In this document: one piece after another, positions 1 through 40,563 of the stretch | Position numbering within the stretch: position 1 is the stretch's first letter | Layout of the letters: every line of letters begins with the position of its first letter | Source: a virus | IMG/VR virus record: IMGVR_UViG_3300011442_000007 | Length of the DNA: 40,563 nucleotides | Direction: 5' to 3' (one strand) | Program-made: the position numbers and the translations under genes | The notes under the pieces: model-generated | Seen by the model: only the letters and a program-made list of their open reading frames with translations | Databases searched by the model: none | What the model was told of the DNA's origin: nothing

Positions 1-123
1 TACCGGACAAAAGCCTTCTGGGACAAGCGAAGAAACCTCGCGTGGATCTTCTTCGTCTCCACCGGAGGATCGTCAATCTGCGACTCCGGCCTGGTTTACC
101 ACACGCTCACAGGTCGATGGGGA
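1..123. repeat. Exact direct repeat of 40441..40563 (the window ends overlap)
   Basis: Base-by-base comparison: taccggacaaaagccttctgggacaagcg...acaggtcgatgggga occurs at both ends. It lies inside a coding frame. Confidence 0.95.
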
Positions 124-603
124 TACGTCACACACGATGTGGAGGCAGTGGTTTCCTTCGTCGTCGCGGCGATAACCTATGACGGGGGATCCCCCCTCAT
201 CACGACCTACGATTCTGGCCCCTCAATCTCCTACGATTCGCCGTTCTGGCTCGCAGCTGCCGAAAACGGGGCCGTTTTTACAGACGACCATGTTCTGAAA
301 ACCTTCTCAGGTACCGCTGAGGATTCGTCCTTCACTACGGGGGATATGGGCGACGAGGATGCCTACTCGTTCTGTGATCGACTTCAGGTGAGGTACTTCG
401 ATTCTCCAGACACCGCAACTGCTACAGGGTTTGTCAAAGACGACGAGGGGGTATCGCTGCAAACCTCATCCTCTGCTTTGAGGGATGACAACGCATTCGA
501 CTTCCGTCAGACCGGCAGATTCCACAGGTTCCACGTGGAACATACCGGGAACTGGGAAGCGGGAGGGGTTAGGCCGAGGTTCAAACGCGGTGGTTCACGG
601 TGA
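1..603 (+). CDS. 3' portion of the wrap-around ORF that starts at 39592 (putative tail hub/nozzle-type virion protein). Bases 1..123 duplicate 40441..40563.
   Basis: Frame 1 is open from base 1 to the TGA at 601..603. It is in phase with the ORF that runs off the window end. The ORF-track entry 139..603 is the internal GTG-started part. Confidence 0.6.
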   Translation, partial: YRTKAFWDKRRNLAWIFFVSTGGSSICDSGLVYHTLTGRWGYVTHDVEAVVSFVVAAITYDGGSPLITTYDSGPSISYDSPFWLAAAENGAVFTDDHVLKTFSGTAEDSSFTTGDMGDEDAYSFCDRLQVRYFDSPDTATATGFVKDDEGVSLQTSSSALRDDNAFDFRQTGRFHRFHVEHTGNWEAGGVRPRFKRGGSR

Positions 604-908
604 AACTCCCCACCACCGACCTAAGACTAGACTTCAACCTCGAACGGCTGGTCTACAAACTCAGTGATCTACTGAGCAGGACGAACCAGCAGGTAAACCA
701 ATCCTCCGAGGGACAGATCACCGCGGTGCACAACGCCAGGACCGCGGCTCCTACTACAGGAACCTACAAACAGGGCGACCAGATCAGGAAGGTCGATCCT
801 GTGGAGGCAGGGGCTGCTGCTTCCAAGTACGTGATCATCGGATGGGTTTGTACCGCCTCAGGGACTCCGGGAACGTGGCTCGAAATGCGCACGCTTACGG
901 GAAATTAG
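600..908 (+). CDS. Hypothetical small virion-module protein (102 aa)
   Basis: ORF track. GTGA start/stop overlap with the upstream gene. Followed by a hairpin terminator. Confidence 0.6.
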   Translation: MKLPTTDLRLDFNLERLVYKLSDLLSRTNQQVNQSSEGQITAVHNARTAAPTTGTYKQGDQIRKVDPVEAGAAASKYVIIGWVCTASGTPGTWLEMRTLTGN

Positions 909-939
909 TGTAGACTCACTCTCAGGCCAAGCCTAGCGC

Positions 940-962
940 AGCCACCTTCGGGTGGCTTTTTT
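940..962 (+). terminator. Rho-independent terminator candidate (GCCACC-TTCG-GGTGGC followed by TTTTTT)
   Basis: 6-7 bp GC-rich stem, TTCG tetraloop and a run of six T, about 30 nt after the stop at 908. Confidence 0.65.
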
Positions 963-963
963 C

Positions 964-1368
964 ATGGAAATCTTCCAATGCACTGCTGCTGAGGTAGACA
1001 AAGCCTGGCGCGACGGGGCCCACAAGCTATCCGAAGCCTGCAAGTGGGCATCCCGTGAAATCACCCCGGACCAGCTAAAGTTCCTGCTTGCGAGAGGTGA
1101 GCGCACACTTATCGGTCTGAGGGATGATGGAGTCATCAAAGGCTGGGCTGCGGTTCAGGTTCAACAACTCCCCAATATCCGAATCCTCTACATCTACGCC
1201 ATGCAAGGTGACGGAGCGACCTCCAAAGAGAGCTTCCAACTCCTGAAGCAGTACGCCGAATCGAACGGGTGCTCTGCGATCCGGGGGGCTGTGAGGGCCT
1301 CGATGGCGAGACTGGCGAGGCGGTACGGCGGGGTGGAACTCTATACAACGGTGGAGCTTGTGGTATGA
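964..1368 (+). CDS. Hypothetical protein with a tentative GNAT-like acetyltransferase fold
   Basis: ORF 952..1368, with the ATG at 964 directly after the terminator T-tract. The segment ILYIYAMQGDGATSKESFQLLKQYAESNG resembles GNAT motif A (strand, Q-x-x-G-x-A/G-like turn, helix). This resemblance is weak. Confidence 0.45.
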   Translation: MEIFQCTAAEVDKAWRDGAHKLSEACKWASREITPDQLKFLLARGERTLIGLRDDGVIKGWAAVQVQQLPNIRILYIYAMQGDGATSKESFQLLKQYAESNGCSAIRGAVRASMARLARRYGGVELYTTVELVV

Positions 1369-2198
1369 GTGGCGGCGGTTCTGATTCAACCCAAAGCGGC
1401 CCGCCCGAGTGGGCAGTCCCGTTCTTCCAGAACTACATGAACCGCGCGGGAGCGGTATCTGATCTTCCGTACCAGGCCTATCAAGGCCAGCGGTTGGAAG
1501 CGATGAACCCCTATCAAGTCGGAGGGCTCAACGCGACCGCGAACCGAGCGATCCAAGGCAACTCCTCAGTCGGTGCGGCGAATCAGAACCTCACCGACAC
1601 TTTGGGTGGGAAGTACCTAGGGCAAGGCAACCCGTATCTCCAACAGCAGATTGATGCTTCCTCTCAAGACTTAGTGCGGAACTACAACACCGCAATCAAG
1701 CCTCAATTCGACGCGGCGATGACTCGATCCGGTTCCTTTGGAAATTCGGGAATTCAGGAAGTAGGCCAAGCGGCGCAGAACGACCTTCAAAAGAACCTCG
1801 CCAACATCTCCACCGGGATGCGGTACCAGAACTATGGAGATGAGCGAAACCGCCAGATGCAAGGCACCTCCCTCGCTCCGGCAATCGCCAATCAGGATTA
1901 CGTGGACACCCAGGCCCTCTCTGGGGTTGGTGATGTGTTCAACAGGTACGGCCAGGCCCAAAGGAATATCGACTATGAAAACTTCCAGGAAGCCAGGGAC
2001 TACCCGAAGAATCAACTCGCCACCCTCGGAAGCGCTTTGGGAATGAACATGGGCCAGACGACCACCGGACCCCAACCCAACAAAGCGGCCGGGACTCTCG
2101 GTGGGGCTGCCTCCGGGGCCGCCATCGGCTCACAGGTGATGCCAGGATGGGGAACCGCTATCGGTGCTGGCGTGGGTGGTTTGATGGGGGGTAAATGA
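1365..2198 (+). CDS. Putative internal virion/ejection protein (277 aa, Gly/Asn/Gln-rich)
   Basis: ATGA overlap with the upstream stop. Sits in the tail-proximal block. Long ORF with high GC3. Confidence 0.6.
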   Translation: MSGGGSDSTQSGPPEWAVPFFQNYMNRAGAVSDLPYQAYQGQRLEAMNPYQVGGLNATANRAIQGNSSVGAANQNLTDTLGGKYLGQGNPYLQQQIDASSQDLVRNYNTAIKPQFDAAMTRSGSFGNSGIQEVGQAAQNDLQKNLANISTGMRYQNYGDERNRQMQGTSLAPAIANQDYVDTQALSGVGDVFNRYGQAQRNIDYENFQEARDYPKNQLATLGSALGMNMGQTTTGPQPNKAAGTLGGAASGAAIGSQVMPGWGTAIGAGVGGLMGGK

Positions 2199-2569
2199 TG
2201 GACGGCGGACCAGTTCAGGGCGGATCGAATCCGTACATGCCGATGTCTGGAGCCGGGAGGTTCATGGGGCCCGGAATGACCCCCTCTACCTTTCAGCCGC
2301 GAACCTATCAACCCCAGACGGTACCGAGCTATCAAGGGCTTCTGAGCCAGGTTAGGCCCCGCGAACAAGCCGGCGGCCCTGGAGGACTCCTGGCGATGGA
2401 GTACGGCTCAGGTCCGGGGTCGGGTCCGGGTGTTGGTGGAATCGGAAGTGACGGCCCTGGGCCTGCTGGGATTGACGGTGGGGGCGCCGCTGCTTCGGTT
2501 GGCGACTCGGGTGTCAGCGCTGGCGCTGCGGCTGCTGATGGTGGTGGCGGGAGCGGAGGCGGGAAATAA
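2195..2569 (+). CDS. Gly/Pro-rich low-complexity virion-module protein (124 aa)
   Basis: ATGATG start overlapping the upstream TGA. TAATG coupling to the next gene. Confidence 0.5.
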   Translation: MMDGGPVQGGSNPYMPMSGAGRFMGPGMTPSTFQPRTYQPQTVPSYQGLLSQVRPREQAGGPGGLLAMEYGSGPGSGPGVGGIGSDGPGPAGIDGGGAAASVGDSGVSAGAAAADGGGGSGGGK

Positions 2570-3708
2570 TGGCCGGCTTGCTCGACGGACTAATGTCCGG
2601 TCAATTCACCGACGACCCCCAGCAGAATCAAGCGATTCAGCGGGGAATCCTGAACTTCGGACTCCAGTTGATGCAGACCCGTGGTCGGCGTTTAGGTCCG
2701 GGGTTGGGTCAAGCTGGCGTAGCTGGTATCCAAGGCTTCAACGACCTGAAGCAGGAGCAGTTCCGGGATCAGCTTCGCAAGCAGCAAGGCGAGGAATACA
2801 CCCGCCGGAAGATGCTGAACGCCAGAGAAGACACGCTAGCAAATCTTCCGAGCCAGTTCATCAAACCAGACCAGCAGGGAAACAATCCCTCCGCGTTCAC
2901 TCCGGGGATGAGTGACCTCCCGGGTCTTTCAAAAGCGTACATGAGCGCACCTGGTGGGTTGCAGACAGGACTGGCTCTACAGAGCGCGCTCCAGAAGCAG
3001 GAACCGACTCTGCACGAGTTCAAACAAGGGTCAACTTACGGCACATTCGAGGGCGGCAGAGTCAGGCCGCTACTGTCTGTGCCATCCGCAGAAAAGCCAG
3101 ACACCGTCCCATCGGCGATCAAAGAGTACAACTTTGCTAGAGAGCAAGGATACAAAGGATCGTTCGAGCAATGGGATCGTGAGCGTAGAAAGGCCGGCGC
3201 TTCTCAGGTATCAGTTAGCACCGGAGAAAAAGGGTTCAAGAACGAACTCGCTTTGAAGGGTGACTTTAAGTCCGAGCCGATCTACAAAGACTACCAAGAC
3301 ATGCAGTCTGCGTACAAACAGATCAAGGCCGGTATCGCGCAGGGAACACCAATCGGTGACGTGGCGACAGCAACGAAGATCATGAAACTACTTGACCCGG
3401 GGTCTGTGGTCCGAGAGTCGGAACTCGGTATTGCGATGGCCGCTGGGGGGCGCATGGATCGCTTGCAGAACTTCGTTCAGATGCAACTCAAAGGCGAGAA
3501 GCTCACCCCGACGATGCGTCAGGAGTTCGGCAAACTCGCGGATGAACTGTATGAGGCCGCAGGGCAGGCATACAACGTCAAACGGTCCGAGTATGAGGGA
3601 ATCGGTAAACGGTATGGGCTGGACACCACGAACCTAGGTGCTCCGCACAAATCATCCCGTTCATCTTCTGTTCGTGACCAAGCGGATGCAATCCTTCGGG
3701 GTGAGTGA
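2569..3708 (+). CDS. Putative internal virion/ejection protein (379 aa)
   Basis: ORF track. Translationally coupled at both ends. Position between tail hub and fibre genes. Confidence 0.6.
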   Translation: MAGLLDGLMSGQFTDDPQQNQAIQRGILNFGLQLMQTRGRRLGPGLGQAGVAGIQGFNDLKQEQFRDQLRKQQGEEYTRRKMLNAREDTLANLPSQFIKPDQQGNNPSAFTPGMSDLPGLSKAYMSAPGGLQTGLALQSALQKQEPTLHEFKQGSTYGTFEGGRVRPLLSVPSAEKPDTVPSAIKEYNFAREQGYKGSFEQWDRERRKAGASQVSVSTGEKGFKNELALKGDFKSEPIYKDYQDMQSAYKQIKAGIAQGTPIGDVATATKIMKLLDPGSVVRESELGIAMAAGGRMDRLQNFVQMQLKGEKLTPTMRQEFGKLADELYEAAGQAYNVKRSEYEGIGKRYGLDTTNLGAPHKSSRSSSVRDQADAILRGE

Positions 3709-5297
3709 TGGCGTCCGCTGACGAATACGCCGAGTGGATCGTAAAGAATCAGGCCAAGAAAGGCACGCCTGAATTCGATACGGTTGCCAAAGCCTATGAG
3801 GAAGCCAAAGCAGAGACTCCACAGAAGGGGTGGGAAGGATCATCGAATCAGGGCGGTCCGAGTGCGGCAATCAGGATGCTGCGCAACATCCCCGGTTCTG
3901 CACTTCGGTTCGGCAAAGGCATCGCAGAGGCAGTGACGAGCCCGGTGCAAACAGGAAAAGCAGCATTGGACGCTGTCGCTGGTGGGCTTCGCAATCTCAC
4001 TCCCGCGCCTATCCGAAACGTCATCGACACACTCGACCCGAATCCAGAAGCTGCACAGCGTGCGACTGGTGTAGCGGATCAGATGGGCCAGTTCTACAAA
4101 GACCGCTACGGCGGTTTGGATAACCTCAAGAAAACCGTTGTGGAAGACCCCGTAGGGGCAGCTGCTGACCTATCGACAGTCCTAGGTGTCGGTGGTGCTC
4201 TGGCCCCTGGAAAGATGGGCCAAGCGCTGAACGTTGCCTCCAAGTACACCAATCCTCTGAGCGTGATTCCTCCTGTCGTCAAAGGAACAGGTGCGCTAGC
4301 AAAGCACACGCTCGGGATGGTCACAGGAGCCGGCGCGGAATCTGCGGCTCAGGCTTTTGGGTCTGGAAGGTATGTAAAGCCTGAATTCCTCGCAAACCTC
4401 AAAGGCGAGGTTCCGATTTCAGGAATCATCGATGAAGCCAAGCATGGACTGGAAAACATGCGGCTCCAGAAATCAGCCGACTACCGAGCCAACATGGCTA
4501 GCGTGTCTGGAGACAAAACCGTATTGAGCTTCAAAGGCATCGAGAATGCTGTAGACAACGCCTCGGACATGGTCACCTACAAAGGACAGGTGAAGAACGC
4601 CAAAGCTGCCGAAGCCGTCAAGGACATGGCGAACGAAGTTACCAAGTGGAAACTTCTGAAGCCTGATGAGTTCCACACCCCAGAGGGTCTAGATGCGCTG
4701 AAGCAGAAGCTCGGCGGGATTCTCGAAGCGATCCCGTACGAGCAAAAGACCGCTCGACTCGCTGCGGGGAAGATCTACAACTCCGTCAAAGACGAGATCC
4801 AGAAGCAAGCTCCTGCCTACGCAAAGACGATGGAGGACTACACCAAAGCATCAGAGCAGATCACCGAAGTCGAGAAAGCGTTTTCGCTCGGGAACAAGGC
4901 ATCCCAGGACACAGCAGTCCGAAAACTTCAGTCCCTGATGCGCAACAACGTTCACTCGAACTACGGGAACAGGCTTGATCTTGCGAAGCAACTTGAGTCT
5001 CAGGGCGGGGTTGATCTCATGCCATCCATTGCAGGGCAAGCGATGAACTCGTGGACTCCACGGGGTTTGGTTGGTCAAGCCGGAAGCTACGGTACAGGAT
5101 TGGCTGCGCTGATGACACAGAACCCTGTAGGGCTTGGGCTTCTACCGCTCACGAGCCCTAAAGCCGTTGGACTGGGCTCCTACGGTGCTGGGCGCGTGTT
5201 CGGTGTTGGCGAAAGAGGGGCCGCGTTGCTTGGCCTGACTCCTGAAAAGGCGCGTCTCGCAGGACTTCTCGGGTATCAGTTGGATCAGGAGCGCTAA
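3705..5297 (+). CDS. Putative internal virion/ejection protein (530 aa, Ala/Gly-rich)
   Basis: ORF track. ATGA coupling. Largest protein of the internal-protein run. Confidence 0.6.
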   Translation: MMASADEYAEWIVKNQAKKGTPEFDTVAKAYEEAKAETPQKGWEGSSNQGGPSAAIRMLRNIPGSALRFGKGIAEAVTSPVQTGKAALDAVAGGLRNLTPAPIRNVIDTLDPNPEAAQRATGVADQMGQFYKDRYGGLDNLKKTVVEDPVGAAADLSTVLGVGGALAPGKMGQALNVASKYTNPLSVIPPVVKGTGALAKHTLGMVTGAGAESAAQAFGSGRYVKPEFLANLKGEVPISGIIDEAKHGLENMRLQKSADYRANMASVSGDKTVLSFKGIENAVDNASDMVTYKGQVKNAKAAEAVKDMANEVTKWKLLKPDEFHTPEGLDALKQKLGGILEAIPYEQKTARLAAGKIYNSVKDEIQKQAPAYAKTMEDYTKASEQITEVEKAFSLGNKASQDTAVRKLQSLMRNNVHSNYGNRLDLAKQLESQGGVDLMPSIAGQAMNSWTPRGLVGQAGSYGTGLAALMTQNPVGLGLLPLTSPKAVGLGSYGAGRVFGVGERGAALLGLTPEKARLAGLLGYQLDQER

Positions 5298-5298
5298 C

Positions 5299-6051
5299 GT
5301 GCCAGTTCCTACGTCCTTCGCCGATCTAAGCACAACCCCCGGGAGCAACAGCCCCGCGGGTGGGAACACCGTCTTCCCAGACCTGAACGACTACATCCAG
5401 TTCATCAACGCTGCGCTGGCTTCCATCAAAGCCAATACAGCTACGAATGGGTGGGTATCCCCGTACTACGCCTCGGGAGCGAGCCCGACCTTCGTTGCCA
5501 TCACGACAACGACGCTGAACGGCAACACGTTCACCACCGGGACCGGGACACTCACGATTGCAGCGGCCAAGACGCTGACAGCGAGCAACACGCTGACTCT
5601 GGCGGGGACGGATGGGAAGACGCTGACGGTCAGTAAGAATCTGACGCTGGATGGGACGGATGGGACAACGATTACGTTTCCGTCTACATCAACCACGTTT
5701 GCCGCTAGTACCTACACTCCGACGCTGACGAATGGCTCGAACGTGGCCGCATCAAGTAGCCCGGTCGGCATGTATCAGAGAATTGGTAGCATTGTGAGCG
5801 GCAGTGTTTCCTGCTCCGCGCAGGCAACTGCTGGTGCTGGGACCGTCACCGTGCTCCAGTTCTCGCTTCCTGTCGCATCTAACCTAGGAGCGGCTACCGA
5901 CGTAATAGGTGTTGGAGAGACGGCCATCGCTTCTCAAACAGGGGCCGCTCTGTCAGCGGACACCGGGAGCGACCTCATAACTGCAACTTGGATTTCACAG
6001 AGCACATCGAACAACGGATGGAAATTCACGTTCCAGTACAGAGTGATCTAG
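5299..6051 (+). CDS. Tail fibre protein 1 (250 aa)
   Basis: N-terminus PVPTSFADLSTTPGSNSPAGGNTVFPDLNDYIQF is the conserved tail-fibre anchor motif. It is followed by Thr-rich TLT-type repeats. GTG start 1 nt after the upstream TAA. Confidence 0.7.
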   Translation: MPVPTSFADLSTTPGSNSPAGGNTVFPDLNDYIQFINAALASIKANTATNGWVSPYYASGASPTFVAITTTTLNGNTFTTGTGTLTIAAAKTLTASNTLTLAGTDGKTLTVSKNLTLDGTDGTTITFPSTSTTFAASTYTPTLTNGSNVAASSSPVGMYQRIGSIVSGSVSCSAQATAGAGTVTVLQFSLPVASNLGAATDVIGVGETAIASQTGAALSADTGSDLITATWISQSTSNNGWKFTFQYRVI

Positions 6052-6434
6052 AAATGTCGCTCGGCCATCAAATGCAAAGCACTGCAACTTCCCCTGACCG
6101 GAGGCTTCGGAATGAACCCGAGCCGAATGGTTGCCTCGCTGAATTTATAGGCAACGCTCGGAACGAGAAGCGGCATGGTTTTGGCGTATCCGGTGACGAC
6201 TCCACCAGTCAGCGCAAGACTTATCTTCCCCACGGTCTCGATGGTGTAGCCAGCATAGAAACTCTGGCGCCGATGGCTGTTGTAATAGGTTCCCGCCGTG
6301 AGGCCATTGTCGAGTCGAGCGTAAACGCCAGGATTGAAGTTGTTCATCCCTTCTTTCCCATGCACGCTCACGAGATGAATACCAACAACCTGTGCATAAC
6401 TAACCCCACTCATGAGCAAAGGTATTAGCACCAA
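6048..6434 (-). CDS. Putative small outer-membrane beta-barrel protein (moron); start codon uncertain
   Basis: Minus-strand ORF in an AT-richer patch. Hydrophobic leader LVLIPLLMSGVSYA followed by Q, alternating beta-strand-like pattern, and a C-terminal ...AERHF ending in Phe, as in OMP barrels. In-frame starts are TTG 6434, GTG 6431, ATG 6413 and TTG 6566. Confidence 0.5.
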   Translation of the reverse strand: MVLIPLLMSGVSYAQVVGIHLVSVHGKEGMNNFNPGVYARLDNGLTAGTYYNSHRRQSFYAGYTIETVGKISLALTGGVVTGYAKTMPLLVPSVAYKFSEATIRLGFIPKPPVRGSCSALHLMAERHF

Positions 6435-6813
6435 CGTTTTGAGAGAGAAGGGTTTAAGGGGAGTGAGAGTTAACTCCCCTTGGCTGTTCGGCTGTTTATG
6501 CGCAGGCGCTAGCCGAAGAAAAGACCTAATTAGAGTGTAAGGCACGATTTCAGCACTTCTATGCAAACGAGATTCATTCCAGACGAACGGTCACTTGCAC
6601 TGGATGAGCGGTCGTTTTTGCGTTGCTTTTCTGTCTCTAAGCACTTGACAGATTTTGGCCCTATAGACAACGCGGTATTTGTAGGGATCGTCCCCGATCT
6701 GAATCCAGCGAGGAAAGTAGACCGGACTAGGTTCTTTGGCTTCCATGCTTCGAAGATGCCCGAACCGCGCACGTTGCGCAAGATGATCGTTTGTACAGCC
6801 TGATAAGAAACAC

Positions 6814-8607
6814 ATGGCTACCCTGCCAACCGTAATCACCGACCTGACAGCAACCCCCGGGCCGAACTACCCACAGGGGTCGGATACGGTGTTCCCATCC
6901 CTCGATAATCTGCTGAGGGAGTACGGGGCCTACATCAAGCAGAACTACGACGACCTGGCGACGAAGACTGAGATTTCGGACCTAGCCGACACAGGAACTG
7001 CTACCCACGGTGATTTTCTTGTTGGCAGAAAGCGCACCTTCACCAGCGCCGTTGCCTCCACCTGGCACGCCTGGGCCGAACTCCAGCCTATCGATCTAGT
7101 CGCTGATTGCGGTGTCGTCGCCGACGGCTCCACGAACAACACAACGGCGATCAACGTCGCCCTATCAGCAGCATCTGCACTCGGTGGGGCGTTGCTCATC
7201 CTGCCAGTGGGGACCGTGAACTACGCAACCACCCTGGCATGGCCTGCAAATACGCACCTGATCGGGCAGGGGGATACGTCGGTGCTTCGGTACACCGGCT
7301 CATCGAACGCGATCAGCTCGGTCGATGTGTTCCCGACCGATGCGAGCATCAGCTTTCGAAACTTCAAGCTAACCACCACCACCAGTTCGCCATCGACTGG
7401 TCCGGGTGTCGATGGCATCGTGCTGAACAACGCGGTCCGGGTGTTGATCGACTGCCAGATTCGCGGGTTTGGGAATGCGGGTGTGAACCTCGCCTCGACC
7501 ACGGCAAAGGCCAATATCGACGTGACCTTCGGGCCCGGAGCGAACATCCACGAGAACGTGTATGGAGTGATGGCAACCGGAGCCAATGTAGGAGCGAATT
7601 CGATCAAGTTCCTAGGTCCGAGAATTCGAGCAAACTCGACCTACAACATCTACAGCACGCTCGACATTCGGGCGTGGACGTTCCTGGGGGGCACTTACGA
7701 AGCCGGTGGTATCTACCTGAATCAGCCCATCGGCCTTGCGATCATCGGGGCCTACTTCGAGATGGGCGGGGCGAGTATCTGCGTGGAACTTGCAAATGCT
7801 CAAGATGCCACCGGGGTAACCATCGAGGGGTGCCACTTCGCGCAGACCAGCTTGGGGACAGGAACGGGTATCAAACTCGGAACCTCCGCGTTCGTCCGGG
7901 GCGTGAACATCTCAGGCAATACCTTCATCGGATGGGGAACTGGTATCGACCCAGGCGCTGTGATCGGTGGGTGCATCGGTCCGAACGCGTACAGCAGCGT
8001 GACCACGCAGATTGGGATTCCTGGCTCCCTGTGTACTGGGCTCATGCTCAACGAGACAGCGAACTCTGCGCTCTATGGAGGAGGACTCGCTCAGTATGCG
8101 CACGACGGCTCATCGTGGGTCGCCCCATCTCCGTACCGATACACCACCGTCCCGATTGGCTCTGTGGCCTATGGGTCGATGGGCAACGACACAACGACAG
8201 CAGCGGGGACGATCTACTTCTGCGAGGTTCACTTCACGGCGCCGATGACGTTGACAGGAGCCGGGATTCTCACGGGTTCAGTGGCGAATAACAACAACTG
8301 GATATTTGCCCTGTACGACTTCAAGGGGACGCTGCTGGCGAACAGCGCCCTCGCAGGAGCGAAAGCCCCAGCGACGAACGACCTTCAACAGCTTGCGTTC
8401 ACGGCGACCTACTCTGCCCAGCCCGGCAAGTATTGGATTGCGATCCAGAACGCCGGGGCGACGGATAGATTCCGCGCGGTTGCTGCGAGTACATTCGCGG
8501 ACGTGCGGACCAAGTCTCAGGCGGGAGCGTTCGGCACGATCCCTTCGACCTTCACGATCCCGACGACTTTCACCGCCAACGTCGGGCCGATTGCCTACGT
8601 GTACTAG
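6814..8607 (+). CDS. Tailspike/tail fibre 2 with a right-handed beta-helix (pectate-lyase-like) depolymerase domain
   Basis: The N-terminus TLPTVITDLTATPGPNYPQGSDTVFPSLDNLLREY repeats the anchor motif of 5299..6051. The segment DCGVVADGSTNNTTAINVALSAASALGGALLILPVGT...THLIGQG matches the pectate_lyase_3-type tailspike signature. Confidence 0.7.
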   Translation: MATLPTVITDLTATPGPNYPQGSDTVFPSLDNLLREYGAYIKQNYDDLATKTEISDLADTGTATHGDFLVGRKRTFTSAVASTWHAWAELQPIDLVADCGVVADGSTNNTTAINVALSAASALGGALLILPVGTVNYATTLAWPANTHLIGQGDTSVLRYTGSSNAISSVDVFPTDASISFRNFKLTTTTSSPSTGPGVDGIVLNNAVRVLIDCQIRGFGNAGVNLASTTAKANIDVTFGPGANIHENVYGVMATGANVGANSIKFLGPRIRANSTYNIYSTLDIRAWTFLGGTYEAGGIYLNQPIGLAIIGAYFEMGGASICVELANAQDATGVTIEGCHFAQTSLGTGTGIKLGTSAFVRGVNISGNTFIGWGTGIDPGAVIGGCIGPNAYSSVTTQIGIPGSLCTGLMLNETANSALYGGGLAQYAHDGSSWVAPSPYRYTTVPIGSVAYGSMGNDTTTAAGTIYFCEVHFTAPMTLTGAGILTGSVANNNNWIFALYDFKGTLLANSALAGAKAPATNDLQQLAFTATYSAQPGKYWIAIQNAGATDRFRAVAASTFADVRTKSQAGAFGTIPSTFTIPTTFTANVGPIAYVY

Positions 8608-8615
8608 GAGCAACC

Positions 8616-8774
8616 ATGGACCTATTCGGCAACAAGAAACGCGACGCTGAGATTGCGGCGCTGCGCAAGGAACTGGATGCGTTGTGGCGCTGGGCGAACG
8701 ACGCGAGCGTACAGATTGGCCGACCGCCACCCATCACGCCGCAAGGTGGTGGTGGTCCTCCGAAGCCGCCTTGA
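8616..8774 (+). CDS. Small hypothetical protein (52 aa; MDLFGNKKRDAEIAALRKELDALWRW...)
   Basis: Below the ORF-track size cut-off. AGGAG lies 5 nt upstream of the ATG. Coiled-coil-like N-terminus. Confidence 0.45.
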   Translation: MDLFGNKKRDAEIAALRKELDALWRWANDASVQIGRPPPITPQGGGGPPKPP

Positions 8775-9118
8775 ACGTCTATGCGCTGCTGGTCCTTCTC
8801 GGCGGGGCGATCTATGGATACTGCCTTTTCAAACCGGAGGATCAGTATCCGGTCTTTGCCGCCGGGATGGGCTTGGCACTCGCGATCTTCACATGGCGCG
8901 AGCGGGGCCCGCGGTTCAAAAGCCGATGGTTTCTCTGTGCGTGGGGAACGACCGAGTTTGTGGAGGTGTTTGTCTGTCAAGGCGCACAACTGTGGTGGGT
9001 CATCGAAGGCCCGCAGGGGATGTGCTCCGCGTATACCGGACTGCCGCTGTTCAGTTGGGGGACTGTATGGTTCGCAGTGTTGATCTATCGCTTGGCGAAG
9101 GATATCCCCCGTGGCTGA
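8771..9118 (+). CDS. Multi-pass membrane protein (about 4 TM), lysis-cassette candidate
   Basis: In-frame TTG overlapping the upstream TGA (TTGA). Hydrophobic segments VYALLVLLGGAIYGYCLF, PVFAAGMGLALAIFTW and LPLFSWGTVWFAVLIY. The start is uncertain because the ORF is open from 8684. Confidence 0.45.
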   Translation: MNVYALLVLLGGAIYGYCLFKPEDQYPVFAAGMGLALAIFTWRERGPRFKSRWFLCAWGTTEFVEVFVCQGAQLWWVIEGPQGMCSAYTGLPLFSWGTVWFAVLIYRLAKDIPRG

Positions 9119-9473
9119 CGTCACTTCCGTGATCGCTGGTTCCCTGGCCTACGGCGTCACAGCCATCACGGTGTCGGCGCTGGGCGTAGAGCCTCAGTCG
9201 CTGGTCTACGCAACCATGGGGGCAGGTGTCGGCACCATCGCTGCTCCCGCGCTCGGGCGAATCCGAGCCATTGCGATCTTCGCTTGCGTGGTGTGCCTGT
9301 GCGCCCTGGGTGGGACGGTGTTGGCGCAGGAATACTTCGCAGACCGCGTGCTTGCCAGAAACCTGGCGAGCGGCGGGCTGGCTGCCTTTTTTCACCCATT
9401 GTTTGCCATCGCACTGACAAAACTCGCAGATGTAGTTACATGGTGCCTCAAGCGAATTGGGGTCAACCAATGA
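9111..9473 (+). CDS. Putative holin-like membrane protein (120 aa, 3-4 TM)
   Basis: ORF track. Small, with several TM helices, and upstream of the lysozyme gene. Confidence 0.5.
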   Translation: MADVTSVIAGSLAYGVTAITVSALGVEPQSLVYATMGAGVGTIAAPALGRIRAIAIFACVVCLCALGGTVLAQEYFADRVLARNLASGGLAAFFHPLFAIALTKLADVVTWCLKRIGVNQ

Positions 9474-9763
9474 TTGGTCGCATGTGGGATATGACGGTGT
9501 TCGCGGTGTGCCTATCGTGCATGGTGGCCTGCATCTGCCGGCTGAACCTGCTTGGCATACAGCACAAGTTGTCGGTCTACGCAATGCATGTCGGGCTGCT
9601 GGTGATTTGCGCCTCGGCCGCTCGCAGCGCGTGGGATGGAGCGCTGGACTTGCAGGACTACGGCATAGTGACAGTAGGCGTATGCTGGTTCCTCGTGAGT
9701 TGGCAGACATGGAAAGAGGGCGTGCCCGAGCACTACAAACGCGAGGTAATCAATGGACACTGA
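9470..9763 (+). CDS. Membrane protein (97 aa, about 3 TM)
   Basis: ATGA overlap with the upstream stop. Begins MIGRMWDMTVFAVCLSCMVACI... Confidence 0.5.
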   Translation: MIGRMWDMTVFAVCLSCMVACICRLNLLGIQHKLSVYAMHVGLLVICASAARSAWDGALDLQDYGIVTVGVCWFLVSWQTWKEGVPEHYKREVINGH

Positions 9764-10076
9764 CATCGACACAGCAGCAACCCCCCTGGCCTTGGACAAG
9801 CTCAAAGCGCAGGAATATCGCGACGCCCTCAAGGATGAGAAAGCGCACCGTACCGCAATGCGCCAGATCGCCCAGGAGCAGGCGGCGCTCAACATCGACA
9901 CAGGTCAGGCGATCACGGCTGACACCATGCCGGAGTTCAAGCGGGAGGTGATCTTGGCCCTGATCCCGAAGTACATGACCACCAGCACGAACACCACGCC
10001 TGCAGGAGCAGCGTCCGATGCGGTGGCGGACTGCATGCGGCTCAAGGCGGCCCTTGACGAGATTCTGAAGTTGTGA
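9753..10076 (+). CDS. Hypothetical protein (107 aa)
   Basis: ORF track. 11-nt overlap with the upstream gene. Confidence 0.5.
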   Translation: MDTDIDTAATPLALDKLKAQEYRDALKDEKAHRTAMRQIAQEQAALNIDTGQAITADTMPEFKREVILALIPKYMTTSTNTTPAGAASDAVADCMRLKAALDEILKL

Positions 10077-10255
10077 AACCCGAGCGGGCTAGCCTGTGGA
10101 AGGTCGAGCGGCCTGTGCAGCAGGCTCGCAGATGGCCCATCGGTTACCCTCCAGACTTGGTAACACCCATCGAAACACTCAGGGATGCGCTGTCGCACCA
10201 GACGGCACTTGCCGAGAGTCTGTGGCGGCAGTACATGCTCAGGAGGGCAGCGTGA
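10073..10255 (+). CDS. Hypothetical protein (60 aa)
   Basis: ORF track. GTGA coupling at both ends. Confidence 0.4.
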   Translation: MKPERASLWKVERPVQQARRWPIGYPPDLVTPIETLRDALSHQTALAESLWRQYMLRRAA

Positions 10256-10455
10256 CCCCTGACGGCTGGGCCATCTTCTACGGTCACAACCTGCGTACAT
10301 TTACGTGGGACTTGAGTCGTCTAGATCGCCTATCCCAGAGTCTTCATGGACTCATAGTCCCAATGGCTTACATCCTGACAGACGTAACCCCAGAGATGCA
10401 AAGGCTGATTCAGGAGCACCGGACTGATGATCGGTCTACGGTGCCGCTGCGATGA
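10252..10455 (+). CDS. Hypothetical protein (67 aa)
   Basis: In-frame GTG at 10252 overlapping the upstream TGA. Part of ORF 10096..10455. Confidence 0.4.
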   Translation: MTPDGWAIFYGHNLRTFTWDLSRLDRLSQSLHGLIVPMAYILTDVTPEMQRLIQEHRTDDRSTVPLR

Positions 10456-10700
10456 AGTACACGAAGATGATTGAACCATCGGCTACGGAGTGGCCCGATT
10501 GGATCGCCCCGAAGCATCGCGGTTACCGGATGGCATGTTGCGACTGTGGGCTCGTGCACGACTTGGCTTTCGCAGTTGCGAAAGTGACTCGCTATACGAA
10601 AGCTGGATTCAAATATAAGGTTGTCAGCGGCCATCGTGTTCTGATGACTGCCAAGCGCAACAATCGGGCTACGGCAGCGAAGCGTAGGAACAAGAAGTGA
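10452..10700 (+). CDS. Hypothetical protein with a basic C-terminus (82 aa)
   Basis: ORF track. ATGA coupling. Confidence 0.5.
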   Translation: MKYTKMIEPSATEWPDWIAPKHRGYRMACCDCGLVHDLAFAVAKVTRYTKAGFKYKVVSGHRVLMTAKRNNRATAAKRRNKK

Positions 10701-11737
10701 TATCCGAGCGTTGTTTAGCGCTCATCAAGGAATTCGAGGGCCTGCGCCTCCAAGCGTACCCTGATCCTGCTTCCGGTGGTGAACCGTGGACCATCGGATA
10801 CGGGCACACGGGAGGTGTCAGACAGGGCGACGTTTGCACGCAGGAACAGGCTGACGCATGGTTAAGGGAAGACGCGGAAACAGCCTCTAGAGCCGTTCTA
10901 CGCCACTGCGTGCCCATGCTCACGCAGAACCAGCTTGATGCGCTAACCTCATTCGTCTTCAACCTCGGGGAAGGCAACTTCGCCAGTTCCACCCTGCTCA
11001 AGAAGAGCAACGCTCAGGACTGGGCCGGAGCTAGAGAGGAGTTCGCAAGATGGAACCATGCGGCCGGCAAAGAGATGCCAGGTCTTACACGGCGCCGTGC
11101 CGAAGAAGCGGCATTGTTCGGTGGCTCACCAGATGAGCCAGTTACTCAGGAGAAACCCGTGCTGCCACTACTCCCATTACTGATCCCCCTCGCCTCAAGT
11201 CTCATCGATGCCTTCTCACCACTAGCTAGGGAGAAGATCACGAAAGAGATGGGCCGGCATACCGACAAACCTGAGGTAGCCGAGCAGATCGCCACCGGGA
11301 TCATCGAAACCGTCAAAACGCTTACTAGCCAATCAGACCCGATTCAAGCGGTGGCCCAAGCTCGGAATGATCCTGCGATCATGGCCCAGGTCGAATCCAA
11401 TGCACTTGATACGCTCGACAGGCTCGTGGGGGTCGTGGAGCGAGTCAACAAGTTCGAGCGGGAAGATATCGACTCCGCACGGAGATACAACGCAGAGGAA
11501 CCGCTGTTCCTCGACACCCCATGGCTGAAGCTGAAGTTCATTCATATTCTGTCCCTAGTCTTTGTCACGTTCAGTGCGTGGTTCGTCAGCACCAAGTGGG
11601 ACTCGCTTACTGCTGAACTCCGTGGCGCAGTCATCACCCTGATGGTGATTGCGGGATGGAATGGGGTCAGGGATTACTGGATGAGCAGCAGCGCTGGGAG
11701 CACGCTCAAGACGCAACTATTGAACCGGAAGGATTAG
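10697..11737 (+). CDS. GH24 (T4/P22-type) lysozyme with a roughly 190-aa C-terminal extension carrying two predicted TM helices
   Basis: The N-terminal 150 aa read LIKEFEGLRLQAYPDPASGGEPWTIGYGHT...NQLDALTSFVFNLGEGNF...RRRAEEAALF. This gives a catalytic Glu in EFEG and the GH24 motif order. The C-terminus has FIHILSLVFVTFSAWFVST and AVITLMVIAGWNGV. Confidence 0.8.
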   Translation: MISERCLALIKEFEGLRLQAYPDPASGGEPWTIGYGHTGGVRQGDVCTQEQADAWLREDAETASRAVLRHCVPMLTQNQLDALTSFVFNLGEGNFASSTLLKKSNAQDWAGAREEFARWNHAAGKEMPGLTRRRAEEAALFGGSPDEPVTQEKPVLPLLPLLIPLASSLIDAFSPLAREKITKEMGRHTDKPEVAEQIATGIIETVKTLTSQSDPIQAVAQARNDPAIMAQVESNALDTLDRLVGVVERVNKFEREDIDSARRYNAEEPLFLDTPWLKLKFIHILSLVFVTFSAWFVSTKWDSLTAELRGAVITLMVIAGWNGVRDYWMSSSAGSTLKTQLLNRKD

Positions 11738-11739
11738 GC

Positions 11740-12027
11740 TCATCGCGGCTCATCTGACTGTTGGGGGTGGGCCTTGAGCCAATCCGGTGCGCCATCGAAC
11801 GACCCACCATCAATGCCAGCGAGCGCATCCATGAGTGCCGAGATTTTGTCGCCCCGACCAGTCACAGATCCATGTGCGCCCGCATAGGCGCAGACCTCTT
11901 GCGCTGCGAAATACAGCTGGGCCCACGCCACCGGCGCATCTAGCTTGGGTGCAGCGGCGGCTGCGATGTACAACTTCGTGCCATCACAAAACGGGCACGG
12001 CAGCAGAGTCTTGGGGATCTCGCTCAT
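11740..12027 (-). CDS. Hypothetical protein with an N-terminal CPFC zinc-ribbon-like motif (weakly Lar-like)
   Basis: ORF track. LLPCPFCDGTKL at the N-terminus. GGAG lies 8 nt upstream of the ATG. Confidence 0.5.
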   Translation of the reverse strand: MSEIPKTLLPCPFCDGTKLYIAAAAAPKLDAPVAWAQLYFAAQEVCAYAGAHGSVTGRGDKISALMDALAGIDGGSFDGAPDWLKAHPQQSDEPR

Positions 12028-12284
12028 CTCTCTGGCTCCTGCGTGTTGGGTGCAGCAGAATCCTCGTCAAGCCAGCGAACAATTCGAGCGAGCGCTACGG
12101 CTGGAGGAATACGCTGGTTTGACTCCGCTGCGCAGCACCTGAGGCTTCGGCGTAGGCGCGCATTTGGTTGGCGGTGTAGCCGGTCCATGTCGTTTCGATC
12201 TCTCTAATGAACGGGCTACCTGTCGCCACTAGGCGTTTGATCTACGCAGGCTCAGGCAGTGCAAGCAGGTCTAGGCGCGTGCGT

Positions 12285-13340
12285 TTACGCGCCGACGATG
12301 GGCGCCAGCATGTCGAGGGCTTGGGTCTTCACCTCATGCCCCTTGCCGAACAAAGCGGAATCGAACCGGCTATCAGCGGTGCGCCCCAATTGGTGGTCGA
12401 CGTGTTCGGTAATCGCGTTGAACAAGCCCCACCGGGTGCCCGCGCTTCCGAGGTGATCGGCGCCGCGTGCCTTGCCGTTGAAAAGGTCCAGCACCTTGGG
12501 CACGCTGCGCTGCTCGCGCACGGCGGCATCCGATGCGAGCGGCCGCGTGAGCAGCTGCGCGAATTCGCTTCCGTCAATCGTGCCGCCCATCGTGACCGGT
12601 TCGGCCGGATTGATGCGCGCGGGTTGGCCGAACAGCTGGCGCAGAATGTCGCGCGCTTCGTTCACGTGGCAGGGGGTTTCGGCCATGCGGCGCGCGCGCT
12701 CCATGAACTGGTCGAAGGATTCGCGCGCCACGCCCACGGCCGATTTGGCCGCATCGGCATCGAAGACGGAGCGATGCGATACGCGCACCCGCTTGCCGGC
12801 CGTGTCGGCCAGCGCGAGGCGCAGCGTGTTTGCGCACACCACGCGGATTGCAGTCATGGCCGCTACGGTGGCCAACGATCCGTCAAGGGATGTCGCGAGC
12901 AGCAAATTGCCCCGCACGCGATCCCCGGGGGTCACGTCCCCCTCGGTGTGGTTGCGTGCGAGTGCCCAAATCTTGCGCCCGCCCTTGAGCGATCCGGCCG
13001 TGTGGATCGTCCATTGCCAGCTGTCGGCCATGTCTCGGAAGAACTCAAGCACTTCGGCCGGTTGCACGGTTTTGTACCCGTCACCGACCACGGACAGCGG
13101 AGCGCCCGTGTCGTTGCGATACAGCACTTTCTTTTCCGGGTAGGCCATGGTGCGGCCGCCTTCGCCCATCTGGTACTGCACCGGGGCTTCGATTGCCTGC
13201 CAGTCGAGCCCGGCGGCCGTTTGCCATTCTTCGATGGTGGCCCCCTCGGTCACGCGTTGCCCGAGCCCATGCCATGGGGTGGTGCCCGTGAATGCCATCT
13301 CGGCAAAACCGTTTGCACGTTGGGTGATGTCGTGTGCCAT
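12285..13340 (-). CDS. DUF932-family phage/plasmid-like protein
   Basis: MAHDITQRANGFAEMAFTGTTPWHGLG... is the typical DUF932 N-terminus. GGAG lies 8 nt upstream of the ATG at 13340. The ORF-track maximum start is 13367. Confidence 0.65.
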   Translation of the reverse strand: MAHDITQRANGFAEMAFTGTTPWHGLGQRVTEGATIEEWQTAAGLDWQAIEAPVQYQMGEGGRTMAYPEKKVLYRNDTGAPLSVVGDGYKTVQPAEVLEFFRDMADSWQWTIHTAGSLKGGRKIWALARNHTEGDVTPGDRVRGNLLLATSLDGSLATVAAMTAIRVVCANTLRLALADTAGKRVRVSHRSVFDADAAKSAVGVARESFDQFMERARRMAETPCHVNEARDILRQLFGQPARINPAEPVTMGGTIDGSEFAQLLTRPLASDAAVREQRSVPKVLDLFNGKARGADHLGSAGTRWGLFNAITEHVDHQLGRTADSRFDSALFGKGHEVKTQALDMLAPIVGA

Positions 13341-13422
13341 GTTGCAAGCTCCATAGAGCGCCGGCATCCGGCCGGCATCGGGTGTGCGTCAATCGCACGC
13401 CATAGCCCCACGCGTAGGTCGT

Positions 13423-13932
13423 TCATATCCCCTCCAACACCGGAGCCACAGGCTCCAAAGCGGCGGCGATGCCAGGGGCGCTGAACGTGAGCATTTGGTC
13501 GGCGGTGTATGCTGCCTCCAATTCGTGATCCCGAAACTTGACGCCTCGTTGGCTTCCGAAGGCGTCGATCAGTTCAAGCAATTCCGTCATTTCAGCTATT
13601 GTCATTTGACTTGTCCGATCCCCCAAGACAACGAACCCGGTCCCCTCGATGTTTGGGACGACGCGCTGTTTGCGAAGTGATGCTGTCAACATGGCTTTCC
13701 AGTCATCCGCATCGAGCGTCATCCCGTGCCACGGAACCTGCGCGGCAATATCTCCGAGGCGCCACCAGAGCAAACGGTTCTGCGCGAGTGAACGCGTGTC
13801 GGCACGCACATCGATATGCAGCCGGTGCCCAGCAAGAAGGAACGGCTTTGCAGCGCGCCATATCGAGCCTAGCAGCGTGTGCGCCTGGGTCGGCTCGTAC
13901 AGCACGGAGCGGATGCGCTCGAAGCTCACCAT
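13423..13932 (-). CDS. ninB: NinB-family recombination protein
   Basis: RSLAQNRLLWWRLGDIAAQVPWHGMTLDADDWKAMLTASLRKQRVVPNIEGTGFVVLG...ELLELIDAFGSQRGVKF aligns by eye with lambda NinB (...RSLDQNRKLWACLGDVSRQVEWHGRWLDAESWK...). Confidence 0.8.
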   Translation of the reverse strand: MVSFERIRSVLYEPTQAHTLLGSIWRAAKPFLLAGHRLHIDVRADTRSLAQNRLLWWRLGDIAAQVPWHGMTLDADDWKAMLTASLRKQRVVPNIEGTGFVVLGDRTSQMTIAEMTELLELIDAFGSQRGVKFRDHELEAAYTADQMLTFSAPGIAAALEPVAPVLEGI

Positions 13933-14198
13933 TCATCCTTTGCTCTGAACTCTGCATAAGTCATCGACTCGCCAACAGCGCCGACGCCAGTAAGGATGAA
14001 CGATTCTCGGCTACGACTTACCGTGCGAATGCCTCGTTTCTGCTTGCGGACAGTGAATTCCTCGTAGCTGAACTGCGCCTTGCCGCTGCCGTGGCACCCA
14101 TGGCAGATTACGGCCGTCCCTGGAGGTTCTAAGAATCCGCTATAGAGGCCGGTACCGCGGCAGGATGGGCATTGAATGGTGATTGTCTTAGATGACAC
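13926..14198 (-). CDS. DnaJ-type CxxCxGxG zinc-finger protein (90 aa)
   Basis: CPSCRGTG and CHGCHGSG motifs. Confidence 0.55.
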   Translation of the reverse strand: MSSKTITIQCPSCRGTGLYSGFLEPPGTAVICHGCHGSGKAQFSYEEFTVRKQKRGIRTVSRSRESFILTGVGAVGESMTYAEFRAKDEW

Positions 14199-14361
14199 GG
14201 ATCAACCCCTCTCGCGCTAACTGCCCCCACGTCATGCGGATTGCCTCGTCCAGAGCATGTACGCGCTTGTCCTCCCACCGCTGAAGCTGATGCACGTCGG
14301 GCTGTCTATCTTGAAGGGGTCGGCCATGAAGTTTCCACACGTTATTCCGGAGAGCCATCAT
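14188..14361 (-). CDS. Hypothetical protein (57 aa)
   Basis: ATGA-type coupling with the stop of the upstream gene at 14358. Within ORF 14188..14415. Confidence 0.4.
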   Translation of the reverse strand: MMALRNNVWKLHGRPLQDRQPDVHQLQRWEDKRVHALDEAIRMTWGQLAREGLIRVI

Positions 14362-14978
14362 TTCTTCTCCATTGAACTGATAGCCGAGCGGGTCTTCGAG
14401 TCCAGCAGATACCACAGCGCCTTTTTGAGTTCGGTCGGGTCTTCATCAGGCCAGTTGTCGTAAGCCTCGCTGAATACGGCTTTGACGCCATCGCCGTTCA
14501 TGTGCTTTGTCTGCACCACGATCCTTTGCGAAAGCGCCCGGAGCGAGTCCTGAATCTCGGGCTGGAGATTGGCGAATGAGGCAGTCGTCAAGTCGCTCGC
14601 GGAGGCGCCTATTGAGGTGGTAGCTGGCTCACCTTTGGCCCAGCTGATGGCCCTAGCCACTTCATCGGCGGAAGCGAACTCGGTGCCTCCTAGGCCCAAC
14701 GCAGCCAATGCGCGCCCGATGGCGGAAGTCTCCGCATTCTCAAGCGCCGAGGTCTTGTTGATCTCGGATGCCTTGCGGTATTCCTCGGCGTGTCCGGTAG
14801 CGATGACTCGTCCGGATTCGTCAGCGATGGTCGCCAGCATCACCACGCAATCCAGGTCGCGGTGCAGGATCGTCGTCACCAGTGAATAGCTCGGGAATGC
14901 CTCCCGAAAACCATGCACCCGAAGCGCGACGGTCTGATATTCCTTGCCTCGGATGTTGACGATTCCTGGCTTGTTCAT
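14358..14978 (-). CDS. Putative ssDNA-annealing/recombination protein (ERF/Sak-like; family uncertain)
   Basis: The pattern KEYQTVALRVHGFREAFP...ATIADESGRVIATGHAEE...NKTSALENAETSAIGRALAALGLGG is typical of phage annealing-type proteins. It neighbours ninB. AGGAG lies upstream. Confidence 0.45.
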   Translation of the reverse strand: MNKPGIVNIRGKEYQTVALRVHGFREAFPSYSLVTTILHRDLDCVVMLATIADESGRVIATGHAEEYRKASEINKTSALENAETSAIGRALAALGLGGTEFASADEVARAISWAKGEPATTSIGASASDLTTASFANLQPEIQDSLRALSQRIVVQTKHMNGDGVKAVFSEAYDNWPDEDPTELKKALWYLLDSKTRSAISSMEKK

Positions 14979-15026
14979 TTTCCCATTGCTCCTGAAGCTG
15001 TAGACCGACCGTTTGTTGCCATTGCA

Positions 15027-15182
15027 TCACCGCTGACTCCTAAACCAACGCGCGACTCGCTGCCAAAATGTTGGCTTGGTCGGTATGGTGTGCCAGTACG
15101 CTCGCTCATCCGAGAAAGCCTCAGAGATAGAACGTTTTGTGCGCTGCTTGTGGTGGGCGGTAAGGATGTCATTACTGAACAC
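15027..15182 (-). CDS. Hypothetical small protein (51 aa; frame choice tentative)
   Basis: Two overlapping minus-strand ORFs exist here. This frame has clearly higher third-position G+C by hand count (about 32 of 51) than the alternative 14975..15172 (about 27 of 64). Confidence 0.3.
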   Translation of the reverse strand: MFSNDILTAHHKQRTKRSISEAFSDERAYWHTIPTKPTFWQRVARWFRSQR

Positions 15183-15396
15183 GATTAACCCCCAAGTTAC
15201 GTGCGAAAGGAGTGCCCCTGCGCAGCGAATTCTCAAGCGAGTTGTATTTGACGCCTAGGCGCTCGGCTGCCTCAACCAGCGTCATCCGCTGCCCGTTAAT
15301 GATGACAATCGCGTTGCGTCGCGTATTCCGCGCCTGTTCAGTGAGAGTGGCCCTGCGCACTGTGGGGTGTTTGTCCTCATTGAGCATCAGCCCCAT
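15172..15396 (-). CDS. Small protein, possibly DNA-binding (74 aa)
   Basis: Internal ATG (MGLMLNEDKHP...) of ORF 15172..15576. The segment MTLVEAAERLGVKYNSLENSLRRG is HTH-like. Confidence 0.45.
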   Translation of the reverse strand: MGLMLNEDKHPTVRRATLTEQARNTRRNAIVIINGQRMTLVEAAERLGVKYNSLENSLRRGTPFARNLGVNRVQ

Positions 15397-15536
15397 GACG
15401 GCCCCATGAACTTGTAAGCCACCGCAGCCACCACCATGATGCAGGCGAGCCAGATGGCAACATCCGGCAGGATAGACCGGCGGCGCCTCTTGACCCACGC
15501 ACCGGGGTGCATGTGCCCATGGAAAACGACTCTCAT
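15387..15536 (-). CDS. Small membrane protein (49 aa)
   Basis: ATGA coupling at 15533..15536. TM segment VAIWLACIMVVAAVAY preceded by RRRR. Confidence 0.4.
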   Translation of the reverse strand: MRVVFHGHMHPGAWVKRRRRSILPDVAIWLACIMVVAAVAYKFMGPSWG

Positions 15537-15715
15537 TGCTGCCTCCGAATGTGGTTGATAGCTGCCTGTGCCCCATCCGCGAATGCGAGTTGGCACAGCA
15601 TCGTCAGCAGTTCGTGCACTCGCTCCTGCGACACGTCGTTGTCATCGAGCACCACGACGGCTTGCGCGATCCGCTCTTGAGTGGCGGCAGAGATAGCGAA
15701 CGGAAGGTCGGTCAC
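15533..15715 (-). CDS. Hypothetical protein (60 aa)
   Basis: GTGA coupling with the upstream stop at 15712. Confidence 0.4.
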   Translation of the reverse strand: MTDLPFAISAATQERIAQAVVVLDDNDVSQERVHELLTMLCQLAFADGAQAAINHIRRQQ

Positions 15716-16002
15716 TTCTGCCTCCCAAGGTACCGTGCCTTGAGCGCATCGAGCGCCAGCAGCCGGATGCCCGTGTCCTCGTCCTTCAGCGCCAGGCACA
15801 GCAACTCATCCGGCCGGCAAGGACCGCCTACCCCCTCCGCGAGCCGCCACGCGACGTGTTGGAGAAAGTACGGGTCAACCGTCTCCTGCCCATAGGCTCC
15901 GTCGTTGAGCCAGTTGCAGAAGTCAGCCATGCACAGGAACGGAGATTCCGGGTCCTCGGGGTTATCGTGCGCGGGGTCGCCGCTGTAGGCTAGGACGCTC
16001 AT
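15712..16002 (-). CDS. Hypothetical acidic protein (96 aa)
   Basis: ORF track. Abuts the upstream gene. Confidence 0.5.
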   Translation of the reverse strand: MSVLAYSGDPAHDNPEDPESPFLCMADFCNWLNDGAYGQETVDPYFLQHVAWRLAEGVGGPCRPDELLCLALKDEDTGIRLLALDALKARYLGRQK

Positions 16003-16350
16003 TCAGAACTCCTGTGCACCAAGTGCCTTAGCGATCCGCACGGCGCTTTCGCCATCGGTTGCCCACTGACCCACACGGGTGACCAGATCAACGATCGCCT
16101 CGTCCTCGGTCCTGCCCCAGCCGTGGCGGCCCACATCCTCGTCATCGCCCTCGAACAGCGCGCGCCAGTCATGGTCGCGCACGGGGATCGGGGGGTATTC
16201 GTGGATCGTGACGAGCTTTTGGCCTCGACGCTCGGTCAAATTGCCCATGTAGTCGTCAAAAACACCGTCTCGCTCGTGTGTCATGATTCCCTTTCTGAAC
16301 TGCGCGTCAATGTTGGGGTTGTCTGCGATGGATTGGAGCAGGGGGTTCAT
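16003..16350 (-). CDS. Hypothetical protein (115 aa)
   Basis: ORF track. ATGA coupling with the pentapeptide-repeat gene. Confidence 0.5.
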   Translation of the reverse strand: MNPLLQSIADNPNIDAQFRKGIMTHERDGVFDDYMGNLTERRGQKLVTIHEYPPIPVRDHDWRALFEGDDEDVGRHGWGRTEDEAIVDLVTRVGQWATDGESAVRIAKALGAQEF

Positions 16351-17225
16351 TTCGACGCCGCACGTTCCGCGTCCCGCTTCGCGTGCTCGGCAATTTCGCT
16401 GACGTATTTGCGATCAGTCAGCCACGACAGCACCTCGTCGGTGCCGCGATAGAACATCTTGGCGGCGATGGGAGCGGTCACAACCCCGGCAAGGACCGGC
16501 TCCATATTACGCACCTTCGGATCGGTGGAACAAACTTGCAACCAGCCAGCGAGGCAGTGCGTCGTTTCGCACAGCATTTCCTCGGCGCAGGTGCGGTTCC
16601 TCCATTGCTCATCGACGTGCCAGTGGTCCATTTCGAGCCTGGCCTTGTTGTCGAGAATGATTTCGCGCACGCGGTCGAGGTTCGCGATTGACTGCTCTGT
16701 GGTAGCTGTGCCGGCATCGCTCAGGTTGGCATCGCTCAGGTTGGCATAGCTCAGGTTGGCATCGCTCAGGTTTGCATAGCGCAGGTTGGCATCGCTCAGG
16801 TTGGCATAGCTCAGGTTGGCATAGCGCAGGTTGGCATCGCGCAGGTTGGCACCGCGCAGGTTGGCATCGCTCAGGTTGGCACCGCGCAGGTTTGCATCGC
16901 TCAGGTTGGCACCGCGCAGGTTTGCATAGTGCAGGTCGGCATCGCGCAGGTTTGCATCGCTCAGGTTGGCACCGCGCAGGTTTGCATAGTGCAGGTCGGC
17001 ATCGCGCAGGTTTGCATCGCTCAGGTTGGCATCGCGCAGGTTGGCATCGCGCAGGTTGGCACCGCGCAGGTTGGCATCGCTCAGGTTGGCATAGCTCAGG
17101 TTGGCACGTTTCGCTGTCGCTTGCTGCAGCGCATAACGAGTCCGTAGACCGCTCGCAACATCATTCGGCACGGCGCACTCAAACAGCACGGCGCCAGTGA
17201 ATCGGTGTTTGATCTGGTGAAGCAT
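16347..17225 (-). CDS. Pentapeptide-repeat protein (26 consecutive A[N/D]L[S/R/H]x units) with a Cys/Trp-containing C-terminal domain
   Basis: Translation ANLSYANLSDANLRGANLRDANLRD... GGAGA RBS 5 nt upstream of the ATG. The N-terminal IKHRFTGAVLFE cap is typical of this class. Confidence 0.85.
   Translation of the reverse strand: MLHQIKHRFTGAVLFECAVPNDVASGLRTRYALQQATAKRANLSYANLSDANLRGANLRDANLRDANLSDANLRDADLHYANLRGANLSDANLRDADLHYANLRGANLSDANLRGANLSDANLRGANLRDANLRYANLSYANLSDANLRYANLSDANLSYANLSDANLSDAGTATTEQSIANLDRVREIILDNKARLEMDHWHVDEQWRNRTCAEEMLCETTHCLAGWLQVCSTDPKVRNMEPVLAGVVTAPIAAKMFYRGTDEVLSWLTDRKYVSEIAEHAKRDAERAASK
16716..17105. repeat. 15-bp-period tandem array (26 units) encoding the pentapeptide repeats; contains a 60-bp unit duplicated at 59/60 identity (16921..16980 and 16981..17040)
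   Basis: Read directly: reiteration of ggcatcgctcaggtt and its variants. The sequence lines at 16921 and 16981 differ at one base. Confidence 0.9.
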
Positions 17226-17337
17226 TCGTTCTCCCTGTAGTTGCCGGTTACCTAATCCGGCTCTGACCTATCGCGTCAGAGGCTTACAGCGCCGAACTTC
17301 GCTATCGGTGCGCCCGTGCATCCTGCGGGGGAAGGGT

Positions 17338-17496
17338 TCAGGCGTAAGGATTGAATACCTCGCCAGCACCGTTGTCGCCCTTCGGGAACGGCCAGGCGGC
17401 AGCAGGGCTGAGCTTGGTGCCGTCACCGTTGGCCTTGGCCGCCGGCTTGCCCTCGCTGATCAGGTCGCGCTTCTCGACCTCGGGCGGCCGAAACAT
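17338..17496 (-). CDS. Unlisted small ORF (52 aa: MFRPPEVEKRDLISEGKPAAKANGDGTKLSPAAAWPFPKGDNGAGEVFNPYA)
   Basis: Hand translation. About 42 of 51 codons end in G or C, which is a strong coding signal. It overlaps the last 37 nt of the upstream repeat-protein ORF. No clear SD. Confidence 0.45.
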   Translation of the reverse strand: MFRPPEVEKRDLISEGKPAAKANGDGTKLSPAAAWPFPKGDNGAGEVFNPYA

Positions 17497-18497
17497 GACA
17501 GTCGATCTCGCGGCTCTTGAGCTTGGCCATCTTGCCGAAGGCCGATTCGCTCCGCGGCTTCGTCGAGCCGCTCGTTGATCATGCGCAGGTACAGCTCGTG
17601 CAGTTCTGCCTGCACCGCGTCGCGGTGCTGTATGAACACCGCGTCGGCCTTGGCGCGCGCTTCTTCGTAGGTGGCGCAGCCTTTCGCTGCCTCGTAAGCG
17701 GCGGCCGCGCCAGCGGCCGCCGAGGCGTCCCAGGCGTCCCAGGCGTCCCAGGCGGCCCAGGCGGCCCTGGCGTCCCTGGCGGCCCTGGCGTCCCTGGCGG
17801 CCCTGGCGTCCCTGGCGTCCCAGGCGTCCCAGGCGTCCCAGGCGGCCCTGGCGTCCCTGGGGTCCCAGGCGTCCCTGGCGTCCCTGGCGTCCCAGGCGGC
17901 CCAGGCGTCCCTGGCGGCCCTGGCGTCCCAGGCGTCCCAGGCGGCCCTGGCGTCCCAGGCGGCCCTGGCGTCCCTGGCGGCCCAGGCGTCCCTGGCGGCC
18001 CAGGCGGCGCTGGCGGCCCAGGCGGCGCTGGCGGCGCTGGCGGCGCCTAACGCCTTGTCAAGTGCGGCTGTGCGCTCGGCTTCGCCGAGCTCCGCCGTGA
18101 TCGGGGCCAGCGCACGCAGCTTCGCCGCGTGCTCGGCAAGCTCTGGCACGAGCTCGAGCCACATCGGGGCGTGGACGCGCCACAACCAGTCGAGCGCCAT
18201 GAATGCGCGCTTGAGCTGCAGTTCAGGCCCTTGGTAGGTGCCGACGAGCAGCGGTATGTAGCGCTTGAGCTGTTGCCGCTCATCGTCGGGCAGGCGGTCG
18301 TTCCAGCTGCGGCCGAAGGCGGCGAGCACGGGGTCGACGCATTGCGGCTCGTCGCTGAATTTCTCGCCGGCCAGCATGCTCACGACCTCGAGCAGGCAGT
18401 GGCCCTGCTTGGCGCTCTTGTGCTGGCCTTCGTCAAGGTGCAGCGCGGCGATCTGTTCCTCGGTGAGGCCAGCGGCGCGCGCTTCAGCTGTTGTCAT
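17460..18497 (-). CDS. First gene of the leftward operon: globular N-terminal domain plus a 36-unit [W/R/S]-[D/A]-A tripeptide-repeat region
   Basis: ORF track. GGAG lies 6 nt upstream of the ATG. Non-repetitive N-terminus (…GHCLLEVVSMLAGEKFSDEPQCVDPVLAAFGRSWNDRLP…). Repeat region AAWDARDARAAWDAWDAWDARDARAARDA. The 3' end is uncertain. Confidence 0.7.
   Translation of the reverse strand: MTTAEARAAGLTEEQIAALHLDEGQHKSAKQGHCLLEVVSMLAGEKFSDEPQCVDPVLAAFGRSWNDRLPDDERQQLKRYIPLLVGTYQGPELQLKRAFMALDWLWRVHAPMWLELVPELAEHAAKLRALAPITAELGEAERTAALDKALGAASAASAAWAASAAWAARDAWAARDARAAWDARAAWDAWDARAARDAWAAWDARDARDAWDPRDARAAWDAWDAWDARDARAARDARAARDARAAWAAWDAWDAWDASAAAGAAAAYEAAKGCATYEEARAKADAVFIQHRDAVQAELHELYLRMINERLDEAAERIGLRQDGQAQEPRDRLSCFGRPRSRSAT
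17724..18047. repeat. Tandem array of 36 x 9 bp, consensus GGCG[T/G]CCC[A/T]
   Basis: Counted unit by unit. Variation is almost confined to positions 5 and 9 of the unit. The last five units are GGCGGCG[C/T] variants. Confidence 0.95.
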
Positions 18498-18605
18498 GTT
18501 GTGCTCCGGGTTGCGTGTTGCGATGTAGAGACTGTGCGCCGATTGGCACGATGCGTCAAGCGCTTTCTACAAAGACCACATGCGTTAGTGTGCCATTAGT
18601 CACGC

Positions 18606-18633
18606 TTGACAAGCGAGCGCCATTCGGCATACT
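18606..18633 (+). promoter_or_regulatory. Sigma70-like promoter candidate: TTGACA, 16-nt spacer, CATACT, with the ATG of the HTH gene 7 nt after the -10 (leaderless or near-leaderless)
   Basis: Perfect -35 hexamer at 18606..18611. The -10 matches 4 of 6 at 18628..18633. No SD before the ATG at 18641. Confidence 0.45.
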
Positions 18634-18640
18634 TAGCGGA

Positions 18641-18820
18641 ATGATGACCTACAAGCAACTTCAGAAAGCGGTGCGCGACTTGCCGAATATCAGCGAGTTC
18701 TGCGCCAAGCACAAGCTACCGCTGCGCACTGTAATGCGTGTCAAGGCTGGAGGGTTCCCGAGGGCGGGAACGATGCTGCAGCTAGAGGCCGCTCTGAGTT
18801 CTGAAGCAGCCAAGCAATGA
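18641..18820 (+). CDS. Small HTH protein (59 aa), Cro-like early regulator candidate
   Basis: MMTYKQLQKAVRDLPNISEFCAKHKLPLRTVMRVKAGG has a helix-turn-helix pattern. It is the first gene of the rightward operon, divergent from the leftward operon. Confidence 0.55.
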   Translation: MMTYKQLQKAVRDLPNISEFCAKHKLPLRTVMRVKAGGFPRAGTMLQLEAALSSEAAKQ

Positions 18821-19296
18821 ACGCCCTGCACACTCTCATCCTAAAGCTCGCCGGCAAGCCCAGCGGAACGAACTGCCGCGAACTCATGAAACACACCGAG
18901 ATGAGCACTCAATGCGCCTCGGATGCGTTGACTTGGCGAGTGGAGCGATACGGATTGATCCTCGTCAAAGGCAAAGCTACAGAAGCGGGCCATGTCAGTC
19001 ATCAATACTTCACGCGCGCAGATCAAGCAAAGACGTGGGAAGCGATGCCACCGAGCATCAGGCCAAACGTGGCGATCAGGCAGGCGAACCCGAAACGATC
19101 AAAGCCTCTGAAGCCGATTCAATCAGCGACATGGGCTAGGGCCCCGATGGGGAATCCTCACGAGAAGCGGCCTGTAGCGGTTCCTGTGCATGGAATAGCT
19201 TTAGGGTACGACGAACGCTACCAATTGGGGCCGGATGAGGCCAAGGCGTTTCGGGGTGTGTTTGGTTCGTTGCCAATTGGGAAGTATCCAGAATGA
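18817..19296 (+). CDS. Hypothetical protein with an N-terminal winged-helix-like region (159 aa)
   Basis: ORF track. ATGA coupling. Confidence 0.55.
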   Translation: MNALHTLILKLAGKPSGTNCRELMKHTEMSTQCASDALTWRVERYGLILVKGKATEAGHVSHQYFTRADQAKTWEAMPPSIRPNVAIRQANPKRSKPLKPIQSATWARAPMGNPHEKRPVAVPVHGIALGYDERYQLGPDEAKAFRGVFGSLPIGKYPE

Positions 19297-20672
19297 CATA
19301 CGATTCATTCGTCGCCCGCAAGTTGTCGATTGTCTCGCCGAGCGGCCTGCAGGGATTGGTGCAGATGCCGGATTCCATGTTCCCGCATCAGGCCGCGCTC
19401 ACTCGCTGGGCACTCAAGCGTGGGCGTGCCGCGATCTTCGCTGATACCGGGCTCGGTAAGACCCGCATCGAACTTGTCTGGGGTCGCGCAGTAGCGAAGC
19501 ACACGCAGAGGCCGGTGCTGATCCTGGCGCCGCTCGCGGTGGCGGCGCAGACTGCTCTAGAGGGCGAGCGCATCGGTATCCCGGTGACGGTGTGTCGTGA
19601 CGGTGCAGACGTTCGGCCAGGCGTCAACATCACGAACTACGATCGCCTGCATCGATTCGACTGCTCGGTGTTCGGCGGCATCGCTCCCGATGAATCGTCG
19701 ATCATCAAGCACCACGATGCCAAGACGTTCGCCACCCTGACGCGGGAATTCAGGGATACCCCGTTCAAACTCCCATGCACCGCCACGCCGGCACCGAACG
19801 ACTGGACCGAGCTAGGCACGCACGCCGAGTTTCTTGGCATCTGCACGCGCCAGGAAATGCTCGCCGAGTACTTCACCCACGACGGGGGTGACACGAGCGT
19901 CTGGCGGCTTAAGGGCCATGCGCGTGACGTGTTCTGGCGCTGGGTCTGTTCGTGGGGTGCCCTGATTCGTCGGCCGTCTGACCTAGGATTCGATGACACG
20001 GCATACGCGCTGCCGCCACTGCTGCTGCACGAGCACCTGGTCGAATCAGAGACAAGCACGAACGGCATGCTCTTTGCGATGGAGGCGCAGACCTTGAGTG
20101 AGCGCCGTGATGCGCGCCACTCATCGCTCGAGGAACGGGTGGCCGAATGCTCGCGTATCGTCAATGCCGAAGCCGAGCCATGGGTTGTCTGGTGCGACCT
20201 CAACGCAGAAGGCGATGCGCTGACCAAAGCCATCAAAGGTGCGGTGCAGATTGCCGGCGCCGACGACACTGACACCAAAGAGGAACGCCTGCAGGCATTC
20301 GCAGCCGGCAAGTTCCGGGTGTTGGTCAGTAAGCCGTCGATCTGCGGGTGGGGTCTGAACTGGCAGCACTCTGCGCGCATGGCGTTCGTTGGTGTCACGG
20401 ACTCATACGAAGCCTACTACCAAGCGGTGCGCAGGTGCTGGCGCTTCGGTCAAAAGCGGCCTGTGCATGTGCATATCTTCGCCAGCAAGACCGAGGGGGC
20501 AGTGGTTGCGAACCTCAAGCGTAAAGAGCGCGACGCGCAGCAGATGGCCGAGAGTCTGAGCGCTGAAACGCACGATGCTGTGATGGCAGAAGTCACCGGA
20601 CTGACTCGGCAAACCAATCCGTACAACCCGGCGCAACCCATTGCCGTTCCGTCATTCCTGAGGGTCGCATGA
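19293..20672 (+). CDS. SNF2/DEAD-like superfamily 2 helicase
   Basis: Motif I ADTGLGKT, motif II PDESS, motif VI-like QAVRRCWRFGQ. ATGA coupling. Confidence 0.8.
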   Translation: MTYDSFVARKLSIVSPSGLQGLVQMPDSMFPHQAALTRWALKRGRAAIFADTGLGKTRIELVWGRAVAKHTQRPVLILAPLAVAAQTALEGERIGIPVTVCRDGADVRPGVNITNYDRLHRFDCSVFGGIAPDESSIIKHHDAKTFATLTREFRDTPFKLPCTATPAPNDWTELGTHAEFLGICTRQEMLAEYFTHDGGDTSVWRLKGHARDVFWRWVCSWGALIRRPSDLGFDDTAYALPPLLLHEHLVESETSTNGMLFAMEAQTLSERRDARHSSLEERVAECSRIVNAEAEPWVVWCDLNAEGDALTKAIKGAVQIAGADDTDTKEERLQAFAAGKFRVLVSKPSICGWGLNWQHSARMAFVGVTDSYEAYYQAVRRCWRFGQKRPVHVHIFASKTEGAVVANLKRKERDAQQMAESLSAETHDAVMAEVTGLTRQTNPYNPAQPIAVPSFLRVA

Positions 20673-21562
20673 ACTGCCTCGATCAAGTCGTCACCGACAG
20701 ATATGCCGCATACCACGGCGATTGCGTGGAAGTGCTCAAGGGCCTGCCTGCCGAGTCGATCGGCTACAGCATTTTCTCCCCGCCATTCGCCAGCCTCTAT
20801 ACCTACTCGAACTCGCCCCGAGACATGGGCAACGTCAGGAACGATGCCGAGTTCTTCGAACACTTCGACTACCTCATCGCTGAACTGCGCCGGGTGATGA
20901 AGCCGGGCCGGAACGTGTCGTTCCACTGCATGGACATCCCGAGCAGCAAGGAGCGTGACGGCGTGATCGGGTTAAAGGACTTCCCGGGGGATCTGCTGCG
21001 GGCATTCCAACGGCACGGTTTCATCTTCCACGCGAAGGCCACGATTTGGAAAGACCCAGTGACTGCGATGCAGCGCACCAAAGCTCTAGGATTGCTGCAC
21101 AAGAGCGTGCGGGAGAACTCCGCCATGTGCAGGATGAGCATCCCGGACTACCTCATCACGATGAGGGCGCCGGGTGAATCGGAGCGGGTCACGCACGGCG
21201 CCGAGTACCCGGTGGACCTGTGGCAGAAGGTCGCAAGCCCGATCTGGATGGACGTGAACCCGAGCGACACGCTGCAATACCGCTCCGCAAGGGAACACGA
21301 CGACGAACGACACATCGCACCGCTGCAGCTTGAAGTGATCCGCCGTGGGATCATGCTCTGGACGAACCCTGACGATATCGTGCTCAGCCCGTTCATGGGC
21401 ATCGGCTCTGAGGGCTACGTCGCAATCGAGATGGATCGCAAGTTCGTCGGCGTGGAACTCAAGGCTAGCTATTTTCAGCAGTCAGTTGCGAATTTGGCTG
21501 GTGCTGTGCAGCAATCAAAAGGGCTTTTCTTCGATCATGCCTCGGCTGTAGTGGGCAGCTGA
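20669..21562 (+). CDS. DNA methyltransferase (N6-adenine/N4-cytosine, beta-class motif order)
   Basis: The catalytic SPPF motif lies near the N-terminus and the SAM-binding SPFMGIGSEG near the C-terminus (pfam N6_N4_Mtase type). ATGA coupled to the helicase. Confidence 0.8.
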   Translation: MNCLDQVVTDRYAAYHGDCVEVLKGLPAESIGYSIFSPPFASLYTYSNSPRDMGNVRNDAEFFEHFDYLIAELRRVMKPGRNVSFHCMDIPSSKERDGVIGLKDFPGDLLRAFQRHGFIFHAKATIWKDPVTAMQRTKALGLLHKSVRENSAMCRMSIPDYLITMRAPGESERVTHGAEYPVDLWQKVASPIWMDVNPSDTLQYRSAREHDDERHIAPLQLEVIRRGIMLWTNPDDIVLSPFMGIGSEGYVAIEMDRKFVGVELKASYFQQSVANLAGAVQQSKGLFFDHASAVVGS

Positions 21563-21706
21563 CTGTGGAGACTTTCATCAACCCCAAGCCGAGGCATGAA
21601 CCAATGAAACACACCCAAGGGCGCACCCTGTTCGTGGCCGCACCCAAGAAAGCTAATGCGCTAGCCTAGTAAGCATTATAATAACAACGAACTGCTTACG
21701 GGGTCT

Positions 21707-22471
21707 TTGGTGTACGCCAAACTATTCACGAGCATCTACCAAGGCACGCTGCGCGGTAACTCGCATGGCTTGCTGGTCTTCACGAACCTGCTGGCGCACG
21801 CTGATTCTGCTGGCGTGGTTGATATCCACCCAAAGGCCATAGCCGACGAGGTTGGCTTACCTGAGGATGCAGTTAGGACCGCTTTGACGATGCTCGAGTC
21901 GCCAGACGCAGAGTCGCGCACACCAGAACTTGACGGGCGCAGGATTGTGCGGACAGACGAGCATCGAGCTTGGGGCTGGCGTATCGTGAATCACGCCAAG
22001 TACAGAGCAATCCGCAACGAGGAAGACCGCAGGGAACAGAACCGGCTATCGCAGCAGCGTTGGCGTGAGAAGAATAAGCAAAGTAAGCCGCCGTCAGCCG
22101 CCGTCAGCCGCGAGTGTGCAGAATCAGCCCATACAGAAGCAGAAGCAGAAGCAGAAGCAGAAGCAGAAGCAAGAAAGAAAGAAAGCGGATCGGCGCAAGC
22201 GCCGCGTCCGCCCGCCGCCTTCACTGGTGACAACATCGAAGACATAAAGCCAAGAGCCATAGTCCTCCTTGCCGATACTTGGGAGCTGCCGGAGCGGTGG
22301 GGATTCGATGCTGAAGCATTGGGGTGGAAGCCGGCCGACGTCCTTCAGCAGGCCGAGAAATTCCGTCAGTATTGGACTCGTGGCAAGGGAGCCGGAACCA
22401 GGCGCAGCGTTAAGGGATGGTCGCAATCTTGGTCGAATTGGCTGTCAAAGGCAGCGGAGATGAAGAGATGA
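21707..22471 (+). CDS. Putative replication initiation/organiser protein (winged-helix N-terminus, EA-repeat linker, Trp-rich C-terminus)
   Basis: AKLFTSIYQGTLRG...LLVFTNLLAHADSAGVVDIHPKAIADEVGLPEDAVRTAL resembles phage replisome-organiser N-domains. TTG/GTG start at 21707/21710. Confidence 0.5.
   Translation: MVYAKLFTSIYQGTLRGNSHGLLVFTNLLAHADSAGVVDIHPKAIADEVGLPEDAVRTALTMLESPDAESRTPELDGRRIVRTDEHRAWGWRIVNHAKYRAIRNEEDRREQNRLSQQRWREKNKQSKPPSAAVSRECAESAHTEAEAEAEAEAEARKKESGSAQAPRPPAAFTGDNIEDIKPRAIVLLADTWELPERWGFDAEALGWKPADVLQQAEKFRQYWTRGKGAGTRRSVKGWSQSWSNWLSKAAEMKR
22134..22185. repeat. (CAGAAG)x6 microsatellite followed by (AAAG)n, a C-plus-purine tract inside the replication gene
   Basis: Read directly. 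Encodes EAEAEAEAEAEARKKE. Preceded by a 10-bp direct repeat, agccgccgtc x2.6, at 22086..22112. Confidence 0.9.
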
Positions 22472-22815
22472 GTCAATACAAGAAAGTGCGCAAGGAACTG
22501 TCCGAAAGGATGGGCGAGCAGGACCATGCGCGTGATGACCTTGGCAGACGACTTTACTGCTCTGCGAACGGCTGTCCGATGAAGGCATCTGTGTTCATGG
22601 AAGGATCGAACGAGTTGTGCAGCTGGCATGCTGCGGCGCCATTTGTCCGATGGCCAGTTGTGACGCAGGAATTGAATGAGTGCATAGCCTCCGGTGGGAA
22701 TCCAGTAAGGCCGGAAATACGACCGGCGCCGTGGGTGCTGGAGGCCAGAAAGCGCGTCAAGGCTGTGGGTACAGCGATGCCGCAATCGGTGGTTTCGACC
22801 AAGGAGCAGGCATGA
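22468..22815 (+). CDS. Hypothetical protein (115 aa) with a Cys/His cluster
   Basis: ATGA coupling. YCSANGCPMKASVFMEGSNELCSWH suggests a zinc-binding motif. Confidence 0.5.
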   Translation: MSQYKKVRKELSERMGEQDHARDDLGRRLYCSANGCPMKASVFMEGSNELCSWHAAAPFVRWPVVTQELNECIASGGNPVRPEIRPAPWVLEARKRVKAVGTAMPQSVVSTKEQA

Positions 22816-22928
22816 ACGACGACGAAATCGTAAGCCGCGAGGATCAAATCTGGATATGGACCGTCCTACTAGTGTTTACCCTGGCTGATGTGTTGTTCCT
22901 GGGGTGGCTTTCGGGGCGTTTGTTCTAA
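22812..22928 (+). CDS. Small single-pass membrane protein (38 aa)
   Basis: ATGA coupling. TM segment IWIWTVLLVFTLADVLFLGWL. Confidence 0.4.
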   Translation: MNDDEIVSREDQIWIWTVLLVFTLADVLFLGWLSGRLF

Positions 22929-22951
22929 CGCTGCATTGCAGCAAAGGAGCG

Positions 22952-23281
22952 ATGATGTATGAACAGGGGATGAAGGCTGTCGGATTGAGCGGAAGCATCG
23001 CAGGCTACGCGAATGCCATACCGCAAACGAGCAGCGAATCCGAAGTGGCACGTGAAATGCGCCGGCTTGGGTCCACGCTATCAGAGTTGTCCGGCACATT
23101 CGATGTGCTCGCCGAGCGCCTGCAAGCGGTCACATCGCCGCGCCCGGCAGAGCGTGAAGGTGCAACGACACCGCGGCCAGTTTGTAGCAGCAAGATGGGT
23201 AGTGAAATCTCAGGCATGGCCGACCACGCACAGAACGTATTACAGCGGGTCGCAGTGTTGGTGAGTTCGCTGGCGATCTAG
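22952..23281 (+). CDS. Hypothetical protein (109 aa)
   Basis: AGGAG immediately upstream of the ATGATG at 22952. Within ORF 22904..23281. Confidence 0.5.
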   Translation: MMYEQGMKAVGLSGSIAGYANAIPQTSSESEVAREMRRLGSTLSELSGTFDVLAERLQAVTSPRPAEREGATTPRPVCSSKMGSEISGMADHAQNVLQRVAVLVSSLAI

Positions 23282-23291
23282 GGGAACCAAA

Positions 23292-23567
23292 ATGCTGAGA
23301 ATCCCCCGCAGTCTCGATGAAGTAGACCCGCTGCCTGACTTCCCAAGGTATCGCGTCCTGACCGAAGCGGATGCTTATGCTGATCTGATGGGCACGCCCC
23401 GGCCAGATAACCCAACGGTAGACATTGACTTAGGGCGGTCAGATGGCCCGGTGGTTTGGGTTCCGACAGGGCAATACGTTCCGAGCGATGCCGAACACCC
23501 CGCAGCGCGCGAAGCATTCATAGAACATGGATGGCGTGCTTTCAATCCGACCTGCAAGACACTGTGA
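23292..23567 (+). CDS. Hypothetical protein (91 aa)
   Basis: ORF track. Confidence 0.5.
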   Translation: MLRIPRSLDEVDPLPDFPRYRVLTEADAYADLMGTPRPDNPTVDIDLGRSDGPVVWVPTGQYVPSDAEHPAAREAFIEHGWRAFNPTCKTL

Positions 23568-23595
23568 GAAGGTACGGCAAGAAGGACTTGAGCCC

Positions 23596-23715
23596 ATGAA
23601 ATGGATTTGTTTCCCTTGCCCATGGCTGTATGAGCGCCGCAAGAAGAAGCGCCACGGCCAATCGATGCGCAAACGCAAGCGAGCCCACTGGCTTCCGATT
23701 GTGGCAATGGCATGA
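23596..23715 (+). CDS. Small basic Cys-containing protein (39 aa)
   Basis: GAAGGA lies 9 nt upstream of the ATG. ATGA coupling to the next gene. Confidence 0.35.
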   Translation: MKWICFPCPWLYERRKKKRHGQSMRKRKRAHWLPIVAMA

Positions 23716-23990
23716 GACGAGCCGCTAAGGTCGATGCGTCACAAGAAGGCATCGTAGAGGCACTAGAAAGCCTCGAGTGCCGCGTTCAGAGCCTGGCAGC
23801 ACTTGGACATGGAGTTCCTGATCTCGTGGCTTGTAGAGGCTCTGAGGTGTACTGGATCGAATGCAAAACCCCCAAAGCCAGCCGCGGACAGAAACTCAAC
23901 AGCAATCAGCAGACATGGGCCGAGCGGATGCAAGTAAGGGTTTACGTGATTTCTACGCCTGAGCAGGCAATAGAACTACTGAAAAGATGA
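23712..23990 (+). CDS. VRR-NUC / PD-(D/E)xK-type nuclease candidate (92 aa)
   Basis: GVPDLVACRGSEVYWIECKTPK matches the D...E-x-K catalytic pattern. Size and context fit phage VRR-NUC proteins. Confidence 0.5.
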   Translation: MRRAAKVDASQEGIVEALESLECRVQSLAALGHGVPDLVACRGSEVYWIECKTPKASRGQKLNSNQQTWAERMQVRVYVISTPEQAIELLKR

Positions 23991-24214
23991 TCCACATCCT
24001 GCTCCAAAGTAAACAAGAGGCCCAAGAGATGAGCCTGCTCCTAAACCGAGCATTGAACACGCTGGAGCGACACAGTTGGCCGGTTTGGGCTCAGATGCTT
24101 GTGGATAAGCTGGAAACAAGTAAAATCAACGACATGGCCCAGGATTCGAACTCAGATACGTGCCGGGTTCCAAGAGTAGGCGTAACGGCCGAATCCGCGC
24201 AAACGCTCACTTGA
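23987..24214 (+). CDS. Hypothetical protein (75 aa)
   Basis: ORF track. ATGA coupling. Confidence 0.45.
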   Translation: MIHILLQSKQEAQEMSLLLNRALNTLERHSWPVWAQMLVDKLETSKINDMAQDSNSDTCRVPRVGVTAESAQTLT

Positions 24215-24291
24215 TCGGTGGGCGTTTTCGTTTCAGGAGCAAACCATGAAATCCAAAGGCAAAAAGACCAAAGGTACCGGCAAACGTGGTT

Positions 24292-24325
24292 GTTAGTAGA
24301 CACTAACTAGTTAGCATGCGCTAAC
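24292..24325. promoter_or_regulatory. Cluster of four alternating GTTAG/CTAAC pentamers (12-bp palindrome CTAACTAGTTAG plus hairpin GTTAGC-ATGC-GCTAAC) upstream of the packaging genes
   Basis: Read directly in an AT-rich intergenic region between the early-right operon and the terminase genes. Confidence 0.4.
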
Positions 24326-24356
24326 ATATGGCGTGACTCATAAACAACGGTGATCT

Positions 24357-24629
24357 ATGTCTCGCCCGAAGGGTTCGCCCAACAAAGCGACTCACAACGC
24401 ACGAGAAGCCATTGCAGCGCTTGTAGACAACAACGCCCATAGGCTAGAGGGCTGGTTGGACGCGATTGCAGCAGACGAGAAACTAGGCCCAATGGCGGCC
24501 TACAAGTGCATGATGGACGTGATTGAGTACCACATTCCAAAGCTAGCCCGTACAGAGCAGACCATCACAGGTCCAGACGGCGGGCCGATCAAGCAGCATT
24601 GGACGGTGGAGATGGTGAGGCCGAAGTGA
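24357..24629 (+). CDS. Putative small terminase subunit / DNA-packaging HTH protein (90 aa)
   Basis: The N-terminal MSRPKGSPNK... motif and the position upstream of the large terminase. Assignment is by context and a remembered pattern only. Confidence 0.45.
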   Translation: MSRPKGSPNKATHNAREAIAALVDNNAHRLEGWLDAIAADEKLGPMAAYKCMMDVIEYHIPKLARTEQTITGPDGGPIKQHWTVEMVRPK

Positions 24630-24847
24630 GGCTCTGCGATCGAGTGAAGACTGCTGTGGAGCGCGACAAGGCTGACGCATTGGCTTGGATCGCGCCATCT
24701 ATTGAGCGAGTCTTCACGCCAGAAAAGGTAGTTCACGCAGAGCCGCTTGGTAGTTCACGCCACGGCAAGTACAAAGACCCGGAAGCGCGCAAAGCGTATC
24801 GACGCGCTTGGTACAAGGCAAAGCGTGCCCAGCCTCCAAATCCCTAA
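24626..24847 (+). CDS. Hypothetical protein (73 aa)
   Basis: GTGA coupling. Part of ORF 24599..24847. Confidence 0.4.
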   Translation: MRLCDRVKTAVERDKADALAWIAPSIERVFTPEKVVHAEPLGSSRHGKYKDPEARKAYRRAWYKAKRAQPPNP

Positions 24848-25022
24848 GAATTGGATCGAGAAGTCACCTTACAAAGGTAAGGTGGTGGATGGATGCGTGA
24901 TAGTCACTGAGTGGATATTGGTCGAATGGGTCAAAGATCAGCCGGCTAGGACATTCATCAGCGGCTTGGATCAGGTCAAAGCCAAGTGGTTGGAGTGGGA
25001 TGCCAAGCCTTCAGATACCTGA
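24825..25022 (+). CDS. Small protein (65 aa) whose first 7 residues (MPSLQIP) duplicate the N-terminus of the large terminase
   Basis: GTG at 24825 is in frame in ORF 24747..25022. It has the same 23-nt overlap geometry as the terL start. The differences from terL codons 2-7 are all synonymous. Confidence 0.4.
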   Translation: MPSLQIPKNWIEKSPYKGKVVDGCVIVTEWILVEWVKDQPARTFISGLDQVKAKWLEWDAKPSDT

Positions 25023-26274
25023 GAAGCTAGAGGGCCTCCTAAGCCCCAATAGCTACAAAGTCATCTACGGCGGCCGGGGCTCGACCAAGTCATGGTCGGT
25101 AGCGGAAGTCCTAGTGATGCGGGCCACTATGGAGCCGCTGCGCATCCTGTGTGCTCGGGAGACGCAAAAGAGCATCGAGGAGTCGGTCCACTACCTCATC
25201 AAAGCTACCATCGAACGCCTCGGGGTCCAGTCCCTGTTCGATGTCCAACAGAACCACATCCTCGGCATTGAGTCGGGGGCGTTGTTCAGTTTCATCGGCA
25301 TCCGACAGCAGAACGTAGTCAACCTCAAGAGCTTCGAGGCGGTGGATATCTGCTGGGTGGAGGAGGCTGCGGTAGTCACTCGCAAGTCATGGGAAACCCT
25401 GATCCCGACCATTCGCAAGCTCGGGTCTGAGATTTGGGTCACGTTCAACCCCGAACTTGATACCGACGAGACTTACCAGCGGTTTGTGCTCGACCCGCCC
25501 GAGGGGGCCTGGGTTCAGGAGATCAACTGGCGGGATAACCCTTGGTGGAACGATAAGCAGGAGAAGGACCGGCAGTATCTCGAACGCCGGAATCCGCTTG
25601 AGTATCAGACGGTCTATGAAGGCAAGTGCCGGCCAGCGGTCGAGGGAGCCATCTATGCACAAGAGCTTGACGCACTACAGCGTAGCGGTAGGTTCACCAC
25701 CGTTTCTCACGATCCACTGCTCAAAACACATACCGTATGGGATCTGGGCTGGAACGATCAAACGGTTATTCTCCTCGTACAGCGGGCCGCTTCGGAGCTA
25801 CGAATCATCGGGGCCTACATCTCCCGATTCTCGACCTACGAGCAGGACATCTCGGAACTCGACGCGCTCAAGGCCACCTGGAAGGGCCTAGCCTGGGGCA
25901 CGGACTACCTTCCCCATGATGCCAAAGCAAAGAGCAAGAGTTCAGGTGGCCGATCAGCAGAGGAGATCGTGAAACAGCTAGGCCGACAGGTGGAGATTGT
26001 CCCCATCGACTACATCGAGAATGGGATCAAGTTAGTACGCACTATCTTCCCTAGGCTTTGGATCGATTCCAGTGCAAAAGACTGGCTGAATGCCATCAAA
26101 CGCTACCATCGTCACGTGACGGTAGACGGGTCTAAGACAGGGCAGCCTGTCCATGACGATGCCTCGCACGGGGCGGATGCGCTGAGGTATCTAGCCCAGG
26201 TGGCTGACAAACTCCACAACCACGACACCCACAAGTGGGGGGAACTGGCTTACTCCAATGCAGGAATTGTCTGA
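25000..26274 (+). CDS. terL: Terminase large subunit (PBSX/Terminase_3-like)
   Basis: YKVIYGGRGSTKSWS (Walker A), LRILCARETQKSIEES, and a C-terminal nuclease-like region with HDDASHGADALRY. Confidence 0.9.
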   Translation: MPSLQIPEKLEGLLSPNSYKVIYGGRGSTKSWSVAEVLVMRATMEPLRILCARETQKSIEESVHYLIKATIERLGVQSLFDVQQNHILGIESGALFSFIGIRQQNVVNLKSFEAVDICWVEEAAVVTRKSWETLIPTIRKLGSEIWVTFNPELDTDETYQRFVLDPPEGAWVQEINWRDNPWWNDKQEKDRQYLERRNPLEYQTVYEGKCRPAVEGAIYAQELDALQRSGRFTTVSHDPLLKTHTVWDLGWNDQTVILLVQRAASELRIIGAYISRFSTYEQDISELDALKATWKGLAWGTDYLPHDAKAKSKSSGGRSAEEIVKQLGRQVEIVPIDYIENGIKLVRTIFPRLWIDSSAKDWLNAIKRYHRHVTVDGSKTGQPVHDDASHGADALRYLAQVADKLHNHDTHKWGELAYSNAGIV

Positions 26275-26283
26275 AAGGACCGA

Positions 26284-26481
26284 ATGAGCGCAGCCCTCTT
26301 CGCCAAGATGCACGAGCAGAACCTGCGAATCCTCTCGCTTGAACGCCAGGTGGAAGAATTGGCAAGACAAGTGAACGCACACTTGCTAGAATCTCTCAAC
26401 GCTGAACGCGCCGTCTCCATTCCGAGACGTGGAAGACCGCGTAAGGTTGTGGGGGATCATGGACATTCTGGCGGCAATTGA
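26284..26481 (+). CDS. Hypothetical small coiled-coil protein (65 aa)
   Basis: ORF track. Lies between terL and the portal gene. Confidence 0.45.
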   Translation: MSAALFAKMHEQNLRILSLERQVEELARQVNAHLLESLNAERAVSIPRRGRPRKVVGDHGHSGGN

Positions 26482-28699
26482 GTACCAGGAAGACCTAGCT
26501 TCTAGTCGGGGCGACCTCGACACCGAGCGATCCGAAGCCCTCGACCGATATCTCGGCCGTCCCTACGGGGATGAGCAGCAAGGCCGCTCTCAGGTCGTGA
26601 TGCGCGATGTGTCCGACACCATCGAGTGGATCAAGCCCTCCCTGCTAAAGATCTTCGCCTCAGGCGATGAGGTAGTCCGCTTCGACCCTACGGGGCCGGA
26701 GGACGAGGAGCAGGCCCAGCAGGAAACGGACTACGTCAACTACGTGGTGAACCAGAAGAATAACGGGTTCATCATCTTCCACGACTGGTTCCACGACGCC
26801 CTGCTCCAGAAAACAGGCTATGTCCTGGTTCAATACCTCACCGAGAAGCAGCAAAGCCGGGAGACGTACAAAGGTCTTACGGAAGACGAGATGGCCCTAC
26901 TGGCTAAGGACGGAGTGGAAATCCTCCAGCACTCAGCCTACCCCATCACATCGGGAGGAATCGGGCCCCAAGGGGAGCAAATCCCCCCGGTGATGCTGCA
27001 TGACATCGTCGCCCAGCAGACGAAAGAGTACGGATGTGAGAAGCTGTTCAACATCCCCCCCGAGCAGGTTCTAGTCGCTCATGACTGGCCCAATGTTGAC
27101 TTCGAGGATTGCCCGTTCCTGGAAATCATCGACTACCCGACCATCTCTGCTCTGAGGCAGAACGGGTATGAAGTCGAGGACGATATCTCTGACGATTCGT
27201 CCGACATCAACGAGATGGATACCCGGATTCGTCGCTCCGTGGAGGGTGACGACCTGTTCGAGCCTGGGGATGATGGAGGTTCTGATCCATCGATGCGCCG
27301 TGTCAAGTGTCGGTATGCATGGATGATGATCGATGTAGACGAGGATGGGATCGCGGAGCTTAGAAAGTTTGTCATCGTCGGGTCCACGATCCTCAACGGG
27401 GATGAGGGCGAAGAGACAGACCTGATTCCCGTAGCGGCGATCACCCCGATTCGACAGCCACATGAACACTACGGCCTGAGCCTGGATGACGTTGTCCAAG
27501 ACCTTCAGCGGATCAGGACCGTCCTGGTTCGAGGATTCCTGGACAACATGTACGTCACCAACAACAGCCGGCACGCTGTTAATGCAAACCTCGTAAACCT
27601 GGATGACCTTCTGGTCACTCGTCCTAACGGCGTGGTCCGTGTCAACGGCGACCCGAATCAGGCAATCGCACCAATCATCACGCAACCGAACGGTCCCGCG
27701 ATTCTCTCTGCGGTCGAGTACATCGACTCCATCCGGGAATCCAGAACTGGTGTCACTCGGTACAACCAGGGTCTAGATGCCAACTCGCTGAACAAGACAG
27801 CGACCGGGATCACACAGATCATGACCGCTGCGCAGCAGCGCATCGAGATGATCGCCCGCATCTTCGCAGAGACAGGGGTCAAGTCCCTGATGCTCATTGT
27901 TCATGCGATGGCGATCAGGAACGGCTCATCTCAGGAGAAGATGAAGCTGCGGAACAAGTGGGTTCCGGTCAATCCTCAGGAGTGGAAGACCCGGAAGAAT
28001 CTCACCGTCGCTGTTGGTCTAGGCACAGGTAACAAAGATCAGATGCTCCAGCACCTGATGATGATCCTGACCGCTCAGAAGGAAGCGCTCCCTCTAGGAC
28101 TGACAGGACCGAAGGAAATCTACAACGCCCTCGCCAGGCTCACTCAGAACGCCGGATTCAAGCAAACCGAGGAGTTCTGGAAAGACCCCGGGGACAATGC
28201 TCAATTGCCTGCTCCTCCAAACCCTGAAGCGATCAAAGCTCAAGCAGAGGCTCAAAAGACCCAAGCCCAACTCCAAGCCGACCAGCAAAAGACGCAGGCG
28301 CAACTCCAGGCGGATGCGCAGAAGTTCCAAGCCCAAGCGGCGATTGACCAGGAGCGGATGGCGTTTGAAGCGTCGGAGAAGGAGAAGGACCGACAGTTGC
28401 AACTCCAGATCGTTCGCGAGCAAGAGGCGACAAAGCTCGCCATCGAGAACGCGAAACTGGAGCATCAATCGAACACGATGGCCCAGTCTCAATCCTTCGA
28501 GGCAGAGAAGCTAGGGGCTACATTTGCCAGGGAAGACGCCAAAGAGGCCCAGGTTCAGGAAAAGACCCAGGAGAAGGACGACGGCATGTCGGAACTCCTA
28601 AAAGGTGTTCAAGACGCCCTCGGGATGCTGGCAAAAGAGATGGGACGCCCGAAGAAGCTAATTCGGGGGCCGGACGGCAAAGCGATTGGTGTTCAATGA
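26459..28699 (+). CDS. Portal protein (746 aa from the ATG at 26459)
   Basis: Size, position after terL, the N-terminal motif RYLGRPYGDEQQGRSQVVMRDVSDTIEWIKPSLLKIF, and a C-terminal Q/A-rich coiled coil. Confidence 0.85.
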   Translation: MDILAAIEYQEDLASSRGDLDTERSEALDRYLGRPYGDEQQGRSQVVMRDVSDTIEWIKPSLLKIFASGDEVVRFDPTGPEDEEQAQQETDYVNYVVNQKNNGFIIFHDWFHDALLQKTGYVLVQYLTEKQQSRETYKGLTEDEMALLAKDGVEILQHSAYPITSGGIGPQGEQIPPVMLHDIVAQQTKEYGCEKLFNIPPEQVLVAHDWPNVDFEDCPFLEIIDYPTISALRQNGYEVEDDISDDSSDINEMDTRIRRSVEGDDLFEPGDDGGSDPSMRRVKCRYAWMMIDVDEDGIAELRKFVIVGSTILNGDEGEETDLIPVAAITPIRQPHEHYGLSLDDVVQDLQRIRTVLVRGFLDNMYVTNNSRHAVNANLVNLDDLLVTRPNGVVRVNGDPNQAIAPIITQPNGPAILSAVEYIDSIRESRTGVTRYNQGLDANSLNKTATGITQIMTAAQQRIEMIARIFAETGVKSLMLIVHAMAIRNGSSQEKMKLRNKWVPVNPQEWKTRKNLTVAVGLGTGNKDQMLQHLMMILTAQKEALPLGLTGPKEIYNALARLTQNAGFKQTEEFWKDPGDNAQLPAPPNPEAIKAQAEAQKTQAQLQADQQKTQAQLQADAQKFQAQAAIDQERMAFEASEKEKDRQLQLQIVREQEATKLAIENAKLEHQSNTMAQSQSFEAEKLGATFAREDAKEAQVQEKTQEKDDGMSELLKGVQDALGMLAKEMGRPKKLIRGPDGKAIGVQ

Positions 28700-28788
28700 G
28701 CCGCACCATCAACATTGCAGAGCGTACGTACAAACGCACTACCTGTTTTCTTTCACGTATAAGCTGCGTCGCAGCATAAGGAGCCATC

Positions 28789-29262
28789 ATGGCAGTCGGT
28801 CTGATGTATACGAGCCGGTTCACCGGCGTTACGGTCACCAACGCAGCTCAGGACATCTGGGAGCTTGTAGCGGCTGCCAGTGTTTCCCTCATCGTGCACT
28901 GGGTTAAAGTCACCTTTGAGCCCACGATCACGTCAGGTGTTGCGCAGGACGTTCGGGCGCGCTTTGAAATCTGCGAACGCTCCACCACAGGATCGGGCGG
29001 GTCAGCGGTAACGCCCGCAGCGGTTCACCCGCGGAACACCGTGGCTGCCTCGACCACGACCACGCGCACGGTGACGACTCCCGGGACCATCGGTGACATC
29101 TTCTGGGACGACTCGGCGTCGATCATCGTTCCTTACGAACTGATCTTCACCCCCGATCTTCGCAAGCCGATCCAGGGTGGCGGGCGGTTGTGCCTGAACC
29201 TGACGACCGCTCTCGGCGCGGGTTACGTCGCATCCTCGACGATCTGCTTCGAGGAAATCTGA
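28789..29262 (+). CDS. Hypothetical virion-module protein (157 aa)
   Basis: AAGGAG lies 6 nt upstream of the ATG. ORF track. Confidence 0.55.
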   Translation: MAVGLMYTSRFTGVTVTNAAQDIWELVAAASVSLIVHWVKVTFEPTITSGVAQDVRARFEICERSTTGSGGSAVTPAAVHPRNTVAASTTTTRTVTTPGTIGDIFWDDSASIIVPYELIFTPDLRKPIQGGGRLCLNLTTALGAGYVASSTICFEEI

Positions 29263-30065
29263 TGCTCCTTGGCTCCAGCACGAGCCATCTGCTGCGCGTC
29301 GTCACAGACGCGACCGCAGATATCGAGGTCACCGGCTCGTACATCACCGTCAGCACGGCTACTCCGCCGGTCGTTGATGGCTCGGACACGGGTACCATCA
29401 TCATTGCGAGTATCACCACCGCAACGACGACAACGATTCTGACTGGGGCCGCGAGCAAGATCAAACGGGTCATCGAACTGACCATCACGAACAACCACGC
29501 CAGTACCCCCTGTGGGGTTTCGATCACTCGTGAGGATGGGACCAACACCAACGAAGTGATCGCGTTCACGCTGCTTGCCGGCGAAAACATGGTGCGCAAC
29601 GAAGCGGGTTCGTGGCTGCACTACGACGTGAACGGTGGTCTTTACCCGAGTGTCGGGAACGCAGCGACTCAGGCCGAGATGGAAGCTGGCACTGCAACGA
29701 ACAAATACGTCACCCCGCAGGGCGTGAACTGGCACCCAGGAGTTGCGAAAGCGTGGGCCAAACACGCGGTGAGTGCCGGCGTGCCGCAGATGACATCGAC
29801 GTGGAACGTCACCAGCGTGACCGACTCCGGCGTGTGCCGTGCTGCTCCTGTGATTGCAACCGACTTCTCCAGCGCGAACTACTGCATCCTCTATAGCTTC
29901 GAGTGCAACACCACAACCTACAGCGCAACGACCACCGCAGTGATTCAGTGCGTTCGGAACGCGTCCCCTGCGGTGGGTGGATTCACGATGGACCTGATCG
30001 AGATTGACGTCGGCCAGACCACCGACCCGAGTTCGTGGTTTTGGGCGGCCTTCGGAGATCAATGA
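29262..30065 (+). CDS. Fibre-like protein (267 aa) with the ATQAEMEAGTATNKYVTPQGV motif
   Basis: The internal ATG overlaps the upstream TGA. The AT-x-AE-x-EAGT...VTP motif is common in phage tail-fibre shafts. Thr-rich. Confidence 0.5.
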   Translation: MLLGSSTSHLLRVVTDATADIEVTGSYITVSTATPPVVDGSDTGTIIIASITTATTTTILTGAASKIKRVIELTITNNHASTPCGVSITREDGTNTNEVIAFTLLAGENMVRNEAGSWLHYDVNGGLYPSVGNAATQAEMEAGTATNKYVTPQGVNWHPGVAKAWAKHAVSAGVPQMTSTWNVTSVTDSGVCRAAPVIATDFSSANYCILYSFECNTTTYSATTTAVIQCVRNASPAVGGFTMDLIEIDVGQTTDPSSWFWAAFGDQ

Positions 30066-30613
30066 TGCAGAACGAGCAAGTGGTTGTCGCGGTTCGTCGC
30101 TTGGATGGGCCGGTGGCCTATATGGCATTCCTGACGTGTGGCAGAGGAAGTTTTTTGCCCGCTGGGGCCTCATGGCACCCAAGCAGTCCCAATGGGGAAT
30201 CAGGCTGGTGGGTTCGTGAGCCGAACGAACTCAACGTGATGCGAGAGATTGAAGCCTGCCCTGAAACCCCGGCAGGAGTCAATGTCGCAGGCTGGCGAGT
30301 CTTGAAGGACGGCGAGGCCCCAACGGATCGGACATTCCGGGACGCATTCTTCGACATTGGCGGAAAGATCGTCACCGACATGCCGACGGCAAAGGTAATC
30401 CACCGGGGCCACTTGCGGGCACAACGCAAGAGCGAGTTCGCCGAAACAGATGGCGGATGGATGCTTGCTACCAGGGCAAAAGACAGCGCCAAGCTCCAAG
30501 AGATTGAGGACAGGGCACAAGCTCTTGCAGATGCTCCAGATGATCCGCGCATCGATGCGGCCACCACTCCCGAAGAATTGAAGGCGCTCACGCTGGACGT
30601 GCTCGCCCCCTGA
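30062..30613 (+). CDS. Possible fibre assembly chaperone-like protein (183 aa)
   Basis: ATGA coupling to the fibre-like gene. The C-terminal pattern ...LRAQRKSEFAETDGGWM...EIEDRAQALADAPDDPRIDAATTPEEL resembles DUF4376/tail-assembly-chaperone tails. The resemblance is weak. Confidence 0.35.
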   Translation: MMQNEQVVVAVRRLDGPVAYMAFLTCGRGSFLPAGASWHPSSPNGESGWWVREPNELNVMREIEACPETPAGVNVAGWRVLKDGEAPTDRTFRDAFFDIGGKIVTDMPTAKVIHRGHLRAQRKSEFAETDGGWMLATRAKDSAKLQEIEDRAQALADAPDDPRIDAATTPEELKALTLDVLAP

Positions 30614-30623
30614 GGGGTAGAGC

Positions 30624-31382
30624 GTGAATTTCCTAAGGCCCTATGTCCGGCAGATAGTCTACGCGGGGTCGTTCGATGCGACAGCAGCGACCACTGTCGC
30701 GGCGACCTTTCCGCTAGCGGTACTCGGTGGCGCGGCCATCTACACCTGCGTCACCTGGGAACCCACAGCCGGACTGAGCGGGGTTTCTGACGGCACCGCG
30801 TACAAAGCCCTGCCGAAAGGGCTCATCAACGACGGCGTCAACAACCAAAGCGCGCAGTGTCACGTCCGAGAGGGCGTGCTCCCTAGTGCCTATACCGTCA
30901 CAGCGACTTTCGCAAGCACGGTTGCCTTCCGGCGCTTGGTGATAATCGAGATTGCGAACCAGTATCAGGGAATCAGTCTCGACTTTGACGCCGGGCAACA
31001 CCAGCAGAATCCAGGAACCGGAGCCAATGCGGTTTCATCGACAGCCACGGCTGTAACTTGGTCCGGGTTCGATGAACTGATCCTCGGGATTGCATGTCGC
31101 ACGGGTGGCGGAAGAACCGCGGATGCAACCGCGGGGACAGGCTACACACTCGAAGGCTCGGTGGACTCCCTGAAGGTCTACAGCGTCGAATCCAAGATCA
31201 GCGAAACCATCGCGGCGCAGACGGCTACTTTCACGCTCGCCACGGATGGGGCGACAGCGGACGTTACAACCTTCGTCCTGGCGATCAAATCCGGCATGGC
31301 GATGCCCAGTGTTGATTGGCTTCAGTTCGGAGCCAAGGGATTGCCTCACTCTGCCCTCTACAAAGTGGACGACTGGCTATGA
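30624..31382 (+). CDS. Hypothetical beta-rich virion-module protein (252 aa)
   Basis: ORF track. GTG start. Confidence 0.5.
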   Translation: MNFLRPYVRQIVYAGSFDATAATTVAATFPLAVLGGAAIYTCVTWEPTAGLSGVSDGTAYKALPKGLINDGVNNQSAQCHVREGVLPSAYTVTATFASTVAFRRLVIIEIANQYQGISLDFDAGQHQQNPGTGANAVSSTATAVTWSGFDELILGIACRTGGGRTADATAGTGYTLEGSVDSLKVYSVESKISETIAAQTATFTLATDGATADVTTFVLAIKSGMAMPSVDWLQFGAKGLPHSALYKVDDWL

Positions 31383-32710
31383 GCCGTCTCCTACGTGTAG
31401 AGAAGTGGTTCGATGACTGGCTGGAACCATCGGCCGCCGCTCCCGCTGCGCCTCCACAACGGCTGTACCTATGGAAGCCGATTGCGCTTGTCGTGCTCGG
31501 TTTCTTCCCAGCGGAGGAAGTAAGCCAAGCCAATCACACGCAGCGGCTGTTCTTCGGTCGCACGACCCCAACGGTGGTCGGAGCGCCGTGGTATCTGTGG
31601 AAAGCGCCTCTAAGAGTAGATGCCGAGGAGGATATCTATCGAGGCGCGAACCACACACTCCTTCATCGATACCGGCAGTCGTTCCAGACCGTAGGACAGA
31701 ACTACCGGCAGTGGCCGCCTCCCGCAAAGGGTGACCAGAGCGTAGAACCAGAGCAGCGCGTCGAACAGAACACGCTGCATCGGTTCAGGACGCGGTATCA
31801 GACCGTCGGGCAGCCTTTCTCGCTGTGGCCTGGGCCTCAAAAGCGGATCGAGGCGGATGAGTACACGATCCCGCCCCCGGTTGACCTAACCGAGTTCAGG
31901 AATAGTCCACCTGCTGTAGCCCAAGCGGGGCAGCCGTTCTTCATCTGGCCTCGCATCCTCGCCAAGGTAGAGGCCGAGGAATACACCGTTCCCGGTCCTA
32001 GCCTGTGGCCGATCACGCGGGTTACAACCACCATCACCCAGCCCGGGCAGCCGTGGTGGGCCTGGCCGAGTGCCAAAGCAGATCAGACCCTAGAGCCTGA
32101 TGCGCAGCGGGTCGATCACCTGCTACTTCATCGGTACCGGGTCGGGTATCAAACGGTCGTTCAGTCGTGGCAATACTGGATCAAGCCTCACCCGCAAAGG
32201 GAAGCCGAGGAATACACCGTTCCTGGGCCGGCGAGTCTGTACCCGTTCCGACAGATCACGGTCGCGCCTCCTGTCGGGCAGCCGTGGTACATGTGGCCGG
32301 CAGCGGTCGCGGATCAGAGCGTCGAGCCGAATCCGGTTGTCACGGATCACGCGGGGGCTCTTTATCCGTTCCGGCCGCATGATGCGATCACGCCGCCTGT
32401 TCCTGAGGCAGTTACTGGCGCCCCAGGGAGGTATCGGTACGTTATCTATATCAACGGCCGCAGACATATCGGCTTCGAGGATGAGATCCGGGCGCTCATC
32501 GCCTCGATGGCTGAAAAGGACGCCGATGCCGTCATCGAAGGCAAAAAGGCCCCCAAACGCCGGATTGTCGTCCAGCCTGGGAAGCCGTTCGAGCACGAAA
32601 AGCCTGATTTCGTGGCGATGCAGATCGACTTCCGAAAGGTCTACCAAGAAAAGTTAGCGCTCGCTATACTAGAGAACGATGACGACGAAGACTGGCTGCT
32701 GCTCCTATGA
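31379..32710 (+). CDS. Trp-rich internal-repeat protein with an acidic C-terminal tail (443 aa)
   Basis: ATGA coupling. Reiterated modules: LLHRYRxxYQTVGQ, GQPxxxWP and EAEEYTVPGP. C-terminus NDDDEDWLLLL. Confidence 0.6.
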   Translation: MSRLLRVEKWFDDWLEPSAAAPAAPPQRLYLWKPIALVVLGFFPAEEVSQANHTQRLFFGRTTPTVVGAPWYLWKAPLRVDAEEDIYRGANHTLLHRYRQSFQTVGQNYRQWPPPAKGDQSVEPEQRVEQNTLHRFRTRYQTVGQPFSLWPGPQKRIEADEYTIPPPVDLTEFRNSPPAVAQAGQPFFIWPRILAKVEAEEYTVPGPSLWPITRVTTTITQPGQPWWAWPSAKADQTLEPDAQRVDHLLLHRYRVGYQTVVQSWQYWIKPHPQREAEEYTVPGPASLYPFRQITVAPPVGQPWYMWPAAVADQSVEPNPVVTDHAGALYPFRPHDAITPPVPEAVTGAPGRYRYVIYINGRRHIGFEDEIRALIASMAEKDADAVIEGKKAPKRRIVVQPGKPFEHEKPDFVAMQIDFRKVYQEKLALAILENDDDEDWLLLL

Positions 32711-33006
32711 GTCCTGAAGAGGAAATCATCCGCTCCAACGAGGCCGAACGGCTCATGAACGAGCCGATGGTCAAAGAGGCGCTCGAAAAGATCGAGGCGG
32801 GGCTTCTGGACTCGATGAAACGGTGCCCACTAGGCGATATCGAGACACAACATAGGTTAGTGCTCACTTTGCAGTTGCTTGGTAACTTCAAAGGCCATTT
32901 TCAAGAGGCGATGACGACCGGGAAACTGGCTCGCCAGCAGATCACCAATCTTCAAAGCGACCCCCTTACGCAAAAGGCCGGCCGCAAACTTAGGAGCATC
33001 TTCTGA
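32707..33006 (+). CDS. Hypothetical head-module protein (99 aa)
   Basis: ORF track. ATGA coupling. Immediately upstream of the scaffold gene. Confidence 0.5.
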   Translation: MSPEEEIIRSNEAERLMNEPMVKEALEKIEAGLLDSMKRCPLGDIETQHRLVLTLQLLGNFKGHFQEAMTTGKLARQQITNLQSDPLTQKAGRKLRSIF

Positions 33007-33941
33007 TGGCTCAAATCAACGACGACGCGCAGGTTCAAAGCGATCAAGAAATCGAGAATGCGCTCTTCGAGAAGTTGACCCCGAAGACCGAAACGGTTGA
33101 AAAGGAAGAACCCGAGGTAGAAGGACAACCCGAGACAGAGGATGAGGCAGCCGATGGCCAAGCCGAACCCGAAGTCGAAGACCCTGATACCGAGGAATTC
33201 GAGTTCCAAGGGAAGACCTACAAGGCCCCGAAAGAACTCAAGGAAGCGGTGCTACGTCAAAAGGACTACACCGAAAAGACCATGTCTCTTGCCGAAGAGC
33301 GAAAGCTCGTTCAGCACGAACGTGAAACGCTCAAGATGCAATCGGAGTTCCAGAGCAAGTATTCCGAACACATGGGCAAGCTCACAGGCATGGAAAGCCA
33401 GCTAAAGCAGTACGAGGGTGTCGACTGGGAGGCCCTGCTCAGAGCCGACCGGGATCAATACTACCTCCATCGCGACAAGCGGCAGGATCTACTGAACGCC
33501 TACCAAAGTCAACACGGACACCTGCAGAATCTGACCGCTGAGTTCCAGCGTGAGATGACGGCTCAGAGGGAGAAAAAGCTCCAGGCCGGCAAACAGATGC
33601 TGCGGCACGAGTTCAAAGACGAACCGGCCGATCTTGGGGACCGGATGCTGAAGGTGGGCGAGAGTTACGGCTTCACCCGTCAAGAGTTGGACATGCTGGA
33701 CGATCCCCGCCAGGCGCGGGTGTTGCGCGACGCTATGAAGTGGCGCGAACTCCAGACGGCCAAGCCGCAGGTACACAAGCGAGCCGATCAGGCAAAGCCG
33801 GTCAAAGTGACTACTGCCCGCTCGACTCAATCCACCCAATCAGCGGCCCAAGTAGACAATCTCCGAGCAACGGTCAAGAAAACCGGCAGCGACAAAGCTG
33901 CGGAAGACCTGTTTACGAAGCTGCTATCTCGTAAGAGGTAA
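33006..33941 (+). CDS. Scaffolding protein candidate (311 aa)
   Basis: Acidic N-terminus and a long charged helical or coiled-coil sequence. Lies directly upstream of the major capsid gene. Confidence 0.65.
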   Translation: MAQINDDAQVQSDQEIENALFEKLTPKTETVEKEEPEVEGQPETEDEAADGQAEPEVEDPDTEEFEFQGKTYKAPKELKEAVLRQKDYTEKTMSLAEERKLVQHERETLKMQSEFQSKYSEHMGKLTGMESQLKQYEGVDWEALLRADRDQYYLHRDKRQDLLNAYQSQHGHLQNLTAEFQREMTAQREKKLQAGKQMLRHEFKDEPADLGDRMLKVGESYGFTRQELDMLDDPRQARVLRDAMKWRELQTAKPQVHKRADQAKPVKVTTARSTQSTQSAAQVDNLRATVKKTGSDKAAEDLFTKLLSRKR

Positions 33942-33943
33942 TC

Positions 33944-34912
33944 ATGGCTCAAGTATCTGGTACCACCGACACCATTGACCTTGTCGGTGTGGCCGAAGAC
34001 GTTGAAGACGCAATCTTCAACATCAGTCCCACGGAGACTCCGTTTCTGACGATGGCGAAGCGCAAAGACGCCTCGAACATCACTCATCAGTGGCAAACCG
34101 ACGCATTAGCCGCTGCGGCCGCGAACCGCACGATTGAAGGCGACGACGCTACATTCGTGACCGCGACCCCGACGGTGATGCTGCAAAACCGCTTGCAGAT
34201 CGCTCGCAAGACGCTGATCGTGTCCGACACCGCGGATGTGGTACGGAAGTACGGCCGAGCCCGTGAAACGGCCCGCCTGCTGGTGAAGTACGGCAAGGAA
34301 CTGAAGCGCGACATGGAATTCGCCCTGGTCACAAACCAGGCAAGTTCCATTGGCGGCTCTTCGACTGCCCGTTCATCGGCGGGGATGGAATCGATGATCG
34401 CCGGGAATCGGATCATCGCCTCTGGCAACACGACCGGGACGACACCCGGTTACGGTGGCGCGGACTGGACTACTCCAACGGATGGAACTGCGACCGTCAC
34501 AGTGACGGAGGCGCTGCTGAAATCCGGGATTCAGGCCGCATGGGATGACGGTGGCGATCCCTCCGTCATCATGATCCCGTATGCCCAGAAGGGACAGATC
34601 GCCACGTTCACGGGTGCGGCGAAGTACGCAGGCGCCTACACCAACAACGGGCGGGCACAAGCCGCCCTGATTGGTGCGGTGGATGTGTACATCTCGGACG
34701 CTGGGGACCACAAGTTGATGCTCAATCGGTACGTGCGTACGCGGACCATTCTCGGGATCGACCCCGAGTATTGGTCGGTCGCATTCCTCCGAGGCATTCG
34801 TTCCGTCCCGCTGGCGAAGACCGGCGACGCCACAAAGAGCATGCTGCTTGCCGAGTTCTGCCTGGTTGGCGACAACCCGGACAGTTCGTTCAAGCTTCAG
34901 GATATGGCCTGA
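33944..34912 (+). CDS. Major capsid protein (HK97-fold, DUF5309/SU10-like family)
   Basis: The N-terminal signature EDVEDAIFNISPTETPFLTMAKRKDASNITHQWQTDALAAA...EGDDATF. GAGG RBS. Followed by a terminator hairpin. Confidence 0.85.
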   Translation: MAQVSGTTDTIDLVGVAEDVEDAIFNISPTETPFLTMAKRKDASNITHQWQTDALAAAAANRTIEGDDATFVTATPTVMLQNRLQIARKTLIVSDTADVVRKYGRARETARLLVKYGKELKRDMEFALVTNQASSIGGSSTARSSAGMESMIAGNRIIASGNTTGTTPGYGGADWTTPTDGTATVTVTEALLKSGIQAAWDDGGDPSVIMIPYAQKGQIATFTGAAKYAGAYTNNGRAQAALIGAVDVYISDAGDHKLMLNRYVRTRTILGIDPEYWSVAFLRGIRSVPLAKTGDATKSMLLAEFCLVGDNPDSSFKLQDMA

Positions 34913-34917
34913 TCTTT

Positions 34918-34935
34918 GGCCCTTCGGGGCCTTTT
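34918..34935 (+). terminator. Weak rho-independent terminator (GGCCC-TTCG-GGGCC followed by TTTTCTC)
   Basis: 5-bp GC stem, TTCG tetraloop and a T-run, 6 nt after the capsid stop. Confidence 0.5.
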
Positions 34936-34938
34936 CTC

Positions 34939-35268
34939 ATGGACCTGATCGACAAACGATTCACCAAAGGTGGAATGCTGGAAAAGGCATCCATCGAGGA
35001 TGGAAATCTTCACCTTCAGACGTTTCAGGACATTGAGCCGAACGTCGAAATGGTGAAGGCCATGAGAAAAGACTCCGACTACACCGCGCGAGGAATCAAA
35101 CGAGAGTTCGCGCATTCCCTCCATATCTCAGAGGTTCACGTTGTCGCCCTCCTCAATGCAGGGGTGAACGTCTACACAGCGCCAACGAAGGACATCGTGG
35201 CGGGGCTTGTGAGACTTGATCTGCTAGAAGCGTGTCGGGTGACAGATAAGAAACTCTGGAGAGGCTGA
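34939..35268 (+). CDS. Hypothetical protein (109 aa)
   Basis: ATG at 34939 within ORF 34771..35268, just after the terminator. Confidence 0.5.
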   Translation: MDLIDKRFTKGGMLEKASIEDGNLHLQTFQDIEPNVEMVKAMRKDSDYTARGIKREFAHSLHISEVHVVALLNAGVNVYTAPTKDIVAGLVRLDLLEACRVTDKKLWRG

Positions 35269-36675
35269 GTGAGCCTCAAAACAGCCTACGCGCTGTCGCA
35301 GGAAGATCCCGACGCAGCGGCGAAGATCGCCAACGACATCCTGCGTGACGACACGGAGAACGCGGGTGCCCTGTACCTCCTAGGGACCGTCCACGCCAAA
35401 GCAGAACGGTTCGGAAACGCCCTGCCGATCTTCGAGAAGGTGGTCCGGTTAGTCCCTCGCAGACACGAAGCGTGGAACTACCTTGGGATGTGCCAGCAGG
35501 AGTGTCATGAGTTCGATAAGTCGAACCAGGCTTTTCGCAAGGCCATCGATTGGGCAGATAAGGCCAAATCACCACCCGAGACGACAGCGAACTATCTAGC
35601 TAACCTGGCTAGTTCGTACTCTGGACAGGGGAACTACTCAGAGGCCATCCGGTGGTGCAAAAGGGCTCTTGAGAAGGATCCAGAACACTCTGGAGCATTG
35701 ACTACCCTAGGCTTCGCTCAGATCGCTACGGGTGACTGGCAAAACGGCTGGAAGGGATATGAAAACTGCCTCGGAGGCCGATTCAGAAAGATCGTCCAGC
35801 TAGGAGACGAGCCCAAGTGGGATGGCTCCTATGTCGAGAACCTGTTCGTGTACGGAGAGCAGGGCCTCGGTGACGAACTGATGTACGCATCGTGTCTGGA
35901 AGATATCAAAGCCGGGCACATCACGCTGGAATGTGATCCGAGGTTAGAGGGGTTGTTCAAACGCTCATTTCCACATATCGAAGTCCATGGAACACGCAGA
36001 AAAGACCCCTACTGGGCCGAAGGCAAGACTTTCGACGCTGGATGTGCTATCGGCAGCCTGCCGGCTCTGTTCAGACCCACTCGTGAATCCTGCCCTAAAA
36101 AGCCGTATCTCATCGCTGATGCAGAGCGGCGACTACAGTGGCGTGCGTTGTTTGATTCTTGGGGCAAACCAGTCATCGGGATCGGATGGACCGGAGGCCG
36201 AGCAGCAACCCAGGCCAAAGCACGAAAGGTCGGTCTAGAAGCGTTTCGTCCGATCATCGAAAGCGTTGACGCAGTTTTCGTCAGCGTCCAATACATCGAC
36301 CCTCGGGAAGAAATCGACACCACTGGACTTCCGGTAAGGCATCTCCCTCGCGCGGTGCAAAGTCCGGACTACGACGACACGGCTGCTTTCGTTGCGGAGC
36401 TTGACTATCTGATTGCTCCACCGACGACAATCCATCACATGGCGGGAGCGATGGGCAAAAGCAGCTTGATCCTTGTCCCAAGTCAACCCATGTGGGACTG
36501 CGCCTACTCAGAATCGTGGCCGTGGTACCAGGAACAGAAATTCTTCCGACAGAAGAAAGATGAGACCTGGGCCGATTGTCTAAGGAGATTGAATGAACTT
36601 CGTATTCATTGGCTACGACCCGAGGCAGCCTCTCGCGTACAACGTGCTTCAGCACTCGATTGTGAGACATGCTAG
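35269..36675 (+). CDS. TPR-repeat protein fused to a GT9-like (GT-B) glycosyltransferase domain
   Basis: The N-terminal 150 aa show TPR-like helical pairs (AGALYLLGTVHAKAERFGNALPIFEKVV, EAWNYLGMCQQE, ANLASSYSGQGNYSEAIRWCKRALEKDPEH). The C-terminus has GEQGLGDELMYASCL and DDTAAFVAELDYLIAPPTTIHHMAGAMGKSSLILVP, which match heptosyltransferase-family motifs. Confidence 0.7.
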   Translation: MSLKTAYALSQEDPDAAAKIANDILRDDTENAGALYLLGTVHAKAERFGNALPIFEKVVRLVPRRHEAWNYLGMCQQECHEFDKSNQAFRKAIDWADKAKSPPETTANYLANLASSYSGQGNYSEAIRWCKRALEKDPEHSGALTTLGFAQIATGDWQNGWKGYENCLGGRFRKIVQLGDEPKWDGSYVENLFVYGEQGLGDELMYASCLEDIKAGHITLECDPRLEGLFKRSFPHIEVHGTRRKDPYWAEGKTFDAGCAIGSLPALFRPTRESCPKKPYLIADAERRLQWRALFDSWGKPVIGIGWTGGRAATQAKARKVGLEAFRPIIESVDAVFVSVQYIDPREEIDTTGLPVRHLPRAVQSPDYDDTAAFVAELDYLIAPPTTIHHMAGAMGKSSLILVPSQPMWDCAYSESWPWYQEQKFFRQKKDETWADCLRRLNELRIHWLRPEAASRVQRASALDCETC

Positions 36676-37246
36676 CGAGCCAGTAGCCATCTGCCCGCTG
36701 ATCCTCAAGCAGCTTCCGATCAAACGCAAAGGCTTGACGGAGTTCACATACTCTCGCTTCTTGGTCCCGTACATCTGCGGGTTCAAAGGCAGGGCTTTGT
36801 TCCTCGATGCCGATATGGTCGTTACTGGAGACGTGTCGGAACTCTTCAACAGCGAGGAGATGAGCGCTGTATCAGTCATGCAGGAACAGCCGAAATTCGA
36901 GTGGGCCAGCATGATGATGTTCAACTGCTCTGCTTGTTCCAGACTGACTCCTGAGTTCATCGACAATGAAGAAAATCAGCTATTCGACCTTAAGTGGGCT
37001 CCATATGTCGGGAAGTTAGACCCATCGTGGAATCACTGCGTTGGCTATCAAGAACCGAAGGACGCGAAGCTGTATCACTACACCCAAGGTCTCCCGTGTT
37101 TCCCTGAGACTCAGGGGCTCCCAGAAGATGCGGTGTGGAACCGCGAATCCGACCTGATGAACTCCACCGTGTCGTGGAAGGAATTGATGGGTAGATCGGT
37201 TCACCGGGAGCCTGTGTTGAGAAGGTTACTTTCCAAGTACCAATGA
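36593..37246 (+). CDS. GT8-like (GT-A, DxD) glycosyltransferase
   Basis: AAGGAG lies 5 nt upstream of the ATG. RALFLDADMVVTGDVSELF is the GT8-type DxD motif. The gene starts 83 nt inside the preceding ORF. Confidence 0.6.
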   Translation: MNFVFIGYDPRQPLAYNVLQHSIVRHASEPVAICPLILKQLPIKRKGLTEFTYSRFLVPYICGFKGRALFLDADMVVTGDVSELFNSEEMSAVSVMQEQPKFEWASMMMFNCSACSRLTPEFIDNEENQLFDLKWAPYVGKLDPSWNHCVGYQEPKDAKLYHYTQGLPCFPETQGLPEDAVWNRESDLMNSTVSWKELMGRSVHREPVLRRLLSKYQ

Positions 37247-38076
37247 TCGGTGTGACATGGATGTGGACCCATCCAAAGCTGGCTTCGGCCCGCTTGCGGA
37301 ACAACATCCCTTCCCAGGTTCTGAAACTGCGCGGCGTTGTGAAAGACGGCACCGATCTAATCATCGCGTCTAAGCACAACTGGGACGTTTCGACCGTCCG
37401 AAAGCGCTTCAAGCGTATGATCTTCGATGTCTGCGACGATCACTTCTCAGACTCAAGAAGGGAGCACTATCTCCATGCCTGTGAGGTCGCAGACCAGATC
37501 ACTTGCAACTCCGAGGTAATGCGTGAAATCATCGAGCGCGAGACCCACCGTCGAGCAACTGTCATCGACGATCCGTACGAGGATGCAGAGCTTGCGCCGG
37601 ACGGAACTGGCTCTGGCGTCCTGTGGTTTGGACACTCCCTCAATCTCCCGGACCTTGAACGAGTTGCTCCCTCTATACGTCACCCTCTTACGGTTGTCGC
37701 CAGCCACAACTACACACCGGAGCACCTAGATGCCTGTCTCAAAGCGTGCCGCGTTGTCATCTTGCCTACGGGCAAATCGCAAGCAAAGAGCGCGAACCGT
37801 GCAGTTAGGTCAATCAGATACGGCAAGTATCCAATATGCGGACACCTACCCGCGTACGGTGAACTCGGATTGGGAAACGACGATTTGGGACTCGCACTTG
37901 ACCGGGCCTATGAGAGTACCGACTCGGATTTGGTGGCGCGTGTAAGAGCACTTCAAGACTTGGTGAGAGTGCGGTTCTCGCCTGACCTGGTATCGGATGC
38001 TTGGGAGAAAGTAATTTGCGGCTCAATCTCGGGTGCGGGACGCGAAAGCTTGAAGGCTTTACTAACTGCGACCTGA
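37243..38076 (+). CDS. Putative glycosyltransferase (GT-B-like; weak)
   Basis: ATGA coupling. The C-terminal half VLWFGHSLNLPDL...ILPTGKSQAKSANRAVRSIRYGKYPIC resembles GT-B nucleotide-sugar-binding halves. Context also supports the call. Confidence 0.4.
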   Translation: MIGVTWMWTHPKLASARLRNNIPSQVLKLRGVVKDGTDLIIASKHNWDVSTVRKRFKRMIFDVCDDHFSDSRREHYLHACEVADQITCNSEVMREIIERETHRRATVIDDPYEDAELAPDGTGSGVLWFGHSLNLPDLERVAPSIRHPLTVVASHNYTPEHLDACLKACRVVILPTGKSQAKSANRAVRSIRYGKYPICGHLPAYGELGLGNDDLGLALDRAYESTDSDLVARVRALQDLVRVRFSPDLVSDAWEKVICGSISGAGRESLKALLTAT

Positions 38077-38498
38077 CCGATGCCGATGTGATCTGCGATG
38101 TATTCCAGAGACTCCCGTTCGGCAACGAGACAGCAGACGAGATTCACGCTTACCACGTCTTCGAGCACTGCTACCGATACGACTGCGAGGCGATCCTCAA
38201 AGACTGGGTGCGAGTCCTTAAGTACGGCGGGAAACTTGTCTTAGAACTCCCGTGCCTCGACAGCATCATCCAGATATTCAACTGGCATATTGAGCGAGAG
38301 AAGCCAATCCCGGTGAACCTGACGATGTGGGGCTTGTTCGGCGATCCATCGTGGAAACGGCCGGAGATGACGCATCATTGGTGCTATTCCCAAGCCGAAC
38401 TTGGTGACTTGATGACGAAAGCTGGCTTGGTGGTCACGTTCCACAAAGCACAGACCCATCAACCGATCAGAGACATGCGGGGCGAGGGCATCAAGTGA
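38001..38498 (+). CDS. Class I SAM-dependent methyltransferase
   Basis: LNLGCGTRKLEGFTNCD (motif I), HVFEH, and VLKYGGKLVLELP (post-II/III). The TTG start is uncertain and overlaps the upstream gene by up to 76 nt. Confidence 0.65.
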   Translation: MGESNLRLNLGCGTRKLEGFTNCDLTDADVICDVFQRLPFGNETADEIHAYHVFEHCYRYDCEAILKDWVRVLKYGGKLVLELPCLDSIIQIFNWHIEREKPIPVNLTMWGLFGDPSWKRPEMTHHWCYSQAELGDLMTKAGLVVTFHKAQTHQPIRDMRGEGIK

Positions 38499-38998
38499 AC
38501 AACTCGGTTCTAACCTTCGCCAAAAAACATAGGGGGAAGATCAGTGGAAACGTCCTCGAAGTTGGAAGCCAGATTGTTAATGGCACTGTGCGTGACGTTC
38601 TCGCTATCAGCGTTGGGTGCGATATGGTGGACGGTCCCGGAGTGGACCAAGTTGTCGATTCTTCTGGCCTGCTGGTTCAGTTTGGGCCTGACTCTTGGGA
38701 CTGCGTTGTTTCTTGTGACGCACTGGAACACATGGCGGCATGGAAAGACGCCATAGAGAACATGTGGGGCGTCCTGAAGCCAGAAGGGCTCCTGTTCCTG
38801 ACCCTGGCCAACCCAAGGAAGGGCTATCACGGCTACCCTTCGGATTACTGGAGGTGGCCCATGGAGCGGTTCAAGCTGCTTTTCGGGCAGAACGAGATAC
38901 TGGACACTTTCTTTGAGGGCCCATCAATGGGAGTGCTTGTTAGGAAGGGCTCACATCCGTTAGACTTGAGCATCAAGCCAGACCCCGTGAGGCGATAG
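38495..38998 (+). CDS. Second class I SAM-dependent methyltransferase
   Basis: VLEVGSQ (motif I), VVSCDALEHM, and VLKPEGLLFLTL. GTGA coupling. Confidence 0.6.
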   Translation: MNNSVLTFAKKHRGKISGNVLEVGSQIVNGTVRDVLAISVGCDMVDGPGVDQVVDSSGLLVQFGPDSWDCVVSCDALEHMAAWKDAIENMWGVLKPEGLLFLTLANPRKGYHGYPSDYWRWPMERFKLLFGQNEILDTFFEGPSMGVLVRKGSHPLDLSIKPDPVRR

Positions 38999-39595
38999 AT
39001 GGCTCTGAATACCTATGCGGACCTGAAAACGTCGATCCTGGATTGGTCCAACAAAACCAATCTGACAGCGATGGCGCCGGATTTCGTCAGGCTCGCGGAG
39101 TCGAAGATTCGCAAGAAACTGCGCACCCGTGACCAACTCACTGCGCTGCCGATCACGCTCACGGACGACTTAGGAAGCCTCCCGACAGACATGCTGGAGG
39201 TTCGGTCGGTGGTGGTTGATGGAAACGTGCTTTCCTACGTTCCCGAGGAAGTCTACGACCAGCTGGCCGAGTTCGCTACCGACCCCATCAACTACACCTT
39301 CTCGGGCTCACAGATCAAAGTTGCCGGCGGCGGGGACTCGACTGCGAGACTTGACTACTATCACGCCTACACCGCTTTATCGGCCGCCAGCGACACGAAT
39401 TGGGTGCTGACCAATGCCCCCGAGGTCTACCTGTACGGGAGCCTTGTAGAGGCGTTTGACTACCTCCGCGATGGAGTGGAGCGCGACAGGTACATGCAGA
39501 AGTTCGAGCAGACCGTGGCCGAACTGAACCTGACCGAGAAAGTGTCCCTCTCCGCTGGACCGATGAGAGTGCGACCGGACACCTTTACCCCATGA
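38999..39595 (+). CDS. Putative head-to-tail adaptor / tail accessory protein (198 aa)
   Basis: Position and size are comparable with the podovirus gp4/gp11 class. ATGA coupled to the downstream 483-aa ORF. The functional call rests on context only. Confidence 0.4.
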   Translation: MALNTYADLKTSILDWSNKTNLTAMAPDFVRLAESKIRKKLRTRDQLTALPITLTDDLGSLPTDMLEVRSVVVDGNVLSYVPEEVYDQLAEFATDPINYTFSGSQIKVAGGGDSTARLDYYHAYTALSAASDTNWVLTNAPEVYLYGSLVEAFDYLRDGVERDRYMQKFEQTVAELNLTEKVSLSAGPMRVRPDTFTP

Positions 39596-40563
39596 TCCCA
39601 TTCATAGGATTTGTTCCCGACGTCGATGAACTGACGCCAGGCGCGATCCTGGATGCCAGCCAGATCATCCCAACGCAGAAGGGGATACAGGCATGCCCAT
39701 CCACGGTAACAGCAGGCCCATCTGCCTTACCTGCGGAATGCCGGGGCGCCGCTCTGCTACGGAATCTGTCTGGCGTGAACCGGCTTATTGCGGGGACCAG
39801 TACGAATTTATTCGAAGCTGGGTCCACGGCATGGGGCACAGTCTCCGCTTCGTCCGCTGGTTACAGTCTCGGAACGGACGACCGATGGAGCTTCTGCCAG
39901 TTCGGCAACTCAGCAATCGCGGCGACGATCAGCGAGAAAATACAACGTAGCACCAGCGGCAACTTCGCGACGATCACTGCCGCACCCAAAGCCCAGATCG
40001 TCGAATCACTCAAGGGGTTCGTCCTTGCGCTACATACCAACGAAACTACCTTCGGTGATAGTACAGATCGATGGTTTTCCTGCGCTCAGTATGATGAGAC
40101 TGACTGGACCCCAAGTGTCGCAACTCAGTGCGCTACCGGCCGCCTCGTTGAAGGCGGCGGTCCTATCACTGCTGGCAGGAAGCTCGGCGACGATCTCATC
40201 GTCTACAAACGCCGAGCCATGTTCATCGGCCGATACGCCGGTCCTCCCTCAGTCTGGGACTTCGTCCAAGTCACAACGGAAATCGGGTGCGTTGGGCAAG
40301 AGGCGGTCATAAACATTGGATACGCCCACATCTTCGCTGCTGAGGACAACATCTATCTATTTGATGGGGTCCGACCACAGTCAATCGCTGATGGGAAAGT
40401 TCGAGAGTGGTTCACCAGCAACCTCAACCCGGTCTATAACTACCGGACAAAAGCCTTCTGGGACAAGCGAAGAAACCTCGCGTGGATCTTCTTCGTCTCC
40501 ACCGGAGGATCGTCAATCTGCGACTCCGGCCTGGTTTACCACACGCTCACAGGTCGATGGGGA
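39592..40563 (+). CDS. 5' portion of a wrap-around ORF (about 483 aa in total with 124..603); putative tail hub/nozzle-type protein
   Basis: The ATG at 39592 overlaps the upstream TGA. Hand translation shows no stop before the window end. It is absent from the ORF track because it is unterminated. It is in phase with frame 1 at the window start. Confidence 0.6.
   Translation, partial: MIPFIGFVPDVDELTPGAILDASQIIPTQKGIQACPSTVTAGPSALPAECRGAALLRNLSGVNRLIAGTSTNLFEAGSTAWGTVSASSAGYSLGTDDRWSFCQFGNSAIAATISEKIQRSTSGNFATITAAPKAQIVESLKGFVLALHTNETTFGDSTDRWFSCAQYDETDWTPSVATQCATGRLVEGGGPITAGRKLGDDLIVYKRRAMFIGRYAGPPSVWDFVQVTTEIGCVGQEAVINIGYAHIFAAEDNIYLFDGVRPQSIADGKVREWFTSNLNPVYNYRTKAFWDKRRNLAWIFFVSTGGSSICDSGLVYHTLTGRWG
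40441..40563. repeat. Exact direct repeat of 1..123
   Basis: Identical 123 nt at both window ends. Confidence 0.95.

Follow-up and report, generated by a model that had tools for sequence, protein, structure and literature searches.

What does a phage do with a gene that encodes an uninterrupted run of 26 pentapeptides? To our knowledge, pentapeptide-repeat genes are common in phages and routinely annotated, and none has a known role; our search of the literature found no functional study of a phage protein of the type described here. The gene lies in a 40,563-nucleotide stretch of viral DNA (the window; IMG/VR record IMGVR_UViG_3300011442_000007). The initial annotation, made from the sequence alone, proposed that its array had grown by duplication of exactly one β-helix coil (60 bp) and that the protein may act as a DNA mimic against host gyrase, restriction enzymes, or other DNA-targeting defense proteins. 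At issue are which part of the protein is conserved, how the array changes in length, and whether DNA mimicry fits.

A pentapeptide-repeat gene in a leftward gene block of a podovirus-like phage

The phage origin of the window was confirmed by its genes, which encode terminase, portal, scaffold, major head, ejection, and tailspike-like proteins, endolysin, NinB, a helicase, and a methyltransferase. The source is a podovirus-like soil phage of ~40.5 kb, probably a phage of Comamonadaceae. The gene for the 292-aa protein (Table 1) is the second of a leftward block (18497 to 13423) that ends with NinB and diverges from the genes for the helicase, the methyltransferase, and the primosome. This gene order suggests that it is an early, non-structural accessory gene that is expressed early in infection. 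Its stop codon overlaps the start of the next gene (ATGA at 16347..16350), and the plus-strand open reading frames that cross the array (e.g., 16772..17200) are by-products of the repeat. The identical 292-aa product is called on six JGI contigs, and the array lies within the source contig rather than at a contig end.

A scan for promoters and terminators across 13000..19500 returned site counts no higher than in shuffled sequence. Comparison of 28 loci of relatives revealed no conserved neighbor gene; the other loci examined were small-ORF-rich regions on mobile elements or phages. Two neighboring early genes in the window carry in-frame arrays of 9-bp and 6-bp units.

Table 1. Features of the pentapeptide-repeat gene and its surroundings, in window coordinates
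Feature	Position	Strand	Basis or remark
Pentapeptide-repeat protein gene with conserved C-terminal domain	16347..17225	-	Complete, 292 aa + stop; ORF list, Pfam PF00805
N-terminal cap, residues 1-40 (MLHQIKHRFTGAVLFEC...)	17106..17225	-	Predicted β-hairpin and helix
26 uninterrupted pentapeptides A[N/D]LxX, residues 41-170, ~6.5 coils	16716..17105	-	Translation, Tandem Repeats Finder, AF2, Foldseek
Linker and all-α C-terminal domain, residues 171-292 (122 aa)	16350..16715	-	Homologues, AF2
Core motif, residues 202-228	16542..16622	-	W202 H203 C213 C219 T221 H223 C224 G227 W228
Perfectly periodic 60-bp stretch, 149 nt, 2.5 copies	16883..17031	.	89-nt exact run at lag 60
AGGGAG, Shine-Dalgarno-like	17231..17236	-	5 nt 5′ of the ATG; candidate site, read from the sequence

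The array is predicted to fold as a β-helix

Translation bore out the initial description of 26 uninterrupted A[N/D]LxX units between a cap and a C-terminal region. All units are in register (26 × A[N/D]L[S/R/H][D/G/Y]) and comprise 9 distinct 15-mers, and Tandem Repeats Finder reports a period of 15 with 26.3 copies and 86% matches. The match to Pfam PF00805 is strong (E=4.5e-56; 186.3 bits versus a gathering cut-off of 20.2). Structure prediction, which the initial annotation had proposed as a check, gave the expected pentapeptide-repeat fold: the full-length AF2 model (pLDDT 85) has a β-bridge at each fifth residue of the array, and the top matches of this model in a Foldseek search of the PDB were all pentapeptide-repeat structures. 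These predictions point to a right-handed quadrilateral β-helix with four repeats per coil. Together with the phage genes in the window, they uphold the assignment of this gene as one for a phage pentapeptide-repeat protein. In the model, the N-terminal cap consists of strands at residues 2-6 and 13-18 and a helix at 25-38 (pLDDT 88-96), and this cap is kept in relatives.

The C-terminal Cys/His domain is the conserved part of the protein

The C-terminal region, which contains CAEEMLCETTHCLAGWLQVC, is predicted to be all-helical with high confidence (pLDDT 91.8). Its core follows the pattern W-H...C-x-[T/S]-x-H-C-x-[A/G]-G-W, and the columns of this motif are invariant in each of three alignments (A1, A2, and A3). 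In a distant superfamily, the H, C, H, C, and G remain invariant, while both Trp and the Ala occur in at least 90% of sequences. Searches with the domain yielded 210 homologues with E≤1e-3, and the family comprises 269 clusters at 50% identity, almost all in phage or mobile contexts.

We examined what these domains are joined to. Of 150 representative clusters, pentapeptide arrays accompany the domain in 51, (CxxC)n arrays in 6, and other periodic repeats, some of them C-terminal to the domain, in 15; another 37 consist of the domain alone or of fragments. The non-pentapeptide arrays weakly match YdcK β-solenoid and bactofilin models, below the Pfam cut-offs. Full-length stand-alone proteins of 63-132 aa (e.g., P0152, P0156, P0237, P0261, and P0264) show that the domain is independent of pentapeptide repeats. 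The C-terminal domain, and not the β-helix, is the conserved part of the protein.

Foldseek searches with the domain found no fold match in the PDB (best E=2.3) or in BFVD (best E=0.48), and PDB sequence profile searches returned matches to the repeats only, or none. No Pfam or NCBIfam model matches the domain, no PADLOC-DB defense-system model matches at E≤0.01, and the source annotations of its homologues read only "hypothetical protein." When the domain alone was used as a tblastn query, nothing was found in 50,697 phage records or in a plasmid collection. There is, however, a match to phrog_889 (E=8.5e-4); PHROGs 889, 30739, and 31265 are all labeled "unknown function." With every core residue (W202, H203, C219, T221, H223, C224, G227, and W228) present in a predicted all-α domain, the 292-aa protein belongs to an unnamed WH...CxTxHC.AGW helical domain family (PHROG 889/30739/31265), whose members share this core in a domain of ~100 aa.

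A proposed model in which a helical effector is carried on a variable stalk

A model that accommodates these data is that the protein consists of three modules: a small cap, a right-handed quadrilateral pentapeptide β-helix, and a 120-aa all-helical domain. The helical domain would be the functional constant, acting on a host or phage target early in infection. It would probably be a compact metal-binding module (2 His and 2 Cys) or else contain a Cys/His active site, as the four invariant residues suggest metal binding or catalysis. The β-helix may act as a rigid stalk, or as a steric arm, whose length varies and which can be exchanged for other solenoid-type arrays. We give this explanation as a whole about even chances.

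Alternatively, the C-terminal domain could be a capping or dimerization module, with the arrays doing the work. In a scenario of this kind that we consider fairly unlikely, the array itself is functional, either as a surface that binds or decoys a host sensor or as a polymerizing or steric element, its length is under diversifying selection, and the helical domain is only a folding cap or oligomerization module. Consistent with this scenario, array length and sequence flavor diverge fast while the frame is kept, and most proteins with the C-terminal domain carry some array. Since bacterial NLR-like defense proteins have been proposed to use repeat superstructures, including pentapeptide repeats, as sensors (doi 10.1101/2022.07.19.500537), repeat surfaces may indeed be used for recognition in this arms race. 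However, the full-length stand-alone proteins manage with no array, the arrays that do occur are of unrelated chemistries and lie on either side of the domain, and invariant His and Cys would be unusual in a mere cap. We favor the reading in which the helical domain is the effector and the β-helix its stalk.

DNA mimicry fits the array poorly

The initial annotation had pointed to Qnr and MfpA as precedents. By this account, which we regard as very unlikely, the β-helix mimics B-DNA, as in Qnr, MfpA, and AlbG, and titrates host gyrase, restriction enzymes, or other DNA-binding defense proteins, while the C-terminal domain merely caps or dimerizes it. The fold class is indeed that of MfpA, Qnr, and AlbG (Foldseek E 1e-4 to 1e-6), and the array is mildly acidic, with 16 Asp versus 12 Arg (net -4 over 130 residues, or -0.15 per repeat; pI 4.9). 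A pentapeptide coil rises by 4.8 Å and B-DNA by 3.4 Å per bp, values from which we derived a charge of about -0.7 per repeat for B-DNA of equal length; two relatives (L010 and L014), at -0.54 to -0.62, come near this figure. The presumed early accessory position is also typical of anti-restriction genes such as Ocr and Ral.

Other features of the protein argue against mimicry. Scores against the NCBIfam equivalog models are far below their cut-offs for both Qnr (NF033086, 53.4 bits versus 240) and MfpA (NF000349, 59.8 versus 360), as they are for the QnrA (61 versus 450) and QnrB (46 versus 460) models. In Qnr, the helix is broken by loops A and B and followed by a C-terminal dimerization helix (PMC10886550). 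The array described here is uninterrupted and thus lacks Qnr-type loop insertions, and a globular multi-helix domain of ~120 aa stands in place of the dimerization helix. Moreover, 12 of the 130 array residues are Arg, and the nearest structural matches are cyanobacterial repeat proteins of the consensus type rather than Qnr or MfpA. The topoisomerase protectors Qnr, MfpA, AlbG, and McbG, which share the fold class, are sometimes found on mobile elements, whereas the context here is a phage early operon. DNA mimics such as MfpA, Qnr, Ocr, and ArdA are expected to present a dense anionic surface, conserved and matched to the phosphates of DNA; judged from sequence, the array here is weakly acidic, and its charge is not maintained among relatives, where it ranges from 0 (L022) to -0.62 per repeat. 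Finally, because the same C-terminal domain occurs with Cys-rich or other arrays, or with none, we argue that conserved function does not reside in the pentapeptide surface. The proposal of a DNA mimic, directed at gyrase or otherwise, is therefore weakened.

A one-coil indel is one of several length changes

We confirmed that the two 60-bp blocks singled out in the initial annotation, 16921..16980 and 16981..17040, are identical at 59/60 positions. The sole mismatch (16972 versus 17032) is a Gly/Asp difference between unit 9 and unit 5. As first delimited (16921..17040), the blocks are slightly out of register with the perfectly periodic stretch given in Table 1; the duplicated one-coil block is ANLSD-ANLRD-ADLHY-ANLRG. 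The only two ADLHY units of the array lie exactly 60 bp apart. When the order of the 26 units was shuffled (n=5000), an exact run of at least 89 nt at any lag arose in 8 shuffles (longest run: mean 48 nt, 99th percentile 74).

In a sister assembly of this phage, the allele (P0266, 272 aa) is the window gene with exactly 60 nt missing, and these 60 nt fall inside the periodic stretch. For L041, which differs from the window gene by a 60-nt loss, the homology at the junction is 89 nt long. Since the sister-assembly allele lacks exactly the 60-bp block, our data support a real one-coil (60-bp, 4-repeat) indel, and this part of the proposed expansion holds.

Growth by whole coils as a rule does not. 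Repeat number in relatives, a comparison that the initial annotation had called for, ranges from 2 to at least 41, with cap and C-terminal domain kept throughout, and shows no modulo-4 preference. In 24 arrays, the longest internal exact duplications span 29-100 nt at lags of 15-180 bp; the lag is a multiple of 60 in 9/24 (P=0.12 versus a 1-in-4 expectation). Since repeat numbers lack a modulo-4 preference and lags range so widely, one coil is one among several slippage or recombination registers and no special unit. Each relative's repeats have their own homogenized sequence flavor. In the first 120 homologues, 26 repeats appeared to be twice the family maximum, but that sample is biased toward short contigs, and we discarded the idea: longer viral contigs contain complete genes with 10-34 repeats and two truncated genes with at least 37 and at least 41.

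Sister assemblies are 100% identical over ~20 kb and differ only in three tandem arrays, and the gene itself is found with 26, 22, 12, 7, or 3 repeats. Every shorter allele is the window gene with an exact shortcut between the longest direct repeats at its lag (89, 58, 43, and 40 nt of homology at the junctions), and the 3- and 7-repeat alleles occur in MEGAHIT (k141) assemblies only. In addition, many IMG/VR contigs end within the array of this gene, and the source record ends within the neighboring 9-bp array. Outside the tandem arrays, sister contigs do not differ by any SNP, so that SNP haplotypes have no power to separate alleles from collapse. The only haplotype signal is a single synonymous difference carried by the JGI copy of the 22-repeat allele.

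These features are those expected if the 60-bp duplication and the length alleles were artifacts of short-read de Bruijn assembly, and assembler collapse could account for the shorter alleles (12, 7, and 3 repeats), as it may for much of the length variation within the phage. That assembly artifacts account for the duplication as well as the alleles is highly improbable, however, since collapse shortens arrays and does not create them; the 75-nt ADLHY-to-ADLHY span, which is unique to the duplicated form and lies within read and k-mer length, is present on six JGI contigs; the 22-repeat allele occurs in both JGI and ENA assemblies, one copy with its synonymous difference; and the cultured phages L and ST64T differ in orf232, where one pentapeptide repeat (15 bp) has been lost (doi 10.1101/2020.10.05.325894).

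The array probably changes in length when replication slips, or when recombination is unequal, between its near-identical 15-bp units, whatever the register, and the 60-bp duplication would be the latest such event in this lineage. A bolder version, which strikes us as quite unlikely, is that the helical domain is a new phage effector (e.g., a metal-dependent inhibitor or enzyme for host takeover or counter-defense) presented on interchangeable β-solenoid stalks (pentapeptide, (CxxC)n, bactofilin-like, and others). High-frequency variation in stalk length within a clonal phage population would then make the gene behave like a contingency locus, adjusting reach or escaping recognition, and the neighboring genes with 9-bp and 6-bp arrays would behave alike.

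Significance and comparison with known systems

Qnr-like DNA mimicry, the usual guess for phage pentapeptide-repeat genes, fits the 292-aa protein poorly. The part worth studying is the conserved Cys/His C-terminal domain; the β-helix has the look of a stalk that can be swapped and whose length is unstable. Should genomes that are otherwise identical really differ in array length, they would offer a simple case in which phage early genes vary in the manner of contingency loci. Should the differences stem from assembly, they caution against reading metagenomic repeat counts, and contig breaks at genes of this kind, as biology.

The array most resembles cyanobacterial-type repeat proteins (Np275/Np276, Alr5209, Rfr23, HetL, along with synthetic "beta1" solenoids based on these proteins), which share the near-consensus A(D/N)LxX repeat and an uninterrupted β-helix. 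These were the best Foldseek matches (E 5e-11 to 2e-5, 42-53% identity), and Np275/276 superposes with an rmsd of 1.6 Å over 117 columns. The NCBIfam Alr5209 model (NF052603), which has 113 positions and is repeat-only, scores 130 bits versus a cut-off of 125, with a match confined to the repeats (residues 61-137). In contrast to the phage protein, the cyanobacterial proteins are cellular, repeat-only, and mostly of unknown function, and they lack the cap and the 120-aa WH/CxTxHC domain.

An array followed by a small C-terminal domain also occurs in other phage proteins: P22-like ST64T/L orf232, ST104 orf19, and epsilon34 gp42, Caulobacter phage GB2A gp015, and the Rheinheimera Barba phages. 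ST104 orf19 lies in the early-left operon directly after ral, and array lengths differ between Barba14S and Barba4S. However, these proteins have another cap (..ILxxHxxWL..) and an unrelated C-terminal domain (..GCQxH....W..). Full-length tblastn (residues 37-287) had suggested the P22-like orf19/orf232, GB2A gp015, and Barba proteins as orthologues; by cap and C-terminal domain they are analogues only.

Among phage proteins with a version of the C-terminal domain, Ralstonia phage PQ43W gp58 has a similar cap, ~27 pentapeptide repeats, and a distant form of the domain. It and PHROGs 889, 30739, and 31265 share the core ..WH..CGTTHC.AG.. with the 292-aa protein but are only distantly related to it, and phrog_889 matches the domain alone.

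For the arrangement as a whole, the type III effectors NleL, SopA, and PipB2 offer a parallel, in which an N-terminal pentapeptide β-helix serves as a scaffold before a functional C-terminal domain. NleL, whose pentapeptide helix precedes a catalytic domain, is matched by Foldseek (E 6e-7), while NCBIfam PipB/PipB2 matches to the repeats are far below cut-offs. These, however, are secreted bacterial effectors, and their C-terminal domains (HECT-like E3 ligase or kinesin-binding) are unrelated to the helical domain of the phage protein.

Results

Translation of the ORF bore out the gene, the 26-repeat array and the layout of cap plus C-terminal domain that the initial annotation had described. 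The A[N/D]L[S/R/H][D/G/Y] pentapeptides are uninterrupted, Tandem Repeats Finder reports period 15, 26.3 copies and 86% matches, and the protein matches PF00805 (Pfam) at E=4.5e-56. An AGGGAG site lies 5 nt 5′ of the ATG, and the stop codon overlaps the ATG of the next gene. Long plus-strand ORFs across the array are a side effect of the repetition.

Coordinates of the features discussed (window positions unless a relative's locus is named)
Feature	Position	Strand	Remarks
Pentapeptide-repeat (window) gene	16347..17225	-	292 aa
N-terminal cap			residues 1-40
26-repeat array	16716..17105		residues 41-170
Linker and C-terminal domain			residues 171-292; contains CAEEMLCETTHCLAGWLQVC
ATGA stop/start overlap	16347..16350
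Duplicated blocks	16921..16980, 16981..17040
Perfect 60-bp periodicity	16883..17031		149 nt
Leftward block of small ORFs	18497 to 13423
DUF932 (phrog_1221) gene	12285..13367	-
Slr1353_N (PF27148) gene	14358..14978	-
Upstream neighbour	17460..18497	-	345 aa
9-bp array	17724..18042		~35 copies, (A-[W/R]-D)n
Junction of record ends	17938/17939		in 9-bp array
Primosomal-like ORF	21707..22471	+
6-bp array	22134..22171		in-frame (CAGAAG)6.3
Portal gene	26429..28699	+
33-bp tandem repeat	28253..28336		in portal gene; 2.5 copies, 72% matches
Truncated second copy, locus L005	4378..4572	+	2-3 repeats, stop
Second family, L001	3950..4594		ST104 orf19
Second family, L008	2989..3684
Second family, L054	529..1116

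An AF2 model of the full-length protein (pLDDT 85) predicts a beta-hairpin plus helix for the cap, a regular solenoid with one beta-bridge per five residues for the array, and an all-helical C-terminal domain (C-domain). Its PDB matches are pentapeptide-repeat proteins without exception. Modelled by itself, the C-domain gave a confident prediction (pLDDT 91.8) for which neither PDB (best E=2.3) nor BFVD offered a similar fold, and its sequence matched nothing in PDB with the threshold relaxed to E<=10.

The window is a complete phage genome of ~40.5 kb, a rotated form of JGI contig 3300011443 Ga0137457_1000031 (40,563 bp; window position 1 is record position 22626). The junction of the record ends falls in the neighbouring gene's 9-bp array; the pentapeptide array lies inside the record. 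Structural and lysis genes encode a terminase, an SU10-type portal, a scaffold, a major head protein, an ejection protein, a tailspike-like protein and an endolysin. The early region encodes NinB and DUF932 on the minus strand and a helicase, an N6/N4 methyltransferase and a primosomal-like protein on the plus strand. The window gene is second in the leftward block, which also holds, beside NinB, the DUF932 and Slr1353_N genes, both of uncharacterised accessory families. Several MEGAHIT assemblies in ENA (ERZ272676xx-ERZ272677xx) contain near-identical contigs of 37.8-40.3 kb. Genomic copies of close relatives are found in Polaromonas, Variovorax and Ramlibacter, and 50,697 phage records contained no DNA-level relatives except via the repeat itself.

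Two 60-bp blocks in the array are 59/60 identical, as previously stated. The block register was slightly off; the exact match at lag 60 is a run of 89 nt. The array's only two ADLHY units are spaced 60 bp. When the order of the 26 units was shuffled 5000 times and exact runs of >=89 nt at any lag were scored, 8 shuffles reached this length. Thus, the duplication exceeds what low unit diversity would yield.

The 90%-identity cluster of the protein comprises six members that share an identical cap and C-domain, including a 165-aa member that is the 3-repeat form with a truncated gene call. Contigs carrying these alleles match the window at 100% identity across ~20 kb, with differences confined to three tandem arrays, the 15-bp array of the window gene and the 9-bp and 6-bp arrays. 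Each shorter allele can be derived exactly from the window gene by deleting a single block bounded by the longest direct repeats at the corresponding lag. Since the 22-repeat allele differs from the window allele only in lacking the duplicated coil (four repeats, 60 bp), comparison of repeat number in related phages, a check suggested in the initial annotation, supports a recent one-coil indel.

Alleles of the window gene in sister assemblies of the same phage
Repeats	Length (aa)	Found in	Lost (nt)	Junction homology (nt)
26	292	6 JGI contigs
22	272	JGI and ENA	60	89
12	222	JGI and ENA	210	58
7	197	ENA only	285	43
3	177	ENA only, 5 contigs	345	40

That the length variation is an assembly artefact remains a rival explanation. 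Loss of a block between longest direct repeats is what collapse of a de Bruijn graph would give, and the 3- and 7-repeat alleles are confined to MEGAHIT assemblies. However, the 26-repeat form cannot come from collapse, because it contains a unique stretch of 75 nt reaching from the first ADLHY unit to the second. A synonymous difference is present in one of the 22-repeat copies. We regard the duplication as real and the 22-repeat allele as probably real; the 12-, 7- and 3-repeat alleles may be real variants or assembly collapses. The cultured phages L and ST64T provide a precedent for real instability of such arrays: they are >99.9% identical, yet orf232 differs by a 15-bp loss, one pentapeptide repeat (doi 10.1101/2020.10.05.325894).

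The upstream neighbour's (A-[W/R]-D)n protein has no Pfam or NCBIfam match. As the record ends join inside its array, the copy number there depends on circularisation; across sister assemblies the products are 279, 282, 312 and 345 aa. Two larger arrays aside, a 6-bp indel in the primosomal-like gene is the sole difference between the window and several sister contigs. Apart from three in-frame tandem arrays in early genes, these genomes thus show no detectable variation.

Among relatives, a first sample of short contigs gave 2 to 13 repeats. Longer viral contigs contained complete genes with 10-34 repeats, and genes cut at contig ends had at least 37 and at least 41. Many viral contigs, those at IMG/VR loci L016, L017, L018, L021, L022, L026/L040, L028 and L034, start or end within the array, L026 and L040 being two ends of one contig (UViG_3300033552_000030), both within the gene. 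Assemblies often break in this array, and short contigs underestimate the number of repeats. Repeat flavour is homogenised per protein (ANLxx in the window, A[DV]LT[GD] in L014, ANLA[GNR] in L022), indicating rapid turnover.

Of the proposed one-coil expansion, the 60-nt indel relative to the 22-repeat allele is supported, but whole-coil growth as a rule is not. No residue modulo 4 was preferred among the repeat numbers of relatives (chi-square P=0.45 and 0.66). Across 24 arrays, the longest exact duplications within an array had lags of 15, 30, 45, 60, 75, 90, 120, 135 and 180 bp; the lag was a multiple of 60 in 9 of these arrays, not significantly above one in four (P=0.12). This spread makes one-coil size one register among several rather than a structural rule.

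Searching with the C-domain alone recovered 210 proteins at E<=1e-3, and a profile search found 269 clusters at 50% identity. Invariant in the close family are M, W-H, W, C, E-E, C, T, H, C, A-G-W and C; the distant superfamily retains the core W-H ... C-x-[T/S]-x-H-C-x-[A/G]-G-W. We tallied architectures over 150 representative clusters: 51 had pentapeptide arrays, six (CxxC)n arrays, 15 other periodic arrays (GxISxGL, A.IGGDL, VSGNAxV, NGGRAVV, GQTGGKVW), some C-terminal to the C-domain, and 33 non-repetitive extensions, while 37 were the C-domain alone or fragments, full-length proteins of 63-132 aa included. Thus, the C-domain is not tied to pentapeptide repeats. The non-pentapeptide arrays match YdcK beta-solenoid and bactofilin models weakly, under Pfam cut-offs. 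Long (CxxC)n arrays (such as CTGCTGCTGCTGC, preceded by a conserved N-terminus, 'KTAKGNIGVSYIS') are fused to the C-domain in relatives P0126, P0139, P0141, P0145, P0164 and P0228 and at L025, L030 and L035; this Cys-rich repeat architecture has no Pfam or NCBIfam match. At L005, directly 3′ of a 327-aa family member, a truncated second copy with the same cap looks like a remnant of tandem gene duplication. The C-domain is an uncharacterised family already present in PHROGs 889, 30739 and 31265, each labelled 'unknown function'. No annotation source gave an informative name for any member, and no conserved neighbour gene was found across 28 loci.

Discussion

The initial observation was correct and its expansion inference partly supported, but its functional interpretation is unsupported. 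In the reading we favour, the window protein would be an accessory protein that acts early. The WH/CxTxHC helical domain would be its constant and probably functional part, and a rigid beta-solenoid whose length is unstable would carry this domain. Invariance of two His and two Cys in the domain points to a possible Cys/His active centre or small metal site. The alternative that the array is a functional or decoy surface, with the C-domain as its cap, remains.

Mimicry of DNA by the pentapeptide surface, proposed earlier as acting against host gyrase, restriction or other DNA-targeting defence proteins, is a further rival but unlikely as a core function, given the charge density and the interchangeable arrays. 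The array has 16 Asp and 12 Arg (net -4, or -0.15 per repeat) and relatives range from 0 to -0.62, compared with ~-0.7 per repeat for B-DNA of equal length (computed with a rise of 4.8 A per coil and 3.4 A per bp); the density of charge is thus neither high here nor conserved.

Phage pentapeptide-repeat proteins are already known and annotated as such. To our knowledge, one conserved domain fused to exchangeable solenoid arrays is undescribed, and literature searches found nothing. The window protein is not a Qnr or MfpA member, falling outside these gyrase-protecting families: it scored 53 bits against Qnr (cut-off 240) and 60 against MfpA (cut-off 360), with every Qnr subfamily far under its cut-off. 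Its helix lacks loop insertions and is followed by a globular domain instead of a dimerisation helix. The best PDB matches of the full-length model are the consensus-type Np275/276 (rmsd 1.6 A) and synthetic beta1 solenoids, whereas MfpA, Qnr and AlbG rank much lower. A second, unrelated phage pentapeptide-repeat family, from P22-like, Caulobacter and Rheinheimera phages, differs in having an 'ILxxHxxWL' cap and a C-terminal '..GCQxH....W..' domain. Its member ST104 orf19 lies directly after the anti-restriction gene ral. The family's array is longer in Barba4S, where it is broken by a frameshift and an ambiguous base, than in Barba14S.

Follow-up and report, generated by a model that had tools for sequence, protein, structure and literature searches.

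The gene at 17460..18497 (minus strand) of a 40,563-nt phage genome (IMG/VR record IMGVR_UViG_3300011442_000007), referred to here in its entirety as the window, contains an array of 36 near-identical 9-bp units at 17724..18047 that encodes residues 151-258 of a 345-aa protein. Taken as a whole, the evidence makes it reasonably probable that this array is an in-frame minisatellite within a minus-strand gene, that its product is helical, that its units evolve in concert and that it represents a module shared by many phage proteins. Elements of this general kind are already known: minisatellites that lie in frame, evolve in concert and code for a repetitive structural segment. According to the reading we favor, the product would be an alanine-backbone alpha-helical segment in which each unit contributes one fixed Ala and two variable residues, each of the latter switched by one nucleotide (TGG/AGG and GAC/GCC), and the array would project as a long helical hairpin between a globular N-terminal domain and a C-terminal helix. 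Slippage as well as unequal or ectopic recombination would add, remove and reshuffle units and homogenize the silent sites, and selection, or recurrent mutation at the two sites, would keep a mixed Trp/Arg and Asp/Ala surface. The same array is common to many unrelated phage and prophage proteins whose N- and C-modules reassort across it, and it would therefore probably also form a frame-preserving recombination junction.

Cutting 17724..18047 into 9-mers produced exactly 36 head-to-tail units without a single spacer, and Tandem Repeats Finder reported 17724-18042 with a period of 9, 35.4 copies and a score of 393. Both results bear out an earlier reading of the window, made from its letters without database searches, which had described 36 tandem 9-bp units with variation almost confined to positions 5 and 9. 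The frequent unit types were GGCGTCCCA (ten copies), GGCGTCCCT (nine), GGCGGCCCT (seven) and GGCGGCCCA (five), and the rarer ones GGCGGCGCT (three) as well as GGGGTCCCA and GGCGGCGCC (one each). Across the 36 units position 5 was T in 20 and G in 16, while position 9 was T in 19, A in 16 and C in one. Position 7 was G in four units only (32, 34, 35 and 36), all located at the 18047 end, and the one change at position 3 occurred in unit 16 (17859..17867, minus strand), which is the single unit to encode Trp-Asp-Pro (Pro213). The remaining five positions exhibited no variation. The coding-strand unit is [T/A]GG-G[A/C]C-GCC, corresponding to [Trp/Arg]-[Asp/Ala]-Ala, and with the rarer units included the array lies in frame within the minus-strand ORF as [W/R/S/G]-[D/A]-A. 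A degenerate pattern spanning two units matched 36 times in the window, with 35 of these matches inside the array, versus 0.08 expected from shuffles. Within this 324-bp repeat, which was assembled from metagenomic reads and whose copy number and unit order may hold errors, the order of unit types was statistically indistinguishable from random and the Trp/Arg and Asp/Ala toggles were mutually independent. Recent multi-unit block duplications were not detected in the window array, the longest repeated block comprising four units (P = 0.37).

The 345-aa protein begins with a conserved N-terminal domain, continues with the repeat array and conserved C-terminal helices and ends in a tail that is not conserved. 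The N-terminal domain (residues 1-150; 18048..18497, minus strand) has a helical globular part, after which a long helix begins. The post-array segment (residues 259-313; 17559..17723, minus strand), which includes AAYEAAKGCATYEEARAKADAVF and further downstream LHELYLRMINERL, is helical in a high-confidence prediction and is conserved in the family members P0001-P0008 as well as in the family alignment (A1). Homologues terminate shortly past the RMI motif, and the tail (residues 314-345 and the stop codon; 17460..17558, minus strand) is non-conserved and predicted with low confidence. The near-invariant residues of the N-terminal domain in the alignment are G24, H26, C34, E37, E45, D49, P51, C53, N66, D67, R74, R97, D103, W104 and R107. 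We found 231 homologues of the 345-aa protein, and a phmmer search with the 150-aa N-terminal domain retrieved 5,310 clusters at 50% identity (E<=1e-3; best 2e-72), 2,354 of them at E<=1e-10. The window protein belongs to this uncurated N-domain family over approximately 135 aa, including the motif C-x2-E…G-E-x3-D-x-P-x-C…N-D. One family member (P0043, 491 aa) is a fusion consisting of an N-terminal DUF7822, a truncated family N-domain, an array and a C-terminal helix.

Searches of Pfam, NCBIfam and PADLOC returned no match for the window protein, and together with PHROGs they provided no informative family for either this protein or 73 of its relatives. PHROGs contributed one weak match to a family of unknown function (phrog_13065), and PADLOC one chance-level match of a relative to ZorC (E 0.0038). 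No relative of the N-domain or of the protein was detected in the PDB by sequence profile or by fold (Foldseek, two models), and the Foldseek matches in BFVD were limited to uncharacterised phage proteins. By tblastn, the N-domain was present in two of 50,697 phages, where it is annotated as 'hypothetical'. Searching proteins with the array by itself yielded five matches and was largely suppressed by the composition correction of HMMER.

Arrays differ considerably within the family. Among the N-domain relatives, 32 of 143 possessed little or no array, and array length ranged from 0 to 151 aa. Some family arrays are of other composition (Ala/Asp only, Ala/Val/Asp, or Ala/Arg/Leu/Asp), so the identity of the Trp/Arg residues is not essential to the family. 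The strict 3-residue period emphasized in the sequence-only reading does not extend to the family either: in a sample picked by the N-domain alone, 83 arrays had a period of 4 (Ala-Ala-[W/R/G]-[D/A]) versus 8 with a period of 3, and period 7 also occurs. The 3-residue unit of the window is a minority variant of the commoner Ala-Ala-[W/R/G]-[D/A] unit.

An AlphaFold run with a 73-sequence alignment, which is unreliable inside the repeats, predicted a helical N-domain (pLDDT >90 for residues 11-140) and, for the array, two long antiparallel helices (139-201 and 214-271), in agreement with the helical conformation proposed previously. The pLDDT fell below 50 at 192-213, a low-confidence break that ends at the lone Pro213 produced by the position-3 variant, and was 43-60 in the middle of the array and below 50 at the hairpin tip. 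The C-terminal helix (277-308) was modeled with confidence (pLDDT about 87-95 for residues 271-310), and the C-terminal tail had a pLDDT of 52-65. A natural homologue with a short array (P0008) reached a pLDDT of 92 and a pTM of 0.85. The array is thus modeled as an all-helical long hairpin that is predicted to project from the N-domain and the C-terminal helix, with a tip of low confidence, and its length can, by the same prediction, change with the rest of the fold undisturbed. The repeat periods of 3, 4 and 7 found among homologues are typical of helical repeats. On the basis of the model, the array is most likely a length- and surface-variable helical projection or spacer in which Ala would make the helix and the Trp/Arg and Asp/Ala residues would face outward. 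Two observations speak against this assignment, as a period of 3 gives no constant Ala face on an alpha-helix and the hairpin tip falls below a pLDDT of 50.

Comparison of family members in clusters of >=90% identity revealed flanks of equal length and arrays that differ by whole units, with array lengths of 90/90/66, 57/69, 19/35/55/123 and 34/50/46 aa in the individual clusters; one pair of the same length differed by a single Asp/Ala toggle. The proposal that copy number and pattern are unstable therefore holds for these relatives, in which the flanks remain constant, and it is from relatives that the array variation is known, the exact protein of the window being absent from the collection and without a close genome. 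A separate example of such divergence was encountered in a prophage-like region of a 2.76-Mb contig (L004), where six tandem family paralogues are arranged in two groups of three (2200..4315 and 10001..12143). Their flanks are near-identical and all six arrays are different, and in four of the six paralogues the best-conserved motif of the N-domain (about residues 13-45) is precisely deleted.

The codons within the arrays follow a pattern of their own. In the core of the window array every Arg is encoded by AGG, every Ala by GCC and every Asp by GAC, unlike in the rest of the gene, and the same uniformity was observed in arrays of relatives whose flanks have diverged by 20-30%. Outside the arrays Arg is encoded by CGC or CGG and Ala codons are mixed, and AGG is not the usual Arg codon of these genes. 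When eight arrays were tabulated, high-frequency polymorphism was restricted to the N of the NGG and GNC codons, in both near 50:50, with a few singletons and a 19:5 Ala/Val (C/T) site in one locus (L009) as the exceptions. Silent positions were invariant within each of these arrays and differed between them (GCC, GCA, GCT or GCG), and in one locus (L017) the matching amino-acid position toggles via another nucleotide (CTT/CGT). When viral contigs were scanned without bias for the peptide pattern in any codons, at least 120 loci were identified, and 156 of 175 arrays were without silent variation. The 44 arrays of at least eight units were written in several codon dialects, all encoding A-[W/R]-[D or E/A] and almost all of them mixed. 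Silent homogeneity within arrays and difference between arrays, combined with polymorphism at the same two positions, points to concerted evolution with rapid unit turnover, the latter because the units are near-identical at the DNA level, and argues that the heterogeneity at the two residue positions is probably maintained and not accidental. These properties correspond to those of a coding minisatellite, since the units are a multiple of 3 in length (36 x 9 bp), silent sites are homogeneous within and different between arrays, and copy number differs between near-identical alleles among the relatives. They differ from those of a phase-variable contingency locus, which is characterized by a unit length not divisible by 3, as units of 9, 12 and 21 nt all keep the reading frame.

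A neutral origin is the alternative that survives best, although we regard it as rather unlikely. It would explain the array as low-complexity expansion, a slippage filler tolerated in a helical linker or hairpin, with a functionless residue pattern and a polymorphism that descends from four ancestral unit types. Such a filler would fit the span of array lengths from 0 to 151 aa with no array in 32 of 143 members, the variation in composition among lineages, the random unit order and the low model confidence in the middle of the array, and inheritance of four unit types shuffled by slippage could account for the two-site heterogeneity without the selection that we propose. However, the same two residues toggle in independent dialects via T/A, T/C, T/G/C or, in L017, CTT/CGT, with silent sites fixed, and a homogenization that erases silent differences should erase the toggles too, unless they are maintained. 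A neutral origin also sits poorly with the finding that nearly all long arrays are mixed and not pure.

The array is not confined to the family of the window protein. Four consecutive units of the window type, searched as exact matches, were present in 30 viral contigs, only two of which belonged to this family; the other carriers included DUF6745, DUF7666, a 'GYKVF…' family, a 'GCAIGC…' family, a DnaJ-CXXC-containing protein and others, and the array was found in at least ten unrelated architectures. Clustering the parts before and after the array separately revealed mosaicism, with one C-module combined with three N-families and one N-family combined with four C-modules. In the clearest chimera (L039) the N-part is 61-67% identical to those of L030, L037, L047 and L051 (E 1e-74 to 1e-79), but behind the array the match is to a different module, the C-module found in the GYKVF family (E 1e-7 to 1e-9); P0123 is another chimera. 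Analysis of family by dialect, which rests on metagenomic viral contigs and partial ORFs, placed the GCC/AGG dialect in seven N-families and several dialects in single families. This sharing of a dialect that includes the non-preferred AGG suggests a transfer of arrays from one gene to another, or recombination between genes by way of their arrays. Two proteins of different N-families (P0059 and P0120) have the same array-exit boundary, '…ARDACFDL…', as would be consistent with exchange through the array.

It is conceivable, and we advance it tentatively, that phage accessory genes share the array as a recombination cassette that preserves the frame, and that it is at the same time a rapidly re-writable helical surface. 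Identical 9-mers or 12-mers would allow a crossover in any unit register to join the N-module of one gene to the C-module of another with the frame intact, which would explain the AGG dialect shared by seven N-families, the chimeras L039 and P0123 and the persistence of the array. The array may be a recombination junction for the swapping of protein parts, but reassortment of modules could happen at any linker, so that the array need not be its cause.

We give far less credence than to the neutral origin to the possibility that the array acts mainly as DNA or RNA, that is as a CCWGG cluster, a G-quadruplex-prone G3N6 tract or a structured RNA, with its coding capacity secondary. Of the 128 CCWGG sites in the window 32 fall within these 324 bp, the T/A toggle is the W of the site, and GGG recurs each 9 nt on the coding strand. 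However, the units of L003 (GCC-GCA-NGG-GNC) are without CCWGG and those of L017 without GGG, RNA folding was no better than for shuffles (z = +0.68), no Rfam match was obtained, and the peptide pattern is kept across codon dialects. The CCWGG/Dcm cluster, the G-quadruplex and RNA structure were rejected as general explanations. The dense CCWGG (Dcm/EcoRII-type) sites are not general to such arrays but might be relevant if the host has a CCWGG-specific system.

Targeted hypermutation of the diversity-generating-retroelement type, writing the two variable positions, appears very improbable: variation limited to two defined nucleotides per unit without silent changes would suit it, but the repeat occurs only once in the window, with no further copy to act as template, no reverse transcriptase was matched among that part of the window ORFs scanned against Pfam, the near-equal toggles are T/A and A/C and not adenine-specific, and the variation lies among units of one array and not between template and target. 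The array was accordingly rejected as a target of such an element.

The reading of the array as part of a minus-strand gene is strengthened by the properties of the gene itself. Its GC content at the three codon positions (GC1/2/3 = 0.75/0.42/0.85) follows the pattern of a real gene, a GGAG is located 7 nt upstream of the ATG, and in hundreds of homologues the array is flanked on either side, in the minus frame, by conserved sequence. With the conserved N-domain and C-terminal helix flanking the array in frame, and thousands of homologues, the earlier assignment of the coding strand to the minus strand is confirmed. It had also been stated that both strands stay open across the array; this is correct, yet uninformative, since stops are absent from the array in every one of its six frames. 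The plus-strand ORF (17517..18050), which the sequence-only reading had described as an elastin- or collagen-like string, is hardly credible as a genuine gene for a (Gly-Val/Gly-Pro)n protein of that type. Its 177 open codons and the Gly at each third residue over 108 aa would speak for it, but no frame of the array contains a stop, antisense frames of the GC-rich homologous genes are often open over the whole gene purely through GC content, the ORF terminates exactly at the array edge, its N-terminal part is antisense of a conserved helix, and conserved domains flank the array on both sides in the minus frame. In relatives with 12-nt units the antisense would read VPCG-like and not Gly-X-Y, and the plus-strand frame is open through composition alone. 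We therefore treat this GVP/GGP string as an antisense shadow ORF and not as a gene.

The window represents a phage genome that encodes a terminase, an SU10-type portal, a lysozyme, a tailspike-like protein, NinB and DUF932 as well as a helicase-family protein (Helicase_C match) and an N6/N4 methylase. No close DNA relative of the window was present among 50,697 INPHARED phages, where only the adjacent pentapeptide array cross-matched, and the nearest genomic relatives point to Burkholderiales hosts. As noted before, the array gene is the first of its block: it is the first ORF of the minus-strand block 12285..18497, leaving leftward from a divergent intergenic region (18498..18640) from which a small ORF leaves rightward at 18641. 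A promoter-like site was located at 18606-18633 in the rightward direction only, and none was found leftward. The same region contains a perfect 6-1-6 inverted repeat (CGCTTG-A-CAAGCG, 18603..18615) that overlaps the rightward TTGACA, and a further CAAGCG half-site at 18557..18562; the arrangement (18553..18615) looks operator-like. Two further repeats were recorded elsewhere in the window, namely a perfect (CAGAAG)x6 at 22134..22171, which encodes (Gln-Lys)6 if in frame with ORF 21707..22471, and a 33-bp tandem repeat at 28253..28336 (2.5 copies, 72% matches), located toward the 3' end of the portal gene (26429..28699).

Homologues on long contigs reside in early regions of phages and prophages beside RecT, YqaJ, RNase_T, DnaB-primase, methylases and NinB, and one is situated in an apparently non-prophage actinobacterial context. 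Neighbor-gene analysis of 19 loci identified no conserved partner gene, and single-protein scans of metagenome and genome contigs yielded few loci. The position of the gene had led to the suggestion of a link to host takeover or anti-defence. Nothing in our analysis supports it: PADLOC, Pfam, NCBIfam and PHROGs were uninformative, the protein corresponds to no PADLOC model or named family of known anti-phage defence or anti-defence proteins, and a conserved partner gene is missing. Whatever part the protein may take in infection, an anti-defence role for this early accessory gene is possible but unsupported.

In-frame coding minisatellites (VNTRs) that evolve through slippage and concerted evolution are exemplified by the repeats of the streptococcal M and alpha-C proteins. 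Alanine-rich type I antifreeze proteins provide another example of such repeats (PMC3855684). The phage array resembles these VNTRs in its near-identical head-to-tail units, a unit length that is a multiple of three, the differences in copy number between alleles, silent sites that are homogeneous within and different between arrays, and an Ala-rich product that is predicted to be helical. It differs in its unit of 3 (or 4) residues, in having exactly two polymorphic positions in every lineage, in belonging to a cytoplasmic, phage-encoded protein and not to a surface antigen, and in its occurrence in many unrelated proteins.

A second comparison is offered by the gene downstream (16347..17225, minus strand), which encodes a pentapeptide-repeat protein (PF00805, 4.5e-56). 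Its array (16713..17106) consists of 26 near-identical 15-bp units encoding A-N-L-[S/R]-[D/G/Y] with variation concentrated at two residues, and the repeat DNA cross-matches pentapeptide genes of Salmonella, Edwardsiella and Bordetella phages with 81-87% identity. Short units with a constant scaffold and two variable positions, near-identical DNA units and a location in phage early regions are common to PF00805 proteins and the array protein. The latter, in contrast, has no PF00805 match and does not fit the A(D/N)LXX profile, its period is 3 versus 5, and its array is predicted to be alpha-helical, whereas PF00805 proteins form a beta-helix.

Single alpha-helix (ER/K) domains and Ala-based antiparallel coiled coils ('Alacoil') represent further systems for comparison. 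They share with the array a long helix (predicted in our case), residues of high helix propensity and possible i/i+3-4 contacts of Arg with Asp and of Trp with Arg, and by analogy to them a spacer of adjustable length is a plausible function. Unlike them, the phage array is composed of Ala/Trp/Arg/Asp and not of Glu/Arg/Lys, shows no heptad and is helical by prediction. TALE units are 33-35 aa long with a defined fold and a proven DNA code; their repeat-variable diresidues resemble the array in presenting two variable residues per constant unit in apparently free order, but with phage units of 3-4 aa this likeness is an analogy only. Plasmodium histidine-rich protein II/III (PF05403; Ala-His-His/Ala-Ala-Asp) likewise consists of Ala-X-X tripeptide tandem repeats, and PF05403 was the only Pfam model that scored at all, with 13-22 bits versus a cut-off of 45.8, a likeness that is compositional only. 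Full-text literature searches with peptide strings and DUF names returned nothing relevant and no description of the tri- or tetrapeptide module, of its two-site polymorphism or of its spread with reassortment.

If the favored reading of a shared in-frame minisatellite is correct, a large block of phage protein 'dark matter', comprising the uncurated family of more than 5,000 clusters, DUF6745, DUF7666 and several unnamed families, would share one hypermutable helical module, and the arrays would provide a compact natural example of concerted evolution together with maintained two-site diversity. They would also be a candidate route by which unrelated phage genes exchange domains in frame. For the handling of phage genomes, such arrays would constitute a source of assembly and annotation errors through repeats that exceed the read length and shadow ORFs that look like collagen, and the length and pattern of the array would offer an experimental handle on what these early proteins do.

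Follow-up and report, generated by a model that had tools for sequence, protein, structure and literature searches.

The five-gene cassette at positions 35269-38998 (+ strand) of a freshwater-type podophage is best read as a virion protein O-glycosylation system, through which one of the structural proteins of the phage may acquire a putative methylated sugar coat; judging from the sequences and structure models, we hold this reading with about even confidence. The window, that is, the whole stretch of DNA analyzed (IMG/VR record IMGVR_UViG_3300011442_000007; 40,563 nucleotides), is a complete 40-kb genome. The five ORFs lie on the same strand, coupled or overlapping, bounded upstream by an SU10-type major capsid gene with one further small ORF and downstream by an SU10-type adaptor gene, exactly where a sequence-only reading of this DNA had placed them. 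The features of the region are as follows (GT, glycosyltransferase).

33006-33941: scaffold, upstream of the cassette
33944..34912, + strand: major capsid protein (SU10/DUF5309 type); Pfam SU10_MCP 2.3e-81, PHROG major head protein 1.3e-83
34424..34507, + strand: Gly/Thr-rich capsid loop G161-T188 (GNTTGTTPGYGGADWTTPTDGTATVTVT); acceptor candidate of the sequence-only reading, not established
34918..34938, + strand: terminator-like hairpin and T-run; 5 G-C pairs, 4-nt loop, tail TTTTCTC
34936..35268, + strand: small conserved head-module ORF, about 110 aa; no Pfam or PHROG family, outside the enzyme set
35269..36675, + strand: protein 1, TPR-glycosyltransferase fusion (TPR-GT), 468 aa; TPR Pfam, AF2/Foldseek, weak GT9
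36593..37246, + strand: protein 2, GT8-family GT (GT-A, DxD), 217 aa; PF01501, PHROG 28018
37243..38076, + strand: protein 3, compact two-Rossmann GT-B, GT4-like, 277 aa; structure and weak Pfam in relatives
38001..38498, + strand: protein 4, class I SAM-dependent methyltransferase 1, 165 aa; Methyltransf_11
38495..38998, + strand: protein 5, class I SAM-dependent methyltransferase 2, 167 aa; Methyltransf_11
38999..39595, + strand: head-to-tail adaptor (SU10 type); Pfam SU10_adaptor 3.4e-30, PHROG virion structural protein 2e-41

The capsid protein also matched PDB sequences 9ny2_A (3.3e-46) and SU10 7z45_A (1.1e-22). The junctions, read from the sequence, were as tight as had been claimed: TGA-GTG at 35266-35271 between the small ORF and the TPR-GT, an 83-nt overlap between the TPR-GT and the GT8 gene starting at ATG 36593, ATGA at 37243 between GT8 and GT-B, a 76-nt overlap at 38001 between GT-B and methyltransferase 1, GTGA at 38495 between the two methyltransferases, and TAG-ATG at 38996-39001 between methyltransferase 2 and the adaptor. 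The ATG at 36593 is favored as the GT8 start by the N-terminal strand V[FL]IGYDPRQ, which relatives retain; the original gene calls placed the start later, which leaves a 32-nt overlap. The weak terminator noted ahead of the cassette is present as the hairpin GGCCC-TTCG-GGGCC (34918-34931) followed by TTTTCTC, directly 3′ of the capsid stop codon on the + strand. Terminator-like sites overall occur in no more than chance number, so only the position of this hairpin is meaningful, and it is probably a leaky attenuator. A search of 32500-40563 for sigma-70-like promoters found none. Since the block is co-directional and coupled, with no promoter-like site and only a weak hairpin, co-expression with the late structural genes is expected, in agreement with the late expression proposed earlier. 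The small ORF belongs to a family of 44 members found in both cassette-bearing and cassette-less loci, where it lies directly 3′ of the capsid gene and directly 5′ of the adaptor gene, respectively.

Two bulk properties of the cassette were also as first described. None of the five proteins has a membrane segment by the 19-residue Kyte-Doolittle mean (maximum 1.19 or less), and the block is AT-richer than its surroundings, with a GC content of 0.547 compared to 0.585 for the remaining genome (8th lowest of 369 equal-size windows). The GC dip is genuine yet modest.

All five enzyme calls were confirmed by Pfam or PHROG, by relatives, and by predicted structures, Foldseek having been run on proteins 1 and 3. 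In the TPR-GT, Pfam detected TPR domains with E-values down to 3e-17; about 4 to 5 TPR pairs occupy residues 1 to 167, and a GT-B catalytic domain (GT9-like) occupies about residues 185 to 445. The best PDB matches of its AF2 model (pLDDT 92.9) were SPINDLY, human OGT, and bacterial OGTs, at low TM-scores (about 0.33) that stem in part from the TPR repeats. The capsule polymerase PDB 8qoy was also among the matches; TPR domains occur in capsule polymerases too, which counts against the virion reading. Relatives show little or no variation in the motifs GEQGLGDE and DYDDTAA, and 1525 homologues were found, with 56 to 73% identity among the 120 matches listed.

The catalytic domain of the TPR-GT resembles the GT9 enzymes WaaC/WaaF and TibC/Aah, of which TibC and Aah are GT9-like enzymes able to glycosylate proteins. 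The phage motif GxxGxGD near the N-terminus and a D-rich helix before TTxxHLAGAxG fit GT9, PF01075 (GT9) gave a weak signal in 11 of 18 relatives, and the structural neighbors of the GT domain alone in BFVD are named GT9/RfaF/Aah-TibC. However, the GT9 enzymes lack a TPR domain, this phage's own protein stays below the Pfam GT9 threshold, and its catalytic domain has no significant match among PDB sequences. The same domain has no GT41 Pfam match.

The accessory enzymes were recognized at varying strength. GT8 passes the PF01501 cut-off only barely (25.0 bits versus 24.3), matches PHROG 28018 at 2.7e-16, and has weak matches to the GT8 structure 5gvv in the PDB and to LPS 3-alpha-galactosyltransferase in NCBIfam; FTYSRF...LFLDADMVV, containing the DxD, and HYTxG are kept in 10 relatives, and identity in two related loci, L003 and L005, is 73 to 74%. 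Protein 3 has no Pfam match of its own, and among its 54 relatives Glyco_transf_4 is weakly detected in 17 and Glyco_trans_1_2 in 11. Its AF2 model (pLDDT 95.8) matched SenB, GtfC, Gtf3, BshA, MshA, and SdgB in the PDB (TM 0.53 to 0.71). Methyltransferases 1 and 2 score 32.1 and 30.4 bits, respectively, for Methyltransf_11 (cut-off 21.2), with PHROG matches to methyltransferase (5.5e-08) and SAM-dependent methyltransferase (4.9e-13); motif I of methyltransferase 1, LNLGCG, begins at residue 8.

Conservation across phages showed several trends. First, the TPR-GT occupies the slot between capsid and adaptor genes in 37 of 37 loci of adequate length from one deep capsid clade, with capsid identity down to 43%, which marks it by sequence as a core gene of the clade and no accident. 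Second, its catalytic domain is conserved as strongly as the capsid protein. An example is L003, where identities are 68% for the GT domain, 73% for GT8, and 68% for the capsid compared to 41% for the adaptor and 33% for the scaffold. Third, the TPR-GT and a methyltransferase form a constant core pair across loci, and GT8, GT-B, a second GT9, and an FkbM methyltransferase come and go; a fixed priming enzyme with glycan extenders that diversify would be expected to show such a pattern. Finally, a second podophage lineage (MW202512.1 and four IMG/VR contigs) carries a TPR-GT, an FkbM methyltransferase, and a GT8 directly after a capsid gene whose protein has no detectable sequence similarity to the capsid protein of this clade. 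Accessory-gene insertion hot spots are common just 3′ of capsid genes, which makes position by itself weak evidence.

Cellular homologues point to the kind of substrate. They share 30 to 40% identity in the GT domain, are likewise TPR-fused, and in about 15 of 80 genome loci lie directly upstream of one to three type IV pilin genes; further TPR proteins, GT41 enzymes, and methyltransferases occur nearby. This frequent position directly 5′ of pilin genes suggests protein substrates. Similarly, the Ogt gene of S. elongatus adjoins pilA and is required for PilA glycosylation (PMC9306852). OGT and SPINDLY (GT41), including the bacterial OGTs and S. elongatus Ogt, are soluble, with an N-terminal TPR superhelix and a C-terminal GT-B domain, and provide the best structural matches of the phage model. 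However, the phage enzyme has about 4 to 5 TPRs and a GT9 signal, and, with no GT41 match and a TM of about 0.33, it is not a GT41 member as judged by sequence. By analogy, the best mechanistic model is FlmG, the Caulobacter flagellin O-glycosyltransferase, a modular, soluble enzyme whose TPR domain binds its structural-protein substrate, flagellin, and whose C-terminal GT-B domain glycosylates Ser/Thr in the cytoplasm, ahead of assembly of the subunit into a large polymer (PMC7591256). The likeness is one of architecture: FlmG uses pseudaminic acid as donor and flagellin as substrate and has no attached GT8/GT-B/methyltransferase set.

Under the virion protein O-glycosylation reading, the five genes would make up a late-expressed, cytoplasmic, lipid-carrier-independent module. 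The TPR superhelix at the N-terminus of the TPR-GT, the proposed substrate-recognizing and priming enzyme, would bind a phage structural protein, and its GT-B domain would start the glycan by moving a sugar from a nucleotide-sugar of the host to Ser/Thr, as in OGT, SPINDLY, and FlmG. GT8 and the compact GT-B, the proposed extending enzymes, would lengthen the glycan, the two SAM methyltransferases would methylate it, and the glycosylated protein would be built into the virion to give a sugar-coated particle.

Among the structural proteins, the major capsid protein is the most likely acceptor; the adaptor, nozzle, and fibre proteins are alternatives. The earlier proposal that the Thr-rich capsid loop is the acceptor was not supported. 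Cassette-bearing capsids carry an [ST]-rich stretch with TTPG[FY] and an APTDGT motif compared to GASGGF/SGADPTT/GANGQV in cassette-less capsids, and TTPG[FY] is confined to the former. However, the region tolerates indels, and cassette-bearing capsids are essentially one clade plus L062, so the motif correlation amounts to one or two evolutionary events. Nor were Ser/Thr positions enriched: nine Ser/Thr columns are specific to cassette-bearing and nine to cassette-less capsids, and overall Ser+Thr content is not raised (0.183 versus 0.192). The virion-glycan interpretation as a whole is supported in its enzymes, their solubility, the late operon, and a plausible action on proteins instead of membrane-anchored polysaccharide, and it is strengthened by the 37-of-37 slot, the second lineage, the OGT/SPINDLY-like model, and the pilin linkage; its capsid-loop acceptor is not established.

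Other readings were weighed against this. It is possible, though unlikely, that the enzymes remodel the host envelope, with LPS core or a different glycolipid or polysaccharide precursor as their substrate on the cytoplasmic side of the inner membrane; such a late cell-surface change could, for example, keep progeny or competing phages off infected cells and debris. The waa clusters for LPS core also combine a GT9 (heptosyltransferase-like), a GT8 (RfaI/RfaJ family), and a GT4-like GT-B, and their enzymes, too, are soluble or peripheral, which counts against the virion reading. The cassette set matches these clusters, all five proteins being soluble like the Waa enzymes, and the NCBIfam match of GT8 and the JGI label "ADP-heptose:LPS heptosyltransferase" on several homologues point the same way. 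In addition, a pectate-lyase-like tail protein suggests a polysaccharide receptor, and a GC content slightly below that of the genome is frequent in acquired accessory genes. However, LPS heptosyltransferases have no TPR domain, and the cellular homologues that share the architecture of the TPR-GT show linkage to pilin rather than waa genes. A strict position in the head-to-tail block with capsid-level conservation over a deep clade is unusual for surface-conversion genes, and with late expression LPS would have little time to turn over.

Less probable still is glycosylation of a host protein, in which the TPR-GT would target type IV pilin, flagellin, or another abundant protein and the other enzymes would elaborate the glycan, blocking pilus- or flagellum-dependent superinfection or taking over host functions. 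Pilin glycosylation blocks pilus-specific phages, and the closest cellular relatives of the TPR-GT adjoin pilin genes. Bacterial TPR-GT enzymes glycosylate pilin and flagellin (PMC9306852, PMC7591256). However, the phage TPR part is only 22 to 47% identical among phage relatives, is about 165 aa long compared to 270 to 350 aa in the cellular proteins, and has no tie to pilin. Exclusion genes are normally early or prophage-expressed rather than placed in the middle of a late head-tail operon, the portion of the ORFs scanned showed no integrase, and the polysaccharide-lyase-like tail domain speaks against this phage using a pilus as receptor.

Decoration of modified phage DNA bases to evade restriction is very improbable: GT-A/GT-B enzymes glycosylating 5-hydroxymethylpyrimidines are widespread in phages (bioRxiv 10.1101/2023.12.21.572611, PMC13326640), and the genome encodes a DNA N6/N4 methylase (20669-21562), but the ORFs scanned in this complete genome include no dCMP/dUMP hydroxymethylase, thymidylate-synthase-like, TET/JBP, or DpdA-type gene, the cassette lies in the structural operon rather than the replication module, TPR is a protein-binding module, and in many samples the genome could be assembled and closed from ordinary short reads, which speaks only weakly against heavy modification.

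The virion glycosylation reading has two viral precedents. In chlorovirus PBCV-1, A064R combines two glycosyltransferase domains with a methyltransferase domain, and viral cytoplasmic GTs and a sugar methyltransferase likewise decorate the major capsid protein with a methylated glycan; however, PBCV-1 is a eukaryotic giant virus with atypical N-linked glycans, unrelated enzymes, and no TPR targeting module. A review covers this machinery (PMC9614988). In mycobacteriophages, Freeman et al. 2023 (Cell Host Microbe), as summarized in PMC12619734, reportedly describe soluble GT genes beside structural genes and O-linked glycans on capsid and tail-tube subunits. As here, these are soluble enzymes of tailed phages encoded beside structural genes and are taken to act in the cytoplasm before or during assembly; however, the hosts are actinobacterial, the phages are siphoviruses, and the glycans sit on subunit C-termini. 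The mycobacteriophage system is not known to include a TPR-fused enzyme or paired methyltransferases. The two are compared by description, the mycobacteriophage system being experimentally proven and the podophage cassette known from computation alone.

Literature searches agree with the earlier statement that no equivalent has been described in this phage type, and mycobacteriophages and giant algal viruses are the only viruses for which virion glycosylation has so far been demonstrated. For this podophage clade, a sugar coat may bring shielding, stability, less non-productive adsorption, or evasion of recognition.

The first and last 123 bases of the window were identical (1-123 = 40441-40563), which means that it is a complete phage genome of ~40.44 kb, assembled as a closed circle. 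The genes considered here were as follows.

6814-8607, pectate-lyase-like tail protein
16347-17225, minus strand, pentapeptide-repeat protein
17460-18497, minus strand, 345-aa ORF
25000-26274, terminase
26429-28699, SU10-type portal
31316-32710, plus strand, 464-aa ORF
33006-33941, scaffold
33944-34912, SU10/DUF5309-type major capsid protein
34936-35268, small ORF of ~110 aa
35269-36675, plus strand, protein 1, TPR-glycosyltransferase (TPR-GT)
36593-37246, plus strand, protein 2, GT8-like glycosyltransferase
37243-38076, plus strand, protein 3, GT-B glycosyltransferase
38001-38498, plus strand, protein 4, methyltransferase
38495-38998, plus strand, protein 5, methyltransferase
38999-39595, SU10-type adaptor
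39595 onwards, past the window end, virion structural protein

A lysozyme gene is also encoded. At the DNA level the phage has no close deposited relative, as the region 33000-40563 gave zero matches among 50,697 phage records. The capsid protein was at most 39% identical to any in these deposited genomes, with matches that included Sinorhizobium phiM5, LUZ24-like Pseudomonas phages, Methylophilales phage Venkman, and Pelagibacter HTVC106P. The 464-aa ORF just 5′ of the scaffold region contains about six internal repeats with a unit of ~45 aa carrying the motifs GQP[WF]x[LIWM]WP and EAEEYTVPGP; Pfam and PHROG gave no family for it, and its product may be an internal or ejection protein. Among the early genes on the minus strand, the pentapeptide-repeat gene (Pfam, 4.5e-56) and the adjoining 345-aa ORF lie in a stretch with a GC content of 0.69 to 0.72 compared to the genome mean of 0.58. 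The pentapeptide-repeat protein could be a DNA mimic or an anti-defence candidate.

The five ORFs of the enzyme block, with their coordinates and junctions (TGA-GTG, ATGA, GTGA, TAG-ATG, and two longer overlaps), were all borne out as the sequence-only reading had placed them. The 83-nt overlap presupposes the ATG at 36593 as the GT8 start, and automatic callers picked a later one. This start was nevertheless accepted because the stretch V[FL]IGYDPRQPLAYNV, encoded 5′ of the callers' start, is conserved in relatives. The same overlap (36593-36675) encodes, in the other frame, the C-terminal tail of the TPR-GT (residues 452-468, low model confidence). A similar tail (…SGVQR[AS]…) was present in two loci of relatives, L003 and L005, and absent from two others, L004 and L007, so both reading frames are apparently retained by some members of the clade. 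The weak terminator noted earlier was found at 34918-34931, 3′ of the capsid stop codon, as a short hairpin of G and C followed by a run of T. No promoter-like site was found in the whole of 32500-40563, and the block is therefore most simply transcribed together with the late structural genes. Hydrophobic stretches fitting a membrane helix are absent from all five proteins, in agreement with the earlier remark that none has an obvious TM segment. The AT richness that had been judged by eye was real, if slight: the GC content is 0.547 in the block compared to 0.585 in the remaining genome, the 8th lowest of 369 equal-size windows.

Profile, motif, and structure evidence supported all five enzyme calls made from the sequence. 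Protein 1 (468 aa) has 4 to 5 TPR pairs in residues 1-167 (Pfam matches spanning residues 8-168) and, after these, a GT-B domain. The AlphaFold (AF2) model (pLDDT 92.9) shows 10 helices and then, in residues 189-443, the alternating beta-alpha elements of the two Rossmann-like domains of a GT-B fold; an N-terminal TPR array joined to a C-terminal GT-B catalytic region is the architecture of the GT41 enzymes OGT and SPINDLY. When the whole model was compared to the PDB using Foldseek, the best matches were Arabidopsis SPINDLY, human OGT, and bacterial OGTs, which made up nearly all of the top 41, although the TM-scores to SPINDLY/OGT were only ~0.33 and much of the signal came from the TPRs. 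Sequence matches in the PDB to OGT and SPY were likewise confined to the TPR part (query residues 13-168), and neither protein 1 nor any of 18 relatives matched PF13844 (Glyco_transf_41). For the catalytic domain of the window protein, Pfam, including PF01075 (GT9), gave no match. PF01075 was weakly matched by 11 of the 18 relatives (best E 1.4e-4), and a cellular homologue scored 20.2 bits against a cut-off of 22. A profile of the domain found no GT9 and nothing significant among PDB sequences, only sub-threshold NifH noise. Among the predicted viral structures of BFVD, the neighbours matching the catalytic domain alone were annotated as GT9, RfaF, or Aah/TibC. The motifs GEQGLGDE and DYDDTAA...TT..H.AGA.G were invariant or nearly so in the relatives. 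By sequence, protein 1 is not a member of GT41 and appears to be a marginal relative of GT9 only; by its architecture, it may work like OGT, SPINDLY, or FlmG. The Caulobacter enzyme FlmG is soluble, with an N-terminal TPR domain that binds its flagellin substrates and a C-terminal GT-B domain that glycosylates them (PMC7591256), and protein 1, which has no membrane segment, fits this type in its architecture.

The GT8 assignment of protein 2 is based on a marginal PF01501 match (25.0 bits compared to a gathering score of 24.3, residues 42-92 only), a weak PDB match to 5gvv ("Glycosyl transferase family 8"), and PHROG 28018. In protein 2 itself the DxD motif reads LFLDADMVV; all of 10 relatives have D-[AGC]-D at this site, and a HYTxG near the C terminus is also conserved among them. 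Protein 3 matched no Pfam family, and its relatives weakly matched Glyco_transf_4 (17 of 54, best 1e-3) and Glyco_trans_1_2 (11 of 54, best 9.8e-6). A profile search of PDB sequences with protein 3 gave only noise. The AF2 model (pLDDT 95.8) is a compact GT-B with best Foldseek matches to SenB, GtfC, Gtf3, BshA, MshA, and SdgB at TM 0.53 to 0.71; with PimA in place of SdgB, the range was TM 0.58 to 0.71 with E-values of 5e-08 to 1e-05. GtfC and Gtf3 are serine-rich-adhesin enzymes. As modelled, the fold of protein 3 is closest to GT4-type enzymes. Proteins 4 and 5 are class I SAM methyltransferases (Methyltransf_11, 32.1 and 30.4 bits compared to a cut-off of 21.2) and matched no PDB sequence.

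Protein 1 was rare among deposited phages, matching 7 of the 50,697 records, all distantly; one match, in Rhizobium phage RHph_X2_30, was to a 1,178-aa multidomain protein with an uninformative gene context. In a metagenome protein collection, its catalytic domain had 1,525 homologues. The best 120 of these were TPR fusions with 56 to 73% identity, many of them on contigs of 40 to 47 kb, which matches the size of this genome. Three such contigs had the gene order capsid, ~105-aa ORF, TPR-GT, GT8, GT-B, methyltransferase, adaptor. We also collected 80 IMG/VR loci via the capsid protein and mapped nine window proteins onto all of them. The TPR-GT was found between capsid and adaptor in 37 of the 80, whose capsids were 43 to 68% identical to that of the window; in 24 the gap was filled only by small ORFs (~90 to 130 aa, typically three), and 19 were too short to judge.

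Some trends were apparent in these loci. First, on the capsid tree the cassette-bearing loci formed one deep clade plus a separate lineage (L062), and every long-enough locus of the clade had the TPR-GT. Second, the catalytic domain and GT8 were conserved like the capsid protein and far more than the adaptor or scaffold. For example, the identities to L003 were 68% for the catalytic domain, 73% for GT8, and 68% for the capsid compared to 41% for the adaptor and 33% for the scaffold. This level of conservation means that the TPR-GT behaves as a core gene under strong purifying selection rather than as a passenger, and it is conserved as such in more than a thousand metagenomic relatives. Third, the small ORF belongs to a family of 44 members, with homologues in L049 to L085, that lies directly 5′ of the adaptor gene in cassette-less relatives. 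The enzymes were thus inserted between the small ORF and the adaptor, and the small ORF is a conserved head-module protein that marks the insertion point. Finally, the insert has a constant part, the TPR-GT and a ~170-aa protein with a weak methyltransferase signature, and a variable part, which includes GT8, GT-B, a second GT9 (L029), an FkbM methyltransferase, and uncharacterised proteins (L007). A constant priming enzyme with a changing extending and capping set is as expected for a system in which the acceptor stays fixed and the glycan built on it diversifies.

In one sub-clade a GT8 homologue was located ~6 kb 5′ of the capsid gene (L010:1841-2530, L011:1167-1796, L018:1877-2566, L028:2043-2681, and others), and the TPR-GT and methyltransferase remained between capsid and adaptor. 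In relatives, HNH/homing endonuclease genes were found around the capsid gene and even within the cassette (L005:4215-4748 and 5972-6550; L001:10472-10948 and 2500-3003), and mobile endonucleases seem to have a hot spot here.

A similar arrangement was found in a second group of phages, made up of MW202512.1, an uncultured Manatee Spring podovirus, together with four IMG/VR contigs. These share the order capsid, one or two small ORFs, TPR-GT, FkbM methyltransferase, GT8, 208-aa protein, and then a gene homologous to the one 3′ of the adaptor in the window. The TPR-GT was 28% identical to protein 1, and GT8 was 39% identical to protein 2. Sequence similarity between the capsid of this group and the window capsid was not detectable, so two lineages with different capsid families carry the cassette right behind the capsid gene.

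Cellular relatives were sought by scanning 185,579 species-representative genomes with the catalytic domain, which gave 431 stretches; the best 80 were kept as loci. The large bacterial contigs with homologues were from Burkholderiales, Methylococcus, Rhodospirillales, Planctomycetota, and Acidobacteriota. The homologues, often tandem paralogues, were 460 to 740 aa long with N-terminal TPRs and a C-terminal GT domain. A type IV pilin ORF (GFTLIELMIVVAIIGILAA...) was present in 20 of these best 80 loci, and in ~15 of the 20, one to three tandem pilin genes started directly 3′ of the TPR-GT on the same strand (L093, L094, L097, L099, L103, L107, L109, L110, L111, L113, L116, L119, L130, L132, and L160). 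For instance, in L099 the TPR-GT at 6846-8849 is followed by pilins at 8915-9439 and 9379-9942. Pfam confirmed two of the downstream pilins (Pilin and N_methyl), and a Pfam census of 117 neighbouring ORFs gave Pilin (5), Glyco_transf_41 (4), Methyltransf_11/25 (4), and many more TPR proteins. The hosts of the pilin-linked loci were Burkholderiales, Methylococcus, and related MAGs. They could be orthologues of one another and so reflect few independent events; despite this, the linkage is far above that of a random gene. There is a published precedent for the arrangement in Synechococcus elongatus, in which the gene for the soluble TPR-GT41 enzyme Ogt adjoins pilA and the glycosylation of PilA depends on Ogt (PMC9306852). 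Judged by gene content, the pilin-linked bacterial loci look like an uncharacterised cytoplasmic pilin glycosylation locus. The closest "genome" matches (L087, L088, and L089; 49 to 52% identity) were phage-like contigs in MAGs of unrelated taxa (Nitrososphaerota, Sediminibacterium, and Aquincola); they are probably mis-binned phage contigs and allow no reliable host assignment.

The best-supported reading of these sequences and models, about evenly poised between right and wrong, is that the block would be a soluble, late, OTase-independent protein O-glycosylation module with a phage structural protein as its target. The TPR domain of protein 1 would select the structural protein and its GT-B domain would attach the first sugar; GT8 and GT-B would then lengthen the glycan, and the methyltransferases would cap it. 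The same enzymes could instead remodel the LPS core or another part of the envelope, since GT9, GT8, and GT4-like enzymes make up the waa set and are likewise soluble. However, this is unlikely given that protein 1 carries a fused TPR domain, that its cellular homologues are linked to pilin genes, and that the genes are strictly placed and conserved within the head-tail block. The cellular context also points to a host protein such as pilin as a possible glycosylation target, but late expression and a tail that appears to be directed at polysaccharide do not sit well with this reading, and we consider it distinctly improbable. DNA hypermodification was set aside as very improbable because no base-modification pathway genes were found in the complete genome.

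If the module acts on a phage structural protein, the identity of the acceptor may differ from that first proposed, the Thr-rich capsid loop at residues 161-188. The loop has a motif (an [ST]-rich stretch, TTPG[FY], and APTDGT) that is confined to cassette-bearing capsids, with GASGGF, SGADPTT, or GANGQV at this site in cassette-less ones, and the region tolerates insertions, as a surface loop would. However, the cassette loci are essentially monophyletic on the capsid tree (one or two events), and the correlation between motif and cassette is therefore not independent evidence. The motif was absent from the capsid of the MW202512.1 lineage, and no motif common to the loop and the pilins beside cellular homologues was seen. 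Comparison of the capsids showed no enrichment of Ser/Thr, either overall (Ser+Thr of 0.183 in cassette-bearing compared to 0.192 in cassette-less capsids) or by column (9 clade-specific Ser/Thr columns in each group), and for this reason we do not endorse the loop as the acceptor. The adaptor, nozzle, fibres, and small ORF are other possible candidates.

To our knowledge, virion glycosylation by phage-encoded enzymes has so far been shown for mycobacteriophages only. It alters the recognition of these phages by antibodies. Chloroviruses have a virus-encoded glycosyltransferase and methyltransferase machinery that acts on their capsid protein. In the mycobacteriophage type, which is established according to the summary in PMC12619734, soluble phage-encoded glycosyltransferases adjoin virion structural genes; the window has the same gene arrangement, and virion glycosylation is a prediction for it. 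In a search of full-text literature, no cassette with a TPR-glycosyltransferase was described for podophages that infect Gram-negative hosts, whether SU10-like or not.

Glycans on the virions, as in the sequence-only reading, are the central prediction, and the case for them is now stronger and broader than that reading could have known. Stated in full, with the balance tilted somewhat against it, the prediction is that the ~40 kb SU10-like podophages, a large uncultured clade, and at least one further podophage lineage may coat their virions with a methylated O-glycan. The priming enzyme would be their own OGT-like TPR-GT9 fusion, from an uncharacterised family of bacterial cytoplasmic, pilin-linked protein glycosyltransferases. 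This bacterial TPR-glycosyltransferase family encoded beside type IV pilin genes is unstudied, and its members, as soluble enzymes for the glycosylation of proteins, would be of interest as tools in biotechnology. If the prediction is true, effects on phage stability, adsorption, grazing or immune recognition, and phage engineering would be possible. Together with the bacterial pilin loci, the phage cassette would then define a new OTase-independent protein glycosylation system of Gram-negative bacteria and their viruses, and with a second, unrelated system of virion glycosylation, capsid glycans would become a general trait of phages and no longer a curiosity.

Follow-up and report, generated by a model that had tools for sequence, protein, structure and literature searches.

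The gene at positions 35269..36675 (+ strand) of the window, by which we mean the whole 40,563-nucleotide stretch of viral DNA analysed here (IMG/VR record IMGVR_UViG_3300011442_000007), encodes a fusion of a TPR domain with a GT-B glycosyltransferase domain, which appears to be a divergent relative of family GT9. The gene opens a cassette of glycosyltransferase and methyltransferase genes inserted in the head module of the phage, and from this position we infer, at roughly even chances, that the enzyme (hereafter TPR-GT) glycosylates a virion protein of the phage, probably its capsid protein. Literature searches found no described TPR-GT9 system in either phages or bacteria.

The open reading frame lies exactly where the original prediction had placed it, on the + strand and with a length of 468 aa. 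It starts with a GTG codon at 35269, which directly follows the stop codon of the upstream frame and is preceded, a few bases upstream, by a GGAGAGG sequence, and the alignment shows that this start position is common to the homologues. The sequence shows neither an evident signal peptide nor a hydrophobic stretch, and the last ~25 residues form a non-conserved tail with low model confidence. The anticipated TPR plus GT-B architecture was borne out by the Pfam TPR matches together with the two-lobed fold of the AlphaFold2 (AF2) model. More than 1000 homologues were found (E <= 0.001), and nearly all of the 120 matches listed have the same architecture, whereas in some more distant phages the GT9-like domain lacks TPR and is encoded elsewhere than beside the capsid gene.

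The TPR domain, delimited by Pfam, PDB sequence matches and the AF2 model, spans residues 1-167 (35269..35769, + strand). The best Pfam matches were TPR_2 (E 3.4e-17, 61.5 bits for a cut-off of 27) and TPR_1 (E 1.5e-15, 56.7 bits), and a total of 12 TPR-type models scored above their cut-offs, all of them inside residues ~8-165, while the PDB sequence matches corresponded to consensus TPR proteins and to the TPR parts of OGT and SPY. The full-length AF2 model (pLDDT 92.9, pTM 0.88) contains ten helices across residues 3-167, equivalent to about 4.5 TPR hairpins, so that the helical hairpins read from the letters are indeed predicted to fold as TPRs. This domain has diverged more than the rest of the protein: among 45 phage homologues its mean identity is 46% vs 64% for the GT domain, and columns conserved in at least 90% of the sequences amount to 11% vs 40%. 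Moreover, phmmer comparisons with the best cellular loci gave values of about 1e-31 for the TPR domain and of 1e-103 to 1e-116 for the GT domain. A quicker divergence would be expected for a module tracking a diverging acceptor, and the TPR domain is the proposed acceptor-recognition module.

The catalytic domain occupies residues 168-445 (35770..36603, + strand), as deduced from the AF2 model, hhalign, the PF01075 matches of relatives and BFVD, and it is modelled as two alpha/beta lobes (residues 189-300 and 302-443), with an N-terminal lobe reduced to four strands and about 100 aa. Direct searches did not recover the heptosyltransferase-family assignment that had been suggested for it. Outside the TPR region, no Pfam model matched TPR-GT, and neither NCBIfam, nor phmmer against PDB, nor a 7-sequence profile against PDB gave any match, while the C-terminal 298 aa showed no similarity to PF01075 even at E <= 10. 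Profile comparisons, on the other hand, supported the assignment, since a family profile aligned with a WaaC/WaaF/WaaQ/WaaU profile by hhalign with a probability of 96.4% (E 1.2e-9), through a 42-column core in the C-lobe signature, whereas all the GT4, GT30 and GT41 controls remained below 1%. Similarly, PF01075 was matched by 18 of 51 cellular relatives and other families by none, a profile match to WaaF (1PSW) was marginal (E 0.034), and the domain-only Foldseek matches in BFVD carry names such as GT family 9, RfaF and Aah/TibC. An AlphaFold prediction of this domain by itself, from 7 sequences, reached only pLDDT 48 and was set aside. Altogether, the catalytic domain is indirectly confirmed as a divergent GT9 relative.

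The glycosyltransferase motifs quoted in the original prediction are real and nearly invariant in the 45 homologues. The first one, E197-Q-G-L-G-D202 (35857..35874, + strand; alignments and hhalign), is a loop after the first strand whose EQGxGD pattern is invariant in the 45 phage proteins, and of 433 domains from the family at large, 96% or more keep each of its residues E, Q, G, G and D. A relaxed hhalign alignment places the GD of this loop, with high posterior confidence, onto G12-D13 of WaaC, where Asp13 is the catalytic base. The second one, D-Y-D-D-T-A-A-x5-D-x2-I-x-P-P-T-T-I-H-H-M-A-G-A-M-G (36367..36456, + strand; hhalign and alignment), is a C-lobe signature in which D369/D370, D379, T386, H390, the following Ala, G393 and G396 are conserved in the 45 homologues, and which, judging from the alignments, is the counterpart of the GT9 donor-site motif 'DTGxxHLAAALG'. 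The search for catalytic residues thus gave a divided answer: D202, the counterpart of Asp13, is invariant, but the position of WaaC Asp261, the donor-site Asp, is Pro385 in TPR-GT and either His or Pro across the phage clade. Across the wider family this position holds Asp in 56% of the domains, and therefore is not a family requirement. Because of the Pro at this position, an ADP-heptose donor should not be assumed, and the reduced N-lobe together with the lost Asp261 counterpart argue against assuming either that donor or an LPS-core acceptor.

WaaC, WaaF and WaaQ (GT9, PF01075) are the only characterised enzymes with detectable sequence similarity to TPR-GT. They share with it the Gly-rich loop and Asp after strand 1 and the donor-site motif (D-T-x-x-x-H-L-A-A-A-L-G), and the likeness can be trusted only over the first strand-loop-helix and that motif, the N-lobe being otherwise unalignable. 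In contrast to the phage protein, which fails PF01075, the Waa enzymes lack a TPR domain, have an N-lobe of about 160 aa instead of about 100 aa, and act on Kdo2-lipid A at the membrane; Asp261 of WaaC is a further difference, as the phage clade does not conserve it. Another family, the BAHTs (TibC, Aah), also lacks a TPR domain, and acceptor recognition by its members depends on a dodecameric assembly that has an iron-binding finger. The annotation of one distant phage homologue reads 'tibC'. According to Lu et al. 2014 (cited in PMC7591256), TibC and Aah demonstrate that cytoplasmic O-glycosylation of proteins is within the reach of a GT9-type fold.

The analogy with OGT and FlmG that had been drawn for this protein holds for the domain architecture but not for catalytic homology. 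OGT and SPY (CAZy GT41) are soluble enzymes that act on proteins and have an N-terminal TPR superhelix and a C-terminal GT-B domain, the domain order also seen in TPR-GT; they were the best PDB matches of the whole model in Foldseek (E 1e-11 to 1e-9), in a search dominated by TPR-containing GT41 entries, but as rigid bodies they resemble it weakly (TM 0.33, rmsd 13-15 A). Their catalytic domains, however, show no sequence relationship with that of the phage enzyme: PF13844 matched neither TPR-GT nor any of the 51 relatives, and hhalign gave 0.2% for the GT41 domain from Methylococcus, a bona fide member that reaches 1e-54 with PF13844. As the catalytic domain is GT9-like and not GT41-like, the similarity to OGT is architectural. 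The phage protein also differs in having no intervening domain, about 4.5 TPRs vs 11-13, and a much smaller N-lobe. In the case of Caulobacter FlmG, it is the TPR domain, and not the GT-B domain, that binds flagellin (PMC7591256), whereas the GT-B domain sets the donor specificity in a cytoplasmic enzyme encoded with genes of the structure that it modifies (PMC7591256; bioRxiv 10.1101/2022.03.25.485807). The likeness with the phage protein is again one of TPR and GT-B modules, in architecture only; FlmG has 596 aa and transfers pseudaminic or legionaminic acid, and no genes for nonulosonic-acid synthesis were found among the large ORFs of the window.

The cassette is a tight, overlapping string of + strand genes in the order TPR-GT9-like, GT8-like, a cryptic GT-B-like ORF277 and two SAM methyltransferases. 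The GT8-like GT-A glycosyltransferase (36593..37246, + strand, 217 aa, with the DxD motif LDADMV), whose gene shares its first 83 nt with the end of the TPR-GT gene, scores just over the cut-off of Pfam PF01501 (25.0 bits vs 24.3). ORF277 (37243..38076, + strand) gave no direct Pfam match, and its reading as a third glycosyltransferase-like protein, of the GT-B C-lobe type, comes from its relatives, which match PF13524 in 8 of 38 and PF13692 in 5 of 38 cases. They are followed by methyltransferase 1 (MT1; 38001..38498, + strand, 165 aa, Methyltransf_11 E 1.8e-7) and methyltransferase 2 (38495..38998, + strand, 167 aa, Methyltransf_11 E 6.2e-7 and phrog_32762 E 4.9e-13).

This string is inserted just downstream of an SU10-type major capsid gene (33944..34912, + strand; Pfam SU10_MCP, E 2.3e-81), between orf110 (34939..35268, + strand; iterated HMM search), a small core head-module gene that forms the upstream boundary of the cassette, and an SU10-type adaptor gene (38999..39595, + strand; Pfam SU10_adaptor, E 3.4e-30), which forms the downstream one. 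Of 53 IMG/VR loci in which a related capsid gene and an adaptor gene are both present, 28 contain TPR-GT, and in each of the 33 loci where TPR-GT was seen, the capsid gene precedes it on the same strand. The gene order of the window recurs in two other loci (L002 and L003) and is kept in phage MW202512, whose TPR-GT is only 28% identical. In many of the loci, TPR-GT is the sole sizeable inserted gene, which fits an initiating, acceptor-specific enzyme.

The product of orf110, for which no family match was found, was considered as a partner or acceptor specific to the cassette, and the candidate was rejected: the gene occurs in 32 of 33 cassette-bearing loci, but also in 25 of 25 cassette-lacking ones, always between the capsid and adaptor genes, although it could still be an acceptor. 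The capsid protein has a variable loop at residues ~131-186 in which Ser and Thr make up 34% of the residues, vs 17% overall. When capsid proteins were compared for features that follow the cassette, Ser/Thr enrichment of this loop in cassette-bearing phages was the only one to emerge; it is modest and confounded by phylogeny, since phages with and without the cassette form separate clades, and it does not count as evidence. Six nt past the capsid stop codon there is a terminator-like hairpin (GGCCC-TTCG-GGGCC followed by TTTTCTC; 34918..34931, + strand), which could reduce the expression of the downstream enzyme genes relative to that of the capsid protein. The region contains no more of these sites in total than chance would give, and only the position of this one is suggestive.

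Relatives of the cassette are found in bacteria. Homologues of the TPR-GT9-like, GT8-like, ORF277-like and MT1-like proteins cluster beside type IV major pilin genes in Methylococcus and in many Betaproteobacteria. In the isolate genome of Methylococcus capsulatus Texas, an ORF277-like/MT1-like fusion, a GT8-like gene and two TPR-GT9-like genes (those beside pilin in this species are of the WP_010960786 family) precede, in that order, a canonical type IVa pilin gene, after which a TPR-GT41 gene comes on the other strand. Identities to this cluster are 40% for TPR-GT, 38% for the GT8-like protein (E 3e-44), 25% for ORF277 and 40% for MT1, with E values from 9e-19 to 1e-54. ORF277 aligns to residues 82-358 of the 535-aa Methylococcus fusion protein, the C-terminal half of which is MT1-like, and MT1 to its residues 363-531 (E 4e-39). 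Over 77 genome loci, a pilin gene lies at most 6 kb away in 31, and pilB occurs in 15; GT8-like homologues were found in 29 loci assigned to cells, although one of these, L017, is really a phage contig that had been mis-binned. Pilin models matched none of the scanned ORFs of the window, where the cassette adjoins the capsid gene instead. That four cassette components have homologues in pilin-adjacent clusters is our strongest evidence for a protein acceptor, and it is itself contextual. Type IV pilins are translocated by the Sec/SRP route, which fits poorly with their glycosylation in the cytoplasm. A similar arrangement has been described in Synechococcus elongatus, where a TPR-GT41 enzyme encoded beside pilA is needed for PilA glycosylation (PMC9306852). 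This predicted cytoplasmic Ogt (Synpcc7942_0051; PMC9306852) is a TPR-glycosyltransferase whose gene lies beside that of a polymerising surface subunit, and the pilin-adjacent TPR-GT9-like arrays mirror its adjacency to pilA; its catalytic domain, however, is GT41, whereas the phage enzyme has GT9-like relatives that are accompanied by GT8-like enzymes and methyltransferases.

The most plausible pathway would start with TPR-GT acting as a soluble cytoplasmic protein glycosyltransferase, whose N-terminal TPR domain would hold a structural protein of the phage. The likeliest acceptor would be the major capsid protein, whose gene ends about 350 nt upstream, and the surface loop rich in Ser and Thr might be the part involved. 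The GT9-like domain would then move a first sugar from a host nucleotide sugar, with Asp202 as the base, the GT8-like enzyme and ORF277 would extend the glycan, and the two SAM methyltransferases would methylate it, leaving the virion coated with a methylated oligosaccharide. The use of a protein as acceptor, its belonging to the virion, the donor sugar and the order of the enzymes are all points that we infer. In favour of this function are the TPR and GT-B architecture, the conserved catalytic domain, the fixed position in the head module and the homology to the pilin islands; against it, gene adjacency is circumstantial with regard to the acceptor, TPR domains may simply scaffold complexes or bind polysaccharide, the rigid-body similarity to OGT and SPY is weak, and the GT9-like domains of more distant phages have neither the TPR nor the place beside the capsid gene.

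Virus-encoded glycosyltransferases that decorate the major capsid protein occur in mycobacteriophages and chloroviruses, and the chlorovirus enzymes also methylate the sugars. These enzymes are not TPR fusions, are unrelated in sequence to the present ones as far as tested, and belong to other virus lineages with other hosts. The capsids of mycobacteriophages Che8 and Rita are reported to be glycosylated by phage-encoded enzymes (Freeman et al. 2023, as cited in PMC11256854). In their F1-cluster relative Maravista, putative glycosyltransferase genes map near the 3' end of the genome (PMC11256854), and not beside the capsid gene as they do here.

An acceptor such as LPS core, capsule or an undecaprenyl-linked glycan, lipid-linked or polysaccharide in nature, is unlikely, although several observations speak for it. 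In that case the cassette would remodel the host surface, or build a glycan for a separate transferase, with the TPR domain assembling the enzymes or binding the polymer, as the TPR of PgaA is reported to bind polysaccharide (cited in PMC12801897). The sole detectable characterised relatives of the catalytic domain are LPS heptosyltransferases, and some homologues are labelled by JGI as 'ADP-heptose:LPS heptosyltransferase'. Moreover, pilin glycosylation in Neisseria and Pseudomonas is described as proceeding through lipid-linked glycans and periplasmic oligosaccharyltransferases (PMC7591256), and the phage encodes a pectate-lyase-type tail protein, so that its host probably has a surface polysaccharide. 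However, the confident Waa likeness is confined to the two segments described above, and the acceptor-binding N-lobe is much reduced and otherwise unalignable. The cassette includes no oligosaccharyltransferase, flippase or membrane protein, the gene belongs to the late head module rather than to the early genes, and nearly all members of the family carry the TPR fusion.

The pilin-adjacent location of the cellular homologues would also suit a host protein as acceptor, either a type IV pilin, whose modification could block superinfection by pilus-dependent phages, or another host factor, and pilin glycosylation is reported to protect Pseudomonas from pilus-specific phages (bioRxiv 10.1101/150227). 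This is rather improbable, given that in every related phage containing it the cassette is flanked by head genes inside the late structural operon. The large ORFs of the window that were scanned include no integrase, and a lytic phage would gain little from modifying pili late in infection. Furthermore, the TPR domain stands much further from its cellular counterparts than the GT domain does from its own, which fits its retargeting to a different acceptor.

It is very doubtful that the GT domain is catalytically inactive and that the protein serves as a TPR scaffold or chaperone for head assembly. The loss of the Asp261 counterpart (Pro385; His or Pro in the clade) and the lack of a direct match to any glycosyltransferase model would agree with this, but the EQGxGD loop and about 40% of the GT columns are conserved, Asp occupies the Asp261 position in only 56% of the family at large, and the companion glycosyltransferases and methyltransferases make sense only if a glycan is built. 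Finally, hypermodification of the phage DNA, like T4 glucosylation and related systems, was rejected as scarcely credible in spite of an N6/N4 DNA methylase encoded in the genome, because no hydroxymethylase, TET/5mYOX-like or thymidylate-synthase-like gene, as base hydroxymethylation would call for, occurs among the large ORFs, the cellular homologues lie at pilin loci and not near replication or modification genes, and we know of no role for a TPR fusion in the known DNA glycosyltransferases. Phage GT-B enzymes that glycosylate DNA bases are reported elsewhere (bioRxiv 10.1101/2023.12.21.572611; PMC13326640).

Glycosylation of the capsid by TPR-GT would, if true, extend phage-encoded capsid glycosylation beyond actinophages. 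If the capsid is the target, many environmental podoviruses would wear a self-made sugar coat, which would affect adsorption, aggregation, grazing, immune recognition and the behaviour of the particles in water. To our knowledge, phage-encoded glycosylation of virions has been reported only for some mycobacteriophages, in which it alters the recognition of the phage by antibodies. More tentatively, and with less confidence than we place in the function proposed for the phage enzyme, TPR-GT9-like enzymes may constitute a very large unrecognised family of cytoplasmic protein glycosyltransferases that, together with GT8-like, GT-B and methyltransferase partners, place methylated glycans on the subunits of surface polymers, namely type IV pilins in Beta- and Gammaproteobacteria, a module that a widespread group of environmental podoviruses would have acquired and retargeted to their own capsid. 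The link with pilin loci offers a testable hypothesis for this huge uncharacterised family, which could also supply modular acceptor-binding and transferase parts for cytoplasmic glycoengineering, as pursued with FlmG. The name given by PGAP to its members is only 'tetratricopeptide repeat-containing glycosyltransferase family protein'. A representative search with the family recovered 36,164 clusters at 50% identity, and many of the 150 that scored best carry 2-6 tandem copies of the GT domain, with TPR repeats as well in the few that were scanned.

The data partly support the view that the head module of this phage encodes a protein glycosyltransferase that is guided by TPR repeats and has a GT9-like catalytic module. 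The open reading frame of the original prediction (35269-36675, + strand) proved exact in its coordinates and encodes 468 aa (here TPR-GT) from a GTG start, which abuts the stop codon of the preceding ORF, has a GGAGAGG sequence shortly 5′ and gives the first residue at which the alignment of 44 homologues begins. The TPR repeats claimed for its N-terminal part were borne out: 12 TPR-type Pfam models exceed their curated thresholds over residues ~8-165 (TPR_2, E 3.4e-17), a PDB sequence search retrieves consensus TPR proteins together with the TPR portions of OGT and SPINDLY, and an AlphaFold2 model built from 45 homologues (mean pLDDT 92.9, pTM 0.88) has ten helices at residues 3-167.

The same model contains two alpha/beta lobes at residues 189-443, the region for which heptosyltransferase-family motifs had been proposed. 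These could not be accepted at face value, since no glycosyltransferase model of Pfam (even at E <= 10) or NCBIfam matches the window protein, and a PDB sequence search gave no match outside the TPR region. Nevertheless, four indirect tests agree that the motifs are real, and the catalytic domain is a GT-B fold and a divergent GT9 relative. A profile of 553 copies of the domain matched a profile of the E. coli LPS heptosyltransferases WaaC, WaaF, WaaQ and WaaU with 96.4% probability (E 1.2e-9), as against <1% for GT4 (WaaG, WaaB), GT30 (WaaA) and a bona fide Methylococcus GT41 domain; under a relaxed alignment threshold the match to the Waa profile covers the whole domain, and G201-D202 then coincides, at high posterior confidence, with G12-D13 of WaaC, and Pro385 with its Asp261. 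Among 51 cellular relatives scanned singly, 18 matched the GT9 model PF01075 (best E 2.9e-8) and none any other family, while their profile gave a marginal match to WaaF (1PSW, E 0.034) in the donor-site motif region shared with GT9. In a viral structure library, the matches to the domain alone were named GT family 9, RfaF and Aah/TibC. The proposed OGT-type architecture holds for the union of TPR and GT-B modules but does not extend to the catalytic domain: the best PDB matches of the whole model are SPINDLY and OGT (E 1e-11 to 1e-9), with a TM of only 0.33 and an rmsd of 13-15 Å, so the likeness to GT41 is one of architecture.

The catalytic domain is clearly under strong constraint, with 40% of its columns conserved at >=90% and a mean identity of 64%, whereas the TPR domain shows 11% and 46%, respectively. 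The loop E197-Q-G-x-G-D202 is invariant throughout the phage clade, and in the wider family (433 domains) each of its five fixed residues is retained by at least 96%. Where WaaC has Asp261, TPR-GT has Pro and the phage clade His or Pro; no more than 56% of the wider family have Asp there, so the family does not require it, and ADP-heptose should not be assumed as the donor.

The ends of the window carry an identical 123-bp overlap (1-123 and 40441-40563), and it is therefore the entire genome of a phage, circular or terminally redundant, with a unit length of 40,440 bp. A search for tRNA genes found none. Its genes include a large terminase, SU10-type portal, scaffold, SU10-type major capsid protein, SU10-type adaptor, lysozyme, an N6/N4 DNA methylase (20669-21562) and a 597-aa tail protein (6814-8607) whose pectate-lyase-like domain suggests a surface polysaccharide receptor on the host. 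The closest kin of the capsid protein in the phage collection (33-39% identity) are environmental podoviruses and phages of Sinorhizobium, Pseudomonas, Methylophilales and Pelagibacter. Within a block of minus-strand genes lies a 292-aa pentapeptide-repeat protein (16347-17225, − strand; Pfam E 4.5e-56); such proteins are capable of DNA mimicry, and by analogy this one might be an anti-defence or anti-gyrase factor.

All genes around TPR-GT lie on the + strand. The major capsid gene (33944-34912) is followed, 6 nt past its stop codon, by a GC-rich hairpin with a T-run (34918-34931), which looks like a partial terminator that would hold the downstream enzyme genes below the level of the capsid protein. 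The small head gene orf110 (34939-35268) and TPR-GT come next, and then a GT8-like enzyme with a DxD motif (36593-37246), ORF277 (37243-38076), two SAM methyltransferases (38001-38498 and 38495-38998) and the adaptor (38999-39595), the cassette genes running head to tail with each touching or overlapping the next. The first 83 nt of the GT8-like gene (36593-36675) run over the C-terminal tail of TPR-GT, which is not conserved and is modelled with low confidence; in two relatives the overlap is 32 and 59 nt. These overlaps suggest translational coupling. ORF277 has no direct family match, but 8 of its 38 relatives match Glyco_trans_1_2 and 5 match Glyco_trans_1_4, so that this glycan-building cassette probably comprises three glycosyltransferases along with the two methyltransferases. 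The window ORFs scanned included none for nucleotide-sugar synthesis, and the donors would therefore be host nucleotide sugars. ORF277 and methyltransferase 1 (together 37243-38498) are separate genes in different frames with a 76-nt overlap; they are likewise separate in related phages, which makes a sequencing frameshift unlikely.

The C-terminal domain of TPR-GT has 1055 homologues (E <= 0.001) in a protein collection clustered at 90%, and nearly all of the 120 matches listed are TPR fusions of 430-480 aa, many on contigs of 40-47 kb. The gene order is repeated on two full-length contigs (L002 and L003). Cultured phages gave no close homologue: the phage collection's top match, from MW202512, is 28% identical, and its locus keeps the order, the capsid gene being followed by two small genes, the TPR protein, an endonuclease, an FkbM methyltransferase and a galT-like protein. 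More distant phages have the GT9-like domain without TPR and in other gene contexts. When 80 IMG/VR loci were fetched by capsid protein and scored for gene order, TPR-GT lay between capsid and adaptor in 28 of the 53 loci with both genes and was absent from the other 25; in five more it was present on a contig ending before the adaptor. In all 33 it lay 3′ of the capsid gene in the same orientation, and in many of them it was the sole sizeable insert, with the GT8-like gene ~7 kb upstream of the capsid. Since orf110 occurs in 32/33 cassette-bearing and 25/25 cassette-lacking loci, the cassette is an accessory element inserted between two core genes of the head module, with TPR-GT as its constant member.

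The family extends into cellular genomes. When 1.84 billion representatives were searched in full with HMMER, 36,164 clusters were obtained at E <= 0.001, and many of the best 150 (P0121-P0270), in a ranking by summed score that favours multi-copy proteins, are giants of 1000-3140 aa with 2-6 tandem GT9-like domains; the few of these scanned also have TPR repeats. A genome scan for relatives yielded 77 loci. The nine best (L005-L013, 43-60% identity) are short or phage-like contigs assigned, as was L017, to MAGs of unrelated phyla (Nanopelagicales, Nitrososphaerota, Saccharibacteria, Planctomycetaceae and others). Phage head genes (portal, capsid, scaffold, orf110 or adaptor) are present on most of the nine and on L017, so that these are mis-binned phage contigs. 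The remaining 68 (L014-L081) come mainly from Burkholderiales and other Betaproteobacteria, plus Methylococcus, whose member is named 'tetratricopeptide repeat-containing glycosyltransferase family protein' by PGAP. Clustering of the neighbouring ORFs and annotation of the commonest clusters revealed a recurrent layout: pilB, a GAF/HD gene, an FkbM-GT2 fusion, 1-5 TPR-GT9-like paralogues among methyltransferases (TylF-type and others) and a 228-aa protein, and finally 1-3 type IV major pilin genes. A pilin gene lies within the 6-kb flanks in 31/77 loci, and pilB in 15/77. In the isolate Methylococcus capsulatus Texas (L014:797-9472) the pilin, MKALQKGFTLIELMIVVAIIG..., is of the canonical type IVa class, and its gene is also flanked by a true TPR-GT41 gene and a GT2 gene, both on the opposite strand. 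Many Betaproteobacteria, and Methylococcus, seem to have a glycosylation island, so far undescribed, where their type IV pilins are encoded; our literature search found no paper on TPR-GT9-like proteins, whether of phages or of pilin loci.

These islands hold counterparts of four cassette components, TPR-GT among them, making it a kit common to the phage head module and bacterial pilin loci. The GT8-like enzyme is 38% identical to the island protein of 228-232 aa (E 3e-44) and has homologues in 29 loci of the cellular set, the mis-binned L017 among them. ORF277 aligns with residues 82-358 (25% identity, E 9e-19) and methyltransferase 1 with residues 363-531 (40% identity, E 4e-39) of a single 535-aa Methylococcus protein; as halves of one fused bacterial protein, they are functionally linked.

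On the best-supported reading, TPR-GT would be specific for the acceptor and would initiate a cytoplasmic pathway by which a structural protein of the phage, most likely the capsid protein whose gene lies just upstream, receives a methylated oligosaccharide. Architecture, head-module position and kinship with pilin-locus genes favour the protein-directed reading originally proposed, but its virion acceptor, drawn from architecture, conservation and gene context, stands at roughly an even chance. A lipid-linked or polysaccharide acceptor, in keeping with the relationship to the LPS heptosyltransferases, is unlikely: the N-lobe of TPR-GT has only four strands and, beyond the first strand-loop-helix, is unalignable with the acceptor-binding lobe of those enzymes, and the cellular relatives point to a protein, their apparent target being the subunit of a different polymer, the type IV pilus. 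The other main rival, a host protein such as pilin, is still more improbable. The pilin association of the relatives is contextual and mechanistically awkward for a cytoplasmic enzyme, though a Synechococcus TPR-GT41 Ogt encoded beside pilA and needed for PilA glycosylation (PMC9306852) demonstrates that it can occur.

For a virion protein as acceptor, the phage module sits at the equivalent place, beside the gene of a polymerising subunit. Caulobacter FlmG likewise joins TPR and GT-B modules; its TPR domain, and not its GT-B domain, binds flagellin (PMC7591256), and swapping the GT-B domain alters the donor sugar (PMC7591256; bioRxiv 10.1101/2022.03.25.485807). According to Freeman et al. 2023, as cited in PMC11256854, the capsid proteins of mycobacteriophages Che8 and Rita bear glycans and their F1-cluster relatives encode putative glycosyltransferases. 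In the capsid protein of this phage, a variable, indel-rich, Ser/Thr/Gly-rich loop at residues ~131-186 (34% S+T) is a candidate glycosylation site; it is somewhat richer in Ser/Thr in cassette-bearing phages, which form a clade separate from those lacking the cassette, so this enrichment is not independent evidence. In composition the loop resembles the C-terminal portion of the Methylococcus pilin, which is likewise rich in Ser, Thr and Gly.
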